Shown: piece by piece, positions 1 to 64,000 of the stretch
Layout of the letters: each line of letters begins with the position of its first letter
How positions within the stretch are numbered: position 1 is the first letter of the stretch
Assembly (NCBI GenBank): GCA_038249055.1
Contig: JBBRWS010000006.1
Span: forward strand, 927 to 64,926
From: Minisyncoccia bacterium
GTDB taxonomy: Bacteria; Patescibacteriota; Minisyncoccia; Phycocordibacterales; UBA9973
Reading direction: 5' to 3'
Length of the DNA stretch: 64,000 bases
Program-made: the position numbers and the translations under genes
The notes under the pieces: generated by a model
Seen by the model: the letters and a program-made list of their open reading frames with translations, nothing else
Databases searched by the model: none
What the model was told of the DNA's origin: nothing

Positions 1-1077
1 AAAATCTGCAAAAGTAATAAGAATTTCATGGAGAGAACCCGTTCTCTCACCTACCACAATAAGACTCAAAAGTAAGTTTGGAAAAAGTTTTGGGTATTTA
101 ATAAGTGATTCTGAAATAGGAACACCACTTTTTATATCCTCTATGGCTTTATTTATAGCTTCAGTATATTCACTATTGTTCATTGATTCTGAGGCAATAA
201 CTAAAGAGTCTATAACTGATAGCCCACTACCTATTAGGTTACCTAGTGTACGAGAAAAGCGAACAAGGGCAATTTTTTTAATTAAATTATTCGCAACTGG
301 TAAATGAGAGGCTATGCTAAAGAAAAGTTTTTTTCCTACTTTTGTAGTTCTAAAATAAGAAAAGAAAAAAATAAGACCAGCAATGACTGCTACGTCGGCT
401 AAATAACTCCAAGTAAGAATATCAGAAACAAATAAAAAGACCTTTGTAATCCAAGGCAATGCTACTCCACTTGATGCAAATGAAGCAGTTAATTTTGGAA
501 GAACAAACATAAGCATTAGTACGACGACTACCGCAGATGCGACTAAAAGTATAATCGGATAAGTAAGTGCTCCTTTTATTTTACTTCGTAGTGCATATTC
601 TTTAGAAAGATATTTTGCAAGTTCAGATAGATTTTGATCTAGTTGCCCTGACACTTCACCTGCTTTTATCATTCCAATAAAAATAGGCGGGAACGAATCT
701 TTATATGCCATAAAAGCAGTAGAGAGAGGTTGTCCATTTTGAACCATTGCTTGGACCCCCTCCAAAATCTTTTTCATGAATTTATTTTTAGTATCTTTAA
801 CTAAAATTTCAAAGGCTTCAATTATAGATAGCCCGGCCTTCACTGTGATAGCAAGATTTCGAACAAAAAACATTATATCTACGGAACTCACACTATCAAA
901 TAATTCTATTGATAAAATACCTTTACCTTTGGAAATGTCATTAATAGATTTTACAGATAAAGGAACAAGATCTCTTTTATTTAAATAATCAATAACCTCG
1001 TTCGGAGAAGAAGCTTCATATTCACCATGTATAATTTTATTATCTGTATTTGATGCTTCGTAAAAATATGTTGCCAT
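1..1077 (-). CDS. pilC: Type IV pilus assembly platform protein PilC (GspF family), C-terminus beyond window start
   Basis: Manual reverse translation from rc-ATG at 1075-1077 reads MATYFYEASNTDNKIIHGEYEAS... and stays open to position 1. Two T2SS-F type repeats and hydrophobic segments. It sits directly downstream of pilB. It is absent from the ORF track because it is incomplete. Confidence 0.75.
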   Translation of the reverse strand, partial: MATYFYEASNTDNKIIHGEYEASSPNEVIDYLNKRDLVPLSVKSINDISKGKGILSIELFDSVSSVDIMFFVRNLAITVKAGLSIIEAFEILVKDTKNKFMKKILEGVQAMVQNGQPLSTAFMAYKDSFPPIFIGMIKAGEVSGQLDQNLSELAKYLSKEYALRSKIKGALTYPIILLVASAVVVVLMLMFVLPKLTASFASSGVALPWITKVFLFVSDILTWSYLADVAVIAGLIFFFSYFRTTKVGKKLFFSIASHLPVANNLIKKIALVRFSRTLGNLIGSGLSVIDSLVIASESMNNSEYTEAINKAIEDIKSGVPISESLIKYPKLFPNLLLSLIVVGERTGSLHEILITFADF

Positions 1078-1176
1078 TTCGCTGTTACAAATTTATTAAT
1101 AATTATTTTATCAAATCGACATTGCTTATTATTTTTATTTTTTTAATAAAGAATTCGGTATAAGGCTCAGTATAAT

Positions 1177-2886
1177 TTATTCATTAACTACTCGCATTAT
1201 TTCTTCTATTGTAGTAACTCCTCTTTCTATTTTATCTAGACCGTCTTTAAACATTGTTATCATACCCTTTGAAATAGCATATTTTCTAAGTTCTGAAACT
1301 TGCACTTCTTTTGCTATCAATTCACGAGCTTCCTCATCTATAGCAAAAACTTCAAATATTCCAATCTGTCCAGTAAATCCTGAATTACCGCAAACTTTAC
1401 AGCCTTTTCCACGATAAATAGTTGTTGGAATATCTACATGTTCAATCCCAGAAAATGCTATCTGTTCTTTTATGTTTTTTATTATTTCTGGCGTTGGTTC
1501 ATATGATTCAATACACGAACTACAAATACGGCGAACTAGACGTTGAGCAATAATTAAATTGACAGTCGAAGAAAGCAGGAATGCTGGCGCTTTCATATCT
1601 ATCAAACGAGGAATGGCAGATGGTGCGTCATTAGTATGCAAAGATGACAAAACCAAGTGACCAGTAAGAGCCGCTTGAATCGCAATCTCTACTGTTTCAT
1701 CATCTCGAATTTCTCCTATCATTATAATATCTGGATTTTGACGAAGCAGAGCACGAAGTCCATTAGCAAAAGTTATCCCTGTTTTTGTATTAACTTGAGT
1801 TTGATTTACTCTTGGAAATTCATATTCAATAGGATCTTCAATGGTAGTAATGTTTACTAAGGGTGTATTTAAAATATGTAGTATTGCATAGAGAGTAGTT
1901 GTTTTTCCATGACCGGTAGGTCCAGTAACAAGAATCATTCCGTGTGGTTTTTTAATTTCATTACTAAGTATTTCACTCGCTTGATCTGAAAAGCCGAGAT
2001 CTTTTAAAGTTAGCGGTCGTGCTGAACTTTTTAGTAATCTCATCTCAACTTTTTCACCGTGAAAAATTGGCATAATATTTACACGAACATCAAGATTGGA
2101 TCCATCTTGCATTTCAAAACGAAAACGCCCATCTTGAGGAATACGATGTTCATCTATTTGAAGATTGCCGAGAATTTTTACCCGAGCTACAAGTATAGGG
2201 GCTATGTCTTCAGGTAGAGTTACTATTTCATTCATTATTCCATCTATACGAAAACGGATTAAGAGTGAATGTTCAAGTGGTTCAAAATGAATATCGGATG
2301 CATTTAAAGTAATAGCCTGCTCAATAATGTTATCTAATATTGCAACAATAGGCACTGCTGCTGCTGTTTTTTTAAGATCTTTTCCGTCTGTAATTAAAAG
2401 AGATTGTTCTATATTTTCAGAAATAATTTGATTAAAACCAGTATTTATTTTCTGTTTATATTGCTTTAAACCATAACGCAAACTAGTATATGTAGTGAGA
2501 TATATATCTACCCAGGCATTAAATTTGGCACGTATATACTCTATTGTGTCATAATCAAGTGGGTCGAGCATTGCTAATTTTACAATCCCCTTTTCTTTAT
2601 CATAATCAAAAAGTACTATACTTTTTGATTTAGCATAGACTTCTGGAATAAGTTCTACAACTGAACGCTCTAGAACTATCTTTTTTAAATTTATTATTGG
2701 AACTCCATAATAAGGAGCTAGAAGTTCTGTTAAATAATCTTCTGTTATTTTTTCATTTCCAATTAAAATATTTGTTATAGTTTGACCACTGCGCTTTGAT
2801 TCTTCTTGAGCTAATTTAAAATCTTCTTCAGAAACTAACCCTGACTCAAGTAAAATAGATTTAAGTTTTTCTTCGCTTATATGCAT
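1177..2886 (-). CDS. pilB: Type IV pilus assembly ATPase PilB (GspE family)
   Basis: 569 aa. Walker A GPTGHGKTTT, an Asp/His box and a C-terminal tetracysteine motif (CSSC...CKVC). The N-terminal domain is GspE_N-like. Confidence 0.9.
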   Translation of the reverse strand: MHISEEKLKSILLESGLVSEEDFKLAQEESKRSGQTITNILIGNEKITEDYLTELLAPYYGVPIINLKKIVLERSVVELIPEVYAKSKSIVLFDYDKEKGIVKLAMLDPLDYDTIEYIRAKFNAWVDIYLTTYTSLRYGLKQYKQKINTGFNQIISENIEQSLLITDGKDLKKTAAAVPIVAILDNIIEQAITLNASDIHFEPLEHSLLIRFRIDGIMNEIVTLPEDIAPILVARVKILGNLQIDEHRIPQDGRFRFEMQDGSNLDVRVNIMPIFHGEKVEMRLLKSSARPLTLKDLGFSDQASEILSNEIKKPHGMILVTGPTGHGKTTTLYAILHILNTPLVNITTIEDPIEYEFPRVNQTQVNTKTGITFANGLRALLRQNPDIIMIGEIRDDETVEIAIQAALTGHLVLSSLHTNDAPSAIPRLIDMKAPAFLLSSTVNLIIAQRLVRRICSSCIESYEPTPEIIKNIKEQIAFSGIEHVDIPTTIYRGKGCKVCGNSGFTGQIGIFEVFAIDEEARELIAKEVQVSELRKYAISKGMITMFKDGLDKIERGVTTIEEIMRVVNE

Positions 2887-2967
2887 GTCATAATTATAAC
2901 ATATTTATATAATAAAAGTTTAAAAAATATACTAATTAAATCAAAATAAACTTTTTTAATAAAAATC

Positions 2968-3172
2968 TGGCCGAACTGAGAGGTCCAACCACGTGTGGCC
3001 CCAGTGATTGTACCTCTAATGAGGAAACCCAAGGTCTTTTTAAAAAATATGATACGATTATTTTTATTTATAATCCATAACAGGGGTACAACCTTGATTG
3101 AGTACAATCACCTACTGGGCCGAAGCCACAGCCCGTGAGGTCAATTTGGTAATTGAAGCTTGGACCTCTATA
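2968..3172. repeat. Composite GC-rich palindromic repeat (two sub-elements) of the GAGGTCCAACC/GGTACAACC family
   Basis: gaggtccaaccacgtgtggccccagtgattgtacctc (2979-3017) and ggggtacaaccttgattgagtacaatcacctactgggccgaagccacagcccgtgaggtc...cttggacctcta (3083-3170). The second part aligns over about 95 bp with the copy at 5400-5490. Confidence 0.8.
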
Positions 3173-3179
3173 AAAACTC

Positions 3180-3953
3180 TTAAAAATAACTTAATATAAT
3201 TTTAGTGAAAAGTAGCCCAAAAAATGTTGCAAATATAAATGCTGGTTCAACAGCTAATATTTTGTTAATTTCTGATTCAATAAAATTTATTTTTGGGAAA
3301 AATTGTTTAAAAATGGTTTCAGATAATCTTTCTGATATAACAGGATAAATTTTCTTAAAAATAGTTTTTAAATAATAAAAAGCAAAGAACAAAATAGCAA
3401 AAATAAACCCTAAGGACAAGGAAACTAATACTCCCATCCATCCAGAAATCAGCATTAGAACTAACATTAACTCAGGACCCTTTTCCAAAAATCCTCCCCG
3501 ATAAAATTTCCAAGTTCTAAATACAAAATACATAAGACCTGAAAAAGTAAATAAAATAAAAATATTAAGCCATACTCTTCCCCAAATATAAAACAAGAAA
3601 TATCCAAGATTATTATTAAAAAGTGGACGAGTCCATTCTAAATAAGAAGGAAATGTAATTTCTACAGGAAGAGGAGAAGTTAATAAAAACTTAGTAACTT
3701 CACTTGCGGTTGACCATACATAGTACTGACCCCAAGAAACAAATAATCCATAAAAAATATTCAAACCGAGAGCGATAAGAATAAGTTTTAAAAATGAAAT
3801 ATTCTTTAGTCCAGTAAATATTTTTGACAGGAATTTATTGTTGGATTTTATCCAAGTAGGTTGAAAATAACGAATAGCTACTATGATTAAAAATAAAATC
3901 CATACACCTAAAACTATCGCGTTTAAATTAGAAAAAATAAAATTTAATATCAT
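3180..3953 (-). CDS. Hypothetical polytopic membrane protein
   Basis: 257 aa ORF with 6 or more hydrophobic segments. No prepilin-peptidase motifs (no CxxC, no DxxxD), so it is not called PilD. Confidence 0.5.
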   Translation of the reverse strand: MILNFIFSNLNAIVLGVWILFLIIVAIRYFQPTWIKSNNKFLSKIFTGLKNISFLKLILIALGLNIFYGLFVSWGQYYVWSTASEVTKFLLTSPLPVEITFPSYLEWTRPLFNNNLGYFLFYIWGRVWLNIFILFTFSGLMYFVFRTWKFYRGGFLEKGPELMLVLMLISGWMGVLVSLSLGFIFAILFFAFYYLKTIFKKIYPVISERLSETIFKQFFPKINFIESEINKILAVEPAFIFATFFGLLFTKIILSYF

Positions 3954-4014
3954 AATGCCCTATTATATACAAAAAACACCTCAGTGTAAAACTGAGGTGT
4001 TTTTAGAGAGAAAA

Positions 4015-4698
4015 TTAGAAATCTACTCCAGCTGCTGTCTTACCCAAAATTAATAAGTTAGTACCAGTTTCATAATAAAGATTACTATTTCCACCGTCAC
4101 TTAAATATTTATTGTCAGTTGAAGTATATGCTGTACTTTCTAGAGTAGCATCAATTTCAAAACCAATAGGACTTTGTGAACATCCATAACGATAAACTAA
4201 GTCTGTATTTGCAACATTAGTGCCTGGGGTTGCAACTGTATTTATAGGGTCAACAGGAACATTTGATATTGGAGAACCTCCAGATATATTTCCAAAATTA
4301 ACAGGAATCCAACCTGTACCATTTGTAAGTCCTGGAGTTGCTGATTGCACTAAAGCTGGAACACTGCCAGTTCCACCGTCTAATGTTGCATCTGTCATAG
4401 CAGTTCCAGATGGAAGAGAGTAAAATATTTTATTTGTTCCTGCCCATGTTCCAGTTGTAGCCTGACATTCAGCATTTGATGCTAAACCTCCTAGGTATAC
4501 AGGTGAGACACTTGTCATATAAAGACCAATAGCTGTTTTTAATGTACTCAAGTCGGAGATACGTTGAGCATCACGCGCCTTTTTTAAAGTTTCTGCTGGA
4601 TTCAAAACAATAACAAGAGCAACGGAAAGAATAGCTAAGATAGCTATAACAATCAAGAGCTCCAACAATGTAAAACCACCCTTTTTATTCTTTTTCAT
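4015..4698 (-). CDS. Type IV pilin/pseudopilin (prepilin with class III signal peptide)
   Basis: The likely start is MKKNKKGG|FTLLELLIVIAILAIL (internal ATG of the track ORF 4015..4743). This is a classic prepilin leader with an N-terminal hydrophobic helix. The C-terminal Cys pair is compatible with a disulfide loop. Confidence 0.8.
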   Translation of the reverse strand: MKKNKKGGFTLLELLIVIAILAILSVALVIVLNPAETLKKARDAQRISDLSTLKTAIGLYMTSVSPVYLGGLASNAECQATTGTWAGTNKIFYSLPSGTAMTDATLDGGTGSVPALVQSATPGLTNGTGWIPVNFGNISGGSPISNVPVDPINTVATPGTNVANTDLVYRYGCSQSPIGFEIDATLESTAYTSTDNKYLSDGGNSNLYYETGTNLLILGKTAAGVDF

Positions 4699-4897
4699 AA
4701 AAAATATATTTATAGAAATAAAATTATTAATAATATATAACACTTCGATATGGTAATTATATCAAAAAACATAAAAACAAACAAACAATTGTGGATAACT
4801 ATATTAAAACATTCAACATTTATAATAAATAGTGACCACTAGATATCTTAAAAAAATTCTTTTTAGTATTTATTAAGTAAAGAAATAAATTTAAAAT

Positions 4898-5281
4898 TTA
4901 TTTAAGATACATTTTTATTTTATTTATAATTTCTTGAATAGATTGATCTATTTTAACTAAATATTCAGTTGCTCCGAGTTCTAATGCTCGAGTCTTATCG
5001 TCTTGTTGTCCAAGATTTGAAATAATTATTATTGGAATTTTTGAATATTTTGAATTTTTTCTAATTTCCTCTAACACCCAAAAACCATCTTTCTTTGGAA
5101 TCATTAAATCAAGAATAACAAGGTCTGGATGTGCTTCTTCAAGGAGTTCTATTGCTTCTTCCCCATTACGGGCAAGAATTGAAAAAATTCCAGCTTTTGC
5201 GAGCTGTAATTGATAAACTTTTGAAATCTGAAAATCATCTTCTACTATTAGTATCCTCTTTTCATCTGTATCCATGTACAC
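4898..5281 (-). CDS. Single-domain response regulator receiver (CheY-like)
   Basis: 127 aa. ILIVEDD...DLVILDLMIP...K gives the acidic pocket, phospho-acceptor Asp and conserved Lys pattern. There is no output domain. Confidence 0.8.
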   Translation of the reverse strand: MYMDTDEKRILIVEDDFQISKVYQLQLAKAGIFSILARNGEEAIELLEEAHPDLVILDLMIPKKDGFWVLEEIRKNSKYSKIPIIIISNLGQQDDKTRALELGATEYLVKIDQSIQEIINKIKMYLK

Positions 5282-5367
5282 ACATATAATAACATTTAAA
5301 ATAAAACTATCAAATTAAATGTTATTTTTATTTATCTATTTTTAAAAAATAATACTAGGTTTTTTGT

Positions 5368-5490
5368 GGGAGTATACCTCCACACTTATATTTTTATAGA
5401 CATCCAACCTTGATTTAGTAAAATCACCTCACGGGCTAGCTGGCTTCGCCCAGTAGGTCATTATGCTTAATAAGAGGTTGTACATCTATA
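5368..5490. repeat. GC-rich palindromic repeat element (same family as 3083-3170)
   Basis: catccaaccttgatttagtaaaatcacctcacgggctagctggcttcgcccagtaggtcatt...aagaggttgtacatcta. The flanks are collinear with the 3083-3170 copy. The central 26-28 bp hairpin is inverted relative to that copy. Confidence 0.8.
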
Positions 5491-5568
5491 AAAATGGTTT
5501 GGGGGTATAGCAAGAAAATATAAAACTTGTTATAATTATTCAGAGATATAAGGGTTTCGTAAATCATT

Positions 5569-7020
5569 ATGAATATTTTAAATTTACTTACAAAAGAAAA
5601 ACACGTAGCAGGGGTTGAAATTAACGACTTGTTTATACGTGTTACTTATTTTCGACCTCGGAAGAGAACTATTTTTAAAAAACATGAAGGTATTACAAAG
5701 CCCCCTAAGAATGAAATAGTATTAATAGAAGAATCTATACCTCCAAATGTTGTTTCAAATGGGATTGTTGTGGATAAAGTAACGCTAGGAAAGATTTTAA
5801 AAAAAATCTGGAACAAAGAGAAACTTAAAAAAAGCTACGCGATTGTTTCAATACCAGAGGATAAAATTTATTCTCATGTTTTTAGCTTCCCTAAAAATGT
5901 TACTGAGCAACAACTAGAGCTAGCCATAAATCTAGCTATTGATTTCCAACTGCCTTTCAAAAAAAATGAAGTTTATACTGGCTGGGAAAATAATAATGTT
6001 TCTAATACTTCAAATGAAATCCTTATTTCTGCAATACCTAAAAATATTGCAGATGATTATATTGAGGTTTTAAATAATGTGGATATTAGTGTTCTAGCAC
6101 TTGAATCACACATTGCAAGTATAGCCCGTTCTATAAAATTAAATGCTGGAGAAACAACTCTTATTACAAAGAAAAATCAGTTTAGCATAACGGTATTCAG
6201 CTTAAAGGATGGCATAAATCAATTTTCAAGGACATTACCACTTGTCTTTGTGAATGATGAAGAAAAATTAATTTCTGAAGTAAATAAAATAAAAATTTCT
6301 CTTGAATCTGAAACAAAAGAATCAATCAAACTACTCTCCCTCATAAACGCAACGGTCAAAGATGAATATTCAATTTACCCAGAAATTTCTGCTGACCCAG
6401 AATCCAAATGGTTTGTATCTCTAGGAGCATTTATTCGAGGAGAAATAGCACAAGGAGAAGATTATCAAATAAGTTTACTTCCTGTTGGTACTGTTAAAGC
6501 TTATGAATATCAAAAATCAAAAACATTCATAACCCTTGTTCGTAATATAATAATAGATATTTCTATATTCTTTTTAATCACTTTTATAATTGCTTATCTT
6601 TTAATTTTTTCTCTTTCTCAAATAATAACTAATACAAGTACTAATATTTCAATTGCCCCAGTTTCTCCTGAGTTAGTAGAAAAAGAATCCTTAATTAAAA
6701 AAATAAATTCTTTAACCTCAATATCTTCTTCATTTTTATCTAGCACAATAAATTGGAGTATTCTAATAGATGAAATTAATTCTCGAACTACAAGTGGAAT
6801 TATAATATCTAATTTTTCAGTTCCTTCAATAAATGAAAATGTTTCCATTATTGGTCTAGCAAAAGATCGTGATACTTTAAATGTATTTAAGAAGTCACTT
6901 CAGGAATCATCTTATGTAACTCAAGTAGAACTACCAATTACAAATTTAGAACAAAAAGCAGATATCCCATTTTCACTTTCATTTCATATTAAAGATCCTA
7001 GTATGTTATATTATAAATAA
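5569..7020 (+). CDS. PilM-like (actin-fold) protein fused to a PilN-like transmembrane/periplasmic tail
   Basis: 483 aa. The N-terminal roughly 330 aa look like a pilus-assembly ATPase-like fold. They are followed by a TM segment (IIIDISIFFLITFIIAYLLIF) and a C-terminal domain of about 120 aa. The gene lies in the pilus locus. Confidence 0.45.
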   Translation: MNILNLLTKEKHVAGVEINDLFIRVTYFRPRKRTIFKKHEGITKPPKNEIVLIEESIPPNVVSNGIVVDKVTLGKILKKIWNKEKLKKSYAIVSIPEDKIYSHVFSFPKNVTEQQLELAINLAIDFQLPFKKNEVYTGWENNNVSNTSNEILISAIPKNIADDYIEVLNNVDISVLALESHIASIARSIKLNAGETTLITKKNQFSITVFSLKDGINQFSRTLPLVFVNDEEKLISEVNKIKISLESETKESIKLLSLINATVKDEYSIYPEISADPESKWFVSLGAFIRGEIAQGEDYQISLLPVGTVKAYEYQKSKTFITLVRNIIIDISIFFLITFIIAYLLIFSLSQIITNTSTNISIAPVSPELVEKESLIKKINSLTSISSSFLSSTINWSILIDEINSRTTSGIIISNFSVPSINENVSIIGLAKDRDTLNVFKKSLQESSYVTQVELPITNLEQKADIPFSLSFHIKDPSMLYYK

Positions 7021-7021
7021 T

Positions 7022-7582
7022 ATGTTCACAATAAAAAATTTATTATTACTTATAGTTCGCAACACAATTATTTCTTTTATATTTGTTGCTCTTTCTTTGG
7101 CTGGAATATTTTTTATTAATAAAAAAATAGAAATTATAACTAATAATATAGTTTTAAATCATAAACTTATATCTGAGCTTAAAAAAAGGACTGAGCTTTT
7201 TTCTACAATTGAAACAGATTCTGAAATAGTTGGAAAAAATGATATTCTTATAAATAATGCTTTTGTTCCTTCAAATAATATTTCAAAATTTACAAATACA
7301 CTTGATGATTTAGCATCTGAAAATCAAATTACACAAATATATAGATTTGAAACACCAGTGTTATCAGGAACTTCTGGTGAATTTTCTACATCCACAATTT
7401 CATATACAAATAATATATCGGCGGATATTTCCGTATTTTCTAAATATTTAAAAGATTTTGAAAAACTTCCATACTTTACAAAAATAGAAGGTTTTAATAT
7501 TGCATCACAAGATAAAAATGGAATAGTTGGTTTATCTAATATTTCAATAAAGGCTACATTATTAACCCAAACAATACAATAA
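7022..7582 (+). CDS. PilO-like bitopic membrane protein (hypothetical)
   Basis: 186 aa. N-terminal TM helix, then a coiled segment. Its position after the PilM/N-like gene is the main support. Confidence 0.3.
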   Translation: MFTIKNLLLLIVRNTIISFIFVALSLAGIFFINKKIEIITNNIVLNHKLISELKKRTELFSTIETDSEIVGKNDILINNAFVPSNNISKFTNTLDDLASENQITQIYRFETPVLSGTSGEFSTSTISYTNNISADISVFSKYLKDFEKLPYFTKIEGFNIASQDKNGIVGLSNISIKATLLTQTIQ

Positions 7583-7584
7583 AA

Positions 7585-8181
7585 ATGGATATTAAAGATA
7601 CACTTCAATTTATAGAATCAAAAAAAATGAAACGAGCTGATTTTGTTTATTTGGGTGTAATTTTATTATTTTTAATAATTACTATATTTTTATTTTTTTT
7701 ATCAACGAGTTTTATTATAAATAATGTAAATAAAATATTCTTACAAAATGAAGATGGTTTAGTTCAATCCCTTGATAAAGATAAATATTTACTTATTGAG
7801 AAAAGGCTGAATTTACCTAAAAATATTCCTGGGGAAAACCCAATAGTGATTCCGGTTACACCAGATATTACAACTCCACAAATAGAGGAAGTTTTAGTAT
7901 TTGATAAAAAATCAGTTATCATAAATATATTAAATAGTACTAAAAAAGCAGGTGCTGCTTCCCTTTTATCTAAAAAATTAGAAAGTGATGGTTTTTCCAA
8001 AGCATCAACTGGAGACAGTACTGAGGTCTATGAAACGACAACAATTTTTATTAAGAATAGTAAAAAAGAATTCCTTACTGATGTACAAAATATTGTAAAA
8101 AAAATATACCCAGCCGTAATAACAGAACTAGCTGGAGAAGATTCAGATTTTGATGTAACTATAATAATCGGTAATAAATAA
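7585..8181 (+). CDS. LytR_C-domain membrane protein
   Basis: 198 aa. N-terminal TM. The C-terminal roughly 90 aa match the LytR C-terminal domain pattern (VLVFD...ILNSTKKAGAASLL...DSDFDVTIIIG). Confidence 0.45.
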   Translation: MDIKDTLQFIESKKMKRADFVYLGVILLFLIITIFLFFLSTSFIINNVNKIFLQNEDGLVQSLDKDKYLLIEKRLNLPKNIPGENPIVIPVTPDITTPQIEEVLVFDKKSVIINILNSTKKAGAASLLSKKLESDGFSKASTGDSTEVYETTTIFIKNSKKEFLTDVQNIVKKIYPAVITELAGEDSDFDVTIIIGNK

Positions 8182-8238
8182 CTATCTCTATTTTCAATAA
8201 ACATCGCTCAAAAACTATTTATCTGTTAGTATAGAATA

Positions 8239-8805
8239 ATGAAAATAACATCCACTAAATTTATAAAAGGAGTCGTTGGAGATGACGATATACTTGCTAA
8301 TAATATTCCCCAAATAGCTTTTATAGGGCGTTCAAATGTAGGCAAATCAAGCCTTATAAATACACTGACTAATAGTAAAGTATCTCGTACGAGTTCATTC
8401 CCTGGTAGAACTCAAGAAATAAATATTTTTCTTATAAATGATGCATTTTACCTTGTAGATCTACCCGGTTATGGTTTTGCTCGTGCCTCAGGACTCGGAC
8501 GTGAAAAAATAGGAGAATTAATTGATTCGTATCTTTTTAATTCAATTTATAATCAAAAGAGAGTAGTTCTTATAATCGACGCCAACGTGGGCATGACAGA
8601 AAGAGATATTACAATGTACCAAGAACTAGTGAACCATGAAAAAGATTTTATTATTGTTGCAAATAAAATAGATAAAATGACGCAAAGTGAATACCATAAA
8701 AAAATGACTGAACTAAAAAAACTGGTAGGAGAAAGTATAGTAATACCATTTTCAACAAAAACACGAAAAGGATTAGATGCTCTTTCTGATACAATCTTTG
8801 AATAA
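8239..8805 (+). CDS. engB: Ribosome biogenesis GTPase EngB/YihA
   Basis: G1 GRSNVGKSS, G3 DLPGYGFA, NKIDK (G4). 188 aa, typical size. Confidence 0.9.
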   Translation: MKITSTKFIKGVVGDDDILANNIPQIAFIGRSNVGKSSLINTLTNSKVSRTSSFPGRTQEINIFLINDAFYLVDLPGYGFARASGLGREKIGELIDSYLFNSIYNQKRVVLIIDANVGMTERDITMYQELVNHEKDFIIVANKIDKMTQSEYHKKMTELKKLVGESIVIPFSTKTRKGLDALSDTIFE

Positions 8806-8808
8806 ATA

Positions 8809-9891
8809 TTATTTTAAATTTCGCTTTATAAAGTATTTAATTTTCTTAAAAATATTTTTTTCTAATTCTTCTCCTTCTAGTAGAATATAATTATAATCTG
8901 ACGGATATCCTACTAGCTCCATAAAGCCTTTGCCTTTAATTTTTTTATTATCTATACTTGCAACTACTTCCATGGGCCCTTCCCAGTAATTAATCTGTCC
9001 AAAAATCATTTCTTGATCTTTTATTAAAGAATTTGTTTCTATTATAATATTTGCCTCTGGTATCTCTATCTTCCAAGAAATAGGATATTTTGCTTTTGTT
9101 TTTTTACTTTTCCAAAATTTATCTAAAGGTATAATGAGAGCTTTTTTATATTGTTTTTGGATTCCTTCATTATCTATTATATCTATTAATATATTTGACT
9201 CTTTTTTTGTATTATATTCCACGCACATTATTTCAGTACCATTTTCTAGTTGAAATGAAAACCAAGTCCATTTATCTTTTTTATAAACAGCATCAGCCCA
9301 TTGATGATCCATCCATGCTTTTCCTTCCACTTCTATCAATTTATCATTAATATTAATATGTCCTTTAACGCTTAAATTTGTAAATGAATAGTAATAGCTA
9401 CCCGATGCTGGAGTTCCTACATAACCATGCCCTCCTTCAAATAATGGTTTTTTCTTTGATTCTAAATAAAGATTTAAATTATTAGTTTTAAGATGAAAAT
9501 TATTTGGAGTTGTTTCTACTATTTCACCATTTAAATCTTCACCAAAAATGTGAATATTTTTATAGTTTACATATAAAAGTTTATCTTTAAAACTGTCATC
9601 TGATATTTGAGAGATATTTTGTATTTCTTTATAACTTTTATTTTCTGTAATATCTGAAATAATAGAATGAGCAAAGTGAATATATTCCGCTTTTTTTATA
9701 TTATCTTCTATCAAGTGTGGCAAAAAATGTGGAATATTTACTTCGCTTAAATTAACCTTAAAAAGACAATCCATAAAAGAATACTCCTTGCCTTGTTTAT
9801 CATATAAATGACCATTAAAATACCACCACTCAACATTAAAATCGTGTGGCCCATTATCTTCTGGTAATTTTATAGGCTTTATTTCTTTCAT
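8809..9891 (-). CDS. AttH/CrtC-like (lipocalin-like) domain protein
   Basis: The motifs EWWYFNGHL and AWMDHQWA match the CrtC/AttH N-terminal domain signature. Confidence 0.5.
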   Translation of the reverse strand: MKEIKPIKLPEDNGPHDFNVEWWYFNGHLYDKQGKEYSFMDCLFKVNLSEVNIPHFLPHLIEDNIKKAEYIHFAHSIISDITENKSYKEIQNISQISDDSFKDKLLYVNYKNIHIFGEDLNGEIVETTPNNFHLKTNNLNLYLESKKKPLFEGGHGYVGTPASGSYYYSFTNLSVKGHININDKLIEVEGKAWMDHQWADAVYKKDKWTWFSFQLENGTEIMCVEYNTKKESNILIDIIDNEGIQKQYKKALIIPLDKFWKSKKTKAKYPISWKIEIPEANIIIETNSLIKDQEMIFGQINYWEGPMEVVASIDNKKIKGKGFMELVGYPSDYNYILLEGEELEKNIFKKIKYFIKRNLK

Positions 9892-9894
9892 AAA

Positions 9895-10293
9895 TTATCT
9901 ATTTATAAAAGTGATAGTTAGTTGTAATATAGTGGCAAACATAACCCAAAGAAGATAAGGAATATTCACAAGTGCTACCCATTTAATGTGGGGATAAATC
10001 ACAATCAACGCCCAAACAAGAGTGACCAAAACAAGTATTATATCTATCGCTGCTAAAATATTACTCTTGAGACCAAACTGAAAATAAGTAAAAGAGAGAT
10101 TAAAAATAAGATTAAGTATAAATGGTATCGCAATAATAAAAGGTAATTGTTTATTAAATACCTTGTAAAAAACAGAACCGAAAGAAATAAAAATAATAAT
10201 ATAAAGAACACTCCAAACGGGACCAAAAATCCATGAAGGTGGTGCCCATGTTGGTTTTATAAGCTGGCTATACCAGGTCGATGAATTATTCAT
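9895..10293 (-). CDS. TspO/MBR family tryptophan-rich membrane protein
   Basis: 132 aa. LIKPTWAPPSWIFGPVWSVLY matches the TspO N-terminal signature. Multi-pass and Trp-rich. Confidence 0.6.
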   Translation of the reverse strand: MNNSSTWYSQLIKPTWAPPSWIFGPVWSVLYIIIFISFGSVFYKVFNKQLPFIIAIPFILNLIFNLSFTYFQFGLKSNILAAIDIILVLVTLVWALIVIYPHIKWVALVNIPYLLWVMFATILQLTITFINR

Positions 10294-10387
10294 AATTTTA
10301 TTATATCATGCAAAATTAAATTATTGCTAAATATTAGAGAGAAGAATACAATTAACTCAAAAGAGGAAACAATTTAAAACAAAAGAA

Positions 10388-10678
10388 ATGAGTGACGGGA
10401 TCATAATTTCTTCAAAAGGTATAAACGGCTCTACTACCTATTTTGGGCTAACAATTAATGGGAATAGACCTCTTCTTAGTAATTTATGTTTACAAAAATT
10501 TTCTGAATCTATAGTCAGATCATATCCTGAATATTCAGAAAAAATTTTTAAATTTTATGAAAGTGGTTTTGCTGGATATTTTCCAAAAGAAATCAATATG
10601 TCCAATCTTGGCCCTAACCCAAAAGCCGAGTTAATTGAGGCTATTTCAGAAAATTTTAGAAAATTAAATAAAATATAA
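10388..10678 (+). CDS. Hypothetical protein
   Basis: 96 aa ORF followed by a clear terminator. No recognisable motif. Confidence 0.35.
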   Translation: MSDGIIISSKGINGSTTYFGLTINGNRPLLSNLCLQKFSESIVRSYPEYSEKIFKFYESGFAGYFPKEINMSNLGPNPKAELIEAISENFRKLNKI

Positions 10679-10680
10679 AC

Positions 10681-10712
10681 AAAAAAAAGATAACGTGAGT
10701 TATCTTTTTTTA
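10681..10712. terminator. Rho-independent terminator (bidirectional)
   Basis: aaaaaaaagataacgtgagttatctttttttat. Palindrome with A-run and T-run on either side. Confidence 0.7.
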
Positions 10713-10739
10713 TATTAATTAAAATTTTATTTCTAAAAA

Positions 10740-11177
10740 TTATTTAAGAAAAATCCATTTCTTTTTTAATTTCTTTGCTTCATTTATTAAAATTTCTTTA
10801 TCAATGTTATACTTTTCCGCGATAACTTTCAATTTTTCAATTTTCTTTGGATTACGCACTTCTCTTAATTCTAATTTTTTATCTATCCTTTTACCTAAAA
10901 TATAATAAAATCTCCATCTGAGTGTATATTTTGGAAACATATAAACAATACCTATTAGAAAATATAATTTATGTATAGGAAATTTTAAATTTTTATGACC
11001 AGACCAACGAGCACGAGTATAAGTATAAACAATATCAGATATCTCACTCCATGTATCAATTACCCCCTTGGCTTCTTTTAATTCATTAAATTCATCTAGA
11101 ATATCTTGTTCATGCCAAGCTAAATCATTTTTAGGCATATCTAAATAAGAATGCCATTTATTAATTAATTTTTCCAT
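10740..11177 (-). CDS. Hypothetical protein
   Basis: 145 aa ORF, basic C-terminus. No motif recognised. Confidence 0.35.
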   Translation of the reverse strand: MEKLINKWHSYLDMPKNDLAWHEQDILDEFNELKEAKGVIDTWSEISDIVYTYTRARWSGHKNLKFPIHKLYFLIGIVYMFPKYTLRWRFYYILGKRIDKKLELREVRNPKKIEKLKVIAEKYNIDKEILINEAKKLKKKWIFLK

Positions 11178-11193
11178 TTTTTGTTAATTTAAT

Positions 11194-12027
11194 TTATAAA
11201 ACTAAAAGGACTAGTCCTAGTATTATTAAAAGAAAAGATATTATTTTAATTGCTAAATGTTTTTCATTGAAAAGCTTATTACCAGAAACAATAGACCACA
11301 ATATAGAAAACGCTCTCTTACCACTCGTGACAACAGAAGCTGGTGCGTATAGATAAGCCTTACTTACAAAAACACCTCCAATTCCCATTAAAATTGATTG
11401 GGCAAAAAATTCTTTTTTAAAAACATATGTAAGTGGATTTTCTTTATATTTCCAAATAGACATTATGAATAAAAAAATAAGTAAGAAAAATGAAGTGATT
11501 ATTTGTTGAGCTTCTACAGAATTATAATAAGTAATACAATATTTATAAATGGTTATAGTGGCGACAGCATTGGTAGCACTAAAAATTACATAACCAATCC
11601 CCTTTTTATTAATACCATGATTAATAAAAAGAAATATAAGGCTTACTACAATCACAAAAATTCCAACTACAGCCCAAATTCCTATCTTATACCCCAATAA
11701 AATATCAACAACAAGTAAAAGAGGGATTGTTATAATCATCAAGAAACCGGAAGTGCTACGGTCGGCTAGAGCAATAGCATTCAAAGATGAATACAATTGT
11801 GCAAATTCTAATATTATCAACACAATTAATATAGGGATTGATGTATAATTAAAAACAAAATTATTATTAATTATTGCTATTATTATAAAAATAACCATAA
11901 GCCAAAAATAATTTAAAAAGCCAAACGTATATATATTTTCCTTTTTATGTAAAATTTCCCACTTACCAAAAGATAAAGAGATTTCATCAAAAAAAGTACC
12001 GAGTGCTGCGAGAGTAATACCAATCAT
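11194..12027 (-). CDS. Polytopic membrane protein (possibly EamA/DMT-like)
   Basis: 277 aa with about 8-9 hydrophobic helices. Confidence 0.35.
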   Translation of the reverse strand: MIGITLAALGTFFDEISLSFGKWEILHKKENIYTFGFLNYFWLMVIFIIIAIINNNFVFNYTSIPILIVLIILEFAQLYSSLNAIALADRSTSGFLMIITIPLLLVVDILLGYKIGIWAVVGIFVIVVSLIFLFINHGINKKGIGYVIFSATNAVATITIYKYCITYYNSVEAQQIITSFFLLIFLFIMSIWKYKENPLTYVFKKEFFAQSILMGIGGVFVSKAYLYAPASVVTSGKRAFSILWSIVSGNKLFNEKHLAIKIISFLLIILGLVLLVL

Positions 12028-12032
12028 AAATT

Positions 12033-12296
12033 TTATTTTTTATATTTAATCCAAACTTTTTTAAAATATGAAACTGAAAGGGTTGAAAGCAAGAAACCAA
12101 TAGTAGGAACTATAGCATTTAAAAATGGTTTTTGTAATGAAGCAAAAAAGAAGAATAAAACAATCACAATGTAAGTAAGAATTGATATAAGACACTTGCG
12201 GAAAATGCTTGTTTCCCAAGCTTTATCAATTTCAACTTTATAATTCCTTTCTTTTATATCTTGTATATCTTTCTTTATCTGTTCTAGTTCATCCAC
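12033..12296 (-). CDS. Small membrane protein
   Basis: 87 aa with two hydrophobic helices. Immediately upstream of 11194..12027 on the same strand. Confidence 0.3.
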   Translation of the reverse strand: MDELEQIKKDIQDIKERNYKVEIDKAWETSIFRKCLISILTYIVIVLFFFFASLQKPFLNAIVPTIGFLLSTLSVSYFKKVWIKYKK

Positions 12297-12377
12297 GTAA
12301 GTATTATATCATCAAATGTACTTTTATTAAATTATGAGAAATTACTAAATCTACTATAAATGTGATAAATTAAGCAT

Positions 12378-13598
12378 ATGAGAGAGAAAATTCAAAATAA
12401 GTTTAATATTTCACCTAAAGCAATTATTCTTTTTACCGTGTTTTTAGACGTGCTTGGGATAGGATTAATTGTTCCAATTCTCCCTTTTTATGTAGAATCT
12501 TTTAATGTTTCTGGAATAGTTGTTACTTTATTATTTGCAGTCTTTGCATTATTTTCATTTTTTAGTTCACCAATATTAGGAATGCTATCAGATAGAATAG
12601 GAAGAAGACCAGTATTATTAGTGAGTCTTGCATCTAGTGCAATAGGTTGGATTATTTTTGCTTTTTCAAATACAATTTTTGGTCTCTTTCTAGGACGAAT
12701 TATAGACGGTTCTGCTGCTGGAAATATTTCTACAGCTCAAAATTACCTTATTGATATAGCAAAAGATAAAAAGGAGCAAACAAAAAACCTTGGATTGATT
12801 GGGGCAGTTTTTGGAGTAGGATTTATTATTGGACCACTAGTAGGAGGAACACTTTCTAGTATTAGCATGAAACTGCCTTTTATAATTGTTGGGATAATGG
12901 CAACAATAAATACCATACTCGCTTATTTCTTTTTACCAGAAACAAATCACAATAGAAATACAAACAAGATTTCTTTAAATCCTTTTTCACCTATAATAAA
13001 AGCATTTAAAAATAAAAAAGTACTCCCTCTCTATTTAGCTTGGTTATTTTTTGGTATTGCTGTTTCCCTCAATCAATCAATATTCGCTTTATATATTGCA
13101 AAAGTTTTTTCTTGGACAGTTATAACTTCAGGGTTACTAATGGCACTTACTGGATTAATAATATCTATTAATCAAGCATTTATGTTAAAAAAAGTTTGGT
13201 TAAAATATTTCAAAGAATCTTTTTTAATGATATGGATGCTTATACCTTTTGCCATCGGATATCTTATAATGGCAATGCCATTTAAATTTTCGTTTATATT
13301 AGGTTTAATTGTTACAGCTTTTGGTCATTCGATTATGAGAGTTGTTATGACAAGCCAAATAATTGGATTCTCTAATAAAAATGAACAAGGTGAAATGATG
13401 GGAATACTTGCATCAATAATGTCTCTATCAATGATATTAGGTCCATTATTAGGCGGCGCAGTATATGAAATACATCCAAACCTTCCATTTATAATAGCAG
13501 GGTTAATTTTAATTATTACTTTTATATTTGTGTATAAAACTTATAAACAGGCAAAACCGATTGATCACTTAGATGTTATTCCAGTAGAGGCACTATAA
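12378..13598 (+). CDS. MFS transporter
   Basis: 406 aa, 12 predicted TMs. MFS motif A is GMLSDRIGRRPVLL between TM2 and TM3. Confidence 0.85.
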   Translation: MREKIQNKFNISPKAIILFTVFLDVLGIGLIVPILPFYVESFNVSGIVVTLLFAVFALFSFFSSPILGMLSDRIGRRPVLLVSLASSAIGWIIFAFSNTIFGLFLGRIIDGSAAGNISTAQNYLIDIAKDKKEQTKNLGLIGAVFGVGFIIGPLVGGTLSSISMKLPFIIVGIMATINTILAYFFLPETNHNRNTNKISLNPFSPIIKAFKNKKVLPLYLAWLFFGIAVSLNQSIFALYIAKVFSWTVITSGLLMALTGLIISINQAFMLKKVWLKYFKESFLMIWMLIPFAIGYLIMAMPFKFSFILGLIVTAFGHSIMRVVMTSQIIGFSNKNEQGEMMGILASIMSLSMILGPLLGGAVYEIHPNLPFIIAGLILIITFIFVYKTYKQAKPIDHLDVIPVEAL

Positions 13599-13603
13599 AA
13601 ATT

Positions 13604-14128
13604 TTACATATTTCTACTATCATAAGCCCAGTGTAGAACTGCTTGGCGTTGAACCCTTCTACAAAGTAAATCTTTCGGTCTACAATTTTTTGTTATTTGA
13701 GCGATGTGTCTTGTAATTGCACGCCACCTTTTAATTTGCCTTTCATCTTCTTTTTCTATTCTCCTCCCCATATAATAACGACAATACCATTGAAACCATC
13801 CTCTTGGGTCATTTTCTTTATTTATCCAGTTATTTTTACGCCAAACAGAAAGAGGTTGAGATGCATTCACTCCAAAATAATTAAGTTTAGGGTTATGGAA
13901 TTCAGGTGAAATTTTAGCTTTAGTAAACCAATCTTTTGGAAATTCTTTTTCGCAATCACTCATATACTTCCCACCAAAAACTCCAAGAGCAAGCATTTGT
14001 CTAGGAGTTAGGTCTGGCCTAAAATCTTTATTAAAATTTTTACCGATAGGTTCTACAAGTTCATATTTATAACCTTTCTGCATTTTGTCATTAACTACAA
14101 CAATTTTTTTTAGAAATTTATTGGCCAT
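13604..14128 (-). CDS. Hypothetical protein (Trp/Arg-rich)
   Basis: 174 aa ORF. No family recognised. Confidence 0.35.
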   Translation of the reverse strand: MANKFLKKIVVVNDKMQKGYKYELVEPIGKNFNKDFRPDLTPRQMLALGVFGGKYMSDCEKEFPKDWFTKAKISPEFHNPKLNYFGVNASQPLSVWRKNNWINKENDPRGWFQWYCRYYMGRRIEKEDERQIKRWRAITRHIAQITKNCRPKDLLCRRVQRQAVLHWAYDSRNM

Positions 14129-14228
14129 AAATTTTTAGCGAAATTAAAATGTTCTTTTGTTAATGGTCTGGCTCCTCGTCCTCCCTCGTCCGAGGACCTT
14201 AATAAAAGAATGTTTTAATGTAGCCTTT

Positions 14229-14531
14229 TTACTTTTGCATTAAATTCATTAGCGGAGCAAGGGCCTCACGGTGCTTCATTATTTCTGCTTTGTATTTACC
14301 CATTACAAGAACTGCCGCATACTGTTCTGCTAAGCCACCTTTTTTCTTTTCTTCAATTTCTTTAGTTATTTTTTCAAAAAGCTCTTTAACTTCCTTATTG
14401 GATTCCAGAGCTTTTAAACTCTCAGCAATTTCTGGATTTTCATCGAGCTGTTTAGCAATTTGTTCTGCTTGGTCAGCAGACATACCTTTCATTTGAAGAG
14501 CTTTTTTTGTTATAAATGATTTAAATCCCAT
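14229..14531 (-). CDS. Hypothetical acidic helical protein
   Basis: 100 aa ORF. Confidence 0.3.
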   Translation of the reverse strand: MGFKSFITKKALQMKGMSADQAEQIAKQLDENPEIAESLKALESNKEVKELFEKITKEIEEKKKGGLAEQYAAVLVMGKYKAEIMKHREALAPLMNLMQK

Positions 14532-14673
14532 TCTGAATCAAATTTTTATATTATTTGTTGTATAAAAATTATAGTTATTATAGTAAATTACGATTATATA
14601 TTTGTCCGTTTATCAATAATTTTAAATAGGACAAGTAAGAAGATTATAGCAAAAAAGTTATTTTTGTGCGAAT

Positions 14674-15681
14674 ATGTATTTACTTATGATAAACAATAAA
14701 GTCATTGTAATACTGGGTCAAACATCCACCGGAAAAAGTGATTTTGCTGTAGAAATCGCTAAAAAAGTAAAAGGACTAAATCAATCTAAAAGATTGATTG
14801 CCCGAACTTCACGAAGTGAAGTTTTAGGAGAAATTATATCTGCTGATTCTAGGCAGGTATATAAAGGTATGGATTTAGGAACTGGTAAAATAACAAAAAA
14901 AGAAATGCGTGGGGTTCCTCACCATTTACTTGATGTTGTATCACCTTCAAAAATTTTCTCAGTAACTGATTTTCAAAAGAAAGCAAATAAAAAAATAAAA
15001 GAAATTACAAAAAAAGGAAAAGTTCCAATAATTTGCGGTGGCACTGGATTTTATATAGATACAGTTATAAATGGAACAATATTCCCAGAAGTTCCCCCTA
15101 ATAAGAAATTACGAGAAGAACTTTCAAAAAAAACAGCACCCCAGCTTTTTGATATTTTAAAAAAAATGGATGTTGCTCGATCGGAAAATATAGACAAAAA
15201 TAATAGTGTCCGCCTTATACGTGCTATAGAAATAGCAATATCATTAGGTAATGTTCCAAGTTTGCAGATATTAGATACCCCAAGTGGCCGTTGGAAGCCT
15301 GAAAATGTTTTGAAAATTGGACTTATTCAACAACCAGAAATTTTAAAAGAAAGAATAAAAAAACGACTACTTTCTCGAATGAAAAAAGGTATGATAAAAG
15401 AAATTAAAAAATTACACAATCAAGGTGTTTCTTGGAAACGTATGAATATGCTCGGTTTAGAATATCGATATGGAGCTCTTTACCTCCAAGATAAAATAAC
15501 CAAAGAAGAAATGATCGAAAAATTAAATACAGAAATATGGCATTTTGCTAAACGACAAAATACTTGGTTTAAAAGAGATAAAAGTATTTTATGGATAGAC
15601 CCAACAAAAAAAATAGATAAAGATGGTGCCTTCGTAGAAATTTTAAATTTTTTATCCAATCATCAGAAAGCTGGAAAATAA
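14674..15681 (+). CDS. miaA: tRNA dimethylallyltransferase MiaA
   Basis: P-loop GQTSTGKS and the substrate motif IISADSRQVYKGMDLGTGK typical of IPP transferases. The start may be the internal ATG at MINNKV. Confidence 0.85.
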   Translation: MYLLMINNKVIVILGQTSTGKSDFAVEIAKKVKGLNQSKRLIARTSRSEVLGEIISADSRQVYKGMDLGTGKITKKEMRGVPHHLLDVVSPSKIFSVTDFQKKANKKIKEITKKGKVPIICGGTGFYIDTVINGTIFPEVPPNKKLREELSKKTAPQLFDILKKMDVARSENIDKNNSVRLIRAIEIAISLGNVPSLQILDTPSGRWKPENVLKIGLIQQPEILKERIKKRLLSRMKKGMIKEIKKLHNQGVSWKRMNMLGLEYRYGALYLQDKITKEEMIEKLNTEIWHFAKRQNTWFKRDKSILWIDPTKKIDKDGAFVEILNFLSNHQKAGK

Positions 15682-15709
15682 GACCATTTTGTAGTATACT
15701 TTCCTCACA

Positions 15710-15780
15710 GGGCGATTAGTTTAGTGGTAGAACAACGGTCTCCAAAACCGTTGGTGGGGGTTCGATTCCTCCATCGCCCG
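15710..15780 (+). tRNA. tRNA-Trp (anticodon CCA)
   Basis: Manual fold. Acceptor gggcgat/atcgccc, D arm tagtttagtggtagaacaa, anticodon arm acggt-cTCCAaa-accgt, T arm gggggttcgattcctcc. CCA is not encoded. Confidence 0.85.
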
Positions 15781-15784
15781 CAAA

Positions 15785-15810
15785 TAAAAAAACAGCGTAA
15801 GCTGTTTTTT
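15785..15810 (+). terminator. Rho-independent terminator after tRNA-Trp
   Basis: aaaaaaacagcgtaagctgtttttt. It is flanked by atcgccc / gggcgat, an inverted copy of the tRNA 3' acceptor strand. Confidence 0.7.
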
Positions 15811-15960
15811 AGGGCGATAGCAAGCAAACTGCTTTGCTTGCGTGGAGGCAGGCCGACATTATGGCCTGCACTTGTCGACGGGAATCGAAAAGCTTTTCGT
15901 TTTTCGGTGTTAACCGAAACGAAAAGGTATACTGTCCTTGTAGAGGAAGATATCCTCCAT
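15811..15960 (+). other. Conserved tRNA-downstream non-coding module, copy 1 (shared with 36383-36520)
   Basis: gggcgatAGCAAGCAAACTGCTTTGCTTGCGTG...TCGAAAAGCTTTTCGTT...CGAAAAGGTATACTG aligns with the tRNA-Ala-downstream region. A partial direct copy of the tRNA-Trp 3' end (tcctccatcg) lies at 15948-15957. Confidence 0.6.
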
Positions 15961-16017
15961 CGTATAATTGTACTCGTGGCCTTCCTCCCATATCTACTTT
16001 TTTCTATTCTTTGCTAT

Positions 16018-16375
16018 AATGACCTTATCCATGTCCAACATACTTCAAATGATATTAATGCTAGCTTCTGCTCTGCTTATAATAATTGCTGATACCATAA
16101 TCAAAAAAGAGAGTCTTTCCCATGGATTTGTAAATTCTCTTTCAACTCCTTTAATGTTTGTAGCTTATATTCTTTATTTTATTCAAATAGTTATAGCTAT
16201 TTATATTTTCAGAAAGGGAGGAGAACTAGCAATCTACACAAATCTATATATTATTTTTTATTCAATTTTAGGAATTTTAACAGGCATCATAATCTTTAGC
16301 GAACATATATCTTTGGTACAATCAGTAGGAATTGTGTTTGCACTAATAGGTGCAGTGTTATTAAATTTAAAATAA
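16018..16375 (+). CDS. Small 4-TM membrane protein (SMR/DMT-like, hypothetical)
   Basis: The track ORF 15968..16375 overlaps the tRNA-downstream module. The likely start is ATG at 16018 or 16030 (MTLSMSNILQ...), just after a TATAAT box at 16014-16019. Four hydrophobic helices. Confidence 0.4.
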
Positions 16376-16379
16376 AATC

Positions 16380-16736
16380 ATGGTAAATAAAATTAAAAAA
16401 GAAACCTATTTAAAATTATTTTATATATTATCAAATATAATATTATTTGTAATATTTCTAATGGATTATATCTCTTATAAAGACACCCAAAACTTACCAT
16501 TTTTTATAATATTTTTTATATTAATTCAAATACCAATAATTAATAAACTAAAATATAAATATTATATTTTACGGGGATTATTAATTATAATATCAACAGT
16601 CTCGATTATTGCATTTTTTAGATTTATAACTTGTTCTGGATTTTTGTGTGGAGCATCAGAAATAGTAATATTGTTTTTTACAATTCCATTAATTATTTAT
16701 TATTTTATAATAATTTTATTATCTCCTAACAAATAA
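16380..16736 (+). CDS. Small membrane protein (hypothetical)
   Basis: 118 aa, three hydrophobic helices. Strong terminator immediately after. Confidence 0.35.
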   Translation: MVNKIKKETYLKLFYILSNIILFVIFLMDYISYKDTQNLPFFIIFFILIQIPIINKLKYKYYILRGLLIIISTVSIIAFFRFITCSGFLCGASEIVILFFTIPLIIYYFIIILLSPNK

Positions 16737-16765
16737 AAAATCCCCATAAGGGGATTTTTTATTTC
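16737..16765. terminator. Rho-independent terminator (bidirectional)
   Basis: aaaaaatccccataaggggatttttta. It overlaps the stop of rpmG on the minus strand. Confidence 0.7.
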
Positions 16766-16914
16766 TTTGATTCTTTAAATACAACTCTCTTTCTTAATTT
16801 TTTATCAAATTTTTTAAGTGCAATCTTCTTTGTTACAAGCTTTTTGTTCTTTGAAGTAAAGTAGGTTGTACCTGTTTCTTTGTTTATAAGTTTTATTAAT
16901 CTATCTTGTGACAT
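16759..16914 (-). CDS. rpmG: 50S ribosomal protein L33
   Basis: Manual reverse translation gives MSQDRLIKLINKETGTTYFTSKNKKLVTKKIALKKFDKKLRKRVVFKESKK (51 aa). It matches the L33 pattern (TGxxYxTxKNKK...KKFDP/K.LR.HV.FKE.K). It is absent from the ORF track because of its size. Confidence 0.8.
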   Translation of the reverse strand: MSQDRLIKLINKETGTTYFTSKNKKLVTKKIALKKFDKKLRKRVVFKESKK

Positions 16915-17031
16915 GTGTATAAGATACTATAAAACAGTTAAAATAGCAACTACCACCTCCTATTTCTAGGGCTTCCGGTCTGACCAAAGTTATATAACTA
17001 CATATACCGAAATATAAGGGTTATTACCATT

Positions 17032-18165
17032 TTAAACTATGACTTTTAGTAATAATGCACTTATTCTAGTCGTTACCTCGTAATTTATAGTATCAGAATT
17101 AAGGGCCATATCTTCAGCTGTAATCTCATTTTTTCCTTGTTTACCTAAAATAACAACTTCATCTTCTGGTAATACATCTTTGATATTAGAGACATCAACT
17201 ACTATCATATTCATTGCTACTCTTCCTAAAATTTTTGCTCTTTTACCTTTTATCAAAACTTCCCCTTTATTTGAAAGTGACCGAGGTAATCCGTCAGCAT
17301 AACCTTGTGGAATTACTGCTATCTTTGTAACTTTTTTTGTAATATAAGTAAGACCATAACCAATAGGATGATTAGCGGGTAGAATTTTTATTTGGGCCAC
17401 ATGGGTCACCCATCTTAATGCTGGCTTCAACACAAGTTTCTTTTTATTTAAATATTTTAAATGCTCGCTTGGCCACATACCATAAAGACCAAGACCTAGA
17501 CGAACAATACTATGTAAACTATTACCCTTTTCATAAACAAGAATTCCAGACGTTGCAGAAATATGAGTATTTATTTTATCAAAACCATTTGATTTAAAAA
17601 TTTCTACAAACTTATGATACATTTCTATTTGTTTTTGGGCATGAGTAAAATTCATAGTATCCTCAATATTAGCAAAATGAGAATAGATACCATCAATTTC
17701 AATGTTTTTCATTTTTTTTACCTCTACTATAAAATTCTCGATTTGGTTAGGCATTATTCCTTCTCTCCCAAGATATGAATCTATCGGAACATGAACTTTG
17801 GTTTTGATTTTTAAATTACCAGAAATAAAATTAATTTTTAAAAGATTTATTAAATCAAAAGCAGAAATTATAGCTTTTGATTTTATTGCTCTTTTTATCC
17901 CATCTTCATTTAAATAACCAAAAATTAAAATTGGTTTTTTAGTAACTTTCCTAACTTTTTCACATTCTTCTATACTATTCACCTGGAAATAATCCACATA
18001 AGAATTAATAGCTTTTACTACACATAAATCACCATGACCGTAAGCATTGGCTTTTATAACCGCCGCCATTTTTATATTTTTATTAAGTAGACCACGAAAC
18101 TGCTTGATATTATGTATCAAGTTTTCTTTTGAAATTTCTATATAAGAAAGTGATTTATTGACCAT
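17032..18165 (-). CDS. alr: Alanine racemase
   Basis: PLP-binding motif AVIKANAYGHG near the N-terminus. 377 aa, two-domain architecture length. Confidence 0.85.
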   Translation of the reverse strand: MVNKSLSYIEISKENLIHNIKQFRGLLNKNIKMAAVIKANAYGHGDLCVVKAINSYVDYFQVNSIEECEKVRKVTKKPILIFGYLNEDGIKRAIKSKAIISAFDLINLLKINFISGNLKIKTKVHVPIDSYLGREGIMPNQIENFIVEVKKMKNIEIDGIYSHFANIEDTMNFTHAQKQIEMYHKFVEIFKSNGFDKINTHISATSGILVYEKGNSLHSIVRLGLGLYGMWPSEHLKYLNKKKLVLKPALRWVTHVAQIKILPANHPIGYGLTYITKKVTKIAVIPQGYADGLPRSLSNKGEVLIKGKRAKILGRVAMNMIVVDVSNIKDVLPEDEVVILGKQGKNEITAEDMALNSDTINYEVTTRISALLLKVIV

Positions 18166-18357
18166 AATTTTTATTCTAGCATTTTAGCCAAATTTTTAAT
18201 ACACACTCTGACACCATAATAAAATGAGGATCATGAGTACATTTCTTGGTCCATATTGGACCTGTACACCTTTCGTATTTTCTAAGATTGGTAAATCATA
18301 TAAAATATACTCAAGGTTTTCAAGTCCTCTCACGCAAGCCGTACCAACGGCTTGCTT

Positions 18358-18414
18358 CCGGCACCATAATTAAAAAACCAGGACTTTGTCCTGGTTTTTT
18401 AATTATGGTGCCGG
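18358..18414. terminator. Extended palindrome/bidirectional terminator embedding the tRNA-Leu 3' end
   Basis: ccggcaccataattaaaaaacc-aggactttgtcct-ggttttttaattatggtgccgg. The arms are perfect 22-bp inverted repeats and the loop is itself palindromic. The right arm is the 3' end of tRNA-Leu. Confidence 0.8.
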
Positions 18415-18490
18415 AGAGAGGACTTGAACCTCCATCCCTTGCGAGACGCGATTTTGAGTCGCGCGCGTATACCAATTCCGCCACTCCGGC
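18406..18490 (-). tRNA. tRNA-Leu (anticodon CAA), CCA encoded
   Basis: The reverse complement reads GCCGGAGTGGCGGAATTGGTATACGCGCGCGACTCAAAATCGCGTCTCGCAAGGGATGGAGGTTCAAGTCCTCTCTCCGGCACCA. Long variable arm, anticodon loop cTCAAaa. Confidence 0.9.
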
Positions 18491-18619
18491 AATTATCTCA
18501 ACTTATCAGACAAGTATACTAAAAATTAATATAAAATCAATTAATTTATCCTTTAAAAATATGATATAATATTTCTGAAAAGTCTAGTCAATTTTTCAAT
18601 TAAAATTAAAATACAAAAA

Positions 18620-19123
18620 ATGAACAAACTTGACCCTAAGTCAATATGGCTGTTTTTCTTTAGTTTTGTTTCCAGAGGAATTATTCCTTTAATTTTTATA
18701 ACTATTTTCTTAATTAATCTATCTGAAATAGAAATGGGAATGGAAATATTTTATTCATTAAAAAAATGGTGGTGGTTTGCAATTGCAGTATATCTTTCAA
18801 TTTGTTATATTTGGGCTAATTTATCATATCGTTTTTACAAGTATGAACTTACCGAACAGGGTTTTCGCAAAGAATCTGGTATTCTATATAAAAGATATGT
18901 AACCATCCCTTATGAAAAAATTCAAAATATTGATATAAATCGTGGAATTATGACTCAAATATTGGGTCTCTCAGATTTAAACATACAAACAGCTGGCTCA
19001 AGTGCTGTTATGGGAAGAGGGGGTTTAATATCAGGTATTGGATCAGAAGGACGATTACCTGGACTATCAAAAGAAACCGCAGAAAAAATTAGAGATGAGT
19101 TAGTTAAACGCTCAAACAAATAA
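18620..19123 (+). CDS. Membrane-anchored bacterial PH-domain protein (YdbS/YdbT-like, DUF304)
   Basis: Two N-terminal TM helices followed by the bPH_2 pattern (YRFYKYELTEQGFRKESGILYKRYVTIPYEKIQNIDINRGIMTQILGLSDL). Confidence 0.55.
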   Translation: MNKLDPKSIWLFFFSFVSRGIIPLIFITIFLINLSEIEMGMEIFYSLKKWWWFAIAVYLSICYIWANLSYRFYKYELTEQGFRKESGILYKRYVTIPYEKIQNIDINRGIMTQILGLSDLNIQTAGSSAVMGRGGLISGIGSEGRLPGLSKETAEKIRDELVKRSNK

Positions 19124-19172
19124 AAAATATAAAAACAACCAGATGATTTAAATCATCTGGTTGTTTTTATAT

Positions 19173-20222
19173 TTATATAGTCTCTGGTTCTTGTTCTAAT
19201 GTTATTCCAAATTTTTCTTCGATAATTTTTATTATTTCATTTTTTGCTTTCATTATATCTTCTTTTGTAGCACTTCCATTATTTACTAGAACAAGTGCGT
19301 TCTTATTATAGATAGAAACCTTCCCAAAAGACTTCCCTTTCAAACCAGCATTCTCTATGAGCCAACCTGCGGGTACTTTTGTAAATTCATTATTTACTGA
19401 GAAAAATTTTGCATCTGGAAATTGTTTTTTTATTTTATCAGCAATTTCATTTGAAACAATTGGATTTTTAAAAAATGAGCCGACATTTGGTATTTCTTTA
19501 GGGTTCGGTAATTTTTCACGGCGTATATTTATTATTGCTTCACGAACTTCTTTTAAAGTTGGATTTTTAATTTTATTAACTTCAAAATATTTAACAACTG
19601 CTGGATAAGAAAGGGCCGGAGAATAATTTTGTAAATTTTTATTTAATCTATAAGCTACAGCTGTAATTATATATTTACCTTTTGCTTTATTTTTGAAAAT
19701 ACTATCTCTATAACCAAATTCACAATCTTTGTTTGGAATAATAGAAAGAGCACCTTTTTTTATATCAAATACCTCAACCCAAAGAAGAGTGTCTTTAATT
19801 TCTGCTCCATAGGCCCCAATATTCTGCACTGGCCCAGCTCCTACAGTCCCAGGTACGGAGGAAAGAGACTCAAAACCAGACAGACCCATATCTACGGTTC
19901 GTTTTACAATATCATCCCAAATTTCACCACCTCCGACTTTTATATCAACGTATTCATCTGTTTCATTAATTATATTGAAACCTTTAATTTCAATTTTAAG
20001 AGCAAGTACGTTTAGTACTCCATCTGAAAAAACAATATTCGAACCTCCACCTAAAATAAAAATGGGGGTAATTTTATAATTTAAATCGTTTTGAACGACA
20101 GCATAAAAAACAGCAAGATCTTCTAGAGAATCAATAATAGTAAAATAGCGAAACTGCCCACCTACTTTTAGTGTTGAGTAATCCTTGATATCCACATTTT
20201 CTTGAATAATCATATCTTGCAA
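19173..20222 (-). CDS. murB: UDP-N-acetylenolpyruvoylglucosamine reductase MurB
   Basis: FAD-binding N-terminal domain (YSTLKVGG...ILGGGSNI) and a MurB C-terminal domain. 349 aa. Confidence 0.85.
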   Translation of the reverse strand: MQDMIIQENVDIKDYSTLKVGGQFRYFTIIDSLEDLAVFYAVVQNDLNYKITPIFILGGGSNIVFSDGVLNVLALKIEIKGFNIINETDEYVDIKVGGGEIWDDIVKRTVDMGLSGFESLSSVPGTVGAGPVQNIGAYGAEIKDTLLWVEVFDIKKGALSIIPNKDCEFGYRDSIFKNKAKGKYIITAVAYRLNKNLQNYSPALSYPAVVKYFEVNKIKNPTLKEVREAIINIRREKLPNPKEIPNVGSFFKNPIVSNEIADKIKKQFPDAKFFSVNNEFTKVPAGWLIENAGLKGKSFGKVSIYNKNALVLVNNGSATKEDIMKAKNEIIKIIEEKFGITLEQEPETI

Positions 20223-20287
20223 TTATATCATATATGATATAAAATATACAACAGAAATTATTAATACTTTTAATATTATATACAAAT

Positions 20288-21802
20288 ATGCAAAAAAAAG
20301 AAACAGAGCAACAAAAAATTGGTTATTTTATAAAAGAATTAAGAGAGCGCCGCAATATGACTCAGGACGCTTTTGCAAAAGAACTTGAAACTTCACAAAG
20401 TGCAGTGGCTCGTATGGAAAAAGGAGAGCAAAATTTCAGTACTGAAATACTTGGAAAAATAAGTGAGGTGCTAAATCATCAAATCGTTTCAATAAACAAT
20501 TCTATTGATTTTCAGATAACTGGTGGTAGAAAATTACATGGAAGTATAAATACAAACTTTTCTAAAAATGGTGCCGTTGGGCTTCTTTGTGCTTCCCTTT
20601 TAAATAAAGGTAAGACTACCCTTCACGGAATCGCACGCATAGAGGAAGTTTACCGAGTAATAGAAATACTTGAAAGTATTGGGGTTTCAGTTAAATGGAC
20701 AGACCATAATTCAGTTTTAATTATACCTCCTGTTAAATTTAATTTAGATAAGATAAATGTAGAATCTGCAGTAAAAACTCGCTCAGTAATAATGCTCATT
20801 GGTCCTCTAATACACCTGCTCCCCTCATTCTCTATTCCTCATGCTTCCGGCTGTAAACTTGGTAAGCGTACTATTAGTGCTCACACTTATGCACTAGAAG
20901 ACCTTGGTGTAAAAATTAAAACATTAAATAATGAATATAAAATAGAAAGCAAAAAATTAAAACCTGCTAATATTATAATGTACGAGGCAGGAGATACAGC
21001 TTGTGAAAATATTCTTATGGCCGTATCAAAAATAAAAGGTACCACAACAATACGTTTTGCTAGTGCAAATTATATGGTTCAAGAAATATGCTTCTTCTTA
21101 GAAAAGTTGGGTGTAAAAATAGAAGGGATAGGAACATCTACACTTGTTGTTCATGGAGTAAAAGATATAAACATGGATATTGAATATTACAACAGTGAAG
21201 ACCCTATTGAGTCTATGATGTTCATTTCTGCAGCAATCGCAACAGATTCTGAACTTAAAATATTGAGATGCCCAATAGACTTTCTCTCTTTAGAAATTGA
21301 AAAATTAAAGAGAATGAATTTAAAATATAAAATCCTTAAAAAATATAAATCATTCAACGAGAGAACAAATTTAGTAGATTTACATATATTCCCTTCTAAA
21401 TTGAAAGCTCTTGAAGATAAAATTCATGCAAATCCCTATCCAGGAATAAATATGGACAATCTTCCCTTCTTTGTGCCTATTGCCATCAAGGCAAAGGGTC
21501 AAACTATGATTCATGACTGGGTATATGAAAACCGTGCTATATACTTTACAGAGTTAAATAGATTAGGTGCTAGTGTTACTTTGGCTGACCCACACAGAGT
21601 TTATATTCAAGGTGGCACTCCTCTTAAATCTGCACAAGTTGTATGTCCTCCAGCACTTCGTCCAGCTATGATAATTCTCATCGGAATGCTCGCAGCTAAT
21701 GGTACATCGATTCTACGTAATGTATATATGATTAAACGTGGATATGAAGAGATAGCAGAGCGATTAAATGGAATAGGTGCTGATATTAAAATCCTAAAAT
21801 AA
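20288..21802 (+). CDS. murA: XRE-family HTH domain fused to UDP-N-acetylglucosamine 1-carboxyvinyltransferase MurA
   Basis: The N-terminal roughly 65 aa (IGYFIKELRERRNMTQDAFAKELETSQSAVARMEKGEQNFSTEILGKISEVL) form a Cro/C1-type HTH. There is no stop and no internal ATG before the MurA core. The core begins ...DFQITGGRKLHGSINTNFSKNGAVGLLCASLL and carries the SGCKLGKR active-site Cys loop. Confidence 0.75.
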   Translation: MQKKETEQQKIGYFIKELRERRNMTQDAFAKELETSQSAVARMEKGEQNFSTEILGKISEVLNHQIVSINNSIDFQITGGRKLHGSINTNFSKNGAVGLLCASLLNKGKTTLHGIARIEEVYRVIEILESIGVSVKWTDHNSVLIIPPVKFNLDKINVESAVKTRSVIMLIGPLIHLLPSFSIPHASGCKLGKRTISAHTYALEDLGVKIKTLNNEYKIESKKLKPANIIMYEAGDTACENILMAVSKIKGTTTIRFASANYMVQEICFFLEKLGVKIEGIGTSTLVVHGVKDINMDIEYYNSEDPIESMMFISAAIATDSELKILRCPIDFLSLEIEKLKRMNLKYKILKKYKSFNERTNLVDLHIFPSKLKALEDKIHANPYPGINMDNLPFFVPIAIKAKGQTMIHDWVYENRAIYFTELNRLGASVTLADPHRVYIQGGTPLKSAQVVCPPALRPAMIILIGMLAANGTSILRNVYMIKRGYEEIAERLNGIGADIKILK

Positions 21803-21805
21803 TAA

Positions 21806-22372
21806 ATGAAAAAATCGGACAAAAAATTAATAATGTTTATAGGTAAAACTCATTCTGGTAAGACTACTTTTGCAAAAGAAATAGAAAAAGAATGTAATAT
21901 TATTATTCTCGAAGCGGATCCTATTGCACTATTTATGAATGAATATTTTCCAAAATTAAGGGAGTGTGATGACAAAAGTCATACAAGCTCTTTTAAAAAT
22001 ATTTCATTAAAATATAAAACATTCTTACTCTTCGTTGAATTTGCAATGTCTCTTAATAAAACTATATTATTATCAAATTCAAATATGTGGTCAAATGGAC
22101 GTAAACTTATTTTTAAATTAGCTAAAAAATTTGATTATAAAATTATTGGTGTCTATTTTGATTTACCAGAAAATTTATTATTTGAAAGAGTTAAAAATTC
22201 TAAAAGAGATGAAGCCGTGCTTAGAGTATCTAAAGATTTTAATGATTTAATTATAAATCAAAGAACTAGAATGGAAATACCAATCTCAAAAGATTTTGAT
22301 AAATTTTTTGTAATAAAATCAGCAGAAGATTTAAAACAAACAAAATCAAATTTGATTAAAATAATAAAATAA
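21806..22372 (+). CDS. P-loop nucleotide/nucleoside kinase-like protein (AAA_33/zeta-toxin-like fold)
   Basis: Walker A is FIGKTHSGKTT at the N-terminus. 188 aa. Confidence 0.5.
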   Translation: MKKSDKKLIMFIGKTHSGKTTFAKEIEKECNIIILEADPIALFMNEYFPKLRECDDKSHTSSFKNISLKYKTFLLFVEFAMSLNKTILLSNSNMWSNGRKLIFKLAKKFDYKIIGVYFDLPENLLFERVKNSKRDEAVLRVSKDFNDLIINQRTRMEIPISKDFDKFFVIKSAEDLKQTKSNLIKIIK

Positions 22373-22403
22373 AAACTGCGAGGTAATCCTCGCAGTTTTT
22401 ATT

Positions 22404-22973
22404 TTAATTTAAATCTATTTTTTCATAAGTTTTTATTAATTTTATCCAAGTTTCGTATATTTCTTTAAGCTTATTTTGAATCTCTGGGAAAGCTGCCAAA
22501 TCTCTATAATCACGCTCTATTTTAGAATATACTTTAAATTCTCTATTGTTTTCTTTGTCATTTTTAGCAATATCAAAATACAAAGATGATGTCATATGAC
22601 TTGCAGAATCTACGCATGCAATAATCTTAGCTTCTAGTGTTTCAGGTATAATATCATTACATCTATGTGCCCTTACACAGTGCAAAACTTTATCTATTTT
22701 ATTATTGGAATAATTTTCTTTCTCAAGAAATTCACGTGCTCTTTGTTCGCTTCTCACTGCATGATCAATATCCGCTGGAACAGGATAATGTCCTATATCA
22801 TGAAGCCATACAGAGAGAAGAACTACTTCCATGTCTGCTTGTGGGTATTTTTTTAATAAATATATTGCCCATTTTTCAACTTCTGGAACATGAGAAAGCA
22901 ATTGATATGGGTCTTTACCAAAATCATTAATTACTTTTATAAACTCATTTTTAGTTTTTTCAATTATTGTCAT
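22404..22973 (-). CDS. HD-domain phosphohydrolase
   Basis: VWLHDIGH (the H...HD motif) and a downstream His/Asp. Confidence 0.6.
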   Translation of the reverse strand: MTIIEKTKNEFIKVINDFGKDPYQLLSHVPEVEKWAIYLLKKYPQADMEVVLLSVWLHDIGHYPVPADIDHAVRSEQRAREFLEKENYSNNKIDKVLHCVRAHRCNDIIPETLEAKIIACVDSASHMTSSLYFDIAKNDKENNREFKVYSKIERDYRDLAAFPEIQNKLKEIYETWIKLIKTYEKIDLN

Positions 22974-22976
22974 AAT

Positions 22977-23546
22977 TTATTTACTTATTAACATAAAAGA
23001 AACTATAAGTAATGGAACTAATGATATAAAAAGCCATTTTGCCAAAGCCCATCTAGATGGCTCGTTTTCTATTCTATACCCAGGATTTACTTTAATAATT
23101 TGTTCTCTTATGTATTTGGTTATATTTAATTCACTGAACGAAAACAAACGCTCCTTACTTGTGTACATTTCTGGTAATACAAATATAATATTTGATTTAC
23201 CGGTTTCATTGTTCTTATATTTTATAGTAAGAATATACCAATTTGAACCGAAAATATTCTGATTAATCCATTCTATATCTTTGTATTCAAGAGTCTTTTC
23301 ACTAATCAATGTTTTCATTAAAATATTATTTTCACCAACTTTTACATATCTTAATTTAGAAAAATTTATTATTACTACAATTGAAGCCCAAAACCAAAAA
23401 GGCATCATAAATAATGATTCTTCATCAATCGGATTACCTACGATAAAAAAATAATAGATTTGAAATAAAAAAACAGCTACTATTATTGGTGTTGCAATGT
23501 ATTGTGAATATGTTGCAAACGATGAACTTTTATATTTTATATCCAT
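22977..23546 (-). CDS. Hypothetical membrane protein
   Basis: 189 aa with N- and C-terminal TM helices. Confidence 0.3.
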   Translation of the reverse strand: MDIKYKSSSFATYSQYIATPIIVAVFLFQIYYFFIVGNPIDEESLFMMPFWFWASIVVIINFSKLRYVKVGENNILMKTLISEKTLEYKDIEWINQNIFGSNWYILTIKYKNNETGKSNIIFVLPEMYTSKERLFSFSELNITKYIREQIIKVNPGYRIENEPSRWALAKWLFISLVPLLIVSFMLISK

Positions 23547-23568
23547 AAAATTATAAATTAATTAAAAG

Positions 23569-24285
23569 TTATTTTATTATTCCATTTAGACTAATAACTA
23601 AAAATTGAAAAATAAAATATACTATAACAACCCAAACCCAAACACTTATACCCTTTTTTGTTTTTTGTCCTTCAGGTAAAACCTCCAATTCTGGATGTTT
23701 ATGTATATACAACTTATAAAATATAATTATCAAAATACTTAAAGTTCCATCAATAATAGCAGCGGCGCCAAATATCCTAAAAAATGCTTCTCCTAAAACT
23801 TGAGTGGCATCATTTACATAAATAACAGCTTGTAGCATAGAAAATAATATAGAGACGAAAATATAATTTGCTTGTATGAGCATATCAATGTACTTTTCTT
23901 TATTTAACGCTTTCATTAATACATTAATATATAGTGCTGTTAAAAACACAGAACCAAAAGTTTGGTATAGATGAACGACAGTATTCCCTGTTACAACATC
24001 CCAGACTCCAAAAATAGAAGTAATGAAACTGGCTACAACAAGAGAAAACACTACGTTAGTTATAAATGGCATTTTTTCAAAAATATTTTGTTTTTCATCA
24101 TCCCATATAAAAAGCAAACTAACCAAAGAATGAATAACCACCATAAAAAGTGTCCATAATACCTTCTCACTAATATCATTAAAATCTCCAGTTAGAACGG
24201 TTACCACGGCCACAAGAGCTGACGCAATCAAACTTCCTATTAAACCATACAGAAAAAACTTTTTGAACTGTGAAAAATTTACCAT
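23569..24285 (-). CDS. Hypothetical polytopic membrane protein
   Basis: 238 aa with about 7 hydrophobic helices. Confidence 0.35.
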   Translation of the reverse strand: MVNFSQFKKFFLYGLIGSLIASALVAVVTVLTGDFNDISEKVLWTLFMVVIHSLVSLLFIWDDEKQNIFEKMPFITNVVFSLVVASFITSIFGVWDVVTGNTVVHLYQTFGSVFLTALYINVLMKALNKEKYIDMLIQANYIFVSILFSMLQAVIYVNDATQVLGEAFFRIFGAAAIIDGTLSILIIIFYKLYIHKHPELEVLPEGQKTKKGISVWVWVVIVYFIFQFLVISLNGIIK

Positions 24286-24415
24286 AATTTTTGATATTTA
24301 GTATGTGATATTTAACAAGATTTATCTTGAAAAACAAATACTGGGTTTAAATAATCTAATAATTAACTACTCACTAATTATACCACTTCAACTACAAAAA
24401 TGATAAAATATAAAG

Positions 24416-24994
24416 GTGATTTCAAAGAAAGAAAAATTAAATAAATTAAACATTTTCTGGCAAAAAAATTGTACTTGCAAATTAAAAGCGACGGCAACAC
24501 AACCGGTTTTTGGAGATGGAAATGCAGAAAGTAAAATAGTATTTATAGGAGAAGCTCCTGGTAAAAAAGAAGATATCGAGGGAAAACCATTTATTGGAGC
24601 TGCGGGTAAATTTTTTAGTGAAATGCTTAGTTCCATAAAAATGAACCGAGAAGATGTATATATTACTAATATAGTTAAATATCGCCCACCAAACAATCGT
24701 GATCCAGATGAAGACGAAAAAATATCTTGTAATAAGTGGCTAATAGAAGAACTCAAAATAATAAACCCCAAATTAATTATATTTTTAGGTAGACATTCAA
24801 TGCTCCGATTTTTCCCCGAGGAAAAAATCGGAGCCATACACGGCAAACTTCTAGTTAAAAACGTTCCGGAACTAGGTGAGCAAAATTTTTTGCCTCTTTA
24901 TCATCCAGCCGCTGCACTTTATAATGGTAATTTAAGAAAAACTCTTATAAAAGATTTTAAGAAAATTCCAAAAATATTAGAAAAAATTAGTTAA
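24416..24994 (+). CDS. Uracil-DNA glycosylase, family 4
   Basis: Motif A is FIGEAPGKKED...GKPFIGAAGKFF, motif B is LYHPAAALYN. The N-terminal Cys cluster is compatible with an Fe-S family 4 UDG. Confidence 0.8.
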   Translation: MISKKEKLNKLNIFWQKNCTCKLKATATQPVFGDGNAESKIVFIGEAPGKKEDIEGKPFIGAAGKFFSEMLSSIKMNREDVYITNIVKYRPPNNRDPDEDEKISCNKWLIEELKIINPKLIIFLGRHSMLRFFPEEKIGAIHGKLLVKNVPELGEQNFLPLYHPAAALYNGNLRKTLIKDFKKIPKILEKIS

Positions 24995-25012
24995 AATAGT
25001 TATAATAAGAAA

Positions 25013-25615
25013 ATGGAAAATGCACAAAAAACAAATATAGAAAAAATATTACCCAAAGATATAATTTTACAATTAGAAAATTTGGGTATTAAAAATATAG
25101 AAATATTAAAAGGAGATATTCTTGATATCGGAGCGGGAGATGGTAATTTGGCTAAATATTTATCTCAAAATATAAATTTAAAAGTAACAGCATTAGATGA
25201 AAATCCACCAGAAAAGCCTGAATTTGAAATTATTAAAGGAGATGCTAAAAATCTACCTTTTGAAAATGAATCATTTGATATGATAATATCCCATGCTTCA
25301 ATACCCAATATTTTTATAAGTTTATATTCTTTTGAGCACCCAGAATTATCAGAAAATGAAATACGAAATGCCGTTAAAAAATCTTTTAATGAAATAATAA
25401 GGGTTTTAAAGAAAAATGGAGAAGTAAGAATTTCCCCTGTTATTATGTCAGATAATTATAATTCACAAAAAATATTGAAAGAAATAATCCTTAGTGAATT
25501 GGAGTCATTAAGAAAAGATGGGTATTCTGTTAATAATGATTTCATTAGAACTGAATTTAATCCTTCAAATAAAGAAAAAACAGATATGTACAGAATTATA
25601 ATACATAAAAAATAA
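25013..25615 (+). CDS. Class I SAM-dependent methyltransferase
   Basis: Motif I ILDIGAGDGNLAKYL, motif post-I ALDEN. Confidence 0.65.
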   Translation: MENAQKTNIEKILPKDIILQLENLGIKNIEILKGDILDIGAGDGNLAKYLSQNINLKVTALDENPPEKPEFEIIKGDAKNLPFENESFDMIISHASIPNIFISLYSFEHPELSENEIRNAVKKSFNEIIRVLKKNGEVRISPVIMSDNYNSQKILKEIILSELESLRKDGYSVNNDFIRTEFNPSNKEKTDMYRIIIHKK

Positions 25616-25638
25616 TTAAATTTATCTAAAAAATAAAA

Positions 25639-26406
25639 TTAGAGTTTTTTTACTTCTATACACATAAACATAGGAATCTCTTTGCGAGCTTTATCTTCAG
25701 CCATTTGGCGAGGGCCAATACCACTTTGTTTGTGAGAAATCCATTCTTCAAGCCTAGTAATAGCAAAACCATTTTTAGAAAGTAATTTCATATAATATTG
25801 AAGTGAACGATGAAATGTTATTGTACTAATTTTCTTTTTGAGATTTTTTTCTCCTGGAGTCATATCAATAGATAATTTAGATTCTGAAAGATATTTATGA
25901 ATTATGCGTGATTGTATTCCGTTTTCAAAAAACCAATCACTTCCCTGAGGAACACGAAAAGCGGGATGATTTAATACCAAAACGATTCGTCCATTATTTT
26001 TAAGAATTCTCTTGCATTCTGCAAATACTTCACTAACATTTTCTATATTTTGAATTGCCAAAACGATAACAATAGTATCAACAGAATTATCTTTAAGGAA
26101 TTGAGATCTATGCGCCGGAGAAATGTAAAATGTTACTTTTTCTTTTGAATTTTTTTTGGCTGTTTCTATAAGCTTTTTAGATAAATCTGATGCAACTACA
26201 TTTGCGCCAGCATGCGCAAAAACGTTTGCAAAATAACCTTGCCCACAAGCAAGGTCTAGAACCTGCTCTCCTTTCCTCAAATCAAGAACTCTTAATAAGT
26301 TCGGTAAAATAACCTTAGCTTGATAACTATCGTCATTTTTTAATAAATCATCATACCAATCGGCTACTTTATTCCAGGAAGTATCTTTATTTTGAGAGTT
26401 TTTCAT
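25639..26406 (-). CDS. Class I SAM-dependent methyltransferase (UbiE/COQ5-like)
   Basis: Motif I VLDLACGQGYF. Acidic residue after beta2 (VASDLS). Confidence 0.7.
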   Translation of the reverse strand: MKNSQNKDTSWNKVADWYDDLLKNDDSYQAKVILPNLLRVLDLRKGEQVLDLACGQGYFANVFAHAGANVVASDLSKKLIETAKKNSKEKVTFYISPAHRSQFLKDNSVDTIVIVLAIQNIENVSEVFAECKRILKNNGRIVLVLNHPAFRVPQGSDWFFENGIQSRIIHKYLSESKLSIDMTPGEKNLKKKISTITFHRSLQYYMKLLSKNGFAITRLEEWISHKQSGIGPRQMAEDKARKEIPMFMCIEVKKL

Positions 26407-26451
26407 AGTTTTGATTATATATTAAATTTTAAAAAATAAGAAGGATATCCT

Positions 26452-26542
26452 ATAGAGGTCCAACCTCTACCTAAATTGAAAATAATTGAAATAAAACTGT
26501 TGATAAATAAAGGTATATTTTAGGTAGAGGTTGGACCTCTAT
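26452..26542. repeat. 24-bp perfect inverted repeats (hairpin-containing) of the GAGGTCCAACCTC family
   Basis: atagaggtccaacctctacctaaa at 26452-26475 and tttaggtagaggttggacctctat at 26519-26542. Each arm is itself a palindrome (tagagg-tccaa-cctcta). Located between divergent/convergent gene ends. Confidence 0.85.
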
Positions 26543-28030
26543 TTATTCGATTATTGTCATATCTTCAGGCCGAATTTCTTTATCTTCATAATCTTCTATT
26601 TTTTCTTTCCTCTTTATCAACAAAAAAGAAGTTATACCTATTCCAATAATTACAATTAGCCCGATAAATGGATAAGTGGATTTGGGTAACTCAAACTCAG
26701 ATCCCGATGCACTAGCTGCCAAATCATTTAAGTTTATTATTTGTGAATCTTTAAACAAGGTATCTTCTTTTTCTTTAATATATGTATCCGAATTATTATT
26801 AATGAAATTTTTTATTGTTGGATTTTTTTGTATTGGTTTCTTTATCTCAATCGGGTATGAAGCAACTATTTCTTTATTAGGATTCATTATAAATACAGAT
26901 TTGATATCCTCCGATATAAATCCGGTTATTCTTGATGAAAATTTTATTTTATTACCCGCCAACAGTGTAGTCCCTACAGGGATAATAAAATAATGAGATT
27001 GAGCTGTAATCACCCAATCAGAAAGAGAAATATCGTAATTTGATTTATTTTCAATTTCGATAAAAGGATCAGTATCATCTCCAACTGAACTTATGTAAAC
27101 TTCTGAAGGAATAACTTTTATAACCATTTTATTTGTCGCATCAGGTTCTTTGCTAAAATAACTATCAAAATAAGAAAGAGATAATAAATATTCTCCAGGG
27201 TATTCATAAACGTATTTAAAAGGACCATCTTCTTTTACTTCAACAACCATGCCATCACCAAAATTCCAAACAAATCTTCCAACAGCATAAATTTCTCCCC
27301 TATTAGTTGTAGTCAACGAACTAAATGAGAAAGGAATTCCAGCTAAAACTATTTTTGGTGATATTATTTTTGTGGTTATTTTTAAAATATCTTGTTTCTC
27401 TTTACTTGTACTAGAACTTGAGGTATTTGAACCAGAATTTGCAGTGGTGGTATTTATATCACCAGTATCTATAGTGTCAGCTGTAGTTTCGTTATTGTCA
27501 CTTAAGCTACTGGCGCTTTGGTTTGTTTTACCAGGAGTAGGAATACCACTTACCCATTCTCCATCTATTTTCGATAAAGAACTCTTGGAAGCCTTACTTC
27601 CTCCTTTTGAAATATCATATGTGACATCATCAATAATTGTTTTATTTGAATCTGAAATTGCAATATAAGTATTATCCCCACTATCAGGTAAAGAAAGTAC
27701 GGAGGCACTAAAAACCATATCAAAAAATTCAAGCCAGTTATAATCAGTTTGACTTTTTGCAATAACTGCATATTTTGATGATTGTAAAATTGTACTTTCT
27801 CCAATCTTTAATGTAATAGGCCCAGAATTTTCGCCATGGAAAAATCTATATTTATTTAAATCAACTGATGTAGTTCCATTGTTGTACACTTCTATCCATT
27901 CATAATCAGAACCGCCTTCTGGAGAATACATAATTTCGGTTATTTCCAGATTGGCATATGCTAAATTTGCCCAAGAAAAAAATATTATAAATACAATAAT
28001 ATAATATTTTAATTTAAGTTTAAAAAGCAT
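26543..28030 (-). CDS. Lamin-tail-domain (LTD) surface protein with signal peptide and C-terminal TM anchor
   Basis: The N-terminus LEITEIMYSPEGGSDYEWIEVYNNGTTSVDLNKYRFF matches the LTD pattern (I.E.MY.....D.EFIELYN....VDLSGW). Ser/Thr-rich linker. C-terminal PFIGLIVIIGIGITSFLLIKRKEK. Confidence 0.6.
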   Translation of the reverse strand: MLFKLKLKYYIIVFIIFFSWANLAYANLEITEIMYSPEGGSDYEWIEVYNNGTTSVDLNKYRFFHGENSGPITLKIGESTILQSSKYAVIAKSQTDYNWLEFFDMVFSASVLSLPDSGDNTYIAISDSNKTIIDDVTYDISKGGSKASKSSLSKIDGEWVSGIPTPGKTNQSASSLSDNNETTADTIDTGDINTTTANSGSNTSSSSTSKEKQDILKITTKIISPKIVLAGIPFSFSSLTTTNRGEIYAVGRFVWNFGDGMVVEVKEDGPFKYVYEYPGEYLLSLSYFDSYFSKEPDATNKMVIKVIPSEVYISSVGDDTDPFIEIENKSNYDISLSDWVITAQSHYFIIPVGTTLLAGNKIKFSSRITGFISEDIKSVFIMNPNKEIVASYPIEIKKPIQKNPTIKNFINNNSDTYIKEKEDTLFKDSQIINLNDLAASASGSEFELPKSTYPFIGLIVIIGIGITSFLLIKRKEKIEDYEDKEIRPEDMTIIE

Positions 28031-28036
28031 AAATGA

Positions 28037-30235
28037 TTATTCCAATACTTTACGAAGAATATCTTCTGGAACTTCTCTTTTAGCTTTTGGCTTTTGCCAA
28101 GAATTATTTTGATCTTCTTGTTTATTTATTAATTGTTCTTCTTTTTTGGGTTCTTCATTTTTTTCTATCTTTAATGATTCAGTTTCTACTTCTTTTTCTT
28201 TTATTATTGGTTTATTTTCTATCACTACATCCTGCTCTTTATTTGCCAATATATCCTCTTTTTTAGAAACACTTACTTCTTTTATTTTTTCAGTATTTAA
28301 AGTTGATTCTGTTTTATTAGCCATAGAAATCCTTGCTAATACGTCTTTTAATGAAGCCTTATTCTCTTCAGATGCTTCTTTAGTAGGTAAAATATTTATA
28401 TTTTTTACATTTGGATTATCATTTCTTTTTAATTCAGAAAGAGACATCGGAGCTTGCTTAGGAACAATATTTTCCTCTATTTTAAATCCTTCTTTAGAAG
28501 ACGGTTCCTTGCCACCTATTGCAATTTTTTCTAATAAACCTCTTAAAAGTGGAGATGGGCCAGTGTGTTTCTTTTTTTCTGCAAACTGTGTGCCATTTAT
28601 ATTACTTGGTTTTTGTGCTAAAGGTTGGACCAATGATTTACCTGAATAATTTTTAAAATTATTTTTCTGAGTAGGTCCCAATTTTACATCTAAAGGTTTA
28701 AATTCTATTCCTAGTGCTGCAAGAGGAGCAGTGGAAACTTTCTCTTCTTGATTTGCAGAACGTGACGCTACGAAACCACTTTCAGGCTTGAGCTCCCCAC
28801 TTTTAATTTTAAACATGCATTCCTTACAATATACAGGTCTACCTTCTTTGGGTTCAAAAGGAACCATGGTAGATTTTTTACAATTGGAACAATCCGCTTT
28901 GTATTTTGCATCACCTTCTCCCACCTGAAGCATACCACTCCATTTTGAAATTTCATTTTCAACTTCTTCTCGTGGACGAGTAAATAATCTACGTGATGAT
29001 TCTATAATTTTTTCCTTAACTCCCTTGGATACATCAATTTTTATTGGAGGAAGAGTTGTAGCAGAAAATGGGCGACTAGTAATACCATCAATCATTAATT
29101 TGAGGTAAATATTATAGTTAGGAAGATTTACTAAATCTTGAGCCATGAATTCAGGTTCAAATTCTTTTTCTAAAAAATCAGCATCGTCTGCTCCAACGCG
29201 GAATATTATCATAGTTCCAACGTTACCAAAAACAGCATCACGAACTTTTGAGCCATCTTTATTTTCAAGCTGAGCTGTATATTGGTGAGCAACTGTAAGA
29301 TTGAGTCTATATTTACGAGCTTCAGAAAGAATATTTGCGAATGAATCTGTTGCAAAATTTTGGAATTCGTCGACATAAAGATAAAAATCTTTTCTATCTT
29401 CTTCTGGAATACGTACGCGTTCCATAGCAGCAAGTTGTATCTTTGTAATAATCATACCTCCCAATAAGGCAGAGTTATCTTCTCCGATACGTCCTTTTGA
29501 CACATTCACAAGGAAAATTTTTCCTTCATTCATTATTTTGAAAATATCAATAGTTGATTTTGGCTGGCCTAAAACATTTCGAATAATAGAAGTTGAAAGA
29601 AATTGCCCAACTTTGTTTTGAATCGGCGCTATAGCTTCATTACGAAATTGGTCACGCCATTGTTCATATTCATGGACCCAAAAAGCCTTAACTACTGGGT
29701 CCTTCAAATTAGCAATTATCATTTGACGATAATCTTTATCAACTAAAAGTCTTGGAATACCCAAAAGAGTAGTTCCTGGAGTATCTAGAAGCGCTAGAAT
29801 TGCATTGTTTAAAATGTATTCCATACGAGAACTCCAAGCATTTGCCCAAATCTTTGTAAAAATACCCATGAGTCCTGATGCAACTAAGTGTTTATATTTT
29901 GGGTCATCAATTTGTAAAACATTAAATCCAATATGAAAATCTGTATCTGCGGGATTAAAATAAATAACGTCCTTTACTCTATTGTCTGGAATAAGATGCA
30001 AAATTTCTTCTACTAGTTCTCCATGTGGGTCTACGACACAAACACCTTCTCCGTTCTGTATATTTTGAACGATTAGATTAGAAAGTAATACAGATTTACC
30101 TGTACCTGACTTTCCTAAAACATACATATGTTGACGACGGTCTTTGCGTCTAATACCAAAAATTTCATTACTACTACGAAAATTCGTCTTAGCAAAATAA
30201 GTGATGTCTCTATTGTGTGGCATTTCATTGTCCAT
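28037..30235 (-). CDS. TraD/TraG/VirD4-like (T4CP-like, FtsK/HerA superfamily) P-loop ATPase with C-terminal zinc ribbon and K/E-rich tail
   Basis: Walker A GKSGTGKS, Walker B FYLYVDEF, conserved DPHGE. Zn ribbon CSNCKK...CKEC. It is a paralogue of 33059..34426. Confidence 0.6.
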   Translation of the reverse strand: MDNEMPHNRDITYFAKTNFRSSNEIFGIRRKDRRQHMYVLGKSGTGKSVLLSNLIVQNIQNGEGVCVVDPHGELVEEILHLIPDNRVKDVIYFNPADTDFHIGFNVLQIDDPKYKHLVASGLMGIFTKIWANAWSSRMEYILNNAILALLDTPGTTLLGIPRLLVDKDYRQMIIANLKDPVVKAFWVHEYEQWRDQFRNEAIAPIQNKVGQFLSTSIIRNVLGQPKSTIDIFKIMNEGKIFLVNVSKGRIGEDNSALLGGMIITKIQLAAMERVRIPEEDRKDFYLYVDEFQNFATDSFANILSEARKYRLNLTVAHQYTAQLENKDGSKVRDAVFGNVGTMIIFRVGADDADFLEKEFEPEFMAQDLVNLPNYNIYLKLMIDGITSRPFSATTLPPIKIDVSKGVKEKIIESSRRLFTRPREEVENEISKWSGMLQVGEGDAKYKADCSNCKKSTMVPFEPKEGRPVYCKECMFKIKSGELKPESGFVASRSANQEEKVSTAPLAALGIEFKPLDVKLGPTQKNNFKNYSGKSLVQPLAQKPSNINGTQFAEKKKHTGPSPLLRGLLEKIAIGGKEPSSKEGFKIEENIVPKQAPMSLSELKRNDNPNVKNINILPTKEASEENKASLKDVLARISMANKTESTLNTEKIKEVSVSKKEDILANKEQDVVIENKPIIKEKEVETESLKIEKNEEPKKEEQLINKQEDQNNSWQKPKAKREVPEDILRKVLE

Positions 30236-30247
30236 ATATTATTTTTA

Positions 30248-30460
30248 TTATAACAACAAACGAGGAGCGCATGCAAATAAATACCAATTTATTTGCATTG
30301 CGTCCGAGAGCAGTTGTTCTATAGTACTCTATATAACAACAAGAAAGGAGCATAAGCAAATTAATTAATATTTATTTGCTTAATGTCCGAATGCCGTTGT
30401 TATATCGTAATCGATATAACAACAAGAAAGGAGACAAGCAAATATTGAATTCTTAAATTT
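30248..30460. repeat. Tandem palindromic repeat array (about 2.5 units of about 82 bp) upstream of the T4CP-like gene
   Basis: Units begin with ataacaacaa(g/a)a(a/c)(g)gag at 30253, 30336 and 30416. Each has an internal hairpin gcaaataaat..atttatttgc. A perfect 12-bp inverted repeat gttgttatatcg-taa-cgatataacaac sits at a unit junction. Confidence 0.75.
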
Positions 30461-30561
30461 AATAATTGACAGACTTATGCATTATGATAGTATTAAAACA
30501 AATATAAAGTTCATCATAAGAGTTTTAAATAGTTCTAGTATTTACTTTAAATCAATACCGT

Positions 30562-31089
30562 ATGAAAAAATGGTTTTTCTTAATGGTGTGTTTAATTATT
30601 TCTTTCACTTTTGTAAAAGAAATAGCAAATTCCTCAAATTCACCACCGCAAAACAAAATGTTAGCAATGGATGAATCTCTTCTGGTAATTATGCCTGGTA
30701 TTGAAAGTGGAGTCCAAAAACTACAGATCCCAATTGCAATCTCGGAGGTATTGTATATCAAAAAGAATTTTTCGTTTTGTGCTGTGTTACAAACCGTAAG
30801 TATGTGCCCCATGGTAAGTAACAATTTAATGAAAAATTACCCAACGAAAAATTTACCTCAGTTAGCTAAGAACCAAATTGAAATGGTATCTGCAAATCCA
30901 ACCATGGAGGGGTTGGTTATCAAAAAAGATTTTACTAATTTTTCTGGAGTTAATTATCTTATTGATGCAAGCAAACGTTGTACAATTTATGCAACATCAC
31001 AATCATTCCAGCTATCAACCGTGGAGGGGTTATGTATCAACGAAAAAGTTAATTCTTTTCCAGTAAATTTTACCGGCTTCATTGCATAG
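30562..31089 (+). CDS. Secreted hypothetical protein (signal peptide)
   Basis: N-terminal MKKWFFLMVCLIISFTFV signal peptide. 175 aa with an internal repeat. Confidence 0.35.
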   Translation: MKKWFFLMVCLIISFTFVKEIANSSNSPPQNKMLAMDESLLVIMPGIESGVQKLQIPIAISEVLYIKKNFSFCAVLQTVSMCPMVSNNLMKNYPTKNLPQLAKNQIEMVSANPTMEGLVIKKDFTNFSGVNYLIDASKRCTIYATSQSFQLSTVEGLCINEKVNSFPVNFTGFIA

Positions 31090-31156
31090 TAAAGATTAAA
31101 GTAAACGTGATTTTATATTTTTAGCCTTGGACAATTGTTCAGGGCTAAATTTTTAT

Positions 31157-31570
31157 CTATTTATTTAAAATTGAGGAGTGAAAAATTTCAGGCTTATATG
31201 GATTACCAAAAATAACTTCCATATCAGGGAAATTTCCATTTTTTATTGTTTGGGTTAAATTTTCATATAGGGGTTTTTGGTCATAACCTAAGAATACAAC
31301 ATCAGGCTTAACCTCTTTTAAAATGTTATATGTACCAATCTTCGGATCACCCAAAAGGACAAGATCTATCCCCTCCACTTCTAAAAGTGTTTTTATCCTT
31401 TCAACTTCATTATGCTGAGGTAGTTTACCTTTTAATTCTTTTACTATTTCATCTCGTGCAACGATAGCTACAAGATGATTCCCTTCTTTTTTCGCCTCAT
31501 CAATAAAGGCCAAATGACCTTCATGTATTCCATCAAAAACACCAAAAATTACTACGGTTTTATTAATCAT
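31157..31570 (-). CDS. Cytidylyltransferase-like nucleotidyltransferase (HxGH motif)
   Basis: VVIFGVFDGIHEGH at the N-terminus, the (T/H)xGH nucleotidyltransferase signature. 137 aa. Confidence 0.6.
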   Translation of the reverse strand: MINKTVVIFGVFDGIHEGHLAFIDEAKKEGNHLVAIVARDEIVKELKGKLPQHNEVERIKTLLEVEGIDLVLLGDPKIGTYNILKEVKPDVVFLGYDQKPLYENLTQTIKNGNFPDMEVIFGNPYKPEIFHSSILNK

Positions 31571-31573
31571 ATT

Positions 31574-31879
31574 TTATTCAATAACCTCCATCATCCATTC
31601 TTTATATGGATGATTTATTCGACGGACATCGACTCCTGCAATAAGGGGAACACTATAGGTATGATTTTCTGAAATAATTTGGTTCAATTCTTCAATTTTT
31701 GATTCAAAAGTAGTGATGAGTAACATTGCTTGATCTACACATTGGAAAGAGCCTTCCCAATTGTAGCAAGATGATATTGGCCAGAAATCCACACGAGCAG
31801 CAATTTTACTAATAACTACTAAGCTACCGAGCTCTTTAGCTTCCTCGATGGTTTTGCATGTTGTGTATATAAATACCAT
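31574..31879 (-). CDS. cutA: Divalent-cation tolerance protein CutA
   Basis: 101 aa. The pattern IYTTCKTIEEAKELGSLVVISKIAARVDFWPISSCYNWEGSF...HPYKEWMMEVIE matches CutA1. Confidence 0.65.
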   Translation of the reverse strand: MVFIYTTCKTIEEAKELGSLVVISKIAARVDFWPISSCYNWEGSFQCVDQAMLLITTFESKIEELNQIISENHTYSVPLIAGVDVRRINHPYKEWMMEVIE

Positions 31880-31977
31880 AAAATATATAAATAATTAAAC
31901 AGAATATTAATATAATCTGGGTAAAATTATCTACAATTTTAATTGTAGCATCACAAAAAGATTTGTAAACAAAAAAA

Positions 31978-32010
31978 TAAAGGTAATCGCAATGCAATTA
32001 CCTTTATTAT
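31978..32010. terminator. Rho-independent terminator (bidirectional)
   Basis: aaaaataaaggtaatcgcaatgcaattacctttatt. Confidence 0.7.
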
Positions 32011-32014
32011 AATT

Positions 32015-32875
32015 CTAATCAAAAAACTTTTTTAAATGATGACTCCTATATGGACTCCGCATTAACTTAATCGTTTTCTCTTTGATTTGTCTGACACGTT
32101 CAGGAACTAAATTTAATTTTTCTGAAATTTCACCGATAGTCATCTTGCGACAGTTTATACCATAAAACATTCTGATAACATCAGCTTCTCTTGCTGGAAG
32201 AGTATTTAATACTCTTTCTATTTCAAAAGAAAGTGATTCAAGCATTAAAGTTTTATCTGGACTAGGTGATTCACCATCTACAAGAATATCTAGAAAGCCA
32301 TAATCCTCTTCACCATTAAAAGAAGAGTCAAATGATATCTGCCGACTTTGAGCGCGAAGACTTTCTGATATTTCAACGGGCGTTAAATCAAAGAAATCCG
32401 CAATTTCATCAACCGAGGGATTGCGTTCGTTGTCTTGTTCAAATTTAGAAGAAAATTTATTGATTTTATTCAACAAACTTTTCCGATTTAAAGGTAAACG
32501 AATAACTCTAGATTGATCGTTTATTGCAGAAAGTATTGATTGACGAATCCACCAAACTGCATAAGAGATAAACCTAAAACCTCTGGTCTCATCAAACCTC
32601 TCTGCTGCTTTAATCAATCCCAAGTTCCCTTCATTAATAAGGTCAGACAAACTTAACCCTTGGTCCTTGTACTGTTTTGCAACAGAAATAACGAAGCGTA
32701 GGTTTGCCCTTACCAGTTTATCTACTGCATCACGATCGCCTTTTTTAATTCGTTGAGCTAACTCAACTTCTTCCTCAACAGTAACTAGCCCCTCCTTTGA
32801 AACTTCTTGAAGATATTTTTCCAAAGAAATACTTTCCCTGTTTGTAAAAGATTGAATAATTCTTAATTGTCTCAT
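32015..32875 (-). CDS. RNA polymerase sigma-70 family factor (RpoD-like, regions 1.2-4)
   Basis: Region 2 is ANLRFVISVAKQYKDQGLSLSDLINEGNLGLIKAAERFDETRGFRFISYAVWWIRQ. Region 4 HTH is KMTIGEISEKLNLVPERVRQIKEKT. Confidence 0.85.
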   Translation of the reverse strand: MRQLRIIQSFTNRESISLEKYLQEVSKEGLVTVEEEVELAQRIKKGDRDAVDKLVRANLRFVISVAKQYKDQGLSLSDLINEGNLGLIKAAERFDETRGFRFISYAVWWIRQSILSAINDQSRVIRLPLNRKSLLNKINKFSSKFEQDNERNPSVDEIADFFDLTPVEISESLRAQSRQISFDSSFNGEEDYGFLDILVDGESPSPDKTLMLESLSFEIERVLNTLPAREADVIRMFYGINCRKMTIGEISEKLNLVPERVRQIKEKTIKLMRSPYRSHHLKKFFD

Positions 32876-33058
32876 ATTAACCCGCCCCCTGCGCAGGATT
32901 TTAAATAAAATTATTTAAAATTATTATAACACAATTTAAGTAGAATACAAGACAAATATAATTTTGTTTTAAAAAATATTACTTATTTTTTTAACTTTAT
33001 TAAATAAACAGCCTAATTTTATTATCTGTTATTAATAATTAAATTTTACAATAGTAGA

Positions 33059-34426
33059 TTATTCTTCTGCAATTAATCTATGGGCCTCGTTTGCTGAAAT
33101 AGCATATTTTGCGCGTGAAGCTTCTATCACTTCTTTACGATAAGATTGATGGGTGGGAGGGAGAACTCTTAGTGTCTCTGCAGAAAATGGATCATAACTC
33201 TCTCCATCTATTGTCATTTTAATATAAAATTCTCCTACTCCAAGATTTATCATATCTTTAACATCAAAAACTGGAGCAAATTCTGGTTTAAGTTTTGTGG
33301 CATCATCACCTCCAACTCGGAATGAAACAATAGTACCTATATTGCCGAGTACGGCCTGTTGCACCTTTGGTAAAAGCTGACTAATATATTGATGAGCTAC
33401 TATTAGATTTATCCCATACTTACGAGCTTCAGATAAAATATTTTCAAATGTATCTGTAATAATATTATGGAATTCGTCTATATATAAATAAAAATCATGT
33501 CGATCCTGTGGTCCAAGTTTTGCTCTTTCCATCCCCGCTTGTTTTATTTTAGTCAAAAAAATAGCTCCAAAAAAAGAAGAATTTTCTTCACCAATTTTTC
33601 CCTTTGAAAGATTAATTAAAATAATTTTCTGATTATTCATTAATTGTTCCAAATCTATTTTATTTTCTTTTTGTCCAAAAATATTACGAAGCATTGGGTC
33701 TGATAAAAATTGTCCCAATTTATTTACAAGAGGAATAATAGTATCTGTATCAAATTTTTCAGACCAGTCAGCGAATTCAATGGCCCAGAATCTTTTTACC
33801 ATTTCATCTTGTATATACTCAGTGACTTTTTGACGATAATTACGATCAGTAAGCATTAAAATCATCCCTCTCATATTAGCTTCCGGATAATCGAGTAAAG
33901 CTAAAATCGTAAAACGAAAAACATGCTCGAGACGTGGAGACCAATTTGCACCAAATTGCTTACGTAACACTTCTATCAAACCTTGAGTTAGTTGGTGTTT
34001 AAAAGTTGGATCAATATTTGCAAGAGGGTTAAAAGATGCTGGAAATTCTACGTCACCTGGATCAATAATACAAACATCATCTATTCTATCTTTTGGAATA
34101 AAATTTAAAATATCTTCTATTAGTTCACCGTGTGGATCAATTACACAAATACCTTGACCATATGCAATATCTTGGCGAATCATTAATTCTTGAATTTTTG
34201 ATTTACCAACACCAGACTTACCAATAATATACATATGTCTCCTACGATCTATACGCTTTATGCCAAAGACGAATTTTTTTTCTTCCAATGCTGCCACATA
34301 ATTGGTACGTCCAATAAACACAACTTCACTTGGGTCTGACTTTCCTAAAGTTGCCAAATCTGGAGGTGGTGGAGCATATTTAATTATTTGAATTTTATTT
34401 GGTTTACTGAAAGACATTGTATTCAA
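33059..34426 (-). CDS. TraD/TraG/VirD4-like (T4CP-like) P-loop ATPase, paralogue 2
   Basis: Walker A GKSGVGKS, DPHGE, Walker B FYLYIDEF. 455 aa. Collinear with the N-terminal two-thirds of 28037..30235. Confidence 0.6.
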   Translation of the reverse strand: MNTMSFSKPNKIQIIKYAPPPPDLATLGKSDPSEVVFIGRTNYVAALEEKKFVFGIKRIDRRRHMYIIGKSGVGKSKIQELMIRQDIAYGQGICVIDPHGELIEDILNFIPKDRIDDVCIIDPGDVEFPASFNPLANIDPTFKHQLTQGLIEVLRKQFGANWSPRLEHVFRFTILALLDYPEANMRGMILMLTDRNYRQKVTEYIQDEMVKRFWAIEFADWSEKFDTDTIIPLVNKLGQFLSDPMLRNIFGQKENKIDLEQLMNNQKIILINLSKGKIGEENSSFFGAIFLTKIKQAGMERAKLGPQDRHDFYLYIDEFHNIITDTFENILSEARKYGINLIVAHQYISQLLPKVQQAVLGNIGTIVSFRVGGDDATKLKPEFAPVFDVKDMINLGVGEFYIKMTIDGESYDPFSAETLRVLPPTHQSYRKEVIEASRAKYAISANEAHRLIAEE

Positions 34427-34571
34427 ATTGTATCAAATTAAAATAAAATAGTATAATATATCCGTATATGTGCCTTGCATTAGAAAATGATATTGCCTCA
34501 AAACAATATATTTAGATAAATTATCAAAATTAATAAAAATGGTAAAAATATAATCCCATTTTAAATACCGA

Positions 34572-36083
34572 ATGAACGGAAAAATAAAACAAGGGCTAAC
34601 CAAAAATTCTATATCTAATGACTCATCTTTGATTAAGAATTCTAAAATAATTGATACTGAATTCAAAGATAATAATACTCGAAATAATGAAGATGAATTA
34701 TTAAAAAAAGAAGAAATATTACTGGAAGAAGGTGAAGAATTATTAGAAAAAGAAGAAACACTATTAGAGGAAAGTAAAAATATTATAAAAAAAGAAGAAA
34801 CGTTATTAGAGGAAAGTGAAAAATTATTAAAAGAAGGAAAAGATTATATAAAAAAACTTGGTCCAGGGATAATTACCGGAGCTGCCGATGACGACCCATC
34901 TGGAATTGCTACTTACTCACAAACAGGTGCTCAATATGGAACTGGATTATTATGGCTTGCAGCTTGGACATTCCCATTAATGGCAATGATCCAAGAAATG
35001 TGTGCTCGTATATCATTAGTTACAGGACGAGGTCTTGCTGCTAATATTAAACATGCTTATTCAAAAAAAGTTTTATATCTCTGTACAGCATTACTTTTTA
35101 TAGCTAATACCTTAAATATCGGTGCAGATCTTGGAGCAATGGCTAAAGCAGTTCAATTAATATCTCCATCTATGTCTTTCGCGTTCTTAGTTATTTTTAT
35201 AGGAATTGCTGGTTTACTCATGGAAATATTTATTCCATATAAGAAATACGCTAAATATCTAAAATGGTTAGTAATAACATTGTTCTCGTATGTAATAACT
35301 GGATTACTTATTAATATGGATTGGTCTATGTTATTAAAAGATGGAATTATTCCTCATATTACATTTTCTAAAACACAGATTCTTCTCATCACAGGTATAC
35401 TAGGAACAACAATTTCTCCTTATCTTTTCTTTTGGCAAACATCTCAAGAAGTTGAAGAACAAATAGCTGAAGGTAAAACAACCGCTCATTCACGAAGAGG
35501 AACTAATGCTGCTGAAATAAAATCAATGAGAATAGATATATGGTCAGGAATGTTTCTTTCAAATATGGTAATGTTTTTTATTATCGCAGTATGTGCAAAT
35601 ACCCTTTTTGTAAATGGAATTACAGATATAGCAACCGCAAGCGATGCAGCAGCTGCACTTAAACCATTTGCAGGACCATTTGCATCAATACTCTTTACTA
35701 TTGGAATAATTGGAACTGGATTATTGGCTATTCCAGTTTTAGCTGGTTCCACTTCTTATGCAATATCCGAAAGTTTAGGATGGAAAGAAGGTTTATATCG
35801 TAAATTAAATGAGGCTCGAGCTTTTTATGGAGTAATAATTGTATCTATTTTTATCGGTATAATTATAAACTTTCTAGGAATAAACCCAATCAAAGCTCTT
35901 ATATATTCTGCCATTGCAAATGGTATAGTAGCCCCTGTTATAATTGTATGTATAGTTCATATTAGTTCAAGCCATAAAATTATGGGGCATTTTAAAAATT
36001 CTAAATTTGTAAATATAGTTGGATGGGCGTTATCTGCTCTTATGGGGATTACTGCAGTCGCCGCAATATATTCCCTCTTTTAG
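34572..36083 (+). CDS. NRAMP-family divalent metal transporter with N-terminal low-complexity E/K/L repeat
   Basis: The core is GPGIITGAADDDPSGIATYSQTGAQYG (NRAMP TM1 signature) with 11 TMs. The N-terminal roughly 90 aa carry repeated EETLLEES(K/E) motifs. Confidence 0.7.
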   Translation: MNGKIKQGLTKNSISNDSSLIKNSKIIDTEFKDNNTRNNEDELLKKEEILLEEGEELLEKEETLLEESKNIIKKEETLLEESEKLLKEGKDYIKKLGPGIITGAADDDPSGIATYSQTGAQYGTGLLWLAAWTFPLMAMIQEMCARISLVTGRGLAANIKHAYSKKVLYLCTALLFIANTLNIGADLGAMAKAVQLISPSMSFAFLVIFIGIAGLLMEIFIPYKKYAKYLKWLVITLFSYVITGLLINMDWSMLLKDGIIPHITFSKTQILLITGILGTTISPYLFFWQTSQEVEEQIAEGKTTAHSRRGTNAAEIKSMRIDIWSGMFLSNMVMFFIIAVCANTLFVNGITDIATASDAAAALKPFAGPFASILFTIGIIGTGLLAIPVLAGSTSYAISESLGWKEGLYRKLNEARAFYGVIIVSIFIGIIINFLGINPIKALIYSAIANGIVAPVIIVCIVHISSSHKIMGHFKNSKFVNIVGWALSALMGITAVAAIYSLF

Positions 36084-36269
36084 TTAAACAAGTAAAAAAT
36101 ATGAGCATCCATACATTTATAATATTGAATATATGGGCGCTTATATTAACTTGCAAAAAATATAAAATACGGTAAGATAGGAGTATCTTAATTATTAATT
36201 TAATAATTATTGGGTTTAGTTAGATATTTAATTCTTAATTGGTCATTCTTAATTATTAATTATATTATT

Positions 36270-36342
36270 GGGCCTTTAGCTCATCTGGTAGAGCGCCTCA
36301 TTTGCAATGAGGAGGTAAGCGGTCCGAGTCCGCTAAGGTCCA
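36270..36342 (+). tRNA. tRNA-Ala (anticodon TGC) with G3:U70
   Basis: GGGCCTTTAGCTCATCTGGTAGAGCGCCTCATTTGCAATGAGGAGGTAAGCGGTCCGAGTCCGCTAAGGTCCA. Anticodon arm cctca-tTTGCAa-tgagg. Acceptor G3-T70 wobble (the Ala identity element). CC follows and the final A is not encoded. Confidence 0.85.
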
Positions 36343-36349
36343 CCCGTTG

Positions 36350-36382
36350 AAAAAAGAGACATGCGAAAGCATGCCTTTTTTC
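36350..36382 (+). terminator. Rho-independent terminator after tRNA-Ala
   Basis: aaaaaagagacatgcgaaagcatgcctttttt. It is flanked by cgctaaggtccacc / ggtggaccttagcg, a 14-nt inverted copy of the tRNA 3' end. Confidence 0.75.
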
Positions 36383-36520
36383 TTAGGTGGACCTTAGCGA
36401 GCAAACTACTTTGCTCGCGTGCGGCGATTAGTAAATCGAACCGTGAGGAACTCGGAAAGCTTTTCGTTATAAATTTTAATTTAATAATTTAAATTTATCG
36501 AAAAGGTGTACTGAAGCAGT
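36383..36520 (+). other. Conserved tRNA-downstream non-coding module, copy 2
   Basis: ggaccttAGCGAGCAAACTACTTTGCTCGCGTG...TCGAA...GGAAAGCTTTTCGTT...CGAAAAGGTGTACTG. The motif order is the same as at 15811-15942. Confidence 0.6.
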
Positions 36521-36732
36521 AGGCTTCGAGAAATGTAATCATGGTCCGCCTATCGTGATACACAATATTTAGATGCAAAGCATACTATATAAAAAGTTTT
36601 AGTCGCGGGTGAGAAGCGCGAATAAGTACATTCGCCTACTGGGTACTCGCGGTCCGCTACTTGTAGGCTTCGAGAAATGTACTCATGGTCCGCCTTTCGT
36701 GATACACAATATTTAGATGCAAAGCATATCAC
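36521..36732. repeat. Two 65-bp direct repeats
   Basis: aggcttcgagaaatgta(a/c)tcatggtccgcct(a/t)tcgtgatacacaatatttagatgcaaagcata occurs at 36521-36585 and 36666-36730. The track ORF 36550..36732 is a translation artefact of this repeat. A partial copy of the tRNA-Ala T-arm (gcggtccgcta) lies at 36651-36661. Confidence 0.85.
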
Positions 36733-36791
36733 ACAATAAAAACAGCCATCTTAAAAAGACAGCTGTTAATTTAAACTTAGGATAAAAAAAA

Positions 36792-37094
36792 TTATAATTC
36801 TCTTATCCAAAATTCTTTAATTTTTTCACGAACCTTACTTATAGTAAGATTAAGTTTCTTTTCTTTTATAGCGACGCGGGGGTCCCATACCACTTTGTTA
36901 TTTAAAACAATATGATAATGGCTACAATTGCAATGTATTGCAATCGGAGTGATACCATCTTCATCCCATAAAAAATCATTAAGGGCGCATTTCCCTACTC
37001 TGTCTGCATTAAGAATTCTGACCCACTGACGTCTCGTTTTTTTAACGTCAGTATTTACTTTTCTTACCACTGGTAAATCCATTAAATCTAACAT
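36792..37094 (-). CDS. Hypothetical protein (His/Cys cluster HCNCSHYH)
   Basis: 100 aa ORF. No family recognised. Confidence 0.3.
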   Translation of the reverse strand: MLDLMDLPVVRKVNTDVKKTRRQWVRILNADRVGKCALNDFLWDEDGITPIAIHCNCSHYHIVLNNKVVWDPRVAIKEKKLNLTISKVREKIKEFWIREL

Positions 37095-37170
37095 AGTTTT
37101 TCCCTCCTGTTATTTTAAATTAAAAAATTTTATTTATTTTTTTAAAAAGAACAATTAAAAACATAAAGAA

Positions 37171-37205
37171 CTAAAAACCAGCTTTCTTTTGAAAGCTGGT
37201 TTTTA
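37171..37205. terminator. Rho-independent terminator (bidirectional)
   Basis: aaaaaccagctttcttttgaaagctggtttttag. Confidence 0.7.
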
Positions 37206-37636
37206 GTAATAAATAAAATTGGAGAGTATTATTAACAAAAATCAACCTTCAAATTGAAAGTAAAGAAATAGAAACTTCCCCAGAAGCTTTTATTTAAATT
37301 TTGATTTTTGTTAATATCTAACATATTTATATAATTACATTTTTATATTTTTAAGTCAATAAACAAATATGACTATGCCAAGAAAAAATAAACTTATTGA
37401 CTCGAGCGCTTTAATATGTTAAGGTATTCAAGAATTATTAATTTAAATTTGTACATATGCCATTTACACATGAGTGGGTCGTTGTGGAAGCACCCAAAAA
37501 AGAAGACGTTTTAAATAATGAAGAACAACACGTATTTTTACCTGGTGTCCCCATGAATTAAAATTATCCACTACAATTAAAAAACCCTTCAATCGAAAGT
37601 TTGAAGGGTTTTTCTTTTTTTACTATATATAATTTA

Positions 37637-38149
37637 TTATTCAACTGTTAGAGTTCCCTTCATCCCCATCTGACGATGCTGACCAACAGAACAATAATAT
37701 TCAAAGGTTCCTGTTTTACTAGCAACAAAAGAAATAGTCTCTTCTTGTCCGGCATTTAAAATTTTTGTTCTTACATCATATCCCTCTACAACTAAATCAT
37801 GAGTACCCTCAACATTTTTAAATAAAATATTAACAGTATCTCCTTCTTTAACTTTAAATACATTTGGAGTAAAAGAAAAATTACCACCACTTATTGTAAT
37901 AGAAGCCACTTTAGATACAGAATTTACTGGATTAGTTTTATTTTTTATTAAATTTCCAGTGTTCGCCATATCTTCAGGAGATTGAGTTTCATTTTCCCCT
38001 ATTATACCTCTTGTCTCTCCTAGGTTTGAATCATCTACTATTATTGGTTCATTTATTTTTACTTCATCGACTTTTGAATTTTTACTCAATAAAACACCTG
38101 CAACAATAATTAAAATAACAACACCCCCAATAATTAACGTTTTTTTCAT
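37637..38149 (-). CDS. Membrane-anchored cupredoxin (type 1 copper protein, plastocyanin/azurin-like)
   Basis: N-terminal TM. C-terminal copper ligands HDLVV...YYCSVGQHRQMGMKG (His, Cys-x2-His-x2-Met). Confidence 0.7.
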   Translation of the reverse strand: MKKTLIIGGVVILIIVAGVLLSKNSKVDEVKINEPIIVDDSNLGETRGIIGENETQSPEDMANTGNLIKNKTNPVNSVSKVASITISGGNFSFTPNVFKVKEGDTVNILFKNVEGTHDLVVEGYDVRTKILNAGQEETISFVASKTGTFEYYCSVGQHRQMGMKGTLTVE

Positions 38150-38359
38150 TTGATTTTATTATGCAGAAGGTTGTCGAGTAATCTTAGTTAGCAACAATTC
38201 ATCTGCTTAAATTATTAATAATATTTTTATAAAGCACGTTCAAACATAAAAACAATGGAGACAGTAAGCCTATTATTTATATCATTTTTCAAAATTAAAT
38301 GTCAATCACTAAAAATAATTTCTAGTATTATATGTTAAAAACTGTTAAAATATAAACAC

Positions 38360-38797
38360 ATGTCTAATCCACAACCAAACGAGAATATACCTGTTAAAAA
38401 AATCCATATACTTATGATTGATGACGACCCAGAAATGAGACGTCTTTTTGGTGGGTGGCTAACGATTCTAGGATATGAAATTATTTATGCTTCTGATGGC
38501 AACGAGGGTCGTGAGACAGCTCGACGTCTTCAACCAGATTTAATCCTAATGGATGAAAGAATGCCTGTTATGGATGGCATCGAATCCGCAACAAGAATGA
38601 AATCAGAAGATCCAACAAAAAATATTCCAATAATACTTTTTACTAATGAAGATTTTTCTTTAGAAGCTGAAAAAATGGTAAAAGATATAGGTATAGATGC
38701 TTATGTTCATAAATCATCTGATTTTAGTGTTATTAAAAAAATTATTAAAGATATTTTAGAGAAAAAAGGAATATCTGTTACCCCTCCAAATAAATAA
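38360..38797 (+). CDS. Single-domain response regulator receiver (CheY-like)
   Basis: IHILMIDDDPEMR...DLILMDERMPVMDG...K. No output domain. Confidence 0.8.
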   Translation: MSNPQPNENIPVKKIHILMIDDDPEMRRLFGGWLTILGYEIIYASDGNEGRETARRLQPDLILMDERMPVMDGIESATRMKSEDPTKNIPIILFTNEDFSLEAEKMVKDIGIDAYVHKSSDFSVIKKIIKDILEKKGISVTPPNK

Positions 38798-38809
38798 AAC
38801 TATTAATAA

Positions 38810-38862
38810 TAAAAAATAGAGGTTGTACGTCTATGGAAGACGTCCAACCTCTATTTTTTTAT
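38810..38862. terminator. Bidirectional terminator formed by a GAGGTTG(G/T)AC-family palindromic element
   Basis: aaaaaatagaggttgtacgtcta-tggaa-gacgtccaacctctattttttt, between convergent genes. Confidence 0.8.
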
Positions 38863-38872
38863 TATTTTATAT

Positions 38873-39850
38873 TTATTCCCATTCAAATTTTCTTCCAAAA
38901 TGTCCCCACGTGCAAGTATCAGAAAATTTAACAACATCCAATTTCAAGTGATTATGTATCCCCTTTGGAGTTAAATCGTAATCAGTTATTTCTACTTCTT
39001 TTCCATCTATTACAGCCACAGCCATTACTGGCTCACTCTTACCTATTGCATAAGCAAGCTTTGTATATACTTCTTTCGCATTATGCTTCTTTAGTAAGTC
39101 CACAGCTATTTTACGAGCCATATAAGCACCAGAGCGATCTACTTTTGTATAATCCTTACCAGAGAAAGAACCTCCTCCAATTGTAATCTCTGGTCCATAG
39201 TTATCTACTATCAATTTTCTTCCAGAAAGTCCTGTGTCTGCATCAAATCCACCTTGATTCCATTCTCCCGCAGGATTTATAAGATATTCTTCTGATTCAA
39301 TAATATTTTTTACAAGTTCTAAAAGTTTATCGTTTTTAGTATTTTGAAAACTAGCTACGACTGTAGTAACGACACCATTATCTACTGTCACTTGAGTCTT
39401 TCCATCATAAGGATATACTTCAAATATTTTCTGACATAAATTTCGGGCAAGATTATATTCGAGAGGTAAATATGTATCAGTCTCACTTGTAGCATAACCT
39501 TTCATTATTCCTTGGTCTCCCGCTCCACCCGTATCAACTCCTTGTGCTATTTCTGGACTTTGTAAAACTATATTCGACAAAATTTTAAAATCTTTACCTA
39601 CTATTTTTTTTATAATAGCTTCTATGTCTGGATTTGATTTTGAAGTAACTTCTCCATTGATGGCTACCAGATTATGCCCACCCATTACTTCTATAGCACA
39701 ACGACTATTCTTATCTCCTTCTAAATATGCATCTAAAATACTATCCGCAATAAAATCACATATTTTATCTGGGTGCATTGGACTCACAAACTCTGCAGTT
39801 TTTTTACTCATGCTTGATTTATAAGGAAGAATGACTATATAAATCGGCAT
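38873..39850 (-). CDS. metK: S-adenosylmethionine synthetase (short form)
   Basis: Near the N-terminus: FVSPMHPDKICDFIADSILDAYL (the GHPDK motif). Also GGGAFSGKD. The likely start is the internal ATG (MSKKTAEF..., about 39811). Total length is about 312-325 aa. Confidence 0.8.
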   Translation of the reverse strand: MPIYIVILPYKSSMSKKTAEFVSPMHPDKICDFIADSILDAYLEGDKNSRCAIEVMGGHNLVAINGEVTSKSNPDIEAIIKKIVGKDFKILSNIVLQSPEIAQGVDTGGAGDQGIMKGYATSETDTYLPLEYNLARNLCQKIFEVYPYDGKTQVTVDNGVVTTVVASFQNTKNDKLLELVKNIIESEEYLINPAGEWNQGGFDADTGLSGRKLIVDNYGPEITIGGGSFSGKDYTKVDRSGAYMARKIAVDLLKKHNAKEVYTKLAYAIGKSEPVMAVAVIDGKEVEITDYDLTPKGIHNHLKLDVVKFSDTCTWGHFGRKFEWE

Positions 39851-40165
39851 CCTGTTAAATAAGATTTAACAGGGTTGATTAAAATATAATACGCTTCGCT
39901 CCTTTATTTTAATTAAAAAATTCCTCATAATGAGGAAAGATATAGATGACTAGTCTTATCTTTCCATAATAATACACTTGCATTATTTGGCTGGATTTAG
40001 CACCTTGCTTTCGCGGGTTGCTGATGGGTCATTGAGCCAGTTGCTCTCGCCATACTCTTGATAACTAACTATTTAGTTGTAATTTTATTATAGCATAATT
40101 TTATAAACAAAAATATTTCCATAAAAAAAATAACGAGGATATATCCTCGTTATTTTTTTATAATA

Positions 40166-40396
40166 TTAATTTTTCCATTTAACTTGAAATTCAAGTTCTT
40201 CTTCTTTTTTCCCTTTTTCATGTTCAATGTTTATAATCGCATCTTTGGGAACAGTTATTTTTCCACCTGCTACTTGAATAGAAAAACTTTTACCTGATTC
40301 TAGAGAGTCAGCTAAACGACGTAATTTTTTAATAAATTCTTTTTTAGAATAAACTTTTTCTATATCTCTTGTTTTAAATTTTTTTATCATATACAT
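40166..40396 (-). CDS. Amphi-Trp domain-like small protein
   Basis: 76 aa. The C-terminus is ...HEKGKKEEELEFQVKWKN, and SFSIQVAGGKITVPKDAIINIEHE resembles the amphi-Trp family layout. Confidence 0.4.
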   Translation of the reverse strand: MYMIKKFKTRDIEKVYSKKEFIKKLRRLADSLESGKSFSIQVAGGKITVPKDAIINIEHEKGKKEEELEFQVKWKN

Positions 40397-40426
40397 ATAT
40401 TACCATAAAATATTGGTAATTAATTT

Positions 40427-41503
40427 TTATAATATTTTATAGAATACCTTAATTATTAAATATAAAATATAATCAAACCATTTCATCTTATAAGTTTTTG
40501 TATCAAAAATCACAACATCTTTTGCCCATTTTTTTATAATTTCTGAAATTTTATGAATGGCAATAGGTTCATTAAAAAAAATACCAACTTCTGAGTTTAA
40601 TTCAAATGATAAATAGTCCAGATTATTAGAACCTACAATTGCCTCCTTGCTATCTATTACCATTATTTTTGCATGATTCATTTGAGGTTCTAGATAAAAA
40701 TTTATACCAAGTTTTGATAACTTATGCATATAAAAATGATTTACTCTATCAATAAAATAACTATCTGTATTTCTAGGCACCAAAATATCAACAGATACTC
40801 CTCTTAAGCTTGCCTGATGCAACGCTCCTATTAGCCAACGTTTTGGCATTAAATATGGAGTTACTATAGTGATACTTACTTTTGCATGAGACAAATGTTT
40901 TTTGTAAATCTTTTTTAAATTATATTTATTTTTAATTGGAGAATGCTCTACAAGCCAATCATGTAAAGTGTCTTTGAAAATTTTACTTTTATTATGAATA
41001 AGGATTAATGAGTCCTTTCCTCCACACTCAGCATAAACTTTAGCAAAAGATTTTACTATAAAAAAGACAAGCTGTCCCTTTACCTGAACCATCAAATCAT
41101 CCCAAAGAGATGCACTTTGGTGAAAATTTACTCCTCCAATAAATGCAATTTTTTCATCAACAATTAAAATTTTACGATGAGTTCTATGTAAAAAATAACT
41201 TTGAAAAATTAATTCTACCCCTGCTTCTTTGAGTCCAAAAATAACTTTATTACTTAAGCTATAACTTCCAAAGAAATCCAAAATAACTTTAACCCGGATT
41301 CCATTTTTAGCTTTTTCTTTCATTAATTCCAAGAAATTAAAGTCCACCATGTCATCCTGAAAAATATACATTTCAAGGTATATTGATTTCTTAGCAGAAA
41401 ACATTATGTCATACATTGCCTGCCAAGATTTCTGTGAATTCGCAAAAAATTTATAAGGCATAAAGATATTATACACTAAATATTTATTATTAACGGGCAT
41501 CAA
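40427..41503 (-). CDS. Phospholipase D family protein (cardiolipin synthase-like), two HKD motifs
   Basis: HKD1 is HRKILIVDEKIAFIGGVN, HKD2 is HAKIMVIDSKEAIVGSNNLD. Confidence 0.75.
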   Translation of the reverse strand: MMPVNNKYLVYNIFMPYKFFANSQKSWQAMYDIMFSAKKSIYLEMYIFQDDMVDFNFLELMKEKAKNGIRVKVILDFFGSYSLSNKVIFGLKEAGVELIFQSYFLHRTHRKILIVDEKIAFIGGVNFHQSASLWDDLMVQVKGQLVFFIVKSFAKVYAECGGKDSLILIHNKSKIFKDTLHDWLVEHSPIKNKYNLKKIYKKHLSHAKVSITIVTPYLMPKRWLIGALHQASLRGVSVDILVPRNTDSYFIDRVNHFYMHKLSKLGINFYLEPQMNHAKIMVIDSKEAIVGSNNLDYLSFELNSEVGIFFNEPIAIHKISEIIKKWAKDVVIFDTKTYKMKWFDYILYLIIKVFYKIL

Positions 41504-41587
41504 TGTTGAATAAATTTATTATTGACAAACATTAAATATTAATGAATAATCAGAGAAAATAGAAACTTAAAAAGGAAGGAGAGCTAG

Positions 41588-42283
41588 GTGAACAAACCTA
41601 AAATTGCACAGCCAGAGAAAGAAAAATTCGTACTTACACAAGACGATTTCTTGTTTCTCGAAAGAATGTTACTCAATATGGGGTACCGGGAAGAAACTAC
41701 AACTTACTCAAAAAGACTTTTTGAACGTCTCAATCTCATACCTCCAAGAGTAATCACGGGGAGAGAAGCGACTTATATTTATAAAAGTCGAGAAGTTGGC
41801 AACAACTACACAGTTATCATTCATACCACTTATTTGAAAGCATCAAAAAAATGGAGAGATACGAGTACTGACGTTGGATGGTGTCTGATTGTTGAAGGTG
41901 ATCAAGCAAAATATTTTGCAAAGCCATTTTCAAGAACAAAAGGATTCATACTTAAGTTTTTACGTTACGCTTGGGTTACTAAATGGAAAGTAGACCATCG
42001 TCCGCTATGCCCACAGTGCCAAGACTTTATGCACATTGTAAAAAAAGTAGAACCTCGAGGGTATTACTGGGCTTGTCGCAACAATGTACGGCACGACGAA
42101 AATAAGCCAGTTTTCTCACCTTGGGATTTTGGTCTCCCCTTTAAGGCTTCCAAGTTTGTAAGCATTCGGAGGGACTATACAAAAAGGTACAATGACAAAA
42201 ACAAAAAAGAAGGAAAAGTTCCTACTCCTGCTCGTAAAATAAGAAAGCCTTGGGAAATAAAAAAACCTGGAAATCTTAATTAG
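41588..42283 (+). CDS. Hypothetical protein with CxxC...CxxxxxH zinc-finger-like region and basic C-terminus
   Basis: 231 aa. CPQCQDF...YYWACRNNVRHDE. Confidence 0.35.
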   Translation: MNKPKIAQPEKEKFVLTQDDFLFLERMLLNMGYREETTTYSKRLFERLNLIPPRVITGREATYIYKSREVGNNYTVIIHTTYLKASKKWRDTSTDVGWCLIVEGDQAKYFAKPFSRTKGFILKFLRYAWVTKWKVDHRPLCPQCQDFMHIVKKVEPRGYYWACRNNVRHDENKPVFSPWDFGLPFKASKFVSIRRDYTKRYNDKNKKEGKVPTPARKIRKPWEIKKPGNLN

Positions 42284-42295
42284 CGAAATTACAAA

Positions 42296-42331
42296 ATGCG
42301 TGTCGTCACTAGTGACGACACGCGTTTTATT
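42296..42331. terminator. Rho-independent terminator (bidirectional)
   Basis: acgcgtgtcgtcactagtgacgacacgcgttttatt. Perfect 13-bp arms. Confidence 0.8.
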
Positions 42332-42361
42332 GTTTATGGATTCTTGCTATTCTATGATAAT

Positions 42362-43153
42362 TTAATATCTCCTAAAACTTCCTTGCGTGCGCAATACTGG
42401 CTTATAATATGAACTAAATGATTGTCTATTATTATTTTGAATTGAATTTGCTATATTTTTATTCGCATATATATTAGCAACATGTTCATCGACTGTTATA
42501 TTTATTGTCTGACAAGCATATGATAATTTCCCTATTGCAAACTGAACTTCATTTTCATTTAATTTTTCTTGATTGTATTTTTTAATGCATTCAATCAACT
42601 TATTGAGATAAACCACGTTTTCAATTGGTTCTGTTTTTATTTCAGCTTCCCCTGTGAATACAACAATATTATAAAAATTATCTTTAGCAAAAGGCATCAA
42701 ATCTTTCAGCGCCATCAAGTGCCCATAATTTTGATGAATAGGATTTTGAAATTTATATTTAATTGCCCCTGGCATTGATTGTGTCCATGTTGATTGATTT
42801 TTACTACCAAAAATCCACCCTTTTAAATCTTTACTTTCTAAAACAAAAATTCCAAATTTAGAAACAATTATATGATCAATTTGAGTTGACCCATTATTTT
42901 TAGAATTTATAATAATATTATTAAATATAAAATAATCAGTATAACTTAATTCAGCAGCAAGCAGATCTGCAACTTTTTGTTCTCCAGAATTTAAACCTTC
43001 CATATAGCATTTACATGCATGTTTATTTTTATTATTATATCTAATTTTTTGTAATTCGTATGGGAAACTTCTATCTTTAAACAGCCATTTAAAAAACTTT
43101 ATAATCAAATATATAATTATTACATCTAATATCAAATAAAATAATATATCCAT
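42362..43153 (-). CDS. NERD (nuclease-related domain) protein with N-terminal TM
   Basis: N-terminal hydrophobic helix. The NERD core is QIDHIIVSKFGIFVLESKDLKGWIFGSKNQSTW. Confidence 0.55.
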   Translation of the reverse strand: MDILFYLILDVIIIYLIIKFFKWLFKDRSFPYELQKIRYNNKNKHACKCYMEGLNSGEQKVADLLAAELSYTDYFIFNNIIINSKNNGSTQIDHIIVSKFGIFVLESKDLKGWIFGSKNQSTWTQSMPGAIKYKFQNPIHQNYGHLMALKDLMPFAKDNFYNIVVFTGEAEIKTEPIENVVYLNKLIECIKKYNQEKLNENEVQFAIGKLSYACQTINITVDEHVANIYANKNIANSIQNNNRQSFSSYYKPVLRTQGSFRRY

Positions 43154-43270
43154 AATTTAATATTTTTTCATTTGATTATTTATACTGTGTTTCATAATAA
43201 ATATTATAACATAAGTTTATCTCTTGTAGATATAGGCTTCACCTTTATCTACATACAATATTATTAATTT

Positions 43271-43507
43271 TCAAAAATTTAATAATCCTACTTCTTTTTT
43301 GCTAATTCTTTTTTCACAATTTAAACAAAAAAGTTGTTGCGATTCACAACTATCGTCGCCATAAAAATCTTCCCATTGTTTTGTATTTAACTCCAAAGAA
43401 TAATAATGCTTTTCTGTTTGAACAATGCCTACCTTCTCATTAGTATGTTTACAATTTTTGCAAGTATATTTTCTATTTTTCATATTTAATAAATATTGAG
43501 TTTTCAT
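43271..43507 (-). CDS. Small C4 zinc-ribbon protein
   Basis: 78 aa. CKNCKH...CLNCEKR. It overlaps the upstream gene end by 35 nt, which suggests translational coupling. Confidence 0.4.
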   Translation of the reverse strand: MKTQYLLNMKNRKYTCKNCKHTNEKVGIVQTEKHYYSLELNTKQWEDFYGDDSCESQQLFCLNCEKRISKKEVGLLNF

Positions 43508-43961
43508 AATTAGAAATACCTTTATATTTTTTTATTAAAAACAAACATTCTTCATAAGCATCTGCTTTTCCACCGATAAATTCATTTAACCCATATTCTT
43601 CAATTTTTTCACTTTTATACACATCCTCTTTCCATTTATTTCTATAATTAAAAGCTAATTTTTTTATGTGTTTTTCTAATGAATTATTAGTAATTTTTTG
43701 TATAAATCCTTGAGCCATTAATTTAAGAGTTTCTTTTTTTAAATTCTGCAAATTTTCCCAAAGTTCAAAAGTTTGGTATATTTCGTCACCATTAATCATT
43801 TTCCATTCGTCTGGTTCAATTTCTATAAAATCATCGTCTTCTGGTGTGTATTCTTTGCATACAACTAAAAATGGGAAATAAAAATTGGGATGTCTATATA
43901 AATATTTTAAAATTTGTATTGCTAGATCTCTTGATATTTTCATATAAAAAAATAAAATCAT
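43473..43961 (-). CDS. Hypothetical protein
   Basis: 162 aa ORF between the DpnI-like and Zn-ribbon genes. No family recognised. Confidence 0.4.
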   Translation of the reverse strand: MILFFYMKISRDLAIQILKYLYRHPNFYFPFLVVCKEYTPEDDDFIEIEPDEWKMINGDEIYQTFELWENLQNLKKETLKLMAQGFIQKITNNSLEKHIKKLAFNYRNKWKEDVYKSEKIEEYGLNEFIGGKADAYEECLFLIKKYKGISNYENSIFIKYEK

Positions 43962-44008
43962 TAACTTAATAATGATCTGATCATTGATCGAATTTGAATT
44001 AAAGTCAA

Positions 44009-44776
44009 CTACTTCAATTTATATTTACCTGCATCAATAAAATCAAGGTAATTTTTATCTCTTAAAAATTGTAATTGCTGACGAATTTTATCTTTAATGT
44101 GTTTATTTTCTGGATGAATGTTTTTTAATTCAGACTCAAACTTGTATATATCCGCTAATGTAAACTCTTTTTTATTTAAAGAATCAATACAATTCATAAT
44201 GTCTAAAATCCAACCCTTTGCATCTACTTTTTTAATTTTCTTTAAAAAAACTGTTTTTTGCCATTTTTCTAAAACCTCTTTTTTAGAAATCTCTTTACCA
44301 TTTTCAACATAAAAAACCTGTCCTGCTTTTGGTATTTTTGAAAAAATTATATTTGAACCAACCCAACCAGCTCTTCGAGCAGTTTTTTTTAATGGCTTCC
44401 TCTTTTCAATAATTTCTGGAATAAAAAAATGCTTAGGGATGATAAAAAAATCATTTACAAACAATGTTTCTAAATATCCCATAAAAAAGAAATTGGGTTT
44501 ATTTTTAGAACTTATTCTTTCAATCATTTTAGAATAAGCCCCAGCAGGTATAGTTTTTCTAATTTTTCCTTTTTTAGATTTCAATTCAAAATCTTCAATA
44601 CATTTTTTACAATAAAAATCAGCAACTGGCTTATTATTTTCGTATTCTTCAATATTAGTATTTCCACAATTTGGACAATATATTTGTTTTAAAACCCAAT
44701 TTTCACTTATAACTCTTATTTTTTGGGTTTCACTTAAATATCCAATCCCTAGTTTTTTATCTAAAGTTAAATTCAT
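44009..44776 (-). CDS. DpnI-like (Dam-replacing family) methyl-directed restriction endonuclease
   Basis: N-terminal YCPNCGN...PVADFYCKKCIEDFELKSKKGK and NPNFFF, RKPLKKTARRAGW, IRQQLQFLRDK. These strongly resemble DpnI-family proteins as I remember them (recalled, not searched). Confidence 0.6.
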   Translation of the reverse strand: MNLTLDKKLGIGYLSETQKIRVISENWVLKQIYCPNCGNTNIEEYENNKPVADFYCKKCIEDFELKSKKGKIRKTIPAGAYSKMIERISSKNKPNFFFMGYLETLFVNDFFIIPKHFFIPEIIEKRKPLKKTARRAGWVGSNIIFSKIPKAGQVFYVENGKEISKKEVLEKWQKTVFLKKIKKVDAKGWILDIMNCIDSLNKKEFTLADIYKFESELKNIHPENKHIKDKIRQQLQFLRDKNYLDFIDAGKYKLK

Positions 44777-44889
44777 ATATTTTTAAATAATTGTTCAAAC
44801 ATATAATAATCCAATTATACTATTTTTGCTCCATATTCTCAATAATATTTACAACTTTCAAAATATACCAAAAATGCTATTATACACAT

Positions 44890-45489
44890 ATGCTCTATAC
44901 ACAAAAAATTCAACATGCGATTCGGTTCGCTCTTAAAACTCACGAGGGATATCAAAAACAAAAGCGAAAAGGTAAAGATGTCCCCTATATTGTGCATCCT
45001 TTAACAGCCTCAATTATACTTGCATCTGCGGGAGCATCTGAGGATATAGTCATTGCTGGATTACTACATGACACTATTGAAGATAGTATTGAAGAAAAGA
45101 AGGTTACAAAAGAATTGATTGTGAGTAGATTTGGAGAAAATGTTTACAATTTAGTTTTAAGTGTAACTGAACAAGATAAATCTTTGTCATGGGAAGAAAG
45201 AAAAACTGAAGCAATGGAACATATCAAAACTTTTTCAAATGATTCCGTACTATTAAAATCTGCAGATATAATTGCAAACACTTCTGAAATTATTGATGAT
45301 TACAGCAAAAAAGGAGAAGAAGTATTTGAAAGATTTGGAGCCACAAGAGAAAGATTTTTAGAAATGAACATAAAAATAATAGAAACTATTATAAAAAAGT
45401 GGCCAGAAAATCCCCTAGCCGATAGCCTAAAAGATGTATTGGAAAAAATAAAAATAATTGCAAACAATAAAATAATAAATAATTTGTAA
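44890..45489 (+). CDS. Stand-alone (p)ppGpp hydrolase-type HD domain protein (small alarmone hydrolase-like)
   Basis: HEGYQKQKRKGKDVPYIVHPLTASIIL....IVIAGLLHDTIEDS matches the RelA/SpoT HD hydrolase motif. The start is placed at the internal ATG (MLYTQK). The track ORF 5' extension looks spurious. Confidence 0.65.
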   Translation: MLYTQKIQHAIRFALKTHEGYQKQKRKGKDVPYIVHPLTASIILASAGASEDIVIAGLLHDTIEDSIEEKKVTKELIVSRFGENVYNLVLSVTEQDKSLSWEERKTEAMEHIKTFSNDSVLLKSADIIANTSEIIDDYSKKGEEVFERFGATRERFLEMNIKIIETIIKKWPENPLADSLKDVLEKIKIIANNKIINNL

Positions 45490-45513
45490 TATAATTTTAT
45501 TGTTTGTACTGAT

Positions 45514-45548
45514 TCTAAAAAACAACAAATTTATTTGTTGTTTTTTAG
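45514..45548. terminator. Rho-independent terminator (bidirectional)
   Basis: ctaaaaaacaacaaatttatttgttgttttttag. Confidence 0.75.
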
Positions 45549-46043
45549 AATCCTTCCCCGTTTCGTCATTTATGACTCATCAGACAAAATGCACATTTTG
45601 TTACGGGAGCTACAAAAAAGAAAAAATTCTTTTTTGTAGCGTCTCAAATTAATAAATTATATATAATATTTATTAATATAATTAATTTTAGAATTACAAC
45701 CCGCAAAACCCTAGTAGTGTAATCGTACCGTTATCTAGGTTATGCTCATCAATGTATATCGGCTTGAAATGCGCTCGCCGCTTTCATCCACCTCGTGGAT
45801 TACTCATAAAATAGAAATTCTTTCTTAGAAAGAATCACGTATTTCAATATACTCTGCCCAAGTTATTATTGAACCATTATACTCAACTAAATCAGTATCA
45901 GGTCTTAGAATAACTTCAGCTTCTTTTAAATTTTCCATTTAAAAAAAATTGTTTTTTGACGCTGAAAGAATATACTTCTTTCAAGGTTTAAATTGTATCT
46001 GTAAAGATCAACTCATGTATAGTATACCACAAAAATTACTTAT

Positions 46044-46176
46044 TGACAAATGGTCATATAAATATAAAATTCTATTTACCATATTTTGTGCGAGATAGCG
46101 CACAAAATATGTTTTTATAAAATAATATAAAAAAGTATTTAATCATAAAAAACACCGTTAGGTGTTTTTTATGATT
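46044..46176 (+). ncRNA. Candidate small RNA unit: promoter (TTGACA-N16-TAAAAT), a 12-bp-stem 5' hairpin and a Rho-independent terminator
   Basis: ttgaca at 46044-46049 and a -10-like taaaat about 16 nt later. Perfect palindrome atattttgtgcg-agatag-cgcacaaaatat at 46081-46110. Terminator aaaaaacaccgttaggtgtttttt at 46149-46176. No ORF. Confidence 0.35.
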
Positions 46177-46207
46177 TTATTTAAATCGTGAATTTTTTTA
46201 ATAAATA

Positions 46208-47188
46208 TTATTCTTTCTCACAAAAATATATCGGACCATCTTCTAGCCCAAAATAATCTATTTTACTTTTATCTAAGGTAGAAATAAACATATCGGCTTT
46301 AACTTTAAACCCAGCCCCTCTTAATTTATCTGGAAAATCATTTCCGTATAATCTCACATGGTCAAATTGCCAAAAAGCTTTAGTCCTTTCCTCAGGGGAA
46401 ATTATAGAAAAATCTTCATAAGTCTGGGCTCGACTAGTATCAATAGGAACATCTATAATTGCAAAGCCTCCCTTTTTTAATACTCTATAAAGTTCTGACA
46501 TCGCATTTTTATCATTTTCAACGTGTTCTAAAACATGCGAACAGAAAATAATATCAAACGATGAGTCTGAGAATGAAAGATGTGTTATGTCTTCTACTCT
46601 CATTGCGTTATTTTTGTCTATATCAACACTTAAATAATCAATATTCTTATACGATTTAAACAGCTTTGTAATTAATGGTTCTGGTGCAAAATGTAGAACT
46701 TTAATTTGCTTATTTGTTGGAATTACTTTTTTAAGATATAAAAAGAATGATCTATGCCTGGGTTGAGAAAGACAATTTGGACAAGTTGAATTTACATATA
46801 TATGACCATACCCACAATCAAAATCAACAAATTTTTCCCCATACCATCCACATACATTACACTTTACTTTGTATAATTTTGGGAATAAAAAATGCATTAG
46901 AGACAACCAAAAGATATATATTTTTTTAAATAAATTTAAATGATATCTAAAAAAGAAACTTAGAGTTAACCCAAGTACCAAAATAAAAACTTGGACAATT
47001 GGTGGTAAGGCACAGTTTCCATAAAATACTACAATTGTCCCCTTACCTAACGCCCAATTTAAATAGCTTATCTCTATTAAAGAATGAATAATGAGAGCAA
47101 AAAAAAGACCTAAAAATAAATAAGATATCGCATATAATAATAATTTTGTTTTTCTTTTACTATTTTTAATTCTCTTGATTATATCCAT
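46208..47188 (-). CDS. Membrane-anchored class I SAM-dependent methyltransferase with zinc-ribbon
   Basis: N-terminal TMs, then CNVCGW...CPNC. Methyltransferase motifs VLHFAPEP...DIIFCSHVLEHV...LKKGGFAII. Confidence 0.6.
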   Translation of the reverse strand: MDIIKRIKNSKRKTKLLLYAISYLFLGLFFALIIHSLIEISYLNWALGKGTIVVFYGNCALPPIVQVFILVLGLTLSFFFRYHLNLFKKIYIFWLSLMHFLFPKLYKVKCNVCGWYGEKFVDFDCGYGHIYVNSTCPNCLSQPRHRSFFLYLKKVIPTNKQIKVLHFAPEPLITKLFKSYKNIDYLSVDIDKNNAMRVEDITHLSFSDSSFDIIFCSHVLEHVENDKNAMSELYRVLKKGGFAIIDVPIDTSRAQTYEDFSIISPEERTKAFWQFDHVRLYGNDFPDKLRGAGFKVKADMFISTLDKSKIDYFGLEDGPIYFCEKE

Positions 47189-47393
47189 GGTAATTTTATT
47201 ATAACAAGAAATTATTCTTTAGCATAAATCTTAGTTTCAGAATCTATGTAGAATTGTTATAATAACACCATATGGATCCCGTAAGAGATGTGCTCGTTAG
47301 AATTTTCGGGATAGTTTAAAATATTACATGGTTTACATTATTAAATAAAAATAATAAGATACGTCCCACCTTTGGGGGACTATCTCAAACGGG

Positions 47394-49943
47394 ATGGATA
47401 ATAAAATTGAGATATTGGAACTTAAAGGTCTTTCTGAATTGGAAGCGGATATTGTTTTAAAAAAGGATGGATTTAATGAATTACCTACTCAAAAAAAGAA
47501 GGGTGGTTTTTCTATTTTAATTAAAATACTTTCCGAGCCAATGCTTCTTTTACTCGTTTCGGCTGCAACAATTTATTTGTTTCTAGGTGAAATAAAAGAT
47601 GCATTATTACTTGTCTTTTCTGTGTTTATCGTTATAGGTATTACTTTTTACCAAGAAAGAAAAACAGAAAGAACTTTAGAGGCACTCCGAGAGTTATCTA
47701 GTCCCAGAGCTCTAGTTATCCGCGATGGTGTACATAAAAAAATTGCAGGGCGTAATGTTGTTGTGGGTGACATAGTAATAATACACGAGGGAGATAGAGT
47801 GCCTGCTGATGCAGTAGTCCTCTCTTGTGAAAATCTATCTATAGATGAATCTCTTTTAACTGGAGAATCAATGCCCGTAAGAAAAATAGAATGGGATAAA
47901 AAAATGGAAACAACCAGACCAGGAGGAGATGATTTACCGTTTATCTATTCTGGATCACTCGTAACTAGTGGACGTGGTGTTGCTCAAATAACTTCTACTG
48001 GTTTAAATACTGAGATTGGTCAAATTGGAAAAAGTTTGGAAAGTATTAAAGACGAAGATACTTTACTACACAAAGAGACAACTAAAATAGTTCGAGTTGT
48101 CGCTATTGTTGGAGTTATTCTCTGTGCTCTGGTTGTTGCATATTATTTCTTTGTTGAAGGAAGTATTGTAAATGGACTTTTAGCTGGATTAACTTTAAGT
48201 ATGGCTATTATTCCTGAAGAATTTCCTATTGTTCTTATTATCTTTTTAACTCTGGGTGCTTGGAGAATTTCTAAGAGAAATGTGCTTACACGAAGAGCTG
48301 CTGCTATAGAAACACTCGGAGCTGCCACTGTACTCTGTACAGACAAAACCGGAACTCTAACATTAAATAAAATGGAGTTGAGTGGGCTTTATGTAGACAA
48401 AACATTTTGTGAAATAAATAATTCTACAAAAAGTGAGCTACCTGAACAATTTAAAACTCTACTTGAATATGGGGTTCTGTCTAGTCAAAAAGATCTTTTT
48501 GACCCTATTGAAAAAGAATTAAATAGAGTTGGGACTCTGTTTCTTACAAATATAAAAAATAGAGATATTAATTGGTCTCTAGTAAAGGAATATCCACTAT
48601 CTAAACAACTACTTGCGATGTCTCATGCTTGGCAGTTAAAAGATAGTAAAGAAATTCTTCTCTCTTCAAAAGGAGCACCAGAAGCTATTTTAAAACTATG
48701 CCATATTGAGAACGACCAAAAAGCTGAAATATTATTGAGAGTAAAAGAAATGTCAGAAAAAGGATTGCGTGTCCTTGGAGTTGCTCGTGGAGTAGCAACA
48801 CTTGATAGTCTCCCTGAAAATCAGAGCGATTTAAATTTTGAATTTGTAGGATTACTTGGATTTATTGACCCAGCCCGCGAGACAGTTCCCCTCGCAGTTA
48901 AAGAAGTTTATGAGGCTGGAATGAGAGTGATAATGATTACTGGAGACTACCCAGGAACAGCTCAATTTATAGCAAAACAAATTGGTATTAAAAATACAGA
49001 TGAATATCTGACTGGAGAAGATTTAGAAAAAATTGACCCTCTTGATTTAAAAGAAAAAATAAAAACGGTAAATATTTTTGCGAGAGTTTTTCCTGAACAA
49101 AAATTATTAATTATAAATGCCTTAAAAGCTAATAATGAAATAGTGGCAATGACTGGGGATGGAGTAAATGATGCACCAGCACTAAAAACGGCGCACATAG
49201 GTGTGGCGATGGGCCAAAGAGGTACAGATGTAGCGCGTGAAGCATCATCACTTGTTTTACTTGATGATGATTTTTCTTCAATAGTTACTGCTGTTCGACT
49301 AGGAAGAAGAATTTATGACAACATAAAAAGAGCGATGGGATATTTGATAGCTGTCCATGTTCCTATTGCAGGAATGTCTTTACTGCCACTTATTTTCAAT
49401 CTACCAATAGTACTATTCCCTGCTCATATTGCATTCATGGAATTTATAATAGACCCAGCTTGTTCAACAGTCTTTGAAGCTGAAGATGAAGATGCGGATA
49501 TTATGAAAAGAAAACCTAGAAATCTGCACCAATCTATGTTTAATTATAAAACTGTAATGGTTAGCTTACTTCAAGGATTTGGTATTTTACTCGTAACATT
49601 TGCTATATATTACTTTGTTATTAAAAATGGAAGAAGCGAACTTGAAGCCCGCTCTTTTGCTTTTTCATCACTAGTATTATCTAACTTATTACTTATTGCT
49701 ATTAATCTATCTTGGAAACATAGTATTATTAAAATAATTACTTCTGGTAATAAAATATTGTATGCTGTATTTATTGGTACAATACTAAGTCTTATGGCTG
49801 TAATATATATTCCTTTTATGGCTGACCTATTTCATATGGCACCACTTTACTTGAATGACTTTGTGCTAATAATTTCAGCAGTTTGTATAAGTTTAATGTG
49901 GTTTGAGGTATTAAAATTTTTTAATATTAAATTATTACGATAA
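47394..49943 (+). CDS. P2-type cation-transporting P-type ATPase (Ca2+/Mg2+-like)
   Basis: DKTGTLT phosphorylation motif, TGES actuator motif (LTGESMPV), PEEFP in M4, GDGVNDAPAL hinge. 849 aa with 10 TMs. Confidence 0.9.
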   Translation: MDNKIEILELKGLSELEADIVLKKDGFNELPTQKKKGGFSILIKILSEPMLLLLVSAATIYLFLGEIKDALLLVFSVFIVIGITFYQERKTERTLEALRELSSPRALVIRDGVHKKIAGRNVVVGDIVIIHEGDRVPADAVVLSCENLSIDESLLTGESMPVRKIEWDKKMETTRPGGDDLPFIYSGSLVTSGRGVAQITSTGLNTEIGQIGKSLESIKDEDTLLHKETTKIVRVVAIVGVILCALVVAYYFFVEGSIVNGLLAGLTLSMAIIPEEFPIVLIIFLTLGAWRISKRNVLTRRAAAIETLGAATVLCTDKTGTLTLNKMELSGLYVDKTFCEINNSTKSELPEQFKTLLEYGVLSSQKDLFDPIEKELNRVGTLFLTNIKNRDINWSLVKEYPLSKQLLAMSHAWQLKDSKEILLSSKGAPEAILKLCHIENDQKAEILLRVKEMSEKGLRVLGVARGVATLDSLPENQSDLNFEFVGLLGFIDPARETVPLAVKEVYEAGMRVIMITGDYPGTAQFIAKQIGIKNTDEYLTGEDLEKIDPLDLKEKIKTVNIFARVFPEQKLLIINALKANNEIVAMTGDGVNDAPALKTAHIGVAMGQRGTDVAREASSLVLLDDDFSSIVTAVRLGRRIYDNIKRAMGYLIAVHVPIAGMSLLPLIFNLPIVLFPAHIAFMEFIIDPACSTVFEAEDEDADIMKRKPRNLHQSMFNYKTVMVSLLQGFGILLVTFAIYYFVIKNGRSELEARSFAFSSLVLSNLLLIAINLSWKHSIIKIITSGNKILYAVFIGTILSLMAVIYIPFMADLFHMAPLYLNDFVLIISAVCISLMWFEVLKFFNIKLLR

Positions 49944-49982
49944 TAATATTGTCTTTTATCATTAAAAACATATAATAAAACT

Positions 49983-50918
49983 ATGAATGAAAAATATATA
50001 CAACCAGTAGAGAAAAAACCCAGTATTTTAGATAGTATTGAAAATCAAATAGCTCTAGCAAATAAACTTACAAATGTTTATGAAAATAGACCAGATATTG
50101 ATTCTTTTAAAGGTGCTATGGCTGGAACAAAATTTGAAAATGATTACTCCGAAGAAACAATTGAAAAAAATAAACTCTATGTAGAACAAACTAGGGCTAA
50201 GATAGATGAATCAAATAGTAATTTTGGTAAAGAAAGACTTGAACATCTCGAGGGTGGATTCCAACTTTCTGAAATACTTCAAGCAATGATTGTTGACCGT
50301 CTAAACAAACATTGGTTTAAAGATTGTCAGGCTATCATGACATCTGACTATGATGACCTCGCTTGCGGAATCGATGCGGTAATAAAACATGACAAAGGAG
50401 GATATCTCGGTATTGCTCTTGATTTTACTGTCACTAATCAAGATAAAAAAATATACGAGAAACTTCAAAAAGGTTGGGCGCAAAATACAGAAGAAGGTAA
50501 AATACCAACTGTTAAATATTTTGAAGATCCTGATACAAAAGAAAAAGGAAGATTGCTCGTTCCTAAGTTTATTATTGGTGGGACTAAAAAAGACGTAGAA
50601 GAACTTGCAAATGCATATCTCACAAACAATACTGAAGTACTTGAGAACCATCCATTTAAATATATGATGCTACTCCAAATCGAGGAACAGTTACAAACTG
50701 TACTTGACTACTATGAAGCAAATAGTGATGACCCTAAAATCCAATTTGCAAAAAAACAATATGAGAAAATTCAGACTATCTTAAGAAATATGAAAAATGA
50801 AATTCAGTCTGATAAAAAAATGCACGAAAATACAGACTTACATGAATACACAAAATCAAGCGTCGCACTTGATATGATGAGAAGATTTAGAATAATGAGA
50901 GAGAAGAATTCAAAGTAG
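49983..50918 (+). CDS. Hypothetical soluble protein
   Basis: 311 aa ORF with a terminator after it. No family recognised. Confidence 0.4.
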   Translation: MNEKYIQPVEKKPSILDSIENQIALANKLTNVYENRPDIDSFKGAMAGTKFENDYSEETIEKNKLYVEQTRAKIDESNSNFGKERLEHLEGGFQLSEILQAMIVDRLNKHWFKDCQAIMTSDYDDLACGIDAVIKHDKGGYLGIALDFTVTNQDKKIYEKLQKGWAQNTEEGKIPTVKYFEDPDTKEKGRLLVPKFIIGGTKKDVEELANAYLTNNTEVLENHPFKYMMLLQIEEQLQTVLDYYEANSDDPKIQFAKKQYEKIQTILRNMKNEIQSDKKMHENTDLHEYTKSSVALDMMRRFRIMREKNSK

Positions 50919-50928
50919 TAAATTTAAT

Positions 50929-50962
50929 ATAAAAAACCTCCGCATCAAGGAGGTTTTTTATA
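50929..50962. terminator. Rho-independent terminator
   Basis: aaaaaacctccgcatcaaggaggtttttta. Confidence 0.8.
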
Positions 50963-51066
50963 TAATATCTGCCAAAATACACATTAATTTAAACAAATGA
51001 TATAATGTGCATATTATAAAAAGTCGTTAAAAATTTAATTTTATTAGAAAAAATCTAATTAATTCT

Positions 51067-52113
51067 ATGGATGAAAACAAGAGAGAAAGAAAGGTCATAA
51101 AAATATCAAAGAAAAAGTTTAAAACTTTTATTTGGATCATTATTTTGATTATTATACTCTGGGCAGTTAAATCAGTTGTATTTAATTCATTCGGAGTTGG
51201 AAGAATGACAGGTTCAAGTATAACACCTAGTGATGGCATAAGTGAAGATTATTATAACCCATCATCTCAAAATATGATGCCACCTGATTATTATGACCGA
51301 GGATACCAAAAACCATCTATTTCTGATACTAGAGAATTTTTAAAGACTAGTTATTCTGCATCAATAAAGACAAGGAACGTGAAGGATGTTATGCAAGATG
51401 TAACTAATATTGTTAAAGGAGCAGATGGTAGAATCGATAATTCTTATAGTTCCGAAAAAAGTGGACGTATTAGTTTTGTCGTAGCTAAAAGCAAATTTGA
51501 AGAATTTAAAAATCAAATAGAAAGTATAACTCACAAAAAACTTTATACAGAAACTATCTCATCTCAAAATCTACTCAGTCAAAAACAAGGGATAGAAGAG
51601 CAAACTGGAAATATAGTAAATACATTAACTAATTTACAAGATCAAAAGACAAGTCTAGAGACAAAACATATCCAAACAGTCACTGCTATAAACAAAGAAC
51701 TTACTAGAATTAAAGCTGAACTAGTAGCGGTTAGAGCAGTTATTGCCACAACTACAGAACCTTTAGTTTTAGATTCTTTTGTTAGCCAAGAAAATTCTTT
51801 AGTTAAACAAGAAAATACTCAAAAACAAAAATTGGTGATAGAAAATAATAGCTATATAGCTCAAAGCCAAAGTCTTGAAAATTCTATCAATGATGCTAAC
51901 AACGGCCTAATAAATGTAAATAATCAAGACAGCCAATTTACAGATACTATTGAAACTGTAAATGGAAGTGTTAGTGTTGATTGGATTAGCTTATGGGAAA
52001 TGGCAGATATATTCTCCCCTATTTCTCCATTTATTATCATAATAATCCTAGTAATAATAATTATTATGTATCTTAAACGTAGAGGAAGTATTCCACGAGT
52101 TGAATTCCAGTAA
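51067..52113 (+). CDS. Bitopic coiled-coil membrane protein (hypothetical)
   Basis: Basic N-terminus plus TM (FIWIIILIIILWAV), a long coiled-coil-like middle, and a C-terminal TM (FSPISPFIIIIILVIIIIMYL). Confidence 0.4.
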   Translation: MDENKRERKVIKISKKKFKTFIWIIILIIILWAVKSVVFNSFGVGRMTGSSITPSDGISEDYYNPSSQNMMPPDYYDRGYQKPSISDTREFLKTSYSASIKTRNVKDVMQDVTNIVKGADGRIDNSYSSEKSGRISFVVAKSKFEEFKNQIESITHKKLYTETISSQNLLSQKQGIEEQTGNIVNTLTNLQDQKTSLETKHIQTVTAINKELTRIKAELVAVRAVIATTTEPLVLDSFVSQENSLVKQENTQKQKLVIENNSYIAQSQSLENSINDANNGLINVNNQDSQFTDTIETVNGSVSVDWISLWEMADIFSPISPFIIIIILVIIIIMYLKRRGSIPRVEFQ

Positions 52114-52128
52114 AATTAAATAATTAAA

Positions 52129-52174
52129 ATAGAGGTTGGACGTCTACGATAGACGTCCAACCTCTATTTTTTTA
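52129..52174. terminator. Bidirectional terminator formed by a GAGGTTGGAC-family palindromic element
   Basis: atagaggttggacgtcta-cga-tagacgtccaacctctattttttt, between convergent genes. Confidence 0.8.
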
Positions 52175-52183
52175 ATTTAATAT

Positions 52184-53008
52184 TTATTTTTTTACAGAAG
52201 ACAAAGATACAATAAATTTAGTTCCTTTATCTTTACCTTCACTCTCCACTCTAATAGAACCACCCATTTTTTCTACGAGTTCTTTACATATTGAGATTCC
52301 AAATCCTGTACCTTTTTCTTTATTTGTTCCATCAGTACTAACTCCAGCATTTTCAAAAAGTTTTTTTATTTGATCATTGGTCATTCCAACTCCATTATCA
52401 TTAATAGATACTTCAACTTTATCATTAATTTTTTCAGCAGAAACAGAGACTTCCCCGCCTTCTTTGGTAAATTTAAGTGAATTAGAACAAAGATTTCTAA
52501 TTACAGTTTGTAGCATATTTGAATCTGCAAATATTTCCATATCATTTGGAACTTCATTTGTAAGTTTTATATTTTTTTGGTTAGCAATACTTTGCAAAGG
52601 TGAAATTGCATTATTCACTTGATCAGATAATTTTATTTCTAAAACTTCTATTTTCATACCATCCTGCTGAAGTCGACTCCAGATTAATAAATCTTCGAGT
52701 AATTTAAGGGTGGCTTCATTATCTTTTGAAAGTGACTCCAACATAATAGCTAATTCTGCTTTATTGATTGAGCCGTACTTTATATCTTCAAGTAAAAATT
52801 TGGTTACAACCGCCGCGTTCCCTATTGGATTAATTAAATCATGAGCTATTATACGAAACAATTTTGTCATATTTTCCGACTTATTTTTTAAAGCTTCATT
52901 TTCAGCTTCTAATTGTTCTACCTTAAGAGCCAAAGACCATTCCTGTTCAATAGGCATTACATTGGGCTTTTCTTCCTTTTTATTTAAATTTTCCATAATT
53001 ATATCCAA
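52184..53008 (-). CDS. Soluble sensor histidine kinase (HisKA + HATPase_c), no TM
   Basis: H box RIIAHDLINPIGN. N, G1 and G2 boxes are present (NLCSNSLKFT, NDNGVGM, GTGFGISICKELV). Confidence 0.8.
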   Translation of the reverse strand: MDIIMENLNKKEEKPNVMPIEQEWSLALKVEQLEAENEALKNKSENMTKLFRIIAHDLINPIGNAAVVTKFLLEDIKYGSINKAELAIMLESLSKDNEATLKLLEDLLIWSRLQQDGMKIEVLEIKLSDQVNNAISPLQSIANQKNIKLTNEVPNDMEIFADSNMLQTVIRNLCSNSLKFTKEGGEVSVSAEKINDKVEVSINDNGVGMTNDQIKKLFENAGVSTDGTNKEKGTGFGISICKELVEKMGGSIRVESEGKDKGTKFIVSLSSVKK

Positions 53009-53096
53009 AATTATACTCTGAACTATCTAGAGTGTCAAAATTAAAATAAACATACTGAACCTTTTGATTCATATTTAATATGTTATAATGCACAAA

Positions 53097-53219
53097 TGAA
53101 TCCCGTTAGAAGCCGCGGTCGCAGCAGATAATAGGAAATTTATAATCATTTATTTAAATTAATTTAGTGGTTCGTTGACTCATTAATATATAATGACCGC
53201 GACCTGCTTCTAACGGGAT
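53097..53219 (+). promoter_or_regulatory. Long-range inverted repeat in the 5' leader that pairs across the RBS/start codon of the TMEM175-like gene
   Basis: atcccgttagaagccgcggtcgcagcag at 53097-53124 versus gaccgcgacctgcttctaacgggatg at 53194-53219. The ATG lies at 53218. About 70 nt of AT-rich loop in between. Confidence 0.5.
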
Positions 53220-53868
53220 GAAACAATCAAGATTAGATCAATTATCAGACGGCATATTTGCTATTGTTATGACAATTTTAGTTTTCGAGATACGAGTACC
53301 AGAATTTAGTGGCATTATAAATGAGCAAACTCTTATTAATTCATTAGTTGCTTTATCTCCACTTCTAATAAGCTATCTTCTAAGCTTTTCTTTACTTTTT
53401 ACTTACTGGAGATCACACCACATAATAGCTTCAGTTCTAGCAAAAAATATTGACATTCAATTCACTAACTTAAGTGGAATTTTCTTGTTCCTAGTGGCTC
53501 TTGTACCATTCTCTTCTCATTTCCTAGGAAAATATTTATATTTGAGAACTTCAGTTATATTTTTTGCAATCAATATAATACTAATAGGTCTTTCCCTTTA
53601 TTTCATGAGACAATATGCAATAAAATCAGAAACAATTGAAAATACTCCATTTACCAAAAGAGAGAATGAACATGCCAATATGCATATATTATTTCCTGTT
53701 ATTTCGGCTATAATAGCTATCGCTGTGGCATTTTATAGTACTAAAATTGCAATCCTATTATTTACTGTAGCAATTTTATTTAACCTTTCTAAAAACGGAA
53801 CAAAATATATGTTTTACTTTATTGATATGTTTATAACAAAAGTTCCAGATACTGAGCTTATAAAATAA
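53218..53868 (+). CDS. TMEM175/DUF1211-family putative potassium channel
   Basis: N-terminal RLDQLSDGIFAIVMTILVFEIRVP matches the RxxxFSDGVFAIAxTLLVL signature. 6 TMs. Confidence 0.6.
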   Translation: MKQSRLDQLSDGIFAIVMTILVFEIRVPEFSGIINEQTLINSLVALSPLLISYLLSFSLLFTYWRSHHIIASVLAKNIDIQFTNLSGIFLFLVALVPFSSHFLGKYLYLRTSVIFFAINIILIGLSLYFMRQYAIKSETIENTPFTKRENEHANMHILFPVISAIIAIAVAFYSTKIAILLFTVAILFNLSKNGTKYMFYFIDMFITKVPDTELIK

Positions 53869-53885
53869 AATAAAAATTTATAATT

Positions 53886-53922
53886 AAAAAAAATGAGCAT
53901 TTCAGGATGCTCATTTTTTTTA
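53886..53922. terminator. Rho-independent terminator (bidirectional)
   Basis: aaaaaaatgagcatttcaggatgctcatttttttt. Confidence 0.8.
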
Positions 53923-54927
53923 TTATTTTCTTTCTCTTGCGAGCTTTATTATATGCTCTATAAATTCTGGCATGGTAGAACCAACCGCACTAAGTGCTTT
54001 AGGCATTAGAGATTCACTGGTGAGACCAGGCAAAGTATTTACTTCAAGAGCATAGATACCTCTATTTGGATGAATAATAAAATCACTTCTAGAATAATGA
54101 CTAAGGTCAAGACCGGAATGTATCAGTGCGGCTAAACGTTCAAGTTCTTTTTTTTCTTCTTCTGTAAAATTTCCAGGGCAAATTTCTTGAGATTGTCCAT
54201 TGTATTTTATATCATTATCAAAAAAAGTACTCGTCTTTGGAATACGTATTTCAATAGGAGGAAGAGTATAAACTTTTTTATTTCTAAAATTATCTATCAC
54301 TCCCACTGTTGCCTCTTTTCCATTTATAAATTCTTCAACTAGTACACTCACCTTTTCATTCACACCAACTTTAAAGGCATCAACCAAAGATTGAAAAGTT
54401 TTACAAACGAAAACACCCATAGATGAACCTCCCGTTAGAGGCTTTACAATCCAAGGCGGAGAAAACCTTCCCCAAACTTCCCGAGCCTTTTGTGTAGCAT
54501 ATTTATCTCGAGGTCCATCAAAATCTTCCTGATATGCAGAGAAAAGAATATGTCTAGGAGTTTTAATTCCAAGCTTTTCAAATTCTTGTTTAGCTAACAA
54601 TTTATTATATCCAAGAGCGGAAGCAAAAGGACCTGAACCCGTATAAGGTATTCCCCACTGTTCAAGTTCTTGTTGAACCTTTCCATCTTCACCATAATCT
54701 CCATGAAGTGCATTTACAATAACATCAACTTTGTTAACAATTTTATCTAAATTTGTTGGAATACCATTGATATGCCAAACACCGCCTCGGTCAATAAAAA
54801 TATCAACGGGAGTATATCTATTATTCATTTTATCACCTCTTAAATGAGAAAGGACTTGAGCTCCGCTAGCTAATGAAACATCATGCTCCCCACTTATTCC
54901 TCCACGAATAACTCCAACTTTAATCAT
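53923..54927 (-). CDS. ddl: D-alanine--D-alanine ligase
   Basis: The start is placed at MIKVGVIRGGISGEHDVSLASG, the canonical Ddl N-terminus. The track's longer ORF (to 55041) runs through the palindromic element and was rejected. ATP-grasp motifs are present downstream. Confidence 0.85.
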   Translation of the reverse strand: MIKVGVIRGGISGEHDVSLASGAQVLSHLRGDKMNNRYTPVDIFIDRGGVWHINGIPTNLDKIVNKVDVIVNALHGDYGEDGKVQQELEQWGIPYTGSGPFASALGYNKLLAKQEFEKLGIKTPRHILFSAYQEDFDGPRDKYATQKAREVWGRFSPPWIVKPLTGGSSMGVFVCKTFQSLVDAFKVGVNEKVSVLVEEFINGKEATVGVIDNFRNKKVYTLPPIEIRIPKTSTFFDNDIKYNGQSQEICPGNFTEEEKKELERLAALIHSGLDLSHYSRSDFIIHPNRGIYALEVNTLPGLTSESLMPKALSAVGSTMPEFIEHIIKLARERK

Positions 54928-55027
54928 GAGTTTATTATAACAAATAAAATTGTAATATGTAAAAAAAATTAAGTTTTCAAATATCAAACATCTGAAAAAA
55001 ATAAAAATGAGGCTTAAAATAGTATCT

Positions 55028-55120
55028 TGGTAGAGGTCCAACCTCTACCAAAAAAATACCCATATAAATAAGGATATAATAAATTAAAAAACTCAAAAAG
55101 GTAGAGGTCCAACCTCTACC
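55028..55120. repeat. Two identical 21-bp palindromes ggtagaggtccaacctctacc about 71 bp apart
   Basis: At 55029-55049 and 55100-55120, between the ddl start and the uvrC stop. Same sequence family as 26452-26542. Confidence 0.85.
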
Positions 55121-55124
55121 TAAA

Positions 55125-56507
55125 TTAGGTGAGGAAATTTTTATTTCTCTTTAGTTTATGAAAGGCAATAGCAAACCTATGAGATTCAGTATTTATTAAA
55201 AGAATTTCTTTTTTATATTTCTTAATAATTAACTCATCCCCCATTATTGCTTTCGCTTTGTGTTTATCGTCTTTAACAACCGACACAACTGGAATTTTAA
55301 ATTGATATCGATTTAAAACTGATTTAGCTATATTAATTTGAGCTACCCCTCCATCCATAACTATTAAATTTGGAAGTCCCCACTCTGTATGACGCAAGCG
55401 GCGCGATAAAACTTCTTCGAGTGCACCAGTATCATTTGATTTAGTTTGAGTTCTAATTATAAACTTTTTATATTCACTTTTATTTAATTCACCATTTTCA
55501 ATTACGGTCATAACTCCAACCATATTAGAACCAGATAAATGTGCTATATCGTAAGCTTCAATTCTGAAGAGAGCCTTAGAGGTACAACATCCGGAGCCAG
55601 CTTGATGTTGGACCTCTCGGCGAGGAGATCCCTGCCCGACTACGTCATTCGGGCGGGCGAAGACCTTTTGAAAAGGATTTTCATGCATAATATCATCTTT
55701 AATTAAAGCAACATCATTTATATGCTCAAGTGCAAAAATTCTTTTCTTTATTTCATCAGCCTTTTCAAATTCTTTCTTTTTTGCAAAAGACATCATCTCT
55801 TTTTTAAAATTTGAAATAATTATCTTCTTTTTTCCTTCAAAAAATAATTTGAGATTTCTTATATTTTTCTTATATCCAAGCAACATATCAGAAAAATCTT
55901 TTTCGAAATAGCCCGCCCGAGCTTCAGGGGTACAACCTCCGAAGCCATTTGAGGTTGGACCTCTACGGCTCGGGCATTCAATTAAAGGAACAAGACCTAG
56001 CTGTCTATAAAATTCTTTGTTATTTTTTTTACTTGATTGTTCATCAATAAAAGGGAAAATTCTTCTTACAATTTTCATTGCATCTCTCAATTGCATTCCG
56101 TTTGGAAAGGGACCATAAACCACATCATAATTTTCTTTATTCAAATTTCTACCTCGAAGAACCAAAACCTTTGGCAATAAATCTTTAGTAATACAAACAT
56201 AGTTAAAACTTTTATTATCTTTTTCTTTAGTATTATATTTAGGTAAATATTTCTTAATTAAATTTGCTTCTAATATCAGTGCCTCCAAGACACTGTCTGT
56301 TTCTTTCCATTTAATAGAAGTTGCTTGAGTTACCATATCGAGCAATAATGGTCCCCGAGTTGCTATTAGATCATTCCCAAAATAACTCTTTACTCTATCA
56401 GAGAGATTTGTCGCTTTACCTATATAAAGTATATCTTTCCCTTTATAAAAGAAATATACACCTGGTTTTTTGGGTAATTTTATTTTTTTAAATTGTTGAC
56501 TATTCAC
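55125..56507 (-). CDS. uvrC: Excinuclease ABC subunit C (short form lacking the C-terminal HhH region), carrying two in-frame palindromic-element insertions
   Basis: GIY-YIG N-terminus (LPKKPGVYFFYKGKDILYIGKATNLSDRVKSYF). UVR domain (FEKADEIKKRIFALEH). RIEAYDIAHLSGSNMVGVMTV...EYKKFII (the RIEcfDiSH block). C-terminal endonuclease domain LIVMDGGVAQ. 460 aa. Confidence 0.85.
   Translation of the reverse strand: MNSQQFKKIKLPKKPGVYFFYKGKDILYIGKATNLSDRVKSYFGNDLIATRGPLLLDMVTQATSIKWKETDSVLEALILEANLIKKYLPKYNTKEKDNKSFNYVCITKDLLPKVLVLRGRNLNKENYDVVYGPFPNGMQLRDAMKIVRRIFPFIDEQSSKKNNKEFYRQLGLVPLIECPSRRGPTSNGFGGCTPEARAGYFEKDFSDMLLGYKKNIRNLKLFFEGKKKIIISNFKKEMMSFAKKKEFEKADEIKKRIFALEHINDVALIKDDIMHENPFQKVFARPNDVVGQGSPRREVQHQAGSGCCTSKALFRIEAYDIAHLSGSNMVGVMTVIENGELNKSEYKKFIIRTQTKSNDTGALEEVLSRRLRHTEWGLPNLIVMDGGVAQINIAKSVLNRYQFKIPVVSVVKDDKHKAKAIMGDELIIKKYKKEILLINTESHRFAIAFHKLKRNKNFLT
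55576..55665. mobile_element. GC-rich nested palindromic element inserted in frame in uvrC (copy 1)
   Basis: ttagaggtacaacatccggagccagcttgatgttggacctctcggcgaggagatccctgcccgactacgtcattcgggcgggcgaag. It encodes the odd G/P/R/Q/C-rich peptide VVGQGSPRREVQHQAGSGCCTSKALF between the UVR domain and the RIEAYD block. Confidence 0.75.
55911..55978. mobile_element. GC-rich nested palindromic element inserted in frame in uvrC (copy 2)
   Basis: gcccgcccgagc-ttcag-gggtacaacctccgaagccatttgaggttggacctc-tacg-gctcgggc. It encodes ECPSRRGPTSNGFGGCTPEARAG. Confidence 0.75.
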
Positions 56508-56560
56508 GTTAATTATATTATATTAAATCTTAAATTCGCACAAATTAAAAACTAAAAAAA

Positions 56561-56869
56561 ATGAGTAGGAAAAAGAAGAAAGAAGTCGAAGAAATTCTAA
56601 AAGTGGGAAAAATCTACAAACTCGTCAAAGTATGGGTAAAAAAAGGTTGTAAATCAGGTGTTCCTGTAGGTGTAAAAAACTTAAAACTAGCAGAGATTCC
56701 ATCAGTTGGAAGACCTTTGTCAGGAAAATATGATTCAGAACACTTTGCAAGCGGAGATCCAAAAGAGGTAAAGTTTGTTGCCAGCACATTGATTGTTGGA
56801 GTCAGAGACCTTCCGTTAATTGGATTAAGAATTGAAACGACAACATCGGTTTACATGTTGCTTTACTAA
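56561..56869 (+). CDS. Hypothetical small basic protein
   Basis: 102 aa ORF. No family recognised. Confidence 0.3.
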   Translation: MSRKKKKEVEEILKVGKIYKLVKVWVKKGCKSGVPVGVKNLKLAEIPSVGRPLSGKYDSEHFASGDPKEVKFVASTLIVGVRDLPLIGLRIETTTSVYMLLY

Positions 56870-56937
56870 AAGCAATCAAAAAAAACTGAATTAAATCTCA
56901 AACGAAAAGACGCAAAAAATATTTATTTTGCGTCTTT

Positions 56938-59529
56938 TTATTTTTTTCTTAAAACTTTTTTCAAATATTTTCCTGTGTGACTTGCCGGAGTATTTGCAAC
57001 TTCCTCAGGGGTTCCGCGTGCTACAATATTTCCTCCTCCATTTCCTCCTTCTGGGCCTATATCTATTATATAATCACAATTTTTTATTATATCCATATTG
57101 TGTTCAATCAAAACAACACTATTCCCTTTGTTTACAAGTTTATTCAAAACATCTAAAAGTTTTGAAACATCATCATAATGAAGTCCAACAGTTGGCTCAT
57201 CTAGTAGATAGATAGTCTTCTCCAGATGAGGACGATAAAGCTCTGAAGAAATTTTTACACGCTGTGCTTCCCCACCAGAAAGAGTTGTTGCTGATTGACC
57301 AAGCTTAACATAACCAAGTCCAACGTCCATTAAAGTTCTTACTCTATCATAAACATTTGGAATATCCTCAAAAAAAATCAAACTCTCTTCTACTGTCATT
57401 TGTAAAATATCATGAATATTTTTCTTCTTATATTTTATAGTTAGTGTCTCTTTATCAAATCTTTTCCCGTTACAAACATCACAAGTAACATAAACAGTTG
57501 GTAAGAAATGCATTTCGACTGCTATTTCACCATTACCCTCACATGCTTCACAACGACCTCCTTTTACATTAAAAGAAAATCTATTTGATTTCCAACCACG
57601 AAGTCGCGCCTCATCTGTACTTGCAAAAATATCTCTAATAAAAGTAAATGAACCTGTATAGGTAGAAATATTAGAACGAGGAGTTCTACCTATTGGAGAT
57701 TGGTCTATAAGAATAGCACGAGATAAATATTCAGTTCCAGTAAAAGAAGCGCAATTAAATATTGTTGCCGTTCTAAATTTTCTTTCATAACGAGCTTGAA
57801 GATTCTTGTGTAAAATTTCGTACATAAGAGAACTTTTACCAGAGCCAGAAACCCCAGTAATAACTACCATCTTCCCGAGAGGCACTTCTACATTCATATT
57901 TTTAATATTAAAAACTTTTCCTCCAACTATTTTGAGCGAACCTTTTTCACTTGTTCTTCTTTTTTCTGGAATTTCTATTCTTAATTCATTTCGTAAATAT
58001 GCCAAGGTTCTAGATTTAGATGGATTAGTAGGAGCATCTAATAATTTTTCTAAATAATCTGAAACAATAACTTCTCCACCATGAACCCCTGCTTTGGGTC
58101 CAATATCTATAATATAATCAGATGCATAAATAGTATCCTCGTCATGCTCAACTATTATAATAGTATTTCCAATATCACGAAGATCCTCTAATGTTTTAAT
58201 TAGACGGTCATTATCACGCTGATGAAGTCCGATAGTAGGTTCATCTAAAACATAAAGTGCACCAACCAATCTAGAACCGAGCTGACTTGCAAGTCTTATT
58301 CTTTGAGCTTCTCCCCCCGAGAGAGTATTGGCTTTTCTATCTAGGGATAAATAATTTAATCCTACATTCAATAAAAATTGAAGTCTTGCTTCTATCTCTT
58401 TCACTATTACTTTTGAAATTTCTTTTTCCGTTTCATTTAGAGTAAGTTCAATAAAAAAATCTGATACTTGGTTAATAGATAGATGAGTAAGATCCACAAT
58501 ATTTAAGCGTGTTTTAGTCTGACCCAAAAAAACATTTAAGGCTTCTGGTCTAAGTCGAGCACCCTTACAATCATCACATACTTCAGTACCACCAAAATAC
58601 TTGGTTCCTAATCCATTACAGGTAGGACATGCTCCATATGGGGAATTAAAAGAAAAAAGTCTTGGCTCTACTTCCGGAAAGGAAAAACCATCTCTTGGAC
58701 ATGAAAATTTGGAAGACATTAAAAATTCTTCATCAGCTATTTTTATAATAACAAGACCATCTGATTCAAGAAGTGCCCTTTCCACAGACTCGGCAAGTCT
58801 CATACGAGAATCACTTGGATTATCTTTAAATTCATGAATTTGAAAAGAATCAACGATTACTTCTATGTCATGTTTTTTAGTTTTTGAAATATCGATTCTC
58901 TCTCTTAATTTCTTAATTTCACCATCCATTCTCACCTCAGTAAATCCTTTATTTAATAAATCATAAAGTAATTGATAATATTCACCTTTTCTTCCACGCA
59001 CAACAGGAGATAAAATAGATACTGGAGTTTCATCCCATTCAACTCCTAAAACTTTTTTCTGATTGGAGCTTTTTTTAAATATTTTTATTTTATCAAGTGC
59101 AAAATTAAGAATTTCTTCATTTGAAAGTTTTTTAATTTCATCACCACATTCTGGACAATGAGGCTTCCCTACACGAGCATATAATACTCGAAGATAATCA
59201 TATATCTCTGTGATAGTAGCAACTGTAGAACGAGGGTTATTGGAACGTGATTTTTGATCAATAGAAATAGCTGGTGAAAGCCCTGAAATCTCATCAACAT
59301 CAGGCTTTGGCATTTGATTTAGGAACTGACGAGCATAAGCAGAAAGAGATTCAACATAACGACGCTGACCTTCAGCGAAGATAGTATCAAAAGCAAGAGA
59401 AGATTTACCGGAGCCAGACATACCAGTAATAACCACCATTTTGTTGCGTGGCATCTCCACACTAATATTTTTTAAATTATGAGTGCGCGCTCCCTTTATT
59501 ATTATTTTTCCTTCTTCATTTTTCTTCAT
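56938..59529 (-). CDS. uvrA: Excinuclease ABC subunit A
   Basis: Two ABC ATPase modules ([23 protein letters not shown]), LSGGEAQR signatures twice, zinc-finger Cys clusters. 863 aa. Confidence 0.95.
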
Positions 59530-59678
59530 AATCGTATTTATAACACCATAAGCCCCACATTTGTCCTGTGTGGGGGTATATCAATATTTAACTACTGTTA
59601 TACTAACACGAATAGTCTTATTTGACAATAAATAGCAAATAAGCTAATATAAAAACAAATAAATTATGTTCTCAATAA

Positions 59679-59755
59679 CGTGATATAGCTCAGTTGGTAG
59701 AGCACTAAGCCTAAAAAACTCAGAGGTCGGGAGTTCAAGTCTCTCTATCACGACG
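59679..59755 (+). tRNA. tRNA-like gene with canonical acceptor, D and T arms but a 9-nt anticodon loop (CCUAAAAAA) and an A-C mismatch in the anticodon stem
   Basis: cgtgata-ta-gctc-agttggta-gagc-a-ctaag-cctaaaaaa-ctcag-aggtc-gggag-ttcaagt-ctctc-tatcacg-a. The architecture parallels tRNA-Lys/Thr. Terminator at 59797-59829. Confidence 0.5.
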
Positions 59756-59796
59756 TACTTTTCTACTCAATGAAGATGGATCTAAATCATCTTCCG

Positions 59797-59829
59797 GGGA
59801 CCGTTTGCTATTTAGCGACGGTCCTTTTT
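59797..59829 (+). terminator. Rho-independent terminator
   Basis: ggaccgtttgctatttagcgacggtccttttttatt. Confidence 0.75.
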
Positions 59830-60653
59830 TATTTCCTATTAATCTCAAATTCTGGCATACCTATTACATAAGGACCGACTTGATATTGTGAAAAATATAT
59901 TTTTATTTTATTATCTGTGAAAGTAAATATACCAAAGTTTTCATCTATTGGTTCTGTCCCAATTTTTATCATAGAAATAATATTATCTACATACTCTTTT
60001 AATGCTTCGGGCGAAGAATCTTTTTTATCTTCTTCACTAATAGTTGCAAATTCTTTTTTTAGATATTCTCGAGACTCTATTGAAAGTTTATCTAAATATT
60101 CTGGATTATTTGCAAAAAGTTCTTTCAGTTGAATATTTTTTTTATTCTTAATATCGTAATTAAACGAAGTTAAATTTTCATATCCATGAGCACCTCCATT
60201 AAATCCACCATATTTTAGAATAAAACTAATATAATTGGAATTACTCTGAACTATAGTAAAATCTGAAAAAAATGAAAATTTGTCATCTTCATTTATTGGA
60301 AGTTTTGTAATAGTATCTCCTTCTACTCGTGTATCAAAACGAGCAGTCCAATTATCTTTGCTTATAATTCTATGATCTTCCATCTGTAACTTAACAAAGT
60401 TCTCAATATTTAAATTAAAATCATTATCAGCCCCATTAAAATAAGGATATTTTACATCAAATTTTACATAGGAATCAACGATATTCAAAACTTTTGTTTC
60501 AAAAGAGCCAGCTACAATGAGTTCTTCTTTTTGTTGGGTTAATTTATTATCATCTATTTTTATTTCTTCATTTATTCCTCTTTTTTGATAGATAAAAAAC
60601 CCCGATACTAAAACTGTAATAATCAATAAAACAGCGATTAAAAATTTTTTCAT
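59829..60653 (-). CDS. Membrane-anchored DUF3298/DUF4163-like (RsiV/PdaC-like) domain protein
   Basis: N-terminal TM. YGGFNGGAHGYEN matches the GGAHG hallmark of DUF3298. Confidence 0.45.
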   Translation of the reverse strand: MKKFLIAVLLIITVLVSGFFIYQKRGINEEIKIDDNKLTQQKEELIVAGSFETKVLNIVDSYVKFDVKYPYFNGADNDFNLNIENFVKLQMEDHRIISKDNWTARFDTRVEGDTITKLPINEDDKFSFFSDFTIVQSNSNYISFILKYGGFNGGAHGYENLTSFNYDIKNKKNIQLKELFANNPEYLDKLSIESREYLKKEFATISEEDKKDSSPEALKEYVDNIISMIKIGTEPIDENFGIFTFTDNKIKIYFSQYQVGPYVIGMPEFEINRK

Positions 60654-60691
60654 TATTTTTTTTGTTAATTAATAAAGATATATTGTGACTT

Positions 60692-62902
60692 TTATTTTTT
60701 ATCTTTTGGTAGAAGTTTATTATTTAATGCTATAATTTCATCTCTTAGTATAGCTGCCGTTTCGAAATCCAATTCCTTTACTGCTTTATTCATTTCTTTC
60801 TCTTTAAGATTAATTATTTTTTCGTATATAATTTTATTTCTATCTTGATCTGAAAGTAATAAATTTTTAATTGATTCTCTCTCCCCCTTTCCTTTATTGC
60901 TCTTATTTTTTAGAAATGCTTTTTTAAATAATTCCACATCCAAATCAAGTTCTACTCCTACAGCTTTTTCGTGTTTATTTTCTAATTCTTCTGTTATATC
61001 TTTTATCTTTTTTATAATTGTTTTGGGGGTAATATTATGTTTTTTATTGTAAGCTATTTGTATATTGCGACGACGAGTTGTTTCCTTAATAGCATTTTCA
61101 AGTGCATCGGTCATAATATCTGCATATAAAATAACACGACCTTCTACATTACGAGCTGCACGTCCTATAGTTTGTATTAAAGACGTCTCAGAACGCAAGA
61201 ATCCCGCCTTGTCAGCATCTAAAATACCTATTAGGGCTAACTCGGGTAAATCTAATCCTTCACGTAGCAAGTTTACTCCTACGAGTATATCCATATCCCC
61301 CTTTCTAAATGCAGTCAAAATCTGAATTCTTTCAATTGTTTTAATTTCGCTGTGCAAATATTCAGCTTTCATTCCCTTTTCTTTTAAATAAATAGACAAA
61401 TCTTCAGCCATTTTTTTTGTTAAAGTTGTAGCAATAACTCTAAATCCTTTCTTTATTGTTTTTTCAGCTTCTATAATAAAGTCTTGAATTTGACCAGGGT
61501 AATCTTTCAGAGGTCCAACTTCCTCCGACGTACAACCTCTGGGGCCACATGAGGTTGGACGTCTTAAGACCTCTGAAATATTTGAGGACCTCGCAATAAG
61601 CTTCTCATTTGTGGAAGCGGAGACTGGTTTTACAATTATCTCTGGATCAATCAAACCAGTAGGTCTAATTATTTGTTCTACTATTTGGTCGCTTGCTGAC
61701 TTTTCCTTTTCACTGGGAGTTGCCGAAACGTATATTACCTGTCCCGTGCGTTCTTCAAATTCATTAATCTTTAGTGGACGATTATCTCGAGCTGATGGAA
61801 GTCTAAAACCAAACTCTATCAGAGTATTTTTTCGAGATGCATCTCCCGCATACATTCCACCTATTTGTGGAAGTGTAACGTGTGATTCGTCTATAATTGT
61901 TAAAAATTCATTTCTAAAATATGAGAGCAATGTTTCAGGAGCTTCTCCTTCTTTCTTACCAGACATCTGCCTGGAATAATTTTCTATTCCATTACAATAA
62001 CCAATTTCTTTAATCATAGCCAAATCGTAACTTGTTCTTCTTTTTATTCTTTCTGCTTCAAGTGGTTTTCCTTCCTTTTCAAATTTTTTAAGTTGAGAAT
62101 CGAGTTCAAGTTTAATATTTTTTATTGCAATCTTTAATTGATCTTTGTTTGTAATAAAGTGCTTTGCAGGAAAAAGAAAAATATTTTTTTCCTCTTTTAT
62201 TATATGAGATGAAATTGGATCTACTTTTGCAATCCTTGAAATAACTCCTCTCTCAAATTCTATTTGATAAACAAAAGTTTCAGATATTGGCATAATCTCA
62301 ACTTTCTGTCCTATTGACCTAAAATTCCCTGGATTAATATCTGCATTAGTTCGTTCAAAATGAATTATAACTAATTTCTTCATTAGTTCGATACGTTCCA
62401 TTTTCATTCCAACTTCTAGCTTTAAATTAACTTTCTCATAATCCTCAGGGCTACCCAATCCATAAATACAAGATACGGAAGCCACAATAATAACATCTGG
62501 ACGAGTAAGGAGCGATTGTGTAGTTGCATGTCTAAGGCGGTCAATTTCTTTGTTTATTTGAGCATCTTTTTCAATATAAGTATCTGAAGCAGGCATATAT
62601 GCCTCTGGTTGATAGTAGTCATAATAGGATACAAAATAATGAACTGCTGCATCAGGAAAAAACTCTCGGAACTCTTGAGCGAGCTGTGCAGCAAGCGTTT
62701 TATTGTGGGCTATTACTAGAGTCGGTTTATTCCATTCTGCAATTACGTTTGCAACTGTAAAGGTTTTACCAGTACCGGTTGCCCCAAGAAGTGTTTGTTT
62801 TTGCATTCCTTCCTTTAATCCTTTTAACAACTCCGAAATTGCTTTTGGTTGATCACCATCTGGTTTATAGTCACTTTTTAATTTAAAAACTTTATCTTTC
62901 AT
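60692..62902 (-). CDS. uvrB: Excinuclease ABC subunit B carrying an in-frame palindromic-element insertion
   Basis: Helicase motif I GATGTGKT. DEAD-like DESH (IIDESHVT). Motif VI QTIGRAARN. C-terminal UVR domain FETAAILRDEIIAL. 736 aa. Confidence 0.95.
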   Translation of the reverse strand: MKDKVFKLKSDYKPDGDQPKAISELLKGLKEGMQKQTLLGATGTGKTFTVANVIAEWNKPTLVIAHNKTLAAQLAQEFREFFPDAAVHYFVSYYDYYQPEAYMPASDTYIEKDAQINKEIDRLRHATTQSLLTRPDVIIVASVSCIYGLGSPEDYEKVNLKLEVGMKMERIELMKKLVIIHFERTNADINPGNFRSIGQKVEIMPISETFVYQIEFERGVISRIAKVDPISSHIIKEEKNIFLFPAKHFITNKDQLKIAIKNIKLELDSQLKKFEKEGKPLEAERIKRRTSYDLAMIKEIGYCNGIENYSRQMSGKKEGEAPETLLSYFRNEFLTIIDESHVTLPQIGGMYAGDASRKNTLIEFGFRLPSARDNRPLKINEFEERTGQVIYVSATPSEKEKSASDQIVEQIIRPTGLIDPEIIVKPVSASTNEKLIARSSNISEVLRRPTSCGPRGCTSEEVGPLKDYPGQIQDFIIEAEKTIKKGFRVIATTLTKKMAEDLSIYLKEKGMKAEYLHSEIKTIERIQILTAFRKGDMDILVGVNLLREGLDLPELALIGILDADKAGFLRSETSLIQTIGRAARNVEGRVILYADIMTDALENAIKETTRRRNIQIAYNKKHNITPKTIIKKIKDITEELENKHEKAVGVELDLDVELFKKAFLKNKSNKGKGERESIKNLLLSDQDRNKIIYEKIINLKEKEMNKAVKELDFETAAILRDEIIALNNKLLPKDKK
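61510..61594. mobile_element. GC-rich palindromic element inserted in frame in uvrB
   Basis: agaggtccaacttcctccgacgtacaacctctggggccacatgaggttggacgtcttaagacctctgaaatatttgaggacctcgc. It encodes ...RRPTSCGPRGCTSEEVGPLKDYPGQ... Confidence 0.75.
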
Positions 62903-63138
62903 TTATATAATAAGATTACTCTATTTTTAGAAATAAAAAAAGCGTATCCGAGGATACGCTAAAATTGAAAAGCTGACCTGTTAATACATAAATGTTGTAC
63001 ACCCATAAAGGCATTAAAAAAAACTTAGGGATTTATACCTAAATCTCATCAAGTCCTTCTACTTTTTCCAATTAAGGTAGGAGTAGATTTTGTACTAGAT
63101 CAATTTCGTATATAATATTACTCTTCTAAAATAGAAAA

Positions 63139-64000
63139 TCAAGAAAGATAATTTTTTAAAAATTCTTCTTTAAAATCAAAAAAATTATCCTCAAGTATGG
63201 ATTTACGCATATCTGAAACAAGCTTATTTATAAAATAAATATTATGTATTGAAGCGAGTGTAGCCCCCAACATTTCTTTTGCTCGAAAAAGATGAGACAT
63301 ATAACTTCTTGTATAATTTATACATGTATAACATTCACAACCGGAATCAATTATATTAAAATCTTTAACAAATTTTGCATTAAGAATATTTATTTTTCCA
63401 TTCTTAGTAAATAAAGTTCCATTGCGAGCAATACGGGTAGGACCAACGCAATCAAAAAGGTCTACTCCATTTTCTACTCCCATAAACAAGTCTTCTGGTT
63501 CCCCTATGCCAAGCAAATGACGTGGTTTTTCTTCTGGAAGAATTTCATTCACCCATTTTACTGCTGTAGACATGTCTTCTTTTGCAAAAGAACCACCAAT
63601 TCCAAAACCATCAAAATCCATACTACCAATAACTTCTGCTGATTTTTTACGAAGTATTTCTGAACGTCCCCCTTGAACAATGCCAAAGAGAGCTTGAGGA
63701 AAAGAAGGGGTCCGAAATCCTAGAGGTACAACCTCCGAAGCCAGTTGAGGTTGGACCTCCAGAATTGCGGGTGTAGTATCTTTTATTAATTCCCTCTTTT
63801 TATGTTCTATTAAACTTCTCTTTGCCCAAGCATGTGTACGAGAAAGTGCTTCTTCTTGATAGCGATTATTTTCTGTTGGAGACGTACATTCATCAAAAGC
63901 AAAAATAATATCGGCTCCGAGATTATGTTGAATTTCTATTGATTTTTCTGGAGTAATATAATGAAGTGAACCATCTATGTGTGAGCGAAAAGAAACACCA
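63139..64000 (-). CDS. tgt: Queuine tRNA-ribosyltransferase (N-terminus beyond window end) carrying an in-frame palindromic-element insertion
   Basis: Manual reverse translation is open to position 64000. It reads ...FRSHIDGSLHYITPEKSIEIQHNLGADIIFAFDECTSPTENNRYQEEALSRTHAWAKRSLIEHKK[RELIKDTTPAILEVQPQLASEVVPLGFRTPSFPQ]ALFGIVQGG...MDFDGFGIGG...CECYTC..H zinc site. The track shows only the 3' ATG-initiated part (63139..63621). Confidence 0.9.
   Translation of the reverse strand, partial: GVSFRSHIDGSLHYITPEKSIEIQHNLGADIIFAFDECTSPTENNRYQEEALSRTHAWAKRSLIEHKKRELIKDTTPAILEVQPQLASEVVPLGFRTPSFPQALFGIVQGGRSEILRKKSAEVIGSMDFDGFGIGGSFAKEDMSTAVKWVNEILPEEKPRHLLGIGEPEDLFMGVENGVDLFDCVGPTRIARNGTLFTKNGKINILNAKFVKDFNIIDSGCECYTCINYTRSYMSHLFRAKEMLGATLASIHNIYFINKLVSDMRKSILEDNFFDFKEEFLKNYLS
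63706..63772. mobile_element. GC-rich palindromic element inserted in frame in tgt
   Basis: aggggtccgaaatcctagaggtacaacctccgaagccagttgaggttggacctccagaattgcgggtg. The core is identical in arrangement to the uvrC copies. Confidence 0.75.

Follow-up and report, generated by a model that had tools for sequence, protein, structure and literature searches.

A probable REP/REPIN-type family of palindromic repeats in a low-GC Patescibacteria genome, with copies inferred to act as bidirectional terminators

We analyzed a group of hairpins in a 64 000-nt stretch of DNA (the window) from a low-GC Patescibacteria genome (Nomurabacteria/Paceibacteria-like) and found that they probably belong to a family of the REP/REPIN (BIME) type. 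This grading refers to the whole explanation, namely a REP-type family, spread by a RAYT-type transposase, whose head-to-head copies serve as two-way terminators. The REP-type element is of a known kind; the ultra-small, AT-rich Patescibacteria are a host group where it has not yet been described.

All copies contain the same building block, a mini-palindrome of 15–17 nt with the sequence (T/C)AGAGGT-(TGG/TGT)-AC(C/G)TCT(A/G), also given as (G)TAGAGGT-TGG/TGT-ACCTCTA(C), which has a stem of 6–9 bp and a loop of 3 nt. This unit occurs singly, as a head-to-head doublet, as a tail-to-tail doublet with a conserved linker and in a nested form of ~95 nt (Table 1). The GTAG head lies within the stem and is present in the single units of the window and in the copies flanking a transposase gene (see below), while many copies have CAG, ATAG or TTAG instead. 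Our catalogue covers the window and 27 Patescibacteria-like loci; the core sequence is common to Saccharibacteria and Paceibacteria, and for none of ~80 chance matches in other phyla was a second copy of the unit observed. Searching the window for GAGGTTGGAC with at most one mismatch yielded 20 matches compared to 1.1 ± 1.0 expected (100 shuffles, maximum 4), an 18-fold excess, and the unit word reaches a density of ~0.3 per kb without a single isolated non-palindromic copy in the window. Formal alignment of 15 doublets from the window and other genomes gave a mean column identity of 87%, with the arms pairing in 95.7% of the cells and four pairs altered on both sides. Intergenic and in-gene copies have the mini-palindromic unit and a conserved G/T asymmetry in common, and the longer forms also the linker. 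The first-pass annotation had proposed one family, linked by shared words; this relationship holds.

Table 1. Positions of the REP-type elements in the window
Feature	Position	Strand	Description
T1, head-to-head REP doublet	38816–38854		ATAGAGGTTGTACGTCTA-TGGA-AGACGTCCAACCTCTAT
T2, head-to-head REP doublet	52129–52167		ATAGAGGTTGGACGTCTA-CGA-TAGACGTCCAACCTCTAT
Inverted pair of single REP units, REPIN-like	26452–26542		24-nt arms 26452–26475 and 26519–26542; 43-nt spacer
Direct pair of single REP units	55029–55120		Identical 21-mers GGTAGAGGTCCAACCTCTACC at 55029–55049 and 55100–55120, 50 nt apart
Tail-to-tail REP doublet in uvrC	55577–55619	-	In-frame translation REVQHQAGSGCCTS; inner stem compensated variant ACATC/GATGT
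Tail-to-tail REP doublet in uvrC	55925–55966	-	In-frame translation RGPTSNGFGGCTP; linker hot spot, empty in many orthologues
Composite 96-nt insertion in uvrB	61509–61604	-	At least 3 units; in-frame 32 aa; site empty in L108
Tail-to-tail REP doublet in tgt	63721–63762	-	In-frame translation LEVQPQLASEVVPL; diverged orthologous copy in L108
Intergenic tail-to-tail doublet upstream of pilB	2977–3018		Inner stem variant CCAC/GTGA
Nested long form, ~95 nt	3078–3172		Termini GGTACAACCT...TTGGACCTCTA, central loop CGAAGCCA, same as 40-nt doublets
Second nested long form, ~95 nt	5396–5492		Opposite orientation on + strand; fold ~-35 kcal/mol, z ~-5

The two long intergenic hairpins, T1 and T2, had been described as perfect hairpins with a T-run between convergent genes. 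We confirmed the convergent ORFs on both sides: a response-regulator gene (38360–38797, plus strand) and metK (38873–39850, minus strand) for T1, a DUF4349-like gene (51067–52113, plus strand) and a histidine-kinase gene (52184–53008, minus strand) for T2. Perfection applies to T2, whose stem comprises 18 GC-rich bp, or 21 bp counting the A-T pairs, with an A-run before and seven T after it, while T1 contains one internal mismatch (GAGGTTGTAC versus GTCCAACCTC). As a doublet, T1 reads GAGGTTGTACGTCT-ATGGA-AGACGTCCAACCTC with closing pairs TA/TA and is flanked by a run of 6 A in front and one of 7 T behind. The RNA of either strand folds with -28 to -33 kcal/mol, at z-values of -9 to -11 relative to shuffles (T1: -28.4 and -29.0 kcal/mol, z -8.9 and -10.5; T2: -32.6 and -33.1 kcal/mol), and T2 was called by a terminator scan on both strands. 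We infer that both T1 and T2 are bidirectional intrinsic terminators. An identical copy of T1 exists in an independent assembly (L107). At the orthologous site of T2 (L114/L123) the hairpin is retained with 27 of 28 arm nucleotides identical, in L114 between coding sequences that are just 74% and 62% identical; this arm identity could reflect homogenization or re-insertion and not purifying selection.

A metagenome scan for head-to-head doublets returned 12 contigs representing 10 distinct loci, which together with the window and L034 make 13 independent loci. All of the contigs have a GC content of 28–37% and carry the doublet in an intergenic position. The doublet was located within 100 nt of a gene 3' end at 12 of the 13 loci and between convergent genes at 8 (binomial P = 0.006), and at none of them inside a gene or between divergent genes. 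Runs of 4–8 nt, A on one side and T on the opposite side, flank most copies. The closing pairs are complementary yet locus-specific, and in 12 of 14 copies the stem continues outward for 4–16 bp without a mismatch. Ten of 14 head-to-head copies retain the polarity (TGT arm, ACGGG-like loop, CCA arm), which favors a common master sequence as their source over convergence. Within the window, nearly all convergent spacers of at least 49 nt contain an A-tract/hairpin/T-tract terminator, each with its own sequence, and the family stem is used in just 2 of ~11 usable spacers. Anatomy and position agree with the earlier assignment as terminators at convergent 3' ends, where the head-to-head doublets would end transcription. 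A transcript of either strand would fold into a GC-rich stem of 16–21 bp followed by a U-tract, which would stop RNA polymerase factor-free and in both directions. Selection would determine where copies persist: head-to-head copies (3–5-nt loop, A-run upstream, T-run downstream) would be kept only behind genes, and tail-to-tail doublets, having no U-tract, would be tolerated in frame in variable linkers of uvrB, uvrC and tgt. Instead of being co-opted, the element may have inserted into pre-existing terminator hairpins. The locus-specific palindromic flanks could stem from such insertion into older hairpins or from a 'perfecting' of palindromes by template switching, and either process would create apparent compensatory changes without selection.

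The shorter palindromes of 21–24 bp were indeed found as two pairs, but only the pair at 26452–26542 is inverted and the other is direct. The arms of the inverted pair are 100% complementary and give a long-range fold of -41 kcal/mol; this pair begins right after the stop codon of an LTD/PKD-domain gene (26543–28030, minus strand) and lies upstream of a methyltransferase gene (25639–26406, minus strand). The direct pair sits in the uvrC-ddl spacer, where the uvrC-proximal unit has TTTTTGAGTTTTTT behind it on the minus strand and is terminator-like. In L108, the orthologous hairpin right behind the uvrC stop codon reads TTTTAGGGGT-CCA-ACCCCTAAAA, so that both stem sides are changed and the position is kept.

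Mobility, which had also been suggested for the family, is supported by several comparisons. The uvrB element is a clean 96-nt insertion with resolved nucleotide boundaries relative to the empty site in L108, where UvrB is 89% identical and differs by a single 32-aa gap; neither a target-site duplication nor a defined cut site was readable at this insertion. UvrC homologues are 393 to 493 aa long and polymorphic in their insertions, and in the orthologues the element is found at differing positions or is absent. In L109/L111, whose MetK is 92% identical, the spacer between metK and the response-regulator gene is occupied by other, unrelated hairpins. The in-gene copies are insertions of 39–96 nt with a conserved linker and not codon-level substitutions, and several other insertion families occupy the same hot spots. 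Two type IV pilus operons are preceded by the ~95-nt forms, which have the same gene-relative orientation in both cases, and the long-type units contain CGTC (GGACGTCT).

The mobility is further supported by related Patescibacteria genomes, in which a Y1/HUH transposase gene lies between two copies of the unit in inverted orientation. In one of them (L014:109-807) the gene product matches Pfam Y1_Tnp with 32.4 bits (cut-off 23) and inverted units are present on both sides; the same bracketing was observed in L125 and L126 and in two loci retrieved by the motif (L095 and L067). Altogether, five independent loci have a RAYT-like gene between inverted copies of the exact unit or a local variant of it. 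In-frame units, one or two per gene, are present in these genes themselves (GGPT(S/A)K), and in L127 and L126, where the flanking unit has an altered stem sequence, the in-gene units are altered alike. The protein has a length of ~220–230 aa, and the motifs YYHxYNRG, NH(Y/F)H, LFQG and YVNLN are invariant or nearly so. Among 120 listed of 1751 homologues, the named ones are mostly from Patescibacteria, and some carry the JGI label 'REP element-mobilizing transposase RayT'. An AlphaFold2 model (pLDDT 84) had its top PDB match in 4ER8 (E = 2.8e-6, TM 0.67), a complex of the E. coli REP-associated tyrosine transposase with a REP hairpin, followed by IS608 and ISDra2 TnpA, while the NCBIfam RAYT equivalog model scored 21 bits, far below the 80 needed. 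Neither Pfam on 47 ORFs nor tblastn detected a transposase of any kind in the 64-kb window. The unit would be mobilized by a RAYT-type Y1/HUH tyrosine transposase, perhaps still encoded elsewhere in the genome of the window, that would recognize the folded single-stranded hairpin and then cut and join it.

Several other explanations were weighed. That the hairpins are ordinary intrinsic terminators, alike through duplicated spacers or convergence on a stable GC-rich stem and with neither mobility nor a link to the in-gene copies, agrees with the presence of some terminator hairpin in nearly all convergent spacers of the window that are long enough to be useful and with the vertical inheritance of T2. 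We regard it as highly improbable, as 13 unrelated loci from many genomes share a 33-nt core of the same polarity, arms and linker are common to the in-gene insertions and other hairpins are found at the T1 orthologous site; such look-alikes are contradicted by the word excess, the 13-locus scan, the uvrB empty site and the doublet alignment. Very little speaks to us for double-stranded operators of a dimeric DNA-binding protein conserved in Patescibacteria, with an incidental hairpin potential. The core is a dyad (AGAGGT-N3-ACCTCT) common to Saccharibacteria and Paceibacteria, and the two ~95-nt forms precede pilus operons in the same gene-relative orientation, but most copies are found at 3' ends or within genes and not at promoters, the stems run past the core with locus-specific complementary bases and contain both-side changes, and the unit is tied to a transposase of a kind that would recognize single-stranded hairpins. 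Neisseria DUS and Pasteurellaceae USS resemble our family in that one over-represented 10–12-mer supplies the two arms of numerous terminator hairpins, with further copies within genes, repair genes included. The density of the unit word falls inside the range of uptake sequences, type IV pilus genes are encoded in the window, in-gene copies are located in the repair genes uvrB and uvrC and one orthologous site shows strong conservation of the arms. Moreover, Saccharibacteria are naturally competent (PMC10633639). A 10–13-mer resembling a DNA uptake sequence, preferred by the competence apparatus of these bacteria and amassed by uptake bias and recombination so that inverted pairs become terminators as in those groups, is nevertheless quite improbable here: DUS and USS are non-palindromic words, whereas the unit is itself palindromic and isolated non-palindromic words are lacking in the window, its in-gene copies are inserted stretches that share a conserved linker, the family includes nested and composite forms, several other insertion families use the same hot spots, and the family stem occurs in 2 of ~11 convergent terminators versus an uptake sequence in ~55% of Neisseria terminators. 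Uptake sequences arise in place and are not known to be tied to a transposase, while the unit brackets the RAYT-like gene and co-varies with it between lineages.

It is also unlikely, in our estimation, that the palindromic repeat has no dedicated transposase and that recombination, gene conversion or template switching spread it, with a secondary link to RAYT because REPs just accumulate around the gene. The missing RAYT gene in the window (Pfam, tblastn), the lack of a target-site duplication in uvrB, the CGTC inside the long-type units and the outward palindromic extensions, which fit template switching, favor this explanation. The intragenic in-frame copies are similar to Rickettsia palindromic elements (RPE), which also insert in frame into conserved protein genes and into spacers of a reduced AT-rich genome, with several unrelated families side by side and peptides in variable regions. 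RPEs have a length of about 100–150 bp and an unrelated sequence without a known transposase, whereas the elements described here span 15–96 nt, repeat a mini-unit and are tied to the RAYT-like gene. CGTC REPs and RPEs are described as having no dedicated transposase (PMC3733652). Against a transposase-free spread stand the five independent loci with the gene between inverted copies, the joint change of flanking and in-gene units and the best fold match, a RAYT bound to its own REP hairpin.

The preferred REP/REPIN reading agrees with REP, BIME and REPIN elements and their RAYT (TnpA_REP) in E. coli, Pseudomonas and Stenotrophomonas in many features: imperfect palindromes that are short and GC-rich (here against an AT-rich background), the GTAG head, oppositely oriented units joined through linkers of two alternating types, a hairpin polarity due to a conserved mismatch in the stem, and a REPtron-like Y1/HUH gene between inverted units. 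Most copies are located behind genes, in the spacers of unidirectional and convergent ORFs, with occasional ones inside repair genes. Known REPs likewise mostly occupy spacers of unidirectional or convergent ORFs, frequently in dimers of opposite orientation, and REPs inside genes are common in those for replication and repair (PMC3733652). In contrast to REP/REPIN elements, the unit is far smaller, GTAG lies within the stem and is not universal, in-frame intragenic copies are prominent, including those in the transposase genes, and the protein falls far under the RAYT equivalog cut-off. Classical REPs are usually species- or genus-specific, whereas the core described here spans lineages as far apart as Saccharibacteria and Paceibacteria. 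The first-pass annotation had given the family no name, and the assignment to the REP/REPIN type is ours. With their A-tract, GC-rich stem-loop and T-tract between convergent genes, 17–19 nt from both stop codons, the doublets resemble canonical bidirectional Rho-independent terminators, but the stem is unusually long (16–21 bp compared to 8–17 bp in the other predicted terminators of the window), is derived from a dispersed repeat and is conserved in sequence and structure between genomes.

The two long hairpins, T1 and T2, that the first-pass annotation had placed between convergent genes were found at exactly its coordinates, and every copy of this family in the window is built of one mini-palindromic unit, (T/C)AGAGGT-[TGG or TGT]-AC(C/G)TCT(A/G), whose TGG-loop form is GTAGAGGT-TGG-ACCTCTAC. 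We observed 13 exact units as well as degenerate ones, about one per 3-5 kb, in four architectures: (a) single units, which are short hairpins; (b) head-to-head doublets with a 3-5-nt loop (T1 and T2); (c) tail-to-tail doublets with a conserved linker of 7-12 nt (CGAAGCCAGCTA or TGGGGCCACAT), one copy in a spacer and four in genes; and (d) two nested forms of ~95 nt, whose termini and central loop are common to the doublets. Six sites are intergenic and four lie in genes (uvrC twice, uvrB and tgt once each), and all four in-gene copies are tail-to-tail and translated in frame. Clusters of units were also observed in L034 and L122, two loci retrieved from other genomes or metagenomes. Both long hairpins had been described as perfect, which holds for T2 but not for T1 with its one internal mismatch; doublets nearly always consist of one TGT and one TGG unit, and it is this pairing that leaves one mismatch in the long stem of a doublet. 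The folding energies on the two strands are -28.4/-29.0 kcal/mol for T1 and -32.6/-33.1 kcal/mol for T2 (z from -8.9 to -11.1). The paired short palindromes were recovered as well, one as a perfect inverted pair, the other as identical 21-mers that are repeated directly and not inverted. Apart from four tRNAs and a SAM riboswitch, which lies in the leader of the metK gene beside T1, Rfam returned no match in the whole window at gathering thresholds or at 2800-5700 in E-value mode, so that the hairpins and the 95-nt forms were unmatched.

Positions of the repeat copies and neighbouring features (window coordinates unless a retrieved locus is named)
Feature	Position	Sequence or build	Surroundings
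T1	38816-38854	ATAGAGGTTGTACGTCTA-TGGA-AGACGTCCAACCTCTAT	response-regulator gene (+) / metK (-)
T2	52129-52167	ATAGAGGTTGGACGTCTA-CGA-TAGACGTCCAACCTCTAT	DUF4349-like gene (+) / histidine-kinase gene (-)
Terminator-scan call	52126-52170	both strands	
Short palindromes	26452-26475, 26519-26542	perfect inverted pair	directly after LTD gene
Short palindromes	55029-55049, 55100-55120	identical 21-mers, direct	
Tail-to-tail doublet	2977-3018		spacer
Nested forms	3078-3172, 5396-5492	~95 nt	5' regions of pilB (1177-2886, -) and pilM/N (5569-7020, +)
uvrC	55125-56507		
ATPase and LTD/PKD genes	26543-30235	6 nt apart	
Inverted repeat	18357-18415	perfect, 28 nt, 3-nt loop	tRNA-Leu (18406-18490, -)
tRNA-Phe	59679-59754	anticodon AAA (…CTAAGCCTAAAAAACTCAG…)	
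Palindrome pairs	30273-30423	pair 1: GCAAATAAATACCAATTTATTTGC, GCAAATTAATTAATATTTATTTGC; pair 2: GTTGTTCTATAGTACTCTATATAACAAC, GTTGTTATATCGTAATCGATATAACAAC	326-nt divergent spacer 30236-30561
Nuclease-type island	41588-44776	NERD-domain protein (42362-43153), DpnI-like enzyme (44009-44776), unannotated ORFs	
Tandem hairpins	L109:4962-5035 (= L111)	1: TCTTGCTACAATTTCTGCA-CC-TGCAGAAATTGTAGCAAGA, 21-bp stem; 2: AAAAAATAGCACTCCGACC-TA-GGTTGGAGTGCTATTTTTT	metK/response-regulator spacer
Units inside RAYT-like genes	L014:562-582; L125:3455-3480; L127:3180-3214, 3478-3498		
RAYT-like gene locus	L127:1127-5137		between TrwB/TraG-like ATPase and LTD/PKD-domain genes

The relationship between these copies goes beyond chance. 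The shared word GAGGTTGGAC, allowing at most 1 mismatch, occurs 20 times in the window compared to 1.1 expected, and a formal alignment of 15 tail-to-tail doublets (87% column identity) relates the intergenic to the in-gene copies, as had been proposed from shared words. In this alignment the arms pair in 95.7% of the cells and at four pairs both partners are changed, although template switching would also mimic such compensatory change without selection. The polarity of the head-to-head form (TGT arm, ACGGG-like loop, CCA arm) is constant in 10 of the 14 copies, which come from many genomes; this argues for copying of a master sequence over convergence. CGTC occurs in the long-type arms. In a 16-mer scan of a 596-Gb genome collection, with about 2000 chance matches estimated and most of the at least 106 loci being noise, second copies or extended palindromes were confined, among the loci listed, to the Patescibacteria-like ones. 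The window itself is a bacterial segment of 30% GC, and its gene content and nearest homologous proteins are of Nomurabacteria/Paceibacteria (Patescibacteria) type. An exact-protein search with its MetK and UvrC returned no long contig, the sole match being a Logan contig of 1.9 kb whose sequence equals that of the window.

Classic intrinsic terminators are clearly in use in this genome. Nearly every convergent spacer of at least 49 nt in the window has an A-tract, a hairpin and a T-tract with an individual stem sequence, and 2 of the ~11 convergent terminators use the family stem. Scanning metagenomes for the head-to-head doublet we found 12 contigs representing 10 distinct loci, all of 28-37% GC and all intergenic, which together with the window and L034 make 13 independent loci (at the metagenome loci the contexts are simple open-frame calls). 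The doublet lies between convergent ORFs at 8 of the 13 loci (binomial P = 0.006) and within 100 nt of the 3' end of a gene at 12, while it was found at none of them between divergent genes or inside a gene. Runs of A or T of at least 4 nt, mostly 4-8 nt, are present on both sides in 11 of 14 copies (A6/T7 at T1, A4/T7 at T2), and in 12 of the 14 the stem is extended outwards by 4-16 perfectly complementary, locus-specific bases. The enrichment at convergent gene ends, which had been proposed as a check, is borne out for this doublet, and with a U-tract in both directions and a position at gene 3' ends the doublet fits a bidirectional intrinsic terminator; from this anatomy and the positional rule we infer that termination probably takes place at T1 and T2. 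L114/L123 carry the orthologue of the T2 site next to a protein of 70% identity; there the hairpin is kept with 27 of 28 nt of the arms identical, against 74% and 62% identity in the coding DNA on its flanks. In L108, a locus retrieved from a relative, a hairpin stands at the same place right after the uvrC stop, and both sides of its stem differ (AGGGGT/ACCCCT for AGAGGT/ACCTCT).

That the family is mobile, as the first-pass annotation had supposed, is supported by insertion polymorphism at uvrB, uvrC and the metK spacer. The UvrB proteins of the window and L108 are 89% identical except for one gap of 32 aa, which corresponds in the DNA to a clean 96-nt block of units versus an empty site. 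Among the 120 closest UvrC homologues (P0001-P0120, 393-493 aa) the family is found at different positions or is absent, and several other insertion families occupy the two linker hot spots that hold family copies. In relatives with a 92% identical MetK, the spacer corresponding to T1 has two unrelated hairpins and no family word. Neither doublet type was found in viral contigs, which gave no sign of phage carriage. Beside these results, the metK/response-regulator spacer of L109 (= L111) was noticed to hold two tandem hairpins of different sequence, the second of which has the ATAG...CTAT ends of the family and GGTTGGA and may, from this resemblance, be a diverged family member. At least five other in-frame insertion families were noticed at the two UvrC hot spots, with the peptides NSSRFTLKGSDTDKN, FQKVLGSPRDYxRPDHFEKH, GPRTREDEGPDHSK, LGSPKHGGGG and PARPHDGSGAGG, and the uvrC of the window also carries NPFQKVFARPNDV beside its repeat copy; it seems that a number of small insertion repeats coexist in these genomes.

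The ORFs of the 64-kb window contain no transposase of any kind and no Y1 gene (Pfam and tblastn). In L014, a locus of a Saccharibacteria MAG that was retrieved by the motif alone, a 232-aa ORF reaching the Pfam Y1_Tnp threshold is bracketed by inverted units and holds a third unit in frame. This REPtron arrangement, a Y1 gene between inverted units, was also met in L125 (TGTAGAGGTTGGACCTCTACA upstream and TGTAGCGGTCCAACCTCTACA downstream), L126 (L125-type stem with loop TAA/TTA) and the motif-retrieved loci L095 and L067, while a more distant homologue in L127 has a different stem upstream (TTTGGCGGT-CCG-ACCGCCAAA) and two in-gene units that are altered likewise. For the protein family, 1751 members were detected; among the 120 listed, the named ones are mostly from Patescibacteria, and some members are named 'REP element-mobilizing transposase RayT' by JGI. 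Its HUH and tyrosine motifs, NH(Y/F)H and YVNLN, vary little or not at all. The AlphaFold2 model (pLDDT 84, pTM 0.82) has as best Foldseek hit 4ER8_A (E = 2.8e-6), the E. coli REP-associated tyrosine transposase (RAYT) bound to a REP hairpin, followed by the TnpA proteins of IS608 and ISDra2, so the predicted fold is closer to RAYT (TnpA_REP) than to IS200/IS608 TnpA. The link to 4ER8 comes from fold comparison, as neither the protein nor its profile matched the PDB by sequence. With 21.4 bits against a cut-off of 80 the RAYT equivalog NCBIfam NF047646 was not reached, and the RAYT-like protein belongs to a clade far from the proteobacterial RAYTs and is no equivalog of them.

Several features of these genes were noticed in addition. 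They hold one or two units of their own in frame (alignment A4), encoding conserved GGPT(S/A)K-type peptides, and these units co-vary with the flanking ones across lineages, a possible sign of self-regulation or of where the repeat originated. In L127, from a Paceibacterota MAG, the RAYT-like gene sits between TrwB/TraG-like ATPase and LTD/PKD-domain genes, which in the window are adjacent with the transposase absent, an inverted repeat pair following the LTD gene.

A mechanism can be proposed in which the Y1 enzyme would bind the folded single-stranded unit, whose polarity would come from the stem mismatch and the GTAG-like head, and then copy or move it. Head-to-head doublets with A and T tracts would stop transcription from both sides and for this reason persist only behind genes, while tail-to-tail doublets, having no U-tract, would be retained in frame where a protein linker tolerates them. 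Co-option may have run in either direction, since the locus-specific palindromic flanks would fit a unit inserted at the loop of a terminator hairpin already there as well as later outward 'perfecting' by template switching. Going further, the REPIN-RAYT pair could be more than selfish DNA, namely a domesticated supplier of terminators, which we regard as rather improbable. GC-rich stems would rarely arise by chance in AT-rich Patescibacteria genomes, and a hairpin-copying Y1 enzyme would seed portable 45-nt cassettes (A-tract, REP doublet, T-tract); that selection would hold these is argued from the arms at the orthologous T2 site being so much better conserved than the flanking genes. In this reading the co-varying in-frame units of the enzyme's gene would point to self-regulation.

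The most interesting rival is an uptake-sequence model, in which terminator hairpins are two inverted uptake words (PMC1852404) and for which natural competence has been shown in Saccharibacteria (PMC10633639). It fits poorly, given the palindromic unit, the origin of the in-gene copies by insertion and the link to a transposase; an uptake sequence would be a non-palindromic word whose in-gene copies arise by substitution, and the palindrome and the insertions speak against one. As a bolder variant of the domestication reading, the unit would also be a recognition tag for DNA uptake by competent, nucleotide-scavenging cells. A MITE was rejected, since uvrB shows no target-site duplication (at most an ambiguous TGA was seen on searching) and neither the window nor the surroundings of dense arrays has a DDE transposase. 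Intron-like RNA excision of the in-gene copies was discarded, given that each of the four leaves the reading frame open and has a length that suits a translated insertion, and an origin of the shared word from the 16S 3' end or a tRNA found no support.

REP/RAYT systems are textbook matter for Proteobacteria. The family resembles REP, REPIN and BIME elements in its short palindrome with many dispersed copies in the window, in units opposed at characteristic spacing and, in related genomes, in the bracketed RAYT-like gene. It differs in the very small unit, in a core common to distant Patescibacteria classes, in a transposase that scores well under the RAYT equivalog cut-off and whose gene holds its own hairpin in frame, and in a GTAG that is not universal and lies inside the stem, at both ends of the perfect palindrome; GTAG occurs in single units of the window (GGTAGAGG...) and in the RAYT-flanking units of L125 and L126, and many copies have CAG, ATAG or TTAG. 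The in-frame insertion into conserved protein genes is shared with Rickettsia palindromic elements, which measure ~100-150 bp, whereas the elements here are 15-96 nt long and have no match to their sequence in Rfam or the literature. REPs are known to form oppositely oriented dimers, to prefer unidirectional and convergent spacers and to have intragenic copies in replication and repair genes (PMC3733652), and what is seen here agrees with that description; the share of in-gene copies in the window is high, and intragenic REPs are documented for the classical families. Nothing relevant was found in the literature searched, either on the literal sequences or on REP/RAYT systems and uptake sequences of Patescibacteria. 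The repeat system involves no new principle and is useful for annotation: it accounts for much of the odd GC-rich palindromic sequence in these MAGs and for much of the variation in length of the conserved proteins UvrB, UvrC and Tgt, and it cautions annotators to take short in-frame 'insertions' in them for copies of a repeat. The doublet is a candidate for a compact bidirectional terminator in the genetic tools now being built for Patescibacteria, and the hairpin and its enzyme offer a small, tractable pair for studying how REPs get copied.

Some further loci were noticed. The two ~95-nt forms, with the neighbouring spacer doublet, are situated in 5' regions of genes for type IV pili and are oriented alike relative to the downstream gene, an arrangement that may be fortuitous (n = 2) or reflect a leader or operator common to both. 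The 28-nt inverted repeat overlaps with its right arm the 3' acceptor end, including CCA, of tRNA-Leu and is a terminator-like hairpin made from a copy of a tRNA 3' end. The two AT-rich palindrome pairs in the divergent spacer look like paired operators. The DpnI-like protein of the nuclease-type island is a methyl-directed restriction enzyme, and GmrSD and Endonuc_Holl genes stand at the corresponding place in L109 and L111. In four Bacillaceae loci (L013, L021, L050 and L089; Oceanobacillus, Lederbergia) the 16-mer matches a conserved promoter-like context, TTGACCTT-TAGAGGTTGGACGTCT-TACAAT preceded by a GGGTCCAAAATTTTGGACCC hairpin. This has no relation to the repeat of the Patescibacteria and resembles an operator within a long-spacer promoter. 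The anticodon of bacterial tRNA-Phe is normally GAA, so the AAA called by ARAGORN is unusual; Rfam confirms this gene as a tRNA, and its anticodon arm looks odd.

Follow-up and report, generated by a model that had tools for sequence, protein, structure and literature searches.

The window, that is, the whole 64,000-nucleotide stretch of DNA analysed here, contains a group of five neighbouring open reading frames (ORFs) which the first-pass annotation had described as a candidate defence islet. On the minus strand, a gene for a DpnI-family endonuclease is followed by two small genes, namely an ORF of 162 aa (called the partner below) and an ORF of 78 aa for a C4 zinc ribbon, and then by a gene for a NERD protein. 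The fifth gene, which is on the plus strand and divergent from DpnI, encodes a small HD protein. It was found that all five ORFs are real and lie where they had been placed, that the DpnI, NERD and HD domain calls hold, and that the two small proteins have no family. Between the DpnI gene and the small genes there are also a promoter-like element and a hairpin followed by a T-run. The conserved unit covers 43255-44790 of the window (1.5 kb) and consists of DpnI, the partner (about 142-156 aa, acidic and two-domain) and a C4 zinc ribbon of about 70 aa. This cassette is found in many Patescibacteria.

The DpnI enzyme and the methylation of its host

DpnI is among the most widely used enzymes of molecular biology. 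The window enzyme is a type IIM (Gm6ATC-directed) endonuclease of 255 aa encoded at 44009..44776 on the minus strand, with a PD-(D/E)XK catalytic domain followed by a C-terminal winged-helix domain. It matches PF06044 with an E-value of 4e-74 over profile positions 1-182 of 183, PF17726 with 4e-33 (positions 1-69 of 70) and the PADLOC profile mREase_II with 7e-105 (positions 1-254 of 256), while the comparison with the solved DpnI structure 4ESJ gives 2e-84 with residues 7-253 aligned. We also prepared an alignment (A2) of the window enzyme, three Patescibacteria homologues and DpnI of S. pneumoniae, in which Q18, N48, D53, E64, K66, R126, L129, R135, W138, G140, K229 and R231 are invariant. 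Among these, D53, E64 and K66 form the catalytic triad of DpnI. The methyl cleft of DpnI is made of L129, R135, W138 and G140, guanine is read by N48 and R126, and K229 and R231 belong to the winged helix (PMC4117772). The DpnI-like call thus survives all the profile and structure-sequence tests, with the catalytic and methyl-reading residues included, and on the evidence of its sequence the window enzyme is a true DpnI orthologue. It is predicted to cut invading DNA which bears N6-methylation at GATC on both strands. The pI of the enzyme is 9.6, and a look-up of its exact sequence returned no record. In the plasmid and phage collections, the only DpnI relatives are those of Neisseria drg.

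As the first-pass annotation had stated, no cognate methyltransferase adjoins DpnI. The Methyltransf_11 protein encoded at 46208-47188 (326 aa) belongs to the generic class I SAM methyltransferases, and the DNA-methyltransferase motif (D/N/S)PP(Y/F/W/H) occurs in one ORF of at least 150 aa in the 64-kb window, a D-Ala-D-Ala ligase. Of the 4-base palindromes in the window, GATC shows the strongest depletion, with 78 sites observed and 137.8 expected (observed/expected 0.57). The host is presumed to be Dam-negative.

The pneumococcal DpnI cassette consists of dpnC and dpnD, and no function has been assigned to dpnD (PMC4471560). When compared with this cassette, the window locus has an enzyme of the same family (about 49% identity in A2, all recognition residues retained) and the same two-gene logic of an endonuclease gene followed by a small gene (PMC4471560). 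Both are without a methyltransferase, and the likeness includes cassette-like behaviour, the flanks of the window locus being variable. The window locus differs in having a third gene, the zinc ribbon. Another relative, Neisseria Drg (NmeBII), is a DpnI-family Gm6ATC-specific endonuclease from a Dam-negative host, encoded in a low-G+C insert (PMC4269198). In contrast to the window locus, drg comprises one gene, inserted into dam, with neither a small downstream ORF nor a GATC promoter element.

The two small genes downstream of DpnI

The partner ORF extends over 43473-43961 on the minus strand and, as annotated, belongs to no recognised family; Pfam, PADLOC and NCBIfam gave no match. Since the alignment of its homologues (A1) places the start at MKISRD, position 43943, the real protein has 156 aa (43473..43943). 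Two domains make up this protein, one alpha/beta at the N-terminus (about residues 1-65) and one helical at the C-terminus (about 87-142), and the family is acidic with a median pI of 4.7. There are 261 homologues with 60-81% identity, and every named one is from Patescibacteria. The AF2 model of the partner has a mean pLDDT of 87, and a Foldseek search of PDB and BFVD gave no fold match (best E about 0.7-0.8). No PHROG was matched, Pfam was empty across the 52 of 52 family members scanned, and when all 1.84 billion representatives were searched with a profile, 141 matched the partner, and these are the same narrow family and its single-domain forms. The DpnD-PcfM profile (PF14207) was not matched at E <=1 by any of the 52 of 52 partner members or by nine other ORFs from the slot after DpnI. 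With DpnD represented by this Pfam profile, the partner is not recognisably related to pneumococcal DpnD at the sequence level; the two share the position immediately 3' of the DpnI gene, which is a positional analogy only.

The zinc ribbon ORF (43271-43507, minus strand, 78 aa) overlaps the 162-aa ORF by 35 nt, as had been claimed. Its homologues begin at the second Met (43483), which gives a protein of 70 aa at 43271..43483 and an overlap with the partner of 11 nt. This 11-nt overlap with the partner stop codon suggests translational coupling. The window protein has 5 close homologues. Relatives immediately follow DpnI in L070, L016 and L171/L172, and in L029 and L173 they follow partner variants; in P0228 a zinc ribbon is fused to the C-domain of the partner. 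No match was found for the window protein in Pfam, or for its AF2 model (mean pLDDT 71.5, all-beta) in PDB. The Lar-type restriction-alleviation zinc ribbons (PF14354) are likewise small C4 zinc-ribbon proteins genetically tied to a restriction enzyme. The PF14354 profile gives a sub-threshold match to a sister zinc-ribbon family only (E 0.08; 13.6 bits, where the cut-off is 28.6) and none to the window protein; the likeness to Lar is one of analogy, not of membership.

Gene order across loci ties both small-gene families to DpnI tightly and in one direction. DpnI is directly upstream of the partner in 55 of the 62 metagenomic partner loci (89%), with a fixed orientation and a spacing of 34-71 nt, and the partner is immediately after DpnI on the same strand in all six of six independent contexts. 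The zinc ribbon recurs at the same place, which supports the suggestion of the first-pass annotation that the small proteins could be accessory components. In the opposite direction, the partner is present in 19 of 80 species-representative DpnI loci (the 80 nearest to the window enzyme, with no streptococcal locus among them) and never at another place within those loci. The partner is the more conserved of the two proteins, with a median pairwise identity of 64.1% compared to 58.6% for DpnI (1326 pairs); the partner identity is above the DpnI identity in 83% of the divergent pairs, and the two identities correlate (rho 0.32). What fits the locus best is not a five-gene islet but a type IIM restriction cassette that carries an accessory operon of its own, and we hold this reading with moderate confidence. 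The role of the operon is probably modulation of DpnI. The sequence and fold searches gave no clue to the activity of the partner, and it is from gene order that we infer that the small proteins act on or with DpnI. For the acidic partner we favour a modulatory or inhibitory role, which would be exerted through protein-protein contact with the basic DpnI.

On the other hand, the partner and the zinc ribbon may be independent passengers (defensive, anti-defensive or selfish) which sit with a promoter of their own at the 3' ends of restriction genes and have no tie to DpnI. In seven partner loci there is no DpnI, and the preceding gene is GmrSD, a TdeIII R-M pair, a type I HsdS or a Schlafen-type helicase; therefore the partner may be a general restriction-island passenger. 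The promoter element described below accompanies the small gene in DpnI-less loci as well, at least eight unrelated small-ORF families use the slot after DpnI, and the partner domains also occur singly and within other fusions. Moreover, about 60 of the 80 DpnI loci are without the partner and Neisseria drg is without a small downstream gene, and so DpnI clearly works without the partner. Against passengers of this kind are the linkage to a single enzyme family, with its fixed orientation and spacing, and the correlated divergence of the two proteins reported above. At least one DpnI-less locus (L131) is visibly derived, with the last 35 nt or so of dpnI still in place, and the invariant core of the promoter element is GATC, the recognition site of DpnI itself. 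A phage-encoded partner was also sought in IMG/VR and the GenBank phages and none was found; this absence from viral collections argues against passengers, and on the same ground we rejected a phage-encoded anti-restriction role for the partner. Taken together, we give the passengers a low probability and retain the accessory operon.

The GATC element and the hairpin

The promoter-like element is located at 43974..44008 on the minus strand, between DpnI and the small genes. Its pattern is TTGAC-N13-GATC-AAnGAT-C. In the window it consists of TTGACT (44008-44003), a 17-nt spacer which ends in GATC (43989-43986) and a -10-like AATGAT (43985-43980), with further GATC sites at 43982-43979 and 43977-43974. 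The pattern has a single site in the window compared to 0.02 expected by chance, and a promoter scan detects this site. A point against a promoter is that promoter-like hexamers in general are not above chance in the AT-rich window (17 found vs 13.7 expected). The layout of the element is shared by 59 of the 66 distinct regions upstream of partner genes and by 28 of the 78 DpnI loci. When the loci are divided according to the small gene, the element is found with partner forms at 14 of 16 loci, with zinc-ribbon family A at 9 of 9 and with the window-type ribbon at 1 of 1, and with none of the 19 small ORFs whose translation is coupled to that of DpnI. Downstream of the element there is either an ATG at 5-8 nt or a covarying hairpin with a T-run; in the short version the ATG is 5-8 nt past the -10, which resembles a leaderless mRNA. 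From this conservation we infer that the element is a promoter.

The locus in the window has the second arrangement. Its hairpin and T-run (43946..43978, minus strand, with a 9-bp stem at 43955-43978) stand between the promoter-like element and the partner start codon. RNAfold predicts the stem, which is not significant when the window sequence is taken alone (z -0.58). The equivalent stems at other loci have different sequences and keep the pairing: over the 19 long-type regions, 89.8% of the cells are paired compared to 16-58% in the slid controls, three pairs show compensatory changes, and the covariation score is higher than in 500 of 500 shuffles. The hairpin with its T-run looks like a terminator or a leader.

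These features suggest a mode of control. A sigma-70-like promoter whose -10 is bracketed by GATC would drive the partner and zinc-ribbon pair under separate control, and the hairpin and T-run which overlap it probably terminate the dpnI transcripts. The GATC sites would then tie the expression of the small proteins to the adenine-methylation state of the DNA of the cell itself. Promoters that respond to adenine methylation classically do so through GATC sites which overlap the -10 hexamer, as in the Dam-sensitive pIN of IS10. Also, in R-M systems regulated by C proteins, a small gene is linked to the restriction gene and has its own conserved regulatory site; the partner differs from C proteins in being acidic and without an HTH. 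Our literature search found no description of such a GATC-bracketed promoter and hairpin in the pneumococcal cassette. Since the host presumably lacks the methylation, the source of any signal would be a foreign Dam or an earlier host that was Dam-positive. That the promoter is a methylation sensor, which couples DpnI-modulating proteins (the partner and/or the ribbon) to the adenine methylation of the cell's own DNA, is a tentative proposal and we consider it unlikely as it stands.

Another explanation takes the GATC pair as nothing more than the centre of a palindromic operator (TTGATCAA / TGATCA), to which an ordinary repressor or the small proteins themselves would bind, so that the identity with the DpnI site is coincidental and methylation is not sensed. 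The sites do lie inside the longer palindromes TTTGATCAAA and AATGATCAGATCATT, palindromic operators bound by controller proteins are a standard feature of R-M systems, and GATT stands in place of the second GATC in L017, L029 and L035-L037. However, the same element precedes three unrelated small-protein families, which makes autoregulation by each of them unlikely, and no DNA-binding fold was recognised in the partner, which is an acidic protein. Loci whose dpnI genes share only about 56% identity all keep the first GATC unchanged, and GATC is otherwise depleted in the window. A coincidental operator therefore seems quite unlikely to us.

Flanking genes and the extent of the cassette

The remaining genes were analysed in the same manner. 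The NERD protein (42362..43153, minus strand) was called correctly (PF08378, E 1.6e-29) and has a hydrophobic helix at its N-terminus. Its PADLOC matches, to the NERD portion of PglW and to a NERD+UvrD candidate, are weak (E 4e-5 to 7e-5), and with 37.9 bits against a cut-off of 460 for NCBIfam MAD6 it shows no membership in a described defence system. It is part of a variable block of 3.15 kb (40101..43254), together with a 231-aa protein, a PLD/cardiolipin-synthase-like protein and an amphi-Trp protein. In a sister genome of 83-88% nucleotide identity, the closest relative (L173, L174, compared with the window by blastn), the block is replaced by about 210 nt, with breakpoints at 43255 and 40100; the DNA upstream of DpnI differs as well. 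The PLD protein (40427-41503) was considered as DrmC of DISARM and rejected with 61 bits against the NCBIfam cut-off of 133. Its best matches, at 137 bits, are to cardiolipin synthases, whose cut-off is not reached either, and no Drm partners were found among its neighbours. A second module of the NERD, 231-aa and PLD proteins was likewise rejected, because the homologues of the 231-aa protein occupy unrelated, non-defence contexts.

The HD protein of about 199 aa (44890..45489, plus strand, ORF from 44791) probably starts at the ATG near 44890 (MLYTQK...). It is alarmone-hydrolase-like, as proposed, with matches to HD_4 (E 6e-16), 7QOE (1.4e-25), 7QOC (1.7e-20) and MESH1 (1.8e-9), and shows IVHP...LLHDTIED, the H...HD metal motif. 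On its far side there is a 700-nt stretch free of ORFs. No alarmone synthetase or toxin adjoins it, and nothing links the locus to alarmone signalling.

Within 4 kb of about 85 other DpnI loci, no homologues of the NERD, HD, 231-aa, PLD or amphi-Trp proteins were found. Co-localisation in other genomes thus holds for DpnI with the two small genes and fails for NERD and HD, and the five-gene claim of the first-pass annotation is reduced to these three genes, to which conservation is confined. PADLOC recognises the DpnI gene as the sole system component, the NERD and PLD matches being at the domain level. An islet in which DpnI, the two small proteins, NERD and the divergent alarmone hydrolase function together, possibly with alarmone signalling, can appeal to genuine domains throughout, to the frequency of NERD proteins in defence islands and the precedent of ZwsA, a NERD protein which is an anti-RNA-phage endonuclease (bioRxiv 10.64898/2026.04.06.716636), to the G+C minimum of the window here (0.22-0.26 at 43001-45000) and to the defence-type genes TIR_2, Mrr_cat, Fic and SocA_Panacea next to other DpnI-partner cassettes, but it is largely refuted by the absent co-localisation, with the sister genome, the non-defence contexts of the 231-aa family, the lack of an adjacent synthetase and the PADLOC result also against it, and we regard it as very improbable. 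The NERD, 231-aa, PLD, amphi-Trp and alarmone hydrolase genes are unrelated genes in variable flanks, present by chance.

The "defence islet" reading is therefore corrected, and three genes alone belong together. The type IIM cassette with its proposed accessory operon bears on the second gene of the natural DpnI cassette, dpnD, which has had no assigned function since 1986, and on the general question of how modification-dependent enzymes move between hosts, or meet incoming methyltransferases, without killing the cell. The locus defines a widespread and strongly conserved accessory family with no known fold, and a regulatory element built from the recognition site of DpnI itself. If the methylation sensor proposed above is true, it could be a safety or establishment switch which restrains DpnI after landing in a Dam-methylated genome or at the onset of a foreign Dam; alternatively, the switch could release DpnI for abortive infection. 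In either case it would do for a modification-dependent enzyme what timing by controller proteins does in classical R-M systems, and the long-unexplained second gene of DpnI cassettes would gain a function.

The DpnI orthologue and its partner gene

The open reading frames of the first-pass annotation proved exact in position, and its DpnI-like call passed the Pfam, PADLOC and 4ESJ sequence comparisons. The 255-aa protein encoded at 44009-44776 on the minus strand matches both DpnI-family domains over their full length (PF06044, E 4e-74; PF17726, E 4e-33), the PADLOC model of the type II methyl-directed restriction enzyme (E 7e-105) and the crystal-structure sequence of S. pneumoniae DpnI (4ESJ, E 2e-84). 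DpnI recognises both guanines and the methyl pair through Q18, N48, R126, L129, R135, W138 and G140, together with K229/R231 in the wH domain (PMC4117772). All of these residues are invariant in the alignment with the pneumococcal enzyme, as are the PD...E-x-K catalytic residues. By these comparisons the protein is shown to be a DpnI orthologue. Of the 4-base palindromes in the window, GATC is depleted most strongly (78 observed against 137.8 expected), and no DNA methyltransferase is evident among the genes of these 64 kb. The enzyme would restrict Dam-methylated invaders, the host itself being presumably Dam-negative.

The next gene, encoding the 162-aa partner (43473-43961, minus strand), and the 78-aa zinc ribbon after it (43271-43507, minus strand) belong to no family in Pfam, NCBIfam, PADLOC or PHROGs. 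The partner has 261 homologues at 60-81% identity, typically 142 aa long, and their alignment places its true start at MKISRD, position 43943. All named homologues belong to Patescibacteria lineages, Absconditabacterales (genetic code 25) among them, and no homologue was found in viral collections. The family is acidic, with a median pI of 4.7 compared with 9.6 for the window's DpnI. In this modular protein an alpha/beta domain at the N-terminus precedes a helical one at the C-terminus, and single domains occur alone in the slot directly after dpnI or in other fusions. Both kinds of slot gene are joined in one homologous protein (P0228, 210 aa), where a C4 zinc ribbon is fused to the partner C-terminal domain. 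The AF2 model is confident (mean pLDDT 87) and has no structural counterpart, the best E being 1.0 in PDB and 0.8 in BFVD. When 1.84 billion representatives were searched exhaustively with a profile, only 141 proteins came back, all within the partner family.

In every context retrieved, the partner is directly 3' of the DpnI gene on the same strand, while the remaining neighbours of the pair vary (TIR_2, AAA_13, Mrr_cat, Fic, SocA_Panacea, SecA). A partner-family reading frame is present in 19 of 80 DpnI loci from species-representative genomes, always directly downstream of DpnI. Conversely, DpnI is immediately upstream of the partner in 55 of the 62 metagenomic loci with enough upstream sequence, the gap usually being 34-71 nt. 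The other seven represent five distinct loci, in which the partner follows a GmrSD type IV enzyme (L131/L134), an N6_N4 methylase and TdeIII endonuclease (L149), a Schlafen-type helicase (L151), a type I HsdS (L157), or 78-aa and 208-aa unknowns without a defence-related Pfam match, with a SWIM zinc-finger protein further upstream (L135/L136). The small genes could alternatively be passengers of restriction islands. The last ~35 nt of dpnI are retained in L131, and across 52 distinct cassettes the median identity of the partner is 64.1% compared with 58.6% for DpnI; the partner is the more conserved in 83% of the pairs with DpnI identity below 65%. These counts show the accessory-gene linkage and make the 162-aa protein a conserved DpnI partner.

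The cassette also occurs in a code-25 lineage (L008, 5153-6426, Absconditabacterales, GCA_041657585.1), with a 90-nt spacer that contains six GATC sites. Because dpnI has 14 in-frame TGA codons there and TGA is found in the partner too, this cassette has been resident long enough for recoding.

A conserved GATC element and a covarying hairpin

Immediately past the dpnI stop codon begins a promoter-like element (44008-43974, minus strand), which reads TTGACT, 13 nt, GATC-AATGAT-C-AGATC; after it come a hairpin, a T-run and the partner ATG. Of 66 distinct regions upstream of partner genes, 59 contain the pattern TTGA[CT]-N11-15-GATC[AT]A-N1-6-GAT[CT], the DpnI-less ones among them; the pattern has only 115 matches in 2.1 Mb of locus sequence on both strands, and the window has a single site, with 0.02 expected by chance. 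Across the 78 DpnI loci that could be used, it is found with partner forms (14/16), zinc-ribbon family A (9/9) and the window-type ribbon (1/1), and with none of the 19 small reading frames starting a few nt past the dpnI stop.

The spacing is compatible with a sigma-70 promoter: the final four bases of the 17-nt spacer are GATC, and the second GATC overlaps the -10 hexamer or comes directly after it. By themselves, promoter-like hexamers are no more frequent than chance predicts in DNA this rich in AT. In the short version of the element the ATG lies 5-8 nt past the hexamer, which is leaderless-mRNA geometry, while in the long version a stem follows and includes the second GATC. Over 19 long-version regions, 89.8% of the cells are paired, compared with 16-58% when the partner columns are slid; compensatory changes occur at three positions, and none of 500 shuffles reaches the covariation score. 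In the window's subtype the stem sequence differs from locus to locus, and the stem and T-run are always present. The hairpin is probably the dpnI terminator, and the accessory promoter would fire from within its left arm.

The slot after dpnI and the surrounding genes

The 78-aa zinc ribbon is likewise an occupant of the slot after DpnI. It has only five close homologues, one of which (P0125) is 72 nt downstream of a DpnI gene; remoter relatives are directly 3' of DpnI (L070, L016) or of a partner variant (L029), and the sister MAG keeps the order of partner and zinc ribbon. Since the homologues begin at the second Met, the gene overlaps the partner stop codon by 11 nt. The first 700 nt past the dpnI stop in L011-L090 contain eight or more small-ORF families that recur: the partner, a diverged form of its N-domain (63 aa), two additional families of C4 zinc ribbons, and the MKLKEFIK, YDKIYSYF and FYTxEG...ENxQILG families among them. 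Several of the slot families are 50-70 aa long; none has a Pfam match or is DpnD-PcfM. In three patescibacterial loci (L020, L021, L023), dpnI is directly followed by a nucleotidyltransferase domain of the Pol-beta type that, judged from its sequence cluster, seems to be joined to a putative N6_N4-like DNA methylase. A candidate methyltransferase would here adjoin a methyl-directed enzyme, and its specificity would be of interest.

The domain calls for the neighbouring NERD (PF08378, E 1.6e-29) and HD proteins were confirmed, the best solved relatives of the latter, an HD_4 protein, being small alarmone hydrolases (7QOE, E 1.4e-25). Their proposed membership of a DpnI islet was not: phmmer found no homologues of the NERD, HD, 231-aa, PLD or amphi-Trp proteins in about 85 other DpnI loci, and the flanks differ in the closest relative (83-88% nucleotide identity), where the common sequence at the cassette is only 43255-44790. 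There, about 210 nt take the place of the 3.15-kb NERD-to-amphi-Trp block ahead of the SAM riboswitch and metK, and the sequence upstream of dpnI is syntenic with a part of the window about 26 kb distant. The region is variable and low in G+C. NERD may well act in defence by itself; no sign of its working with DpnI was seen in the ~85 loci or the closest relative.

The riboswitch (RF00162, 51.5 bits, 39953-40067, minus strand), upstream of metK (38873-39850), lies on the conserved side of the indel that separates window and sister genome. Apart from a C4 zinc-ribbon motif, the 231-aa protein (41588-42283, plus strand) shows no known domain; its 37 homologues (38-89% identity) lie in varied, unrelated contexts, and the few with a named source appear to be patescibacterial. 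The PLD protein was rejected as DrmC, falling below the cut-off and being closest to cardiolipin synthases. Between the HD and Methyltransf_11 genes, about 700 nt (45490-46207) contain no ORF >50 aa, and nothing there reaches the gathering score of an Rfam family; this stretch may be a decayed gene, a leader or an unrecognised RNA. The next protein (46208-47188, minus strand; 326 aa) combines transmembrane helices at its N-terminus with a CxxC...CxxC motif and a Methyltransf_11 domain; it is an unusual membrane-anchored SAM methyltransferase, and its profile match is not that of a DNA methylase. At 59679-59754 (plus strand), ARAGORN calls a tRNA-Phe whose anticodon is AAA in place of the usual GAA; Rfam confirms the presence of a tRNA.

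Proposed regulation and precedents

The partner and zinc ribbon would form an accessory operon transcribed independently of dpnI, and its products may modulate DpnI. The GATC sites could make accessory expression responsive to adenine methylation; alternatively, these palindromes may be an ordinary operator. The dpnC-dpnD cassette of the pneumococcus is the closest precedent for DpnI with a downstream small gene; its dpnD gene is still without an assigned function (PMC4471560). The partner is analogous to DpnD in position, and Pfam profiles do not detect it as a DpnD-PcfM member, while Neisseria drg has no small downstream gene of this kind. No literature was found on DpnI accessory genes in Patescibacteria. 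Here a type IIM cassette is combined with a new accessory protein family and a regulatory element based on the recognition site.

Follow-up and report, generated by a model that had tools for sequence, protein, structure and literature searches.

The window (the whole stretch of 64,000 nucleotides analysed here) carries a tgt-uvrB-uvrA-uvrC cluster, and two GC-rich palindromic blocks, referred to below as inserts A and B, lie within the uvrC reading frame. Judging from the names of the closest homologues the host is a Patescibacterium of the Paceibacteria/Nomurabacteria type, the original prediction having spoken of a Patescibacteria-like genome. The features of uvrC are:

55125..56507, minus strand: uvrC ORF, 460 aa, intact, with two inserts (ORF list; Pfam GIY-YIG and UvrC_RNaseH_dom)
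55571..55679, minus strand: insert A in uvrC, ≈37 codons, NPFQKVFARPNDVVGQGSPRREVQHQAGSGCCTSKAL (absent in the relatives L026 and L027)
55576..55619, plus strand: core hairpin unit, copy A, variant ACAACATC/GATGTTGG (covariance model R1, 60.6 bits, E 2e-18)
55634..55654, unstranded: small hairpin GCCCGA-ctacgtcat-TCGGGC adjoining the core of copy A (sequence and fold)
55904..55979, minus strand: insert B in uvrC, ≈25 codons, ECPSRRGPTSNGFGGCTPEARAGYF (absent in L027)
55915-55922 / 55968-55975: outer stem GCCCGAGC...GCTCGGGC around copy B (sequence)
55924..55966, plus strand: core hairpin unit, copy B (covariance model R1, 56.1 bits; fold z = -4.5)

The strand given for the core unit of copy A is the orientation of the model (GTAC to GGAC), uvrC itself being on the minus strand. 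The ORF list, Pfam and GC windows agree with the original prediction with respect to the position of the two blocks and the unbroken ORF, and by Pfam the domains of uvrC are intact. The GC content of the palindromic blocks is ≈53% in a genome of 30% GC (reaching 0.55-0.65 in 60-nt windows vs ≈0.30 for the whole window), and compared with shuffled controls the hairpins fold with z = -2.7 (copy A) and z = -4.5 (copy B). Insert A is a composite of the core element, in the form of the compensated variant ACAACATC/GATGTTGG, and a remnant of a second palindrome family; the small hairpin at 55634-55654 neighbours this remnant, which encodes 'FQKV', and the 'FQKVLGSPR...ARPDHFEK' family is present at the insert A site in orthologues. 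Some details first proposed for the blocks have to be modified. Outer GCCCG...CGGGC repeats, thought to flank both cores, enclose copy B only, and at copy A the corresponding hairpin (55634-55654) lies beside the core. An added length of 23-30 aa fits insert B (≈25 aa), while insert A is longer (≈37 aa when measured against the shortest linkers of orthologues). The region around insert B, taken to be Cys-rich, is not so in the clade, where C105 is the sole invariant Cys of UvrC; the cysteines near insert B are supplied by the insert itself.

Both uvrC blocks contain the same 43 nt hairpin, AGAG-GTACAAC(C/A)TC-loop-GA(G/T)GTTGGAC-CTCT, which is imperfect and GC-rich: a loop of 10-13 nt caps a 15-bp stem that contains a single internal A.G mismatch. 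Often, outer pairing specific to the locus lengthens the unit, or it is nested with palindromes of other families; such composites measure up to ≈110 nt. A 35-nt core of the unit at 55929-55963 occurs a second time at 63725-63759 with one mismatch, and in 100 dinucleotide-preserving shuffles the number of matches expected by chance was 0. With the covariance model R1 we detected five full copies in the window (E 1e-16 to 1e-18), and those in other genes and in intergenic DNA confirm that the hairpin is a dispersed repeat. Four of the five full copies are within the tgt-uvrB-uvrA-uvrC cluster, those outside uvrC being located as follows:

60692..62902, minus strand: uvrB ORF, 736 aa, with one insert (Pfam; PDB alignment)
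61508..61603, minus strand: insert in uvrB, 32 codons relative to L026, with the core unit at 61524-61566 (covariance model, 59 bits)
63139..63999, minus strand: tgt ORF, 3' part, running off the window, with one insert (Pfam TGT)
63720..63762, plus strand: core hairpin unit in tgt (covariance model, 58.7 bits)

Like uvrC, both uvrB and tgt are left intact by their inserts. Outside the window more than 100 loci in related genomes have the element: 25 were detected among GTDB species genomes, almost all of which are Patescibacteria MAGs, and 77 are metagenome loci with a GC content of 29-44%. We found no copy in the virus, phage and plasmid collections, and at the gathering thresholds Rfam has no family for the element, the only matches in the window being tRNAs and a SAM riboswitch.

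Several observations relate to what is conserved among these copies. The cells that are paired in the alignment amount to 94%, compared with 27-52% for slid partners, and double-sided changes are present at outer pairs that the search pattern left unconstrained. The A.G mismatch is kept in 9 of ≈10 copies found independently of the search pattern, which partly imposed its seeming invariance. Moreover, the window and L029 share the 25 innermost nt of the uvrB copy unchanged, yet the frames in which they are read differ; both orientations are used within ORFs (10 vs 7), and a second family is likewise read in two frames. Given that one stretch of nucleotides is read in more than one frame and in either orientation, the conserved entity is the DNA/RNA hairpin and not the peptide.

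The uvrB, uvrC-A and uvrC-B sites are empty in the syntenic relatives L026 and/or L027, the flanks of which are ≈90% identical, and on this comparison of sequences the uvrC and uvrB segments are therefore insertions. This is in keeping with the original prediction, the close syntenic orthologues being empty at exactly the positions of the two uvrC blocks. Within the syntenic region of ≈21 kb, three relatives carry 0, 2 or 6 copies (0 in L027). At UvrC site B ≈35 of 120 orthologues are without an insert and others hold different families, and at site A the minimal orthologous linkers are ≈8 aa. The uvrB site is empty in both L026 and L027 and holds a simpler version of the insert in L029, while at the tgt site each syntenic relative has a different element family. 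These linkers are hot spots where other palindrome families sit in relatives; unrelated lineages sharing identical segments were not seen among the orthologues, and the families at these sites differ from genome to genome. The occurrence of uvrB and tgt sites common to relatives could reflect old inheritance and loss rather than repeated gain. That there was no insertion at all, i.e. that the segments are native lineage-specific linkers with chance similarity or artefacts of assembly, is almost certainly wrong. Linkers are generally variable, as such a reading would have it, but the identity of the repeat at the nucleotide level across unrelated genes and intergenic DNA, the empty orthologous sites, and the presence of the family in independent assemblies (NCBI, JGI, ENA) refute it.

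In the AF2 model of UvrC the pLDDT falls below 50 only at residues 174-201 (insert B) and 272-311 (insert A), low values that are owed partly to the sparse alignment columns there. In uvrB the insert is positioned between residues 428|428 of 9gy7_E, i.e. between adjacent residues of the solved UvrB, relative to which aa 429-468 are extra, and aa 65-101 of the window TGT correspond to 11 residues in the Z. mobilis TGT. On the model and the alignments to solved structures, the inserts occupy inter-domain linkers, as had been anticipated for uvrC. Hairpins kept at domain boundaries by selection for a cis-acting role of the mRNA or DNA structure (e.g. ribosome pausing for co-translational folding, mRNA stability, RNase III processing or host-protein binding) would likewise give inserts exactly at inter-domain linkers. 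Such a role would agree with the conservation of hairpin and mismatch in distant lineages, with terminators built from the same arm motif, with the recurrent hot spots that hold different families at each site, and with the repair-gene bias noted in the literature (PMC3733652). We nevertheless consider it unlikely: close relatives with near-identical proteins are entirely without inserts (none in ≈21 kb of L027), unrelated families replace one another at one site, many orthologues have bare short linkers, and a pure tolerance filter predicts the linker location too.

A filter of this kind is suggested by the distribution of 94 copies in Patescibacteria MAGs. Thirty are located in ORFs of at least 150 aa, which with a coding density of ≈88% means that the element is depleted from coding DNA; the other 64 are outside such ORFs, and 22 copies have an ORF end no more than 40 nt away. 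The 30 genic copies are all in frame and stop-free, and gene splitting was found for none of the 94, each of the six candidates proving to be two complete genes that lie side by side. On average 5.06 of the six frames are open in the unit vs 2.78 in random host segments. For uvrB, moreover, a +10/+17-nt difference between two genomes brings the frame back exactly, as would be predicted only for an insert that ribosomes read. These data bear on the notion that the elements are untranslated, being skipped by ribosome bypass (as in T4 gene 60 and the yeast mitochondrial 'byp') or removed from the mRNA. The hairpins are indeed very stable (-34 to -40 kcal/mol over 81-101 nt), and GC-rich islands in AT-rich genes superficially resemble mitochondrial GC clusters and byps, but given the intact frames of the genic copies, the lack of split genes and the frame-restoring difference in uvrB we regard this as highly improbable.

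Elsewhere in the window we identified one full intergenic copy together with longer and shortened forms of the unit:

2977..3019, minus strand: full intergenic copy, variant ACAATCAC/GTGGTTGG (covariance model, 56.5 bits)
3086..3170, plus strand: long intergenic variant with the termini and GAAGCCA loop of the unit and an additional inner stem (sequence and fold)
5391..5485, minus strand: second long variant, inverted relative to 3086-3170 (fold z = -4.2)
26452..26542, unstranded: inverted pair of loopless short palindromes TAGAGGTCCAACCTCTA, a REPIN-like doublet
38816..38854, unstranded: arm-motif hairpin AGAGGTTGTACGTCT...AGACGTCCAACCTCT with T-runs on both sides, between convergent ORFs
52129..52167, unstranded: bidirectional terminator-like hairpin, arm motif as a perfect palindrome
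55030..55119, unstranded: two loopless short palindromes GGTAGAGGTCCAACCTCTACC, between the uvrC stop and ddl, terminator-like

The two long variants flank the ORFs at 3180-5281. The hairpin at 38816-38854 looks like a two-way terminator from its sequence, although it was not among the 20 terminator-like sites listed by a terminator scan. Intergenic relatives of the unit do score as terminator-like, with a GC-rich hairpin followed by a T-run at gene ends and some of them bidirectional, and in this they may be similar to terminator-like mobile repeats such as SPRITE of Streptococcus pneumoniae, a name that appears among the abbreviations of PMC10969869. SPRITE-type repeats are not known to be frequent as in-frame genic insertions.

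The 13-14-nt arm GAGGTTG(G/T)ACCTCT is present in inverted pairs that resemble terminators and also within uvr genes. It could be a DNA-uptake signal, recognised by the type IV pilus/competence machinery of these DNA-scavenging bacteria and accumulating as inverted pairs in terminators and genome-maintenance genes in the manner of the Neisseria DUS. In favour of such a signal, type IV pilus genes are present in the window, a ComEC gene adjoins one copy, and DUS show a bias to repair genes. We rejected it as very unlikely. Lone arm motifs are rare in the window, where 16 of the 18 are in palindromic pairs and two stand alone, while uptake signals are mainly single; the density is low (≈1 motif per 3.5 kb), and each copy is a discrete insertion, 43 to ≈110 nt long and with its loop conserved, rather than a motif arising by point substitution.

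With respect to mobility, Pfam revealed no transposase domain in the ≈55 ORFs of the window, and a target-site duplication is missing at 81 of the 94 copies, the remainder having 2-3 nt, consistent with chance; nor do the insertion sites have a conserved target motif. We suggest, with a probability of roughly 0.78, that the uvrC inserts belong to a family of palindromic repeats in Patescibacteria that is non-coding, non-autonomous and of the REP/RPE class. Copies of this family would become dispersed across the AT-rich genome, and those near gene ends in intergenic DNA would act as, or resemble, terminator hairpins. A genic copy would survive only if it keeps the frame, is free of stops and falls in a solvent-exposed linker, and a GC-rich unit that is open in ≈5 of six frames would ease such survival. 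It would then be transcribed and translated as a passive loop rich in G/P/R/S/C, and the inserts in uvrC, uvrB and tgt would be survivors of this type. Pure neutrality fails, however, to account for the location of four of the five window copies in the tgt-uvrB-uvrA-uvrC cluster and for the repair-gene bias.

A more specific form of the REP/RPE-class reading names the mechanism of mobilisation: a strict REP-RAYT system, in which a domesticated Y1 (HUH) tyrosine transposase, with one gene per genome located outside the window, would bind the hairpins and mobilise them in the form of single-stranded DNA. The repeats are imperfect palindromes, short and with an internal mismatch that is conserved; they are mostly extragenic with many copies close to ORF 3' ends, and REPs are known within uvr genes (PMC3733652). 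Inverted doublets occur in the window (26452/26524) and in the locus L096 (114-147/173-206), with a further one in L057, and the lack of target-site duplications is as in IS200/IS605-type chemistry. Some copies start with GTAG, but this is the case at just ≈4 of 72 ends, the ends otherwise being TCAG, TTAG, CTAG, ACAG or CCAG, and CGTC (as GGACGTC) is present in 2 of 36 copies; GGTAG is more frequent on the short loopless forms. Furthermore, the window has no Y1_Tnp-like gene, and no Y1_Tnp-like or IS200/IS608-like ORF was detected in 891 kb of DNA around more than 100 copies, a search with poor sensitivity for true RAYTs (two of the three queries were validated as PF01797 and the RAYT query was not). 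Taken together, strict REP-RAYT is possible but doubtful.

Even more tentatively, the family might be one member of a clade-wide superfamily of nesting, transposase-independent hairpin families that spread by fold-back or template switching, targeting or creating palindromes, and that have a real, non-neutral preference for NER genes. Spread of this type would explain why the flank extensions are inverted and specific to each locus, and why target-site duplications and a transposase are both missing. If true, the superfamily would be a major source of lineage-specific insertions in essential proteins of these ultra-small bacteria.

The original prediction likened the blocks to the palindromic elements of Rickettsia (RPE), and this likeness holds for behaviour but not for family membership. 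The RPE comprise RPE-1 to RPE-10 (Ogata et al. 2000, in the summaries given by PMC10969869 and PMC3733652). Both they and the present family are palindromic repeats dispersed over a reduced genome that is small and AT-rich, with several coexisting families and no known dedicated transposase. In both, many copies sit in frame in housekeeping genes that are unrelated to one another, uvrB among them, at positions that the protein fold can accommodate. The Patescibacteria host belongs to another phylum, and membership of an RPE family is not claimed. The unit is also smaller, 43 nt with composites of ≈110 nt vs ≈100-150 bp for the RPE, it is strongly GC-rich relative to the host, and its stem extensions are locus-specific. 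Finally, translation has been shown for RPE-1, whereas we infer it for the Patescibacteria inserts, as we do the mechanism of mobility and the neutrality of the peptides.

The similarity to REP/REPIN elements comprises imperfect GC-rich stem-loops of 20-40 nt, mostly extragenic near gene 3' ends, singletons as well as inverted doublets, no target-site duplication, and a minority of copies in frame within genes, including uvrA/B/C. The differences are that the GTAG/CGTC end tag that defines REPs is not conserved in the unit, that no RAYT has so far been found near the Patescibacteria copies, that the REP phyla listed in PMC3733652 do not include Patescibacteria, and that the genic fraction is high (≈1/3 of the sampled copies and 4/5 in the window). 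In-frame REP/RPE insertions in uvrA/B/C have in fact already been described: intragenic REPs are a minority of copies, notably found in uvrA/B/C and other repair genes where they add 20-30 aa, and inserts of this kind in uvrABC genes recur across unrelated phyla (PMC3733652). They are a precedent as close as, or closer than, the RPE, which lowers the novelty of our observation. MITEs are also small, non-autonomous, palindromic and multi-copy, and are occasionally fused in frame to ORFs (PMC10969869); here, however, target-site duplications are mostly absent (see above), no parent IS or transposase was detected, and the whole unit is a single hairpin rather than terminal inverted repeats around a spacer. 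Palindromic coding repeats of the PARCEL type were rejected, as these are tandem and intragenic according to PMC2996958 and the present units are single and dispersed.

Searches of the literature for palindromic elements, MITE, REP, RAYT and REPIN in CPR/Patescibacteria/Parcubacteria gave nothing relevant. What is new is hence the host clade, the in-frame behaviour being known from Rickettsia and from REP elements. Streamlined Patescibacteria genomes are generally thought to be poor in mobile DNA, and they tolerate selfish palindromic repeats even in essential genes; the parallel with Rickettsia suggests that elements of this class are linked to genome reduction and AT-richness. In UvrA/B/C and TGT, and probably in many further proteins, the elements make linker hot spots vary in length by 25-40 aa, with consequences for gene calling, alignments, phylogenetic markers, domain annotation and structure prediction in the clade. 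The recurrence of uvrABC inserts across unrelated phyla gains a new independent test case, and a compact hairpin with an invariant mismatch, locus-specific stem extensions and no target-site duplication offers a system for studying REP/RPE-like movement without an evident transposase.

The UvrC protein has some further characteristics. The predicted peptide across one insert junction is GPTSNGFGGCTPEAR. The exact UvrC sequence of the window has no record in the contig index, and its nearest relatives are only 73-77% identical in UvrC. Canonical UvrC is ≈600 aa, and the close homologues here are 393-493 aa; Pfam gave no match in the window UvrC beyond the RNase H-like domain. The short length and this gap suggest that the C-terminal HhH domain is probably missing.

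GC content is close to 30% throughout the window, and two blocks within the uvrC reading frame reach 55-65% GC (60-nt windows). Common to both is a 43-nt imperfect hairpin with the ends AGAG...CTCT, GGTACAAC(C/A)TC - loop - GA(G/T)GTTGGACC. A second match to the 35-nt core of copy B, with one mismatch, lies at 63725-63759, where no chance match is expected (100 dinucleotide-preserving shuffles), and the hairpins of both uvrC copies are far more stable than shuffled controls. On these two tests, the GC-rich palindromic blocks that the original prediction placed in uvrC are real and not due to chance. Its reading of them as palindromic insertions in frame was essentially right, and the phenomenon is wider: copies are also found in uvrB, tgt and intergenic DNA, several families reside together, and hot spots occur across Paceibacteria. 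The uvrB and tgt copies were identified by repeat finding and a GC-island scan, and the features in the window are:

55125-56507 (-), uvrC ORF, 460 aa, carrying a GIY-YIG domain and a UvrC RNase H-like endonuclease domain
55576-55619, core of copy A in uvrC
55924-55966, core of copy B in uvrC
61524-61566, element in uvrB (ORF 60692-62902)
63720-63762, element in tgt (ORF 63139 to the window end)
2977-3019, single intergenic element, inverted
3086-3170 and 5391-5485, longer intergenic variants that share the element's termini and its GAAGCCA loop
26452, 26524, 55030 and 55101, shortened loopless palindromes (GGTAGAGGTCCAACCTCTACC)
38816 and 52129, T-run hairpins formed from the element's arm motif

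A covariance model built on 36 element copies recovered five full copies in the window (E ~1e-17) and the short forms weakly. Strong GC-rich hairpins within long ORFs were, in a scan of the window, limited to the four element copies and an unrelated one at 24802. A separate terminator scan scored 52126-52170, 55025-55053 and 55099-55121 as terminator-like; the hairpin at 38816 is absent from its list.

The two long variants (~90 nt, mutually inverted) flank a 2.2-kb segment with three ORFs, encoding a hypothetical protein, a pilin-like protein that bears an N-methylation motif, and a response regulator. Downstream of tRNA-Ala, a non-coding 77-nt direct repeat (36519-36595 and 36663-36739; 91% identical, 144 nt apart) encloses a stretch, 36604-36675, that partially resembles the long variants. 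Two 83-nt units in tandem, 73% identical and both with an internal palindrome GCATGCAAATAAAT...ATTTATTTGCATTGC, lie in intergenic DNA at 30249-30414.

Homologues of the window's UvrC, labelled Candidatus Nomurabacteria or Paceibacterota, are 393-493 aa long and 62-77% identical to the query; canonical UvrC has ~600 aa. Neither the window protein nor its clade homologues gave a Pfam match beyond the RNase H-like domain, and the C-terminal helix-hairpin-helix domain thus appears to be missing from the UvrC of this clade. Site B (after FYxQLGLxP) is free of insert in ~35 of 120 UvrC orthologues, and some of the others carry quite different insert families; site A, flanked by HINDVALIK and FRIEAYDIAH, has a minimal linker of ~8 aa and hosts at least five further insert families. 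We also compared three syntenic relatives (loci L026, L027 and L029; gene order TGT-UvrB-PdaC-like-UvrA-small ORF-UvrC-Ddl) by codon alignment. The uvrB insert is missing from L026 and L027 and present in a simpler version in L029, insert A is missing from L026 and L027, and insert B from L027. At the tgt site each genome has its own element family, UvrA of L029 has an extra insert of 37 aa, and the syntenic ~21-kb region contains no full copy in L027, two in L026 and six in L029. Since sites A and B are bare or short in many orthologues and empty in syntenic relatives, the segments are insertions. A native linker or an assembly artefact is excluded: the repeat recurs without chance matches, empty sites exist, and the element is found in other genomes.

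In solved structures, uvrB residues 429-468 map between adjacent residues (428|428) of 9gy7_E, and the tgt segment is ~26 residues longer than the matching loop of Z. mobilis TGT. For UvrC we used an AlphaFold2 model (107 aligned sequences, mean pLDDT 80), in which the only segments with pLDDT <50, residues 174-201 and 272-311, are exactly the two inserts, the low values being owed partly to sparse alignment columns. Both were modelled as unstructured connections joining well-folded domains, site A lying directly N-terminal of the RNase H-like domain (start ~residue 313). Elsewhere in the window, the methyltransferase ORF at 46208-47188 (-) matches Pfam over the second half of the profile (residues 192-245) or with a gap (118-263), and may be another insertion case. 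In the Nramp transporter ORF (34572-36083), in-frame 21-nt tandem repeats (34681-34841) encode an E/K-rich N-terminal segment.

The conserved entity is the nucleic-acid hairpin and not the peptide. Across the 36 aligned copies, pairing in the 15-pair stem stands at 94%, falling to 27-52% when the 3' partners were slid by 1-3 columns, and the outer pairs, which the search pattern left unconstrained, show many double-sided changes. Sub-families carry compensated variants, e.g. ACAACATC/GATGTTGG in uvrC copy A and five L029 copies. Within the uvrB copy, the inner 25 nt (CAACCTCATGTGGCCCCAGAGGTTG) are identical in the window and L029 and are read as PTSCGPRGC in one genome and QPHVAPEVV in the other; relative to L029, the window copy has an extra 10 and 17 nt on its two sides, which jointly restore the frame. 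Two frames are used in the window (EVQ... and RGPTS.../RRPTS...), and both orientations occur within ORFs of other genomes.

The relatives also carry at least one more GC-rich palindrome family, TCTCAGGTCCTCGGACGAGG...GGGGCCAGACC, read in two frames (FSQVLGRG... or FFSGPRTR...) and present in frame at:

L029 7581-7703, in uvrA
L029 10361-10462, in uvrC
L027 2950-3045, in tgt
L026 4007-4195, in tgt; a 189-nt nested hairpin (-83.7 kcal/mol)

Yet another family encodes FQKVLGSPR...EARPDHFEK in orthologues. The outer GCCCG...CGGGC repeats that the original prediction described as flanking the core probably belong to this family; the resemblance in peptide and DNA suggests that the core is nested into or beside it. 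A selected RNA-level function of the hairpin at domain boundaries is weakened as an explanation, because near-identical orthologues differ in presence or absence and unrelated families interchange at the same sites.

The exact core pattern occurs at 25 loci in GTDB species-representative genomes, from Moranbacteria, Paceibacteria, Nomurabacteria, one Saccharibacteria-labelled bin and one Acidobacteria-bin contig (58% GC), the last probably a chance match or mis-binning. A slightly relaxed pattern gave 77 metagenome loci (29-44% GC). If the arm motif were a DNA-uptake signal it should also stand alone, and a lone motif is almost never found, which disfavours that reading. Among 94 non-redundant copies, 30 lie in frame inside ORFs ≥150 aa long and 22 lie at most 40 nt from an ORF end, the remainder being otherwise intergenic. 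Given a coding density of ~88%, the element is strongly depleted in genes, which is what purging of most insertions there would produce. Its tolerance in ORFs is partly explained by the unit itself, which is open in 5.06 of six frames on average (2.78 for length-matched random segments of the host). Six copies have same-strand open frames abutting both sides; wherever a Pfam family matched in the five pairs examined, it assigned the two frames to distinct and unrelated genes, and none of those copies therefore looks like a split gene. Together with universal frame conservation and the frame-restoring indel pair, this disfavours translational bypass or excision of the element.

As to mobilisation, 81 of the 94 copies have no direct target-site duplication (TSD). 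The AGAG...CTCT ends are invariant, and the stem runs up to ~12 bp past them with copy-specific sequences, possibly reflecting insertion into palindromes or elements already present, fold-back duplication of a flank, or quasi-palindrome correction. No transposase domain was detected in ~55 window ORFs and no IS200/IS608-like ORF in 891 kb of DNA (queries validated for IS200 and IS608, not for RAYT, the Y1 transposase tied to tagged palindromic repeats, REPs); no copies were found in viral contigs or in phage and plasmid collections. The conserved mismatch, locus-specific stem extension and lack of TSD and transposase could indicate a propagation mechanism that is not yet described.

Rickettsia palindromic elements (RPEs) are inserted in frame, at positions compatible with the protein fold, into many genes of a genome that is likewise reduced and AT-rich (PMC10969869). 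The predicted likeness holds for behaviour, and membership in the RPE family proper is not assigned. A closer behavioural match is provided by the GTAG- and CGTC-tagged REPs within genes, which add 20-30 aa and show a striking preference for uvrA/B/C, recBCD, polA and dnaE2, with uvrB of R. conorii and the two uvrA genes of O. terrae among the cases (Di Nocera et al. 2013; PMC3733652). Those REP superfamilies are defined by the GTAG/CGTC tag, which the Patescibacteria element lacks. It has no TSDs, and its phylum is not in the list of that study. It is thus a REP/RPE-like intragenic palindromic repeat outside the RPE and tagged-REP families proper. In the literature library that we searched, no paper was found tying such elements to CPR/Patescibacteria. 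REP/RPE insertions that keep the frame of uvr genes have been documented in other phyla, which lowers the novelty of the finding; the host clade and the sequence family are new.

Other structures were noted in the window. Of its four tRNA genes, Trp (15782-15900, +), Ala (36346-36470, +) and Leu (18290-18405, -) are followed by a terminator-like hairpin, then 7-15 nt of reverse complement of the tRNA's own 3' end, and thirdly a common hairpin AGC(A/G)AGC...GCT(T/C)GCGTG; the Trp and Ala arrangements also share the tail ...AAAGCTTTTCGT. The Ala arrangement folds at -69.5 kcal/mol (z = -8.3), and no Rfam family matched the arrangement. The fourth gene, tRNA-Phe (59679-59754, +), is without this downstream structure and has the anticodon AAA and not the usual GAA (ARAGORN). 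A SAM riboswitch (S-box; 39953-40067, -) lies upstream of the metK ORF (38873-39850), an ordinary arrangement.
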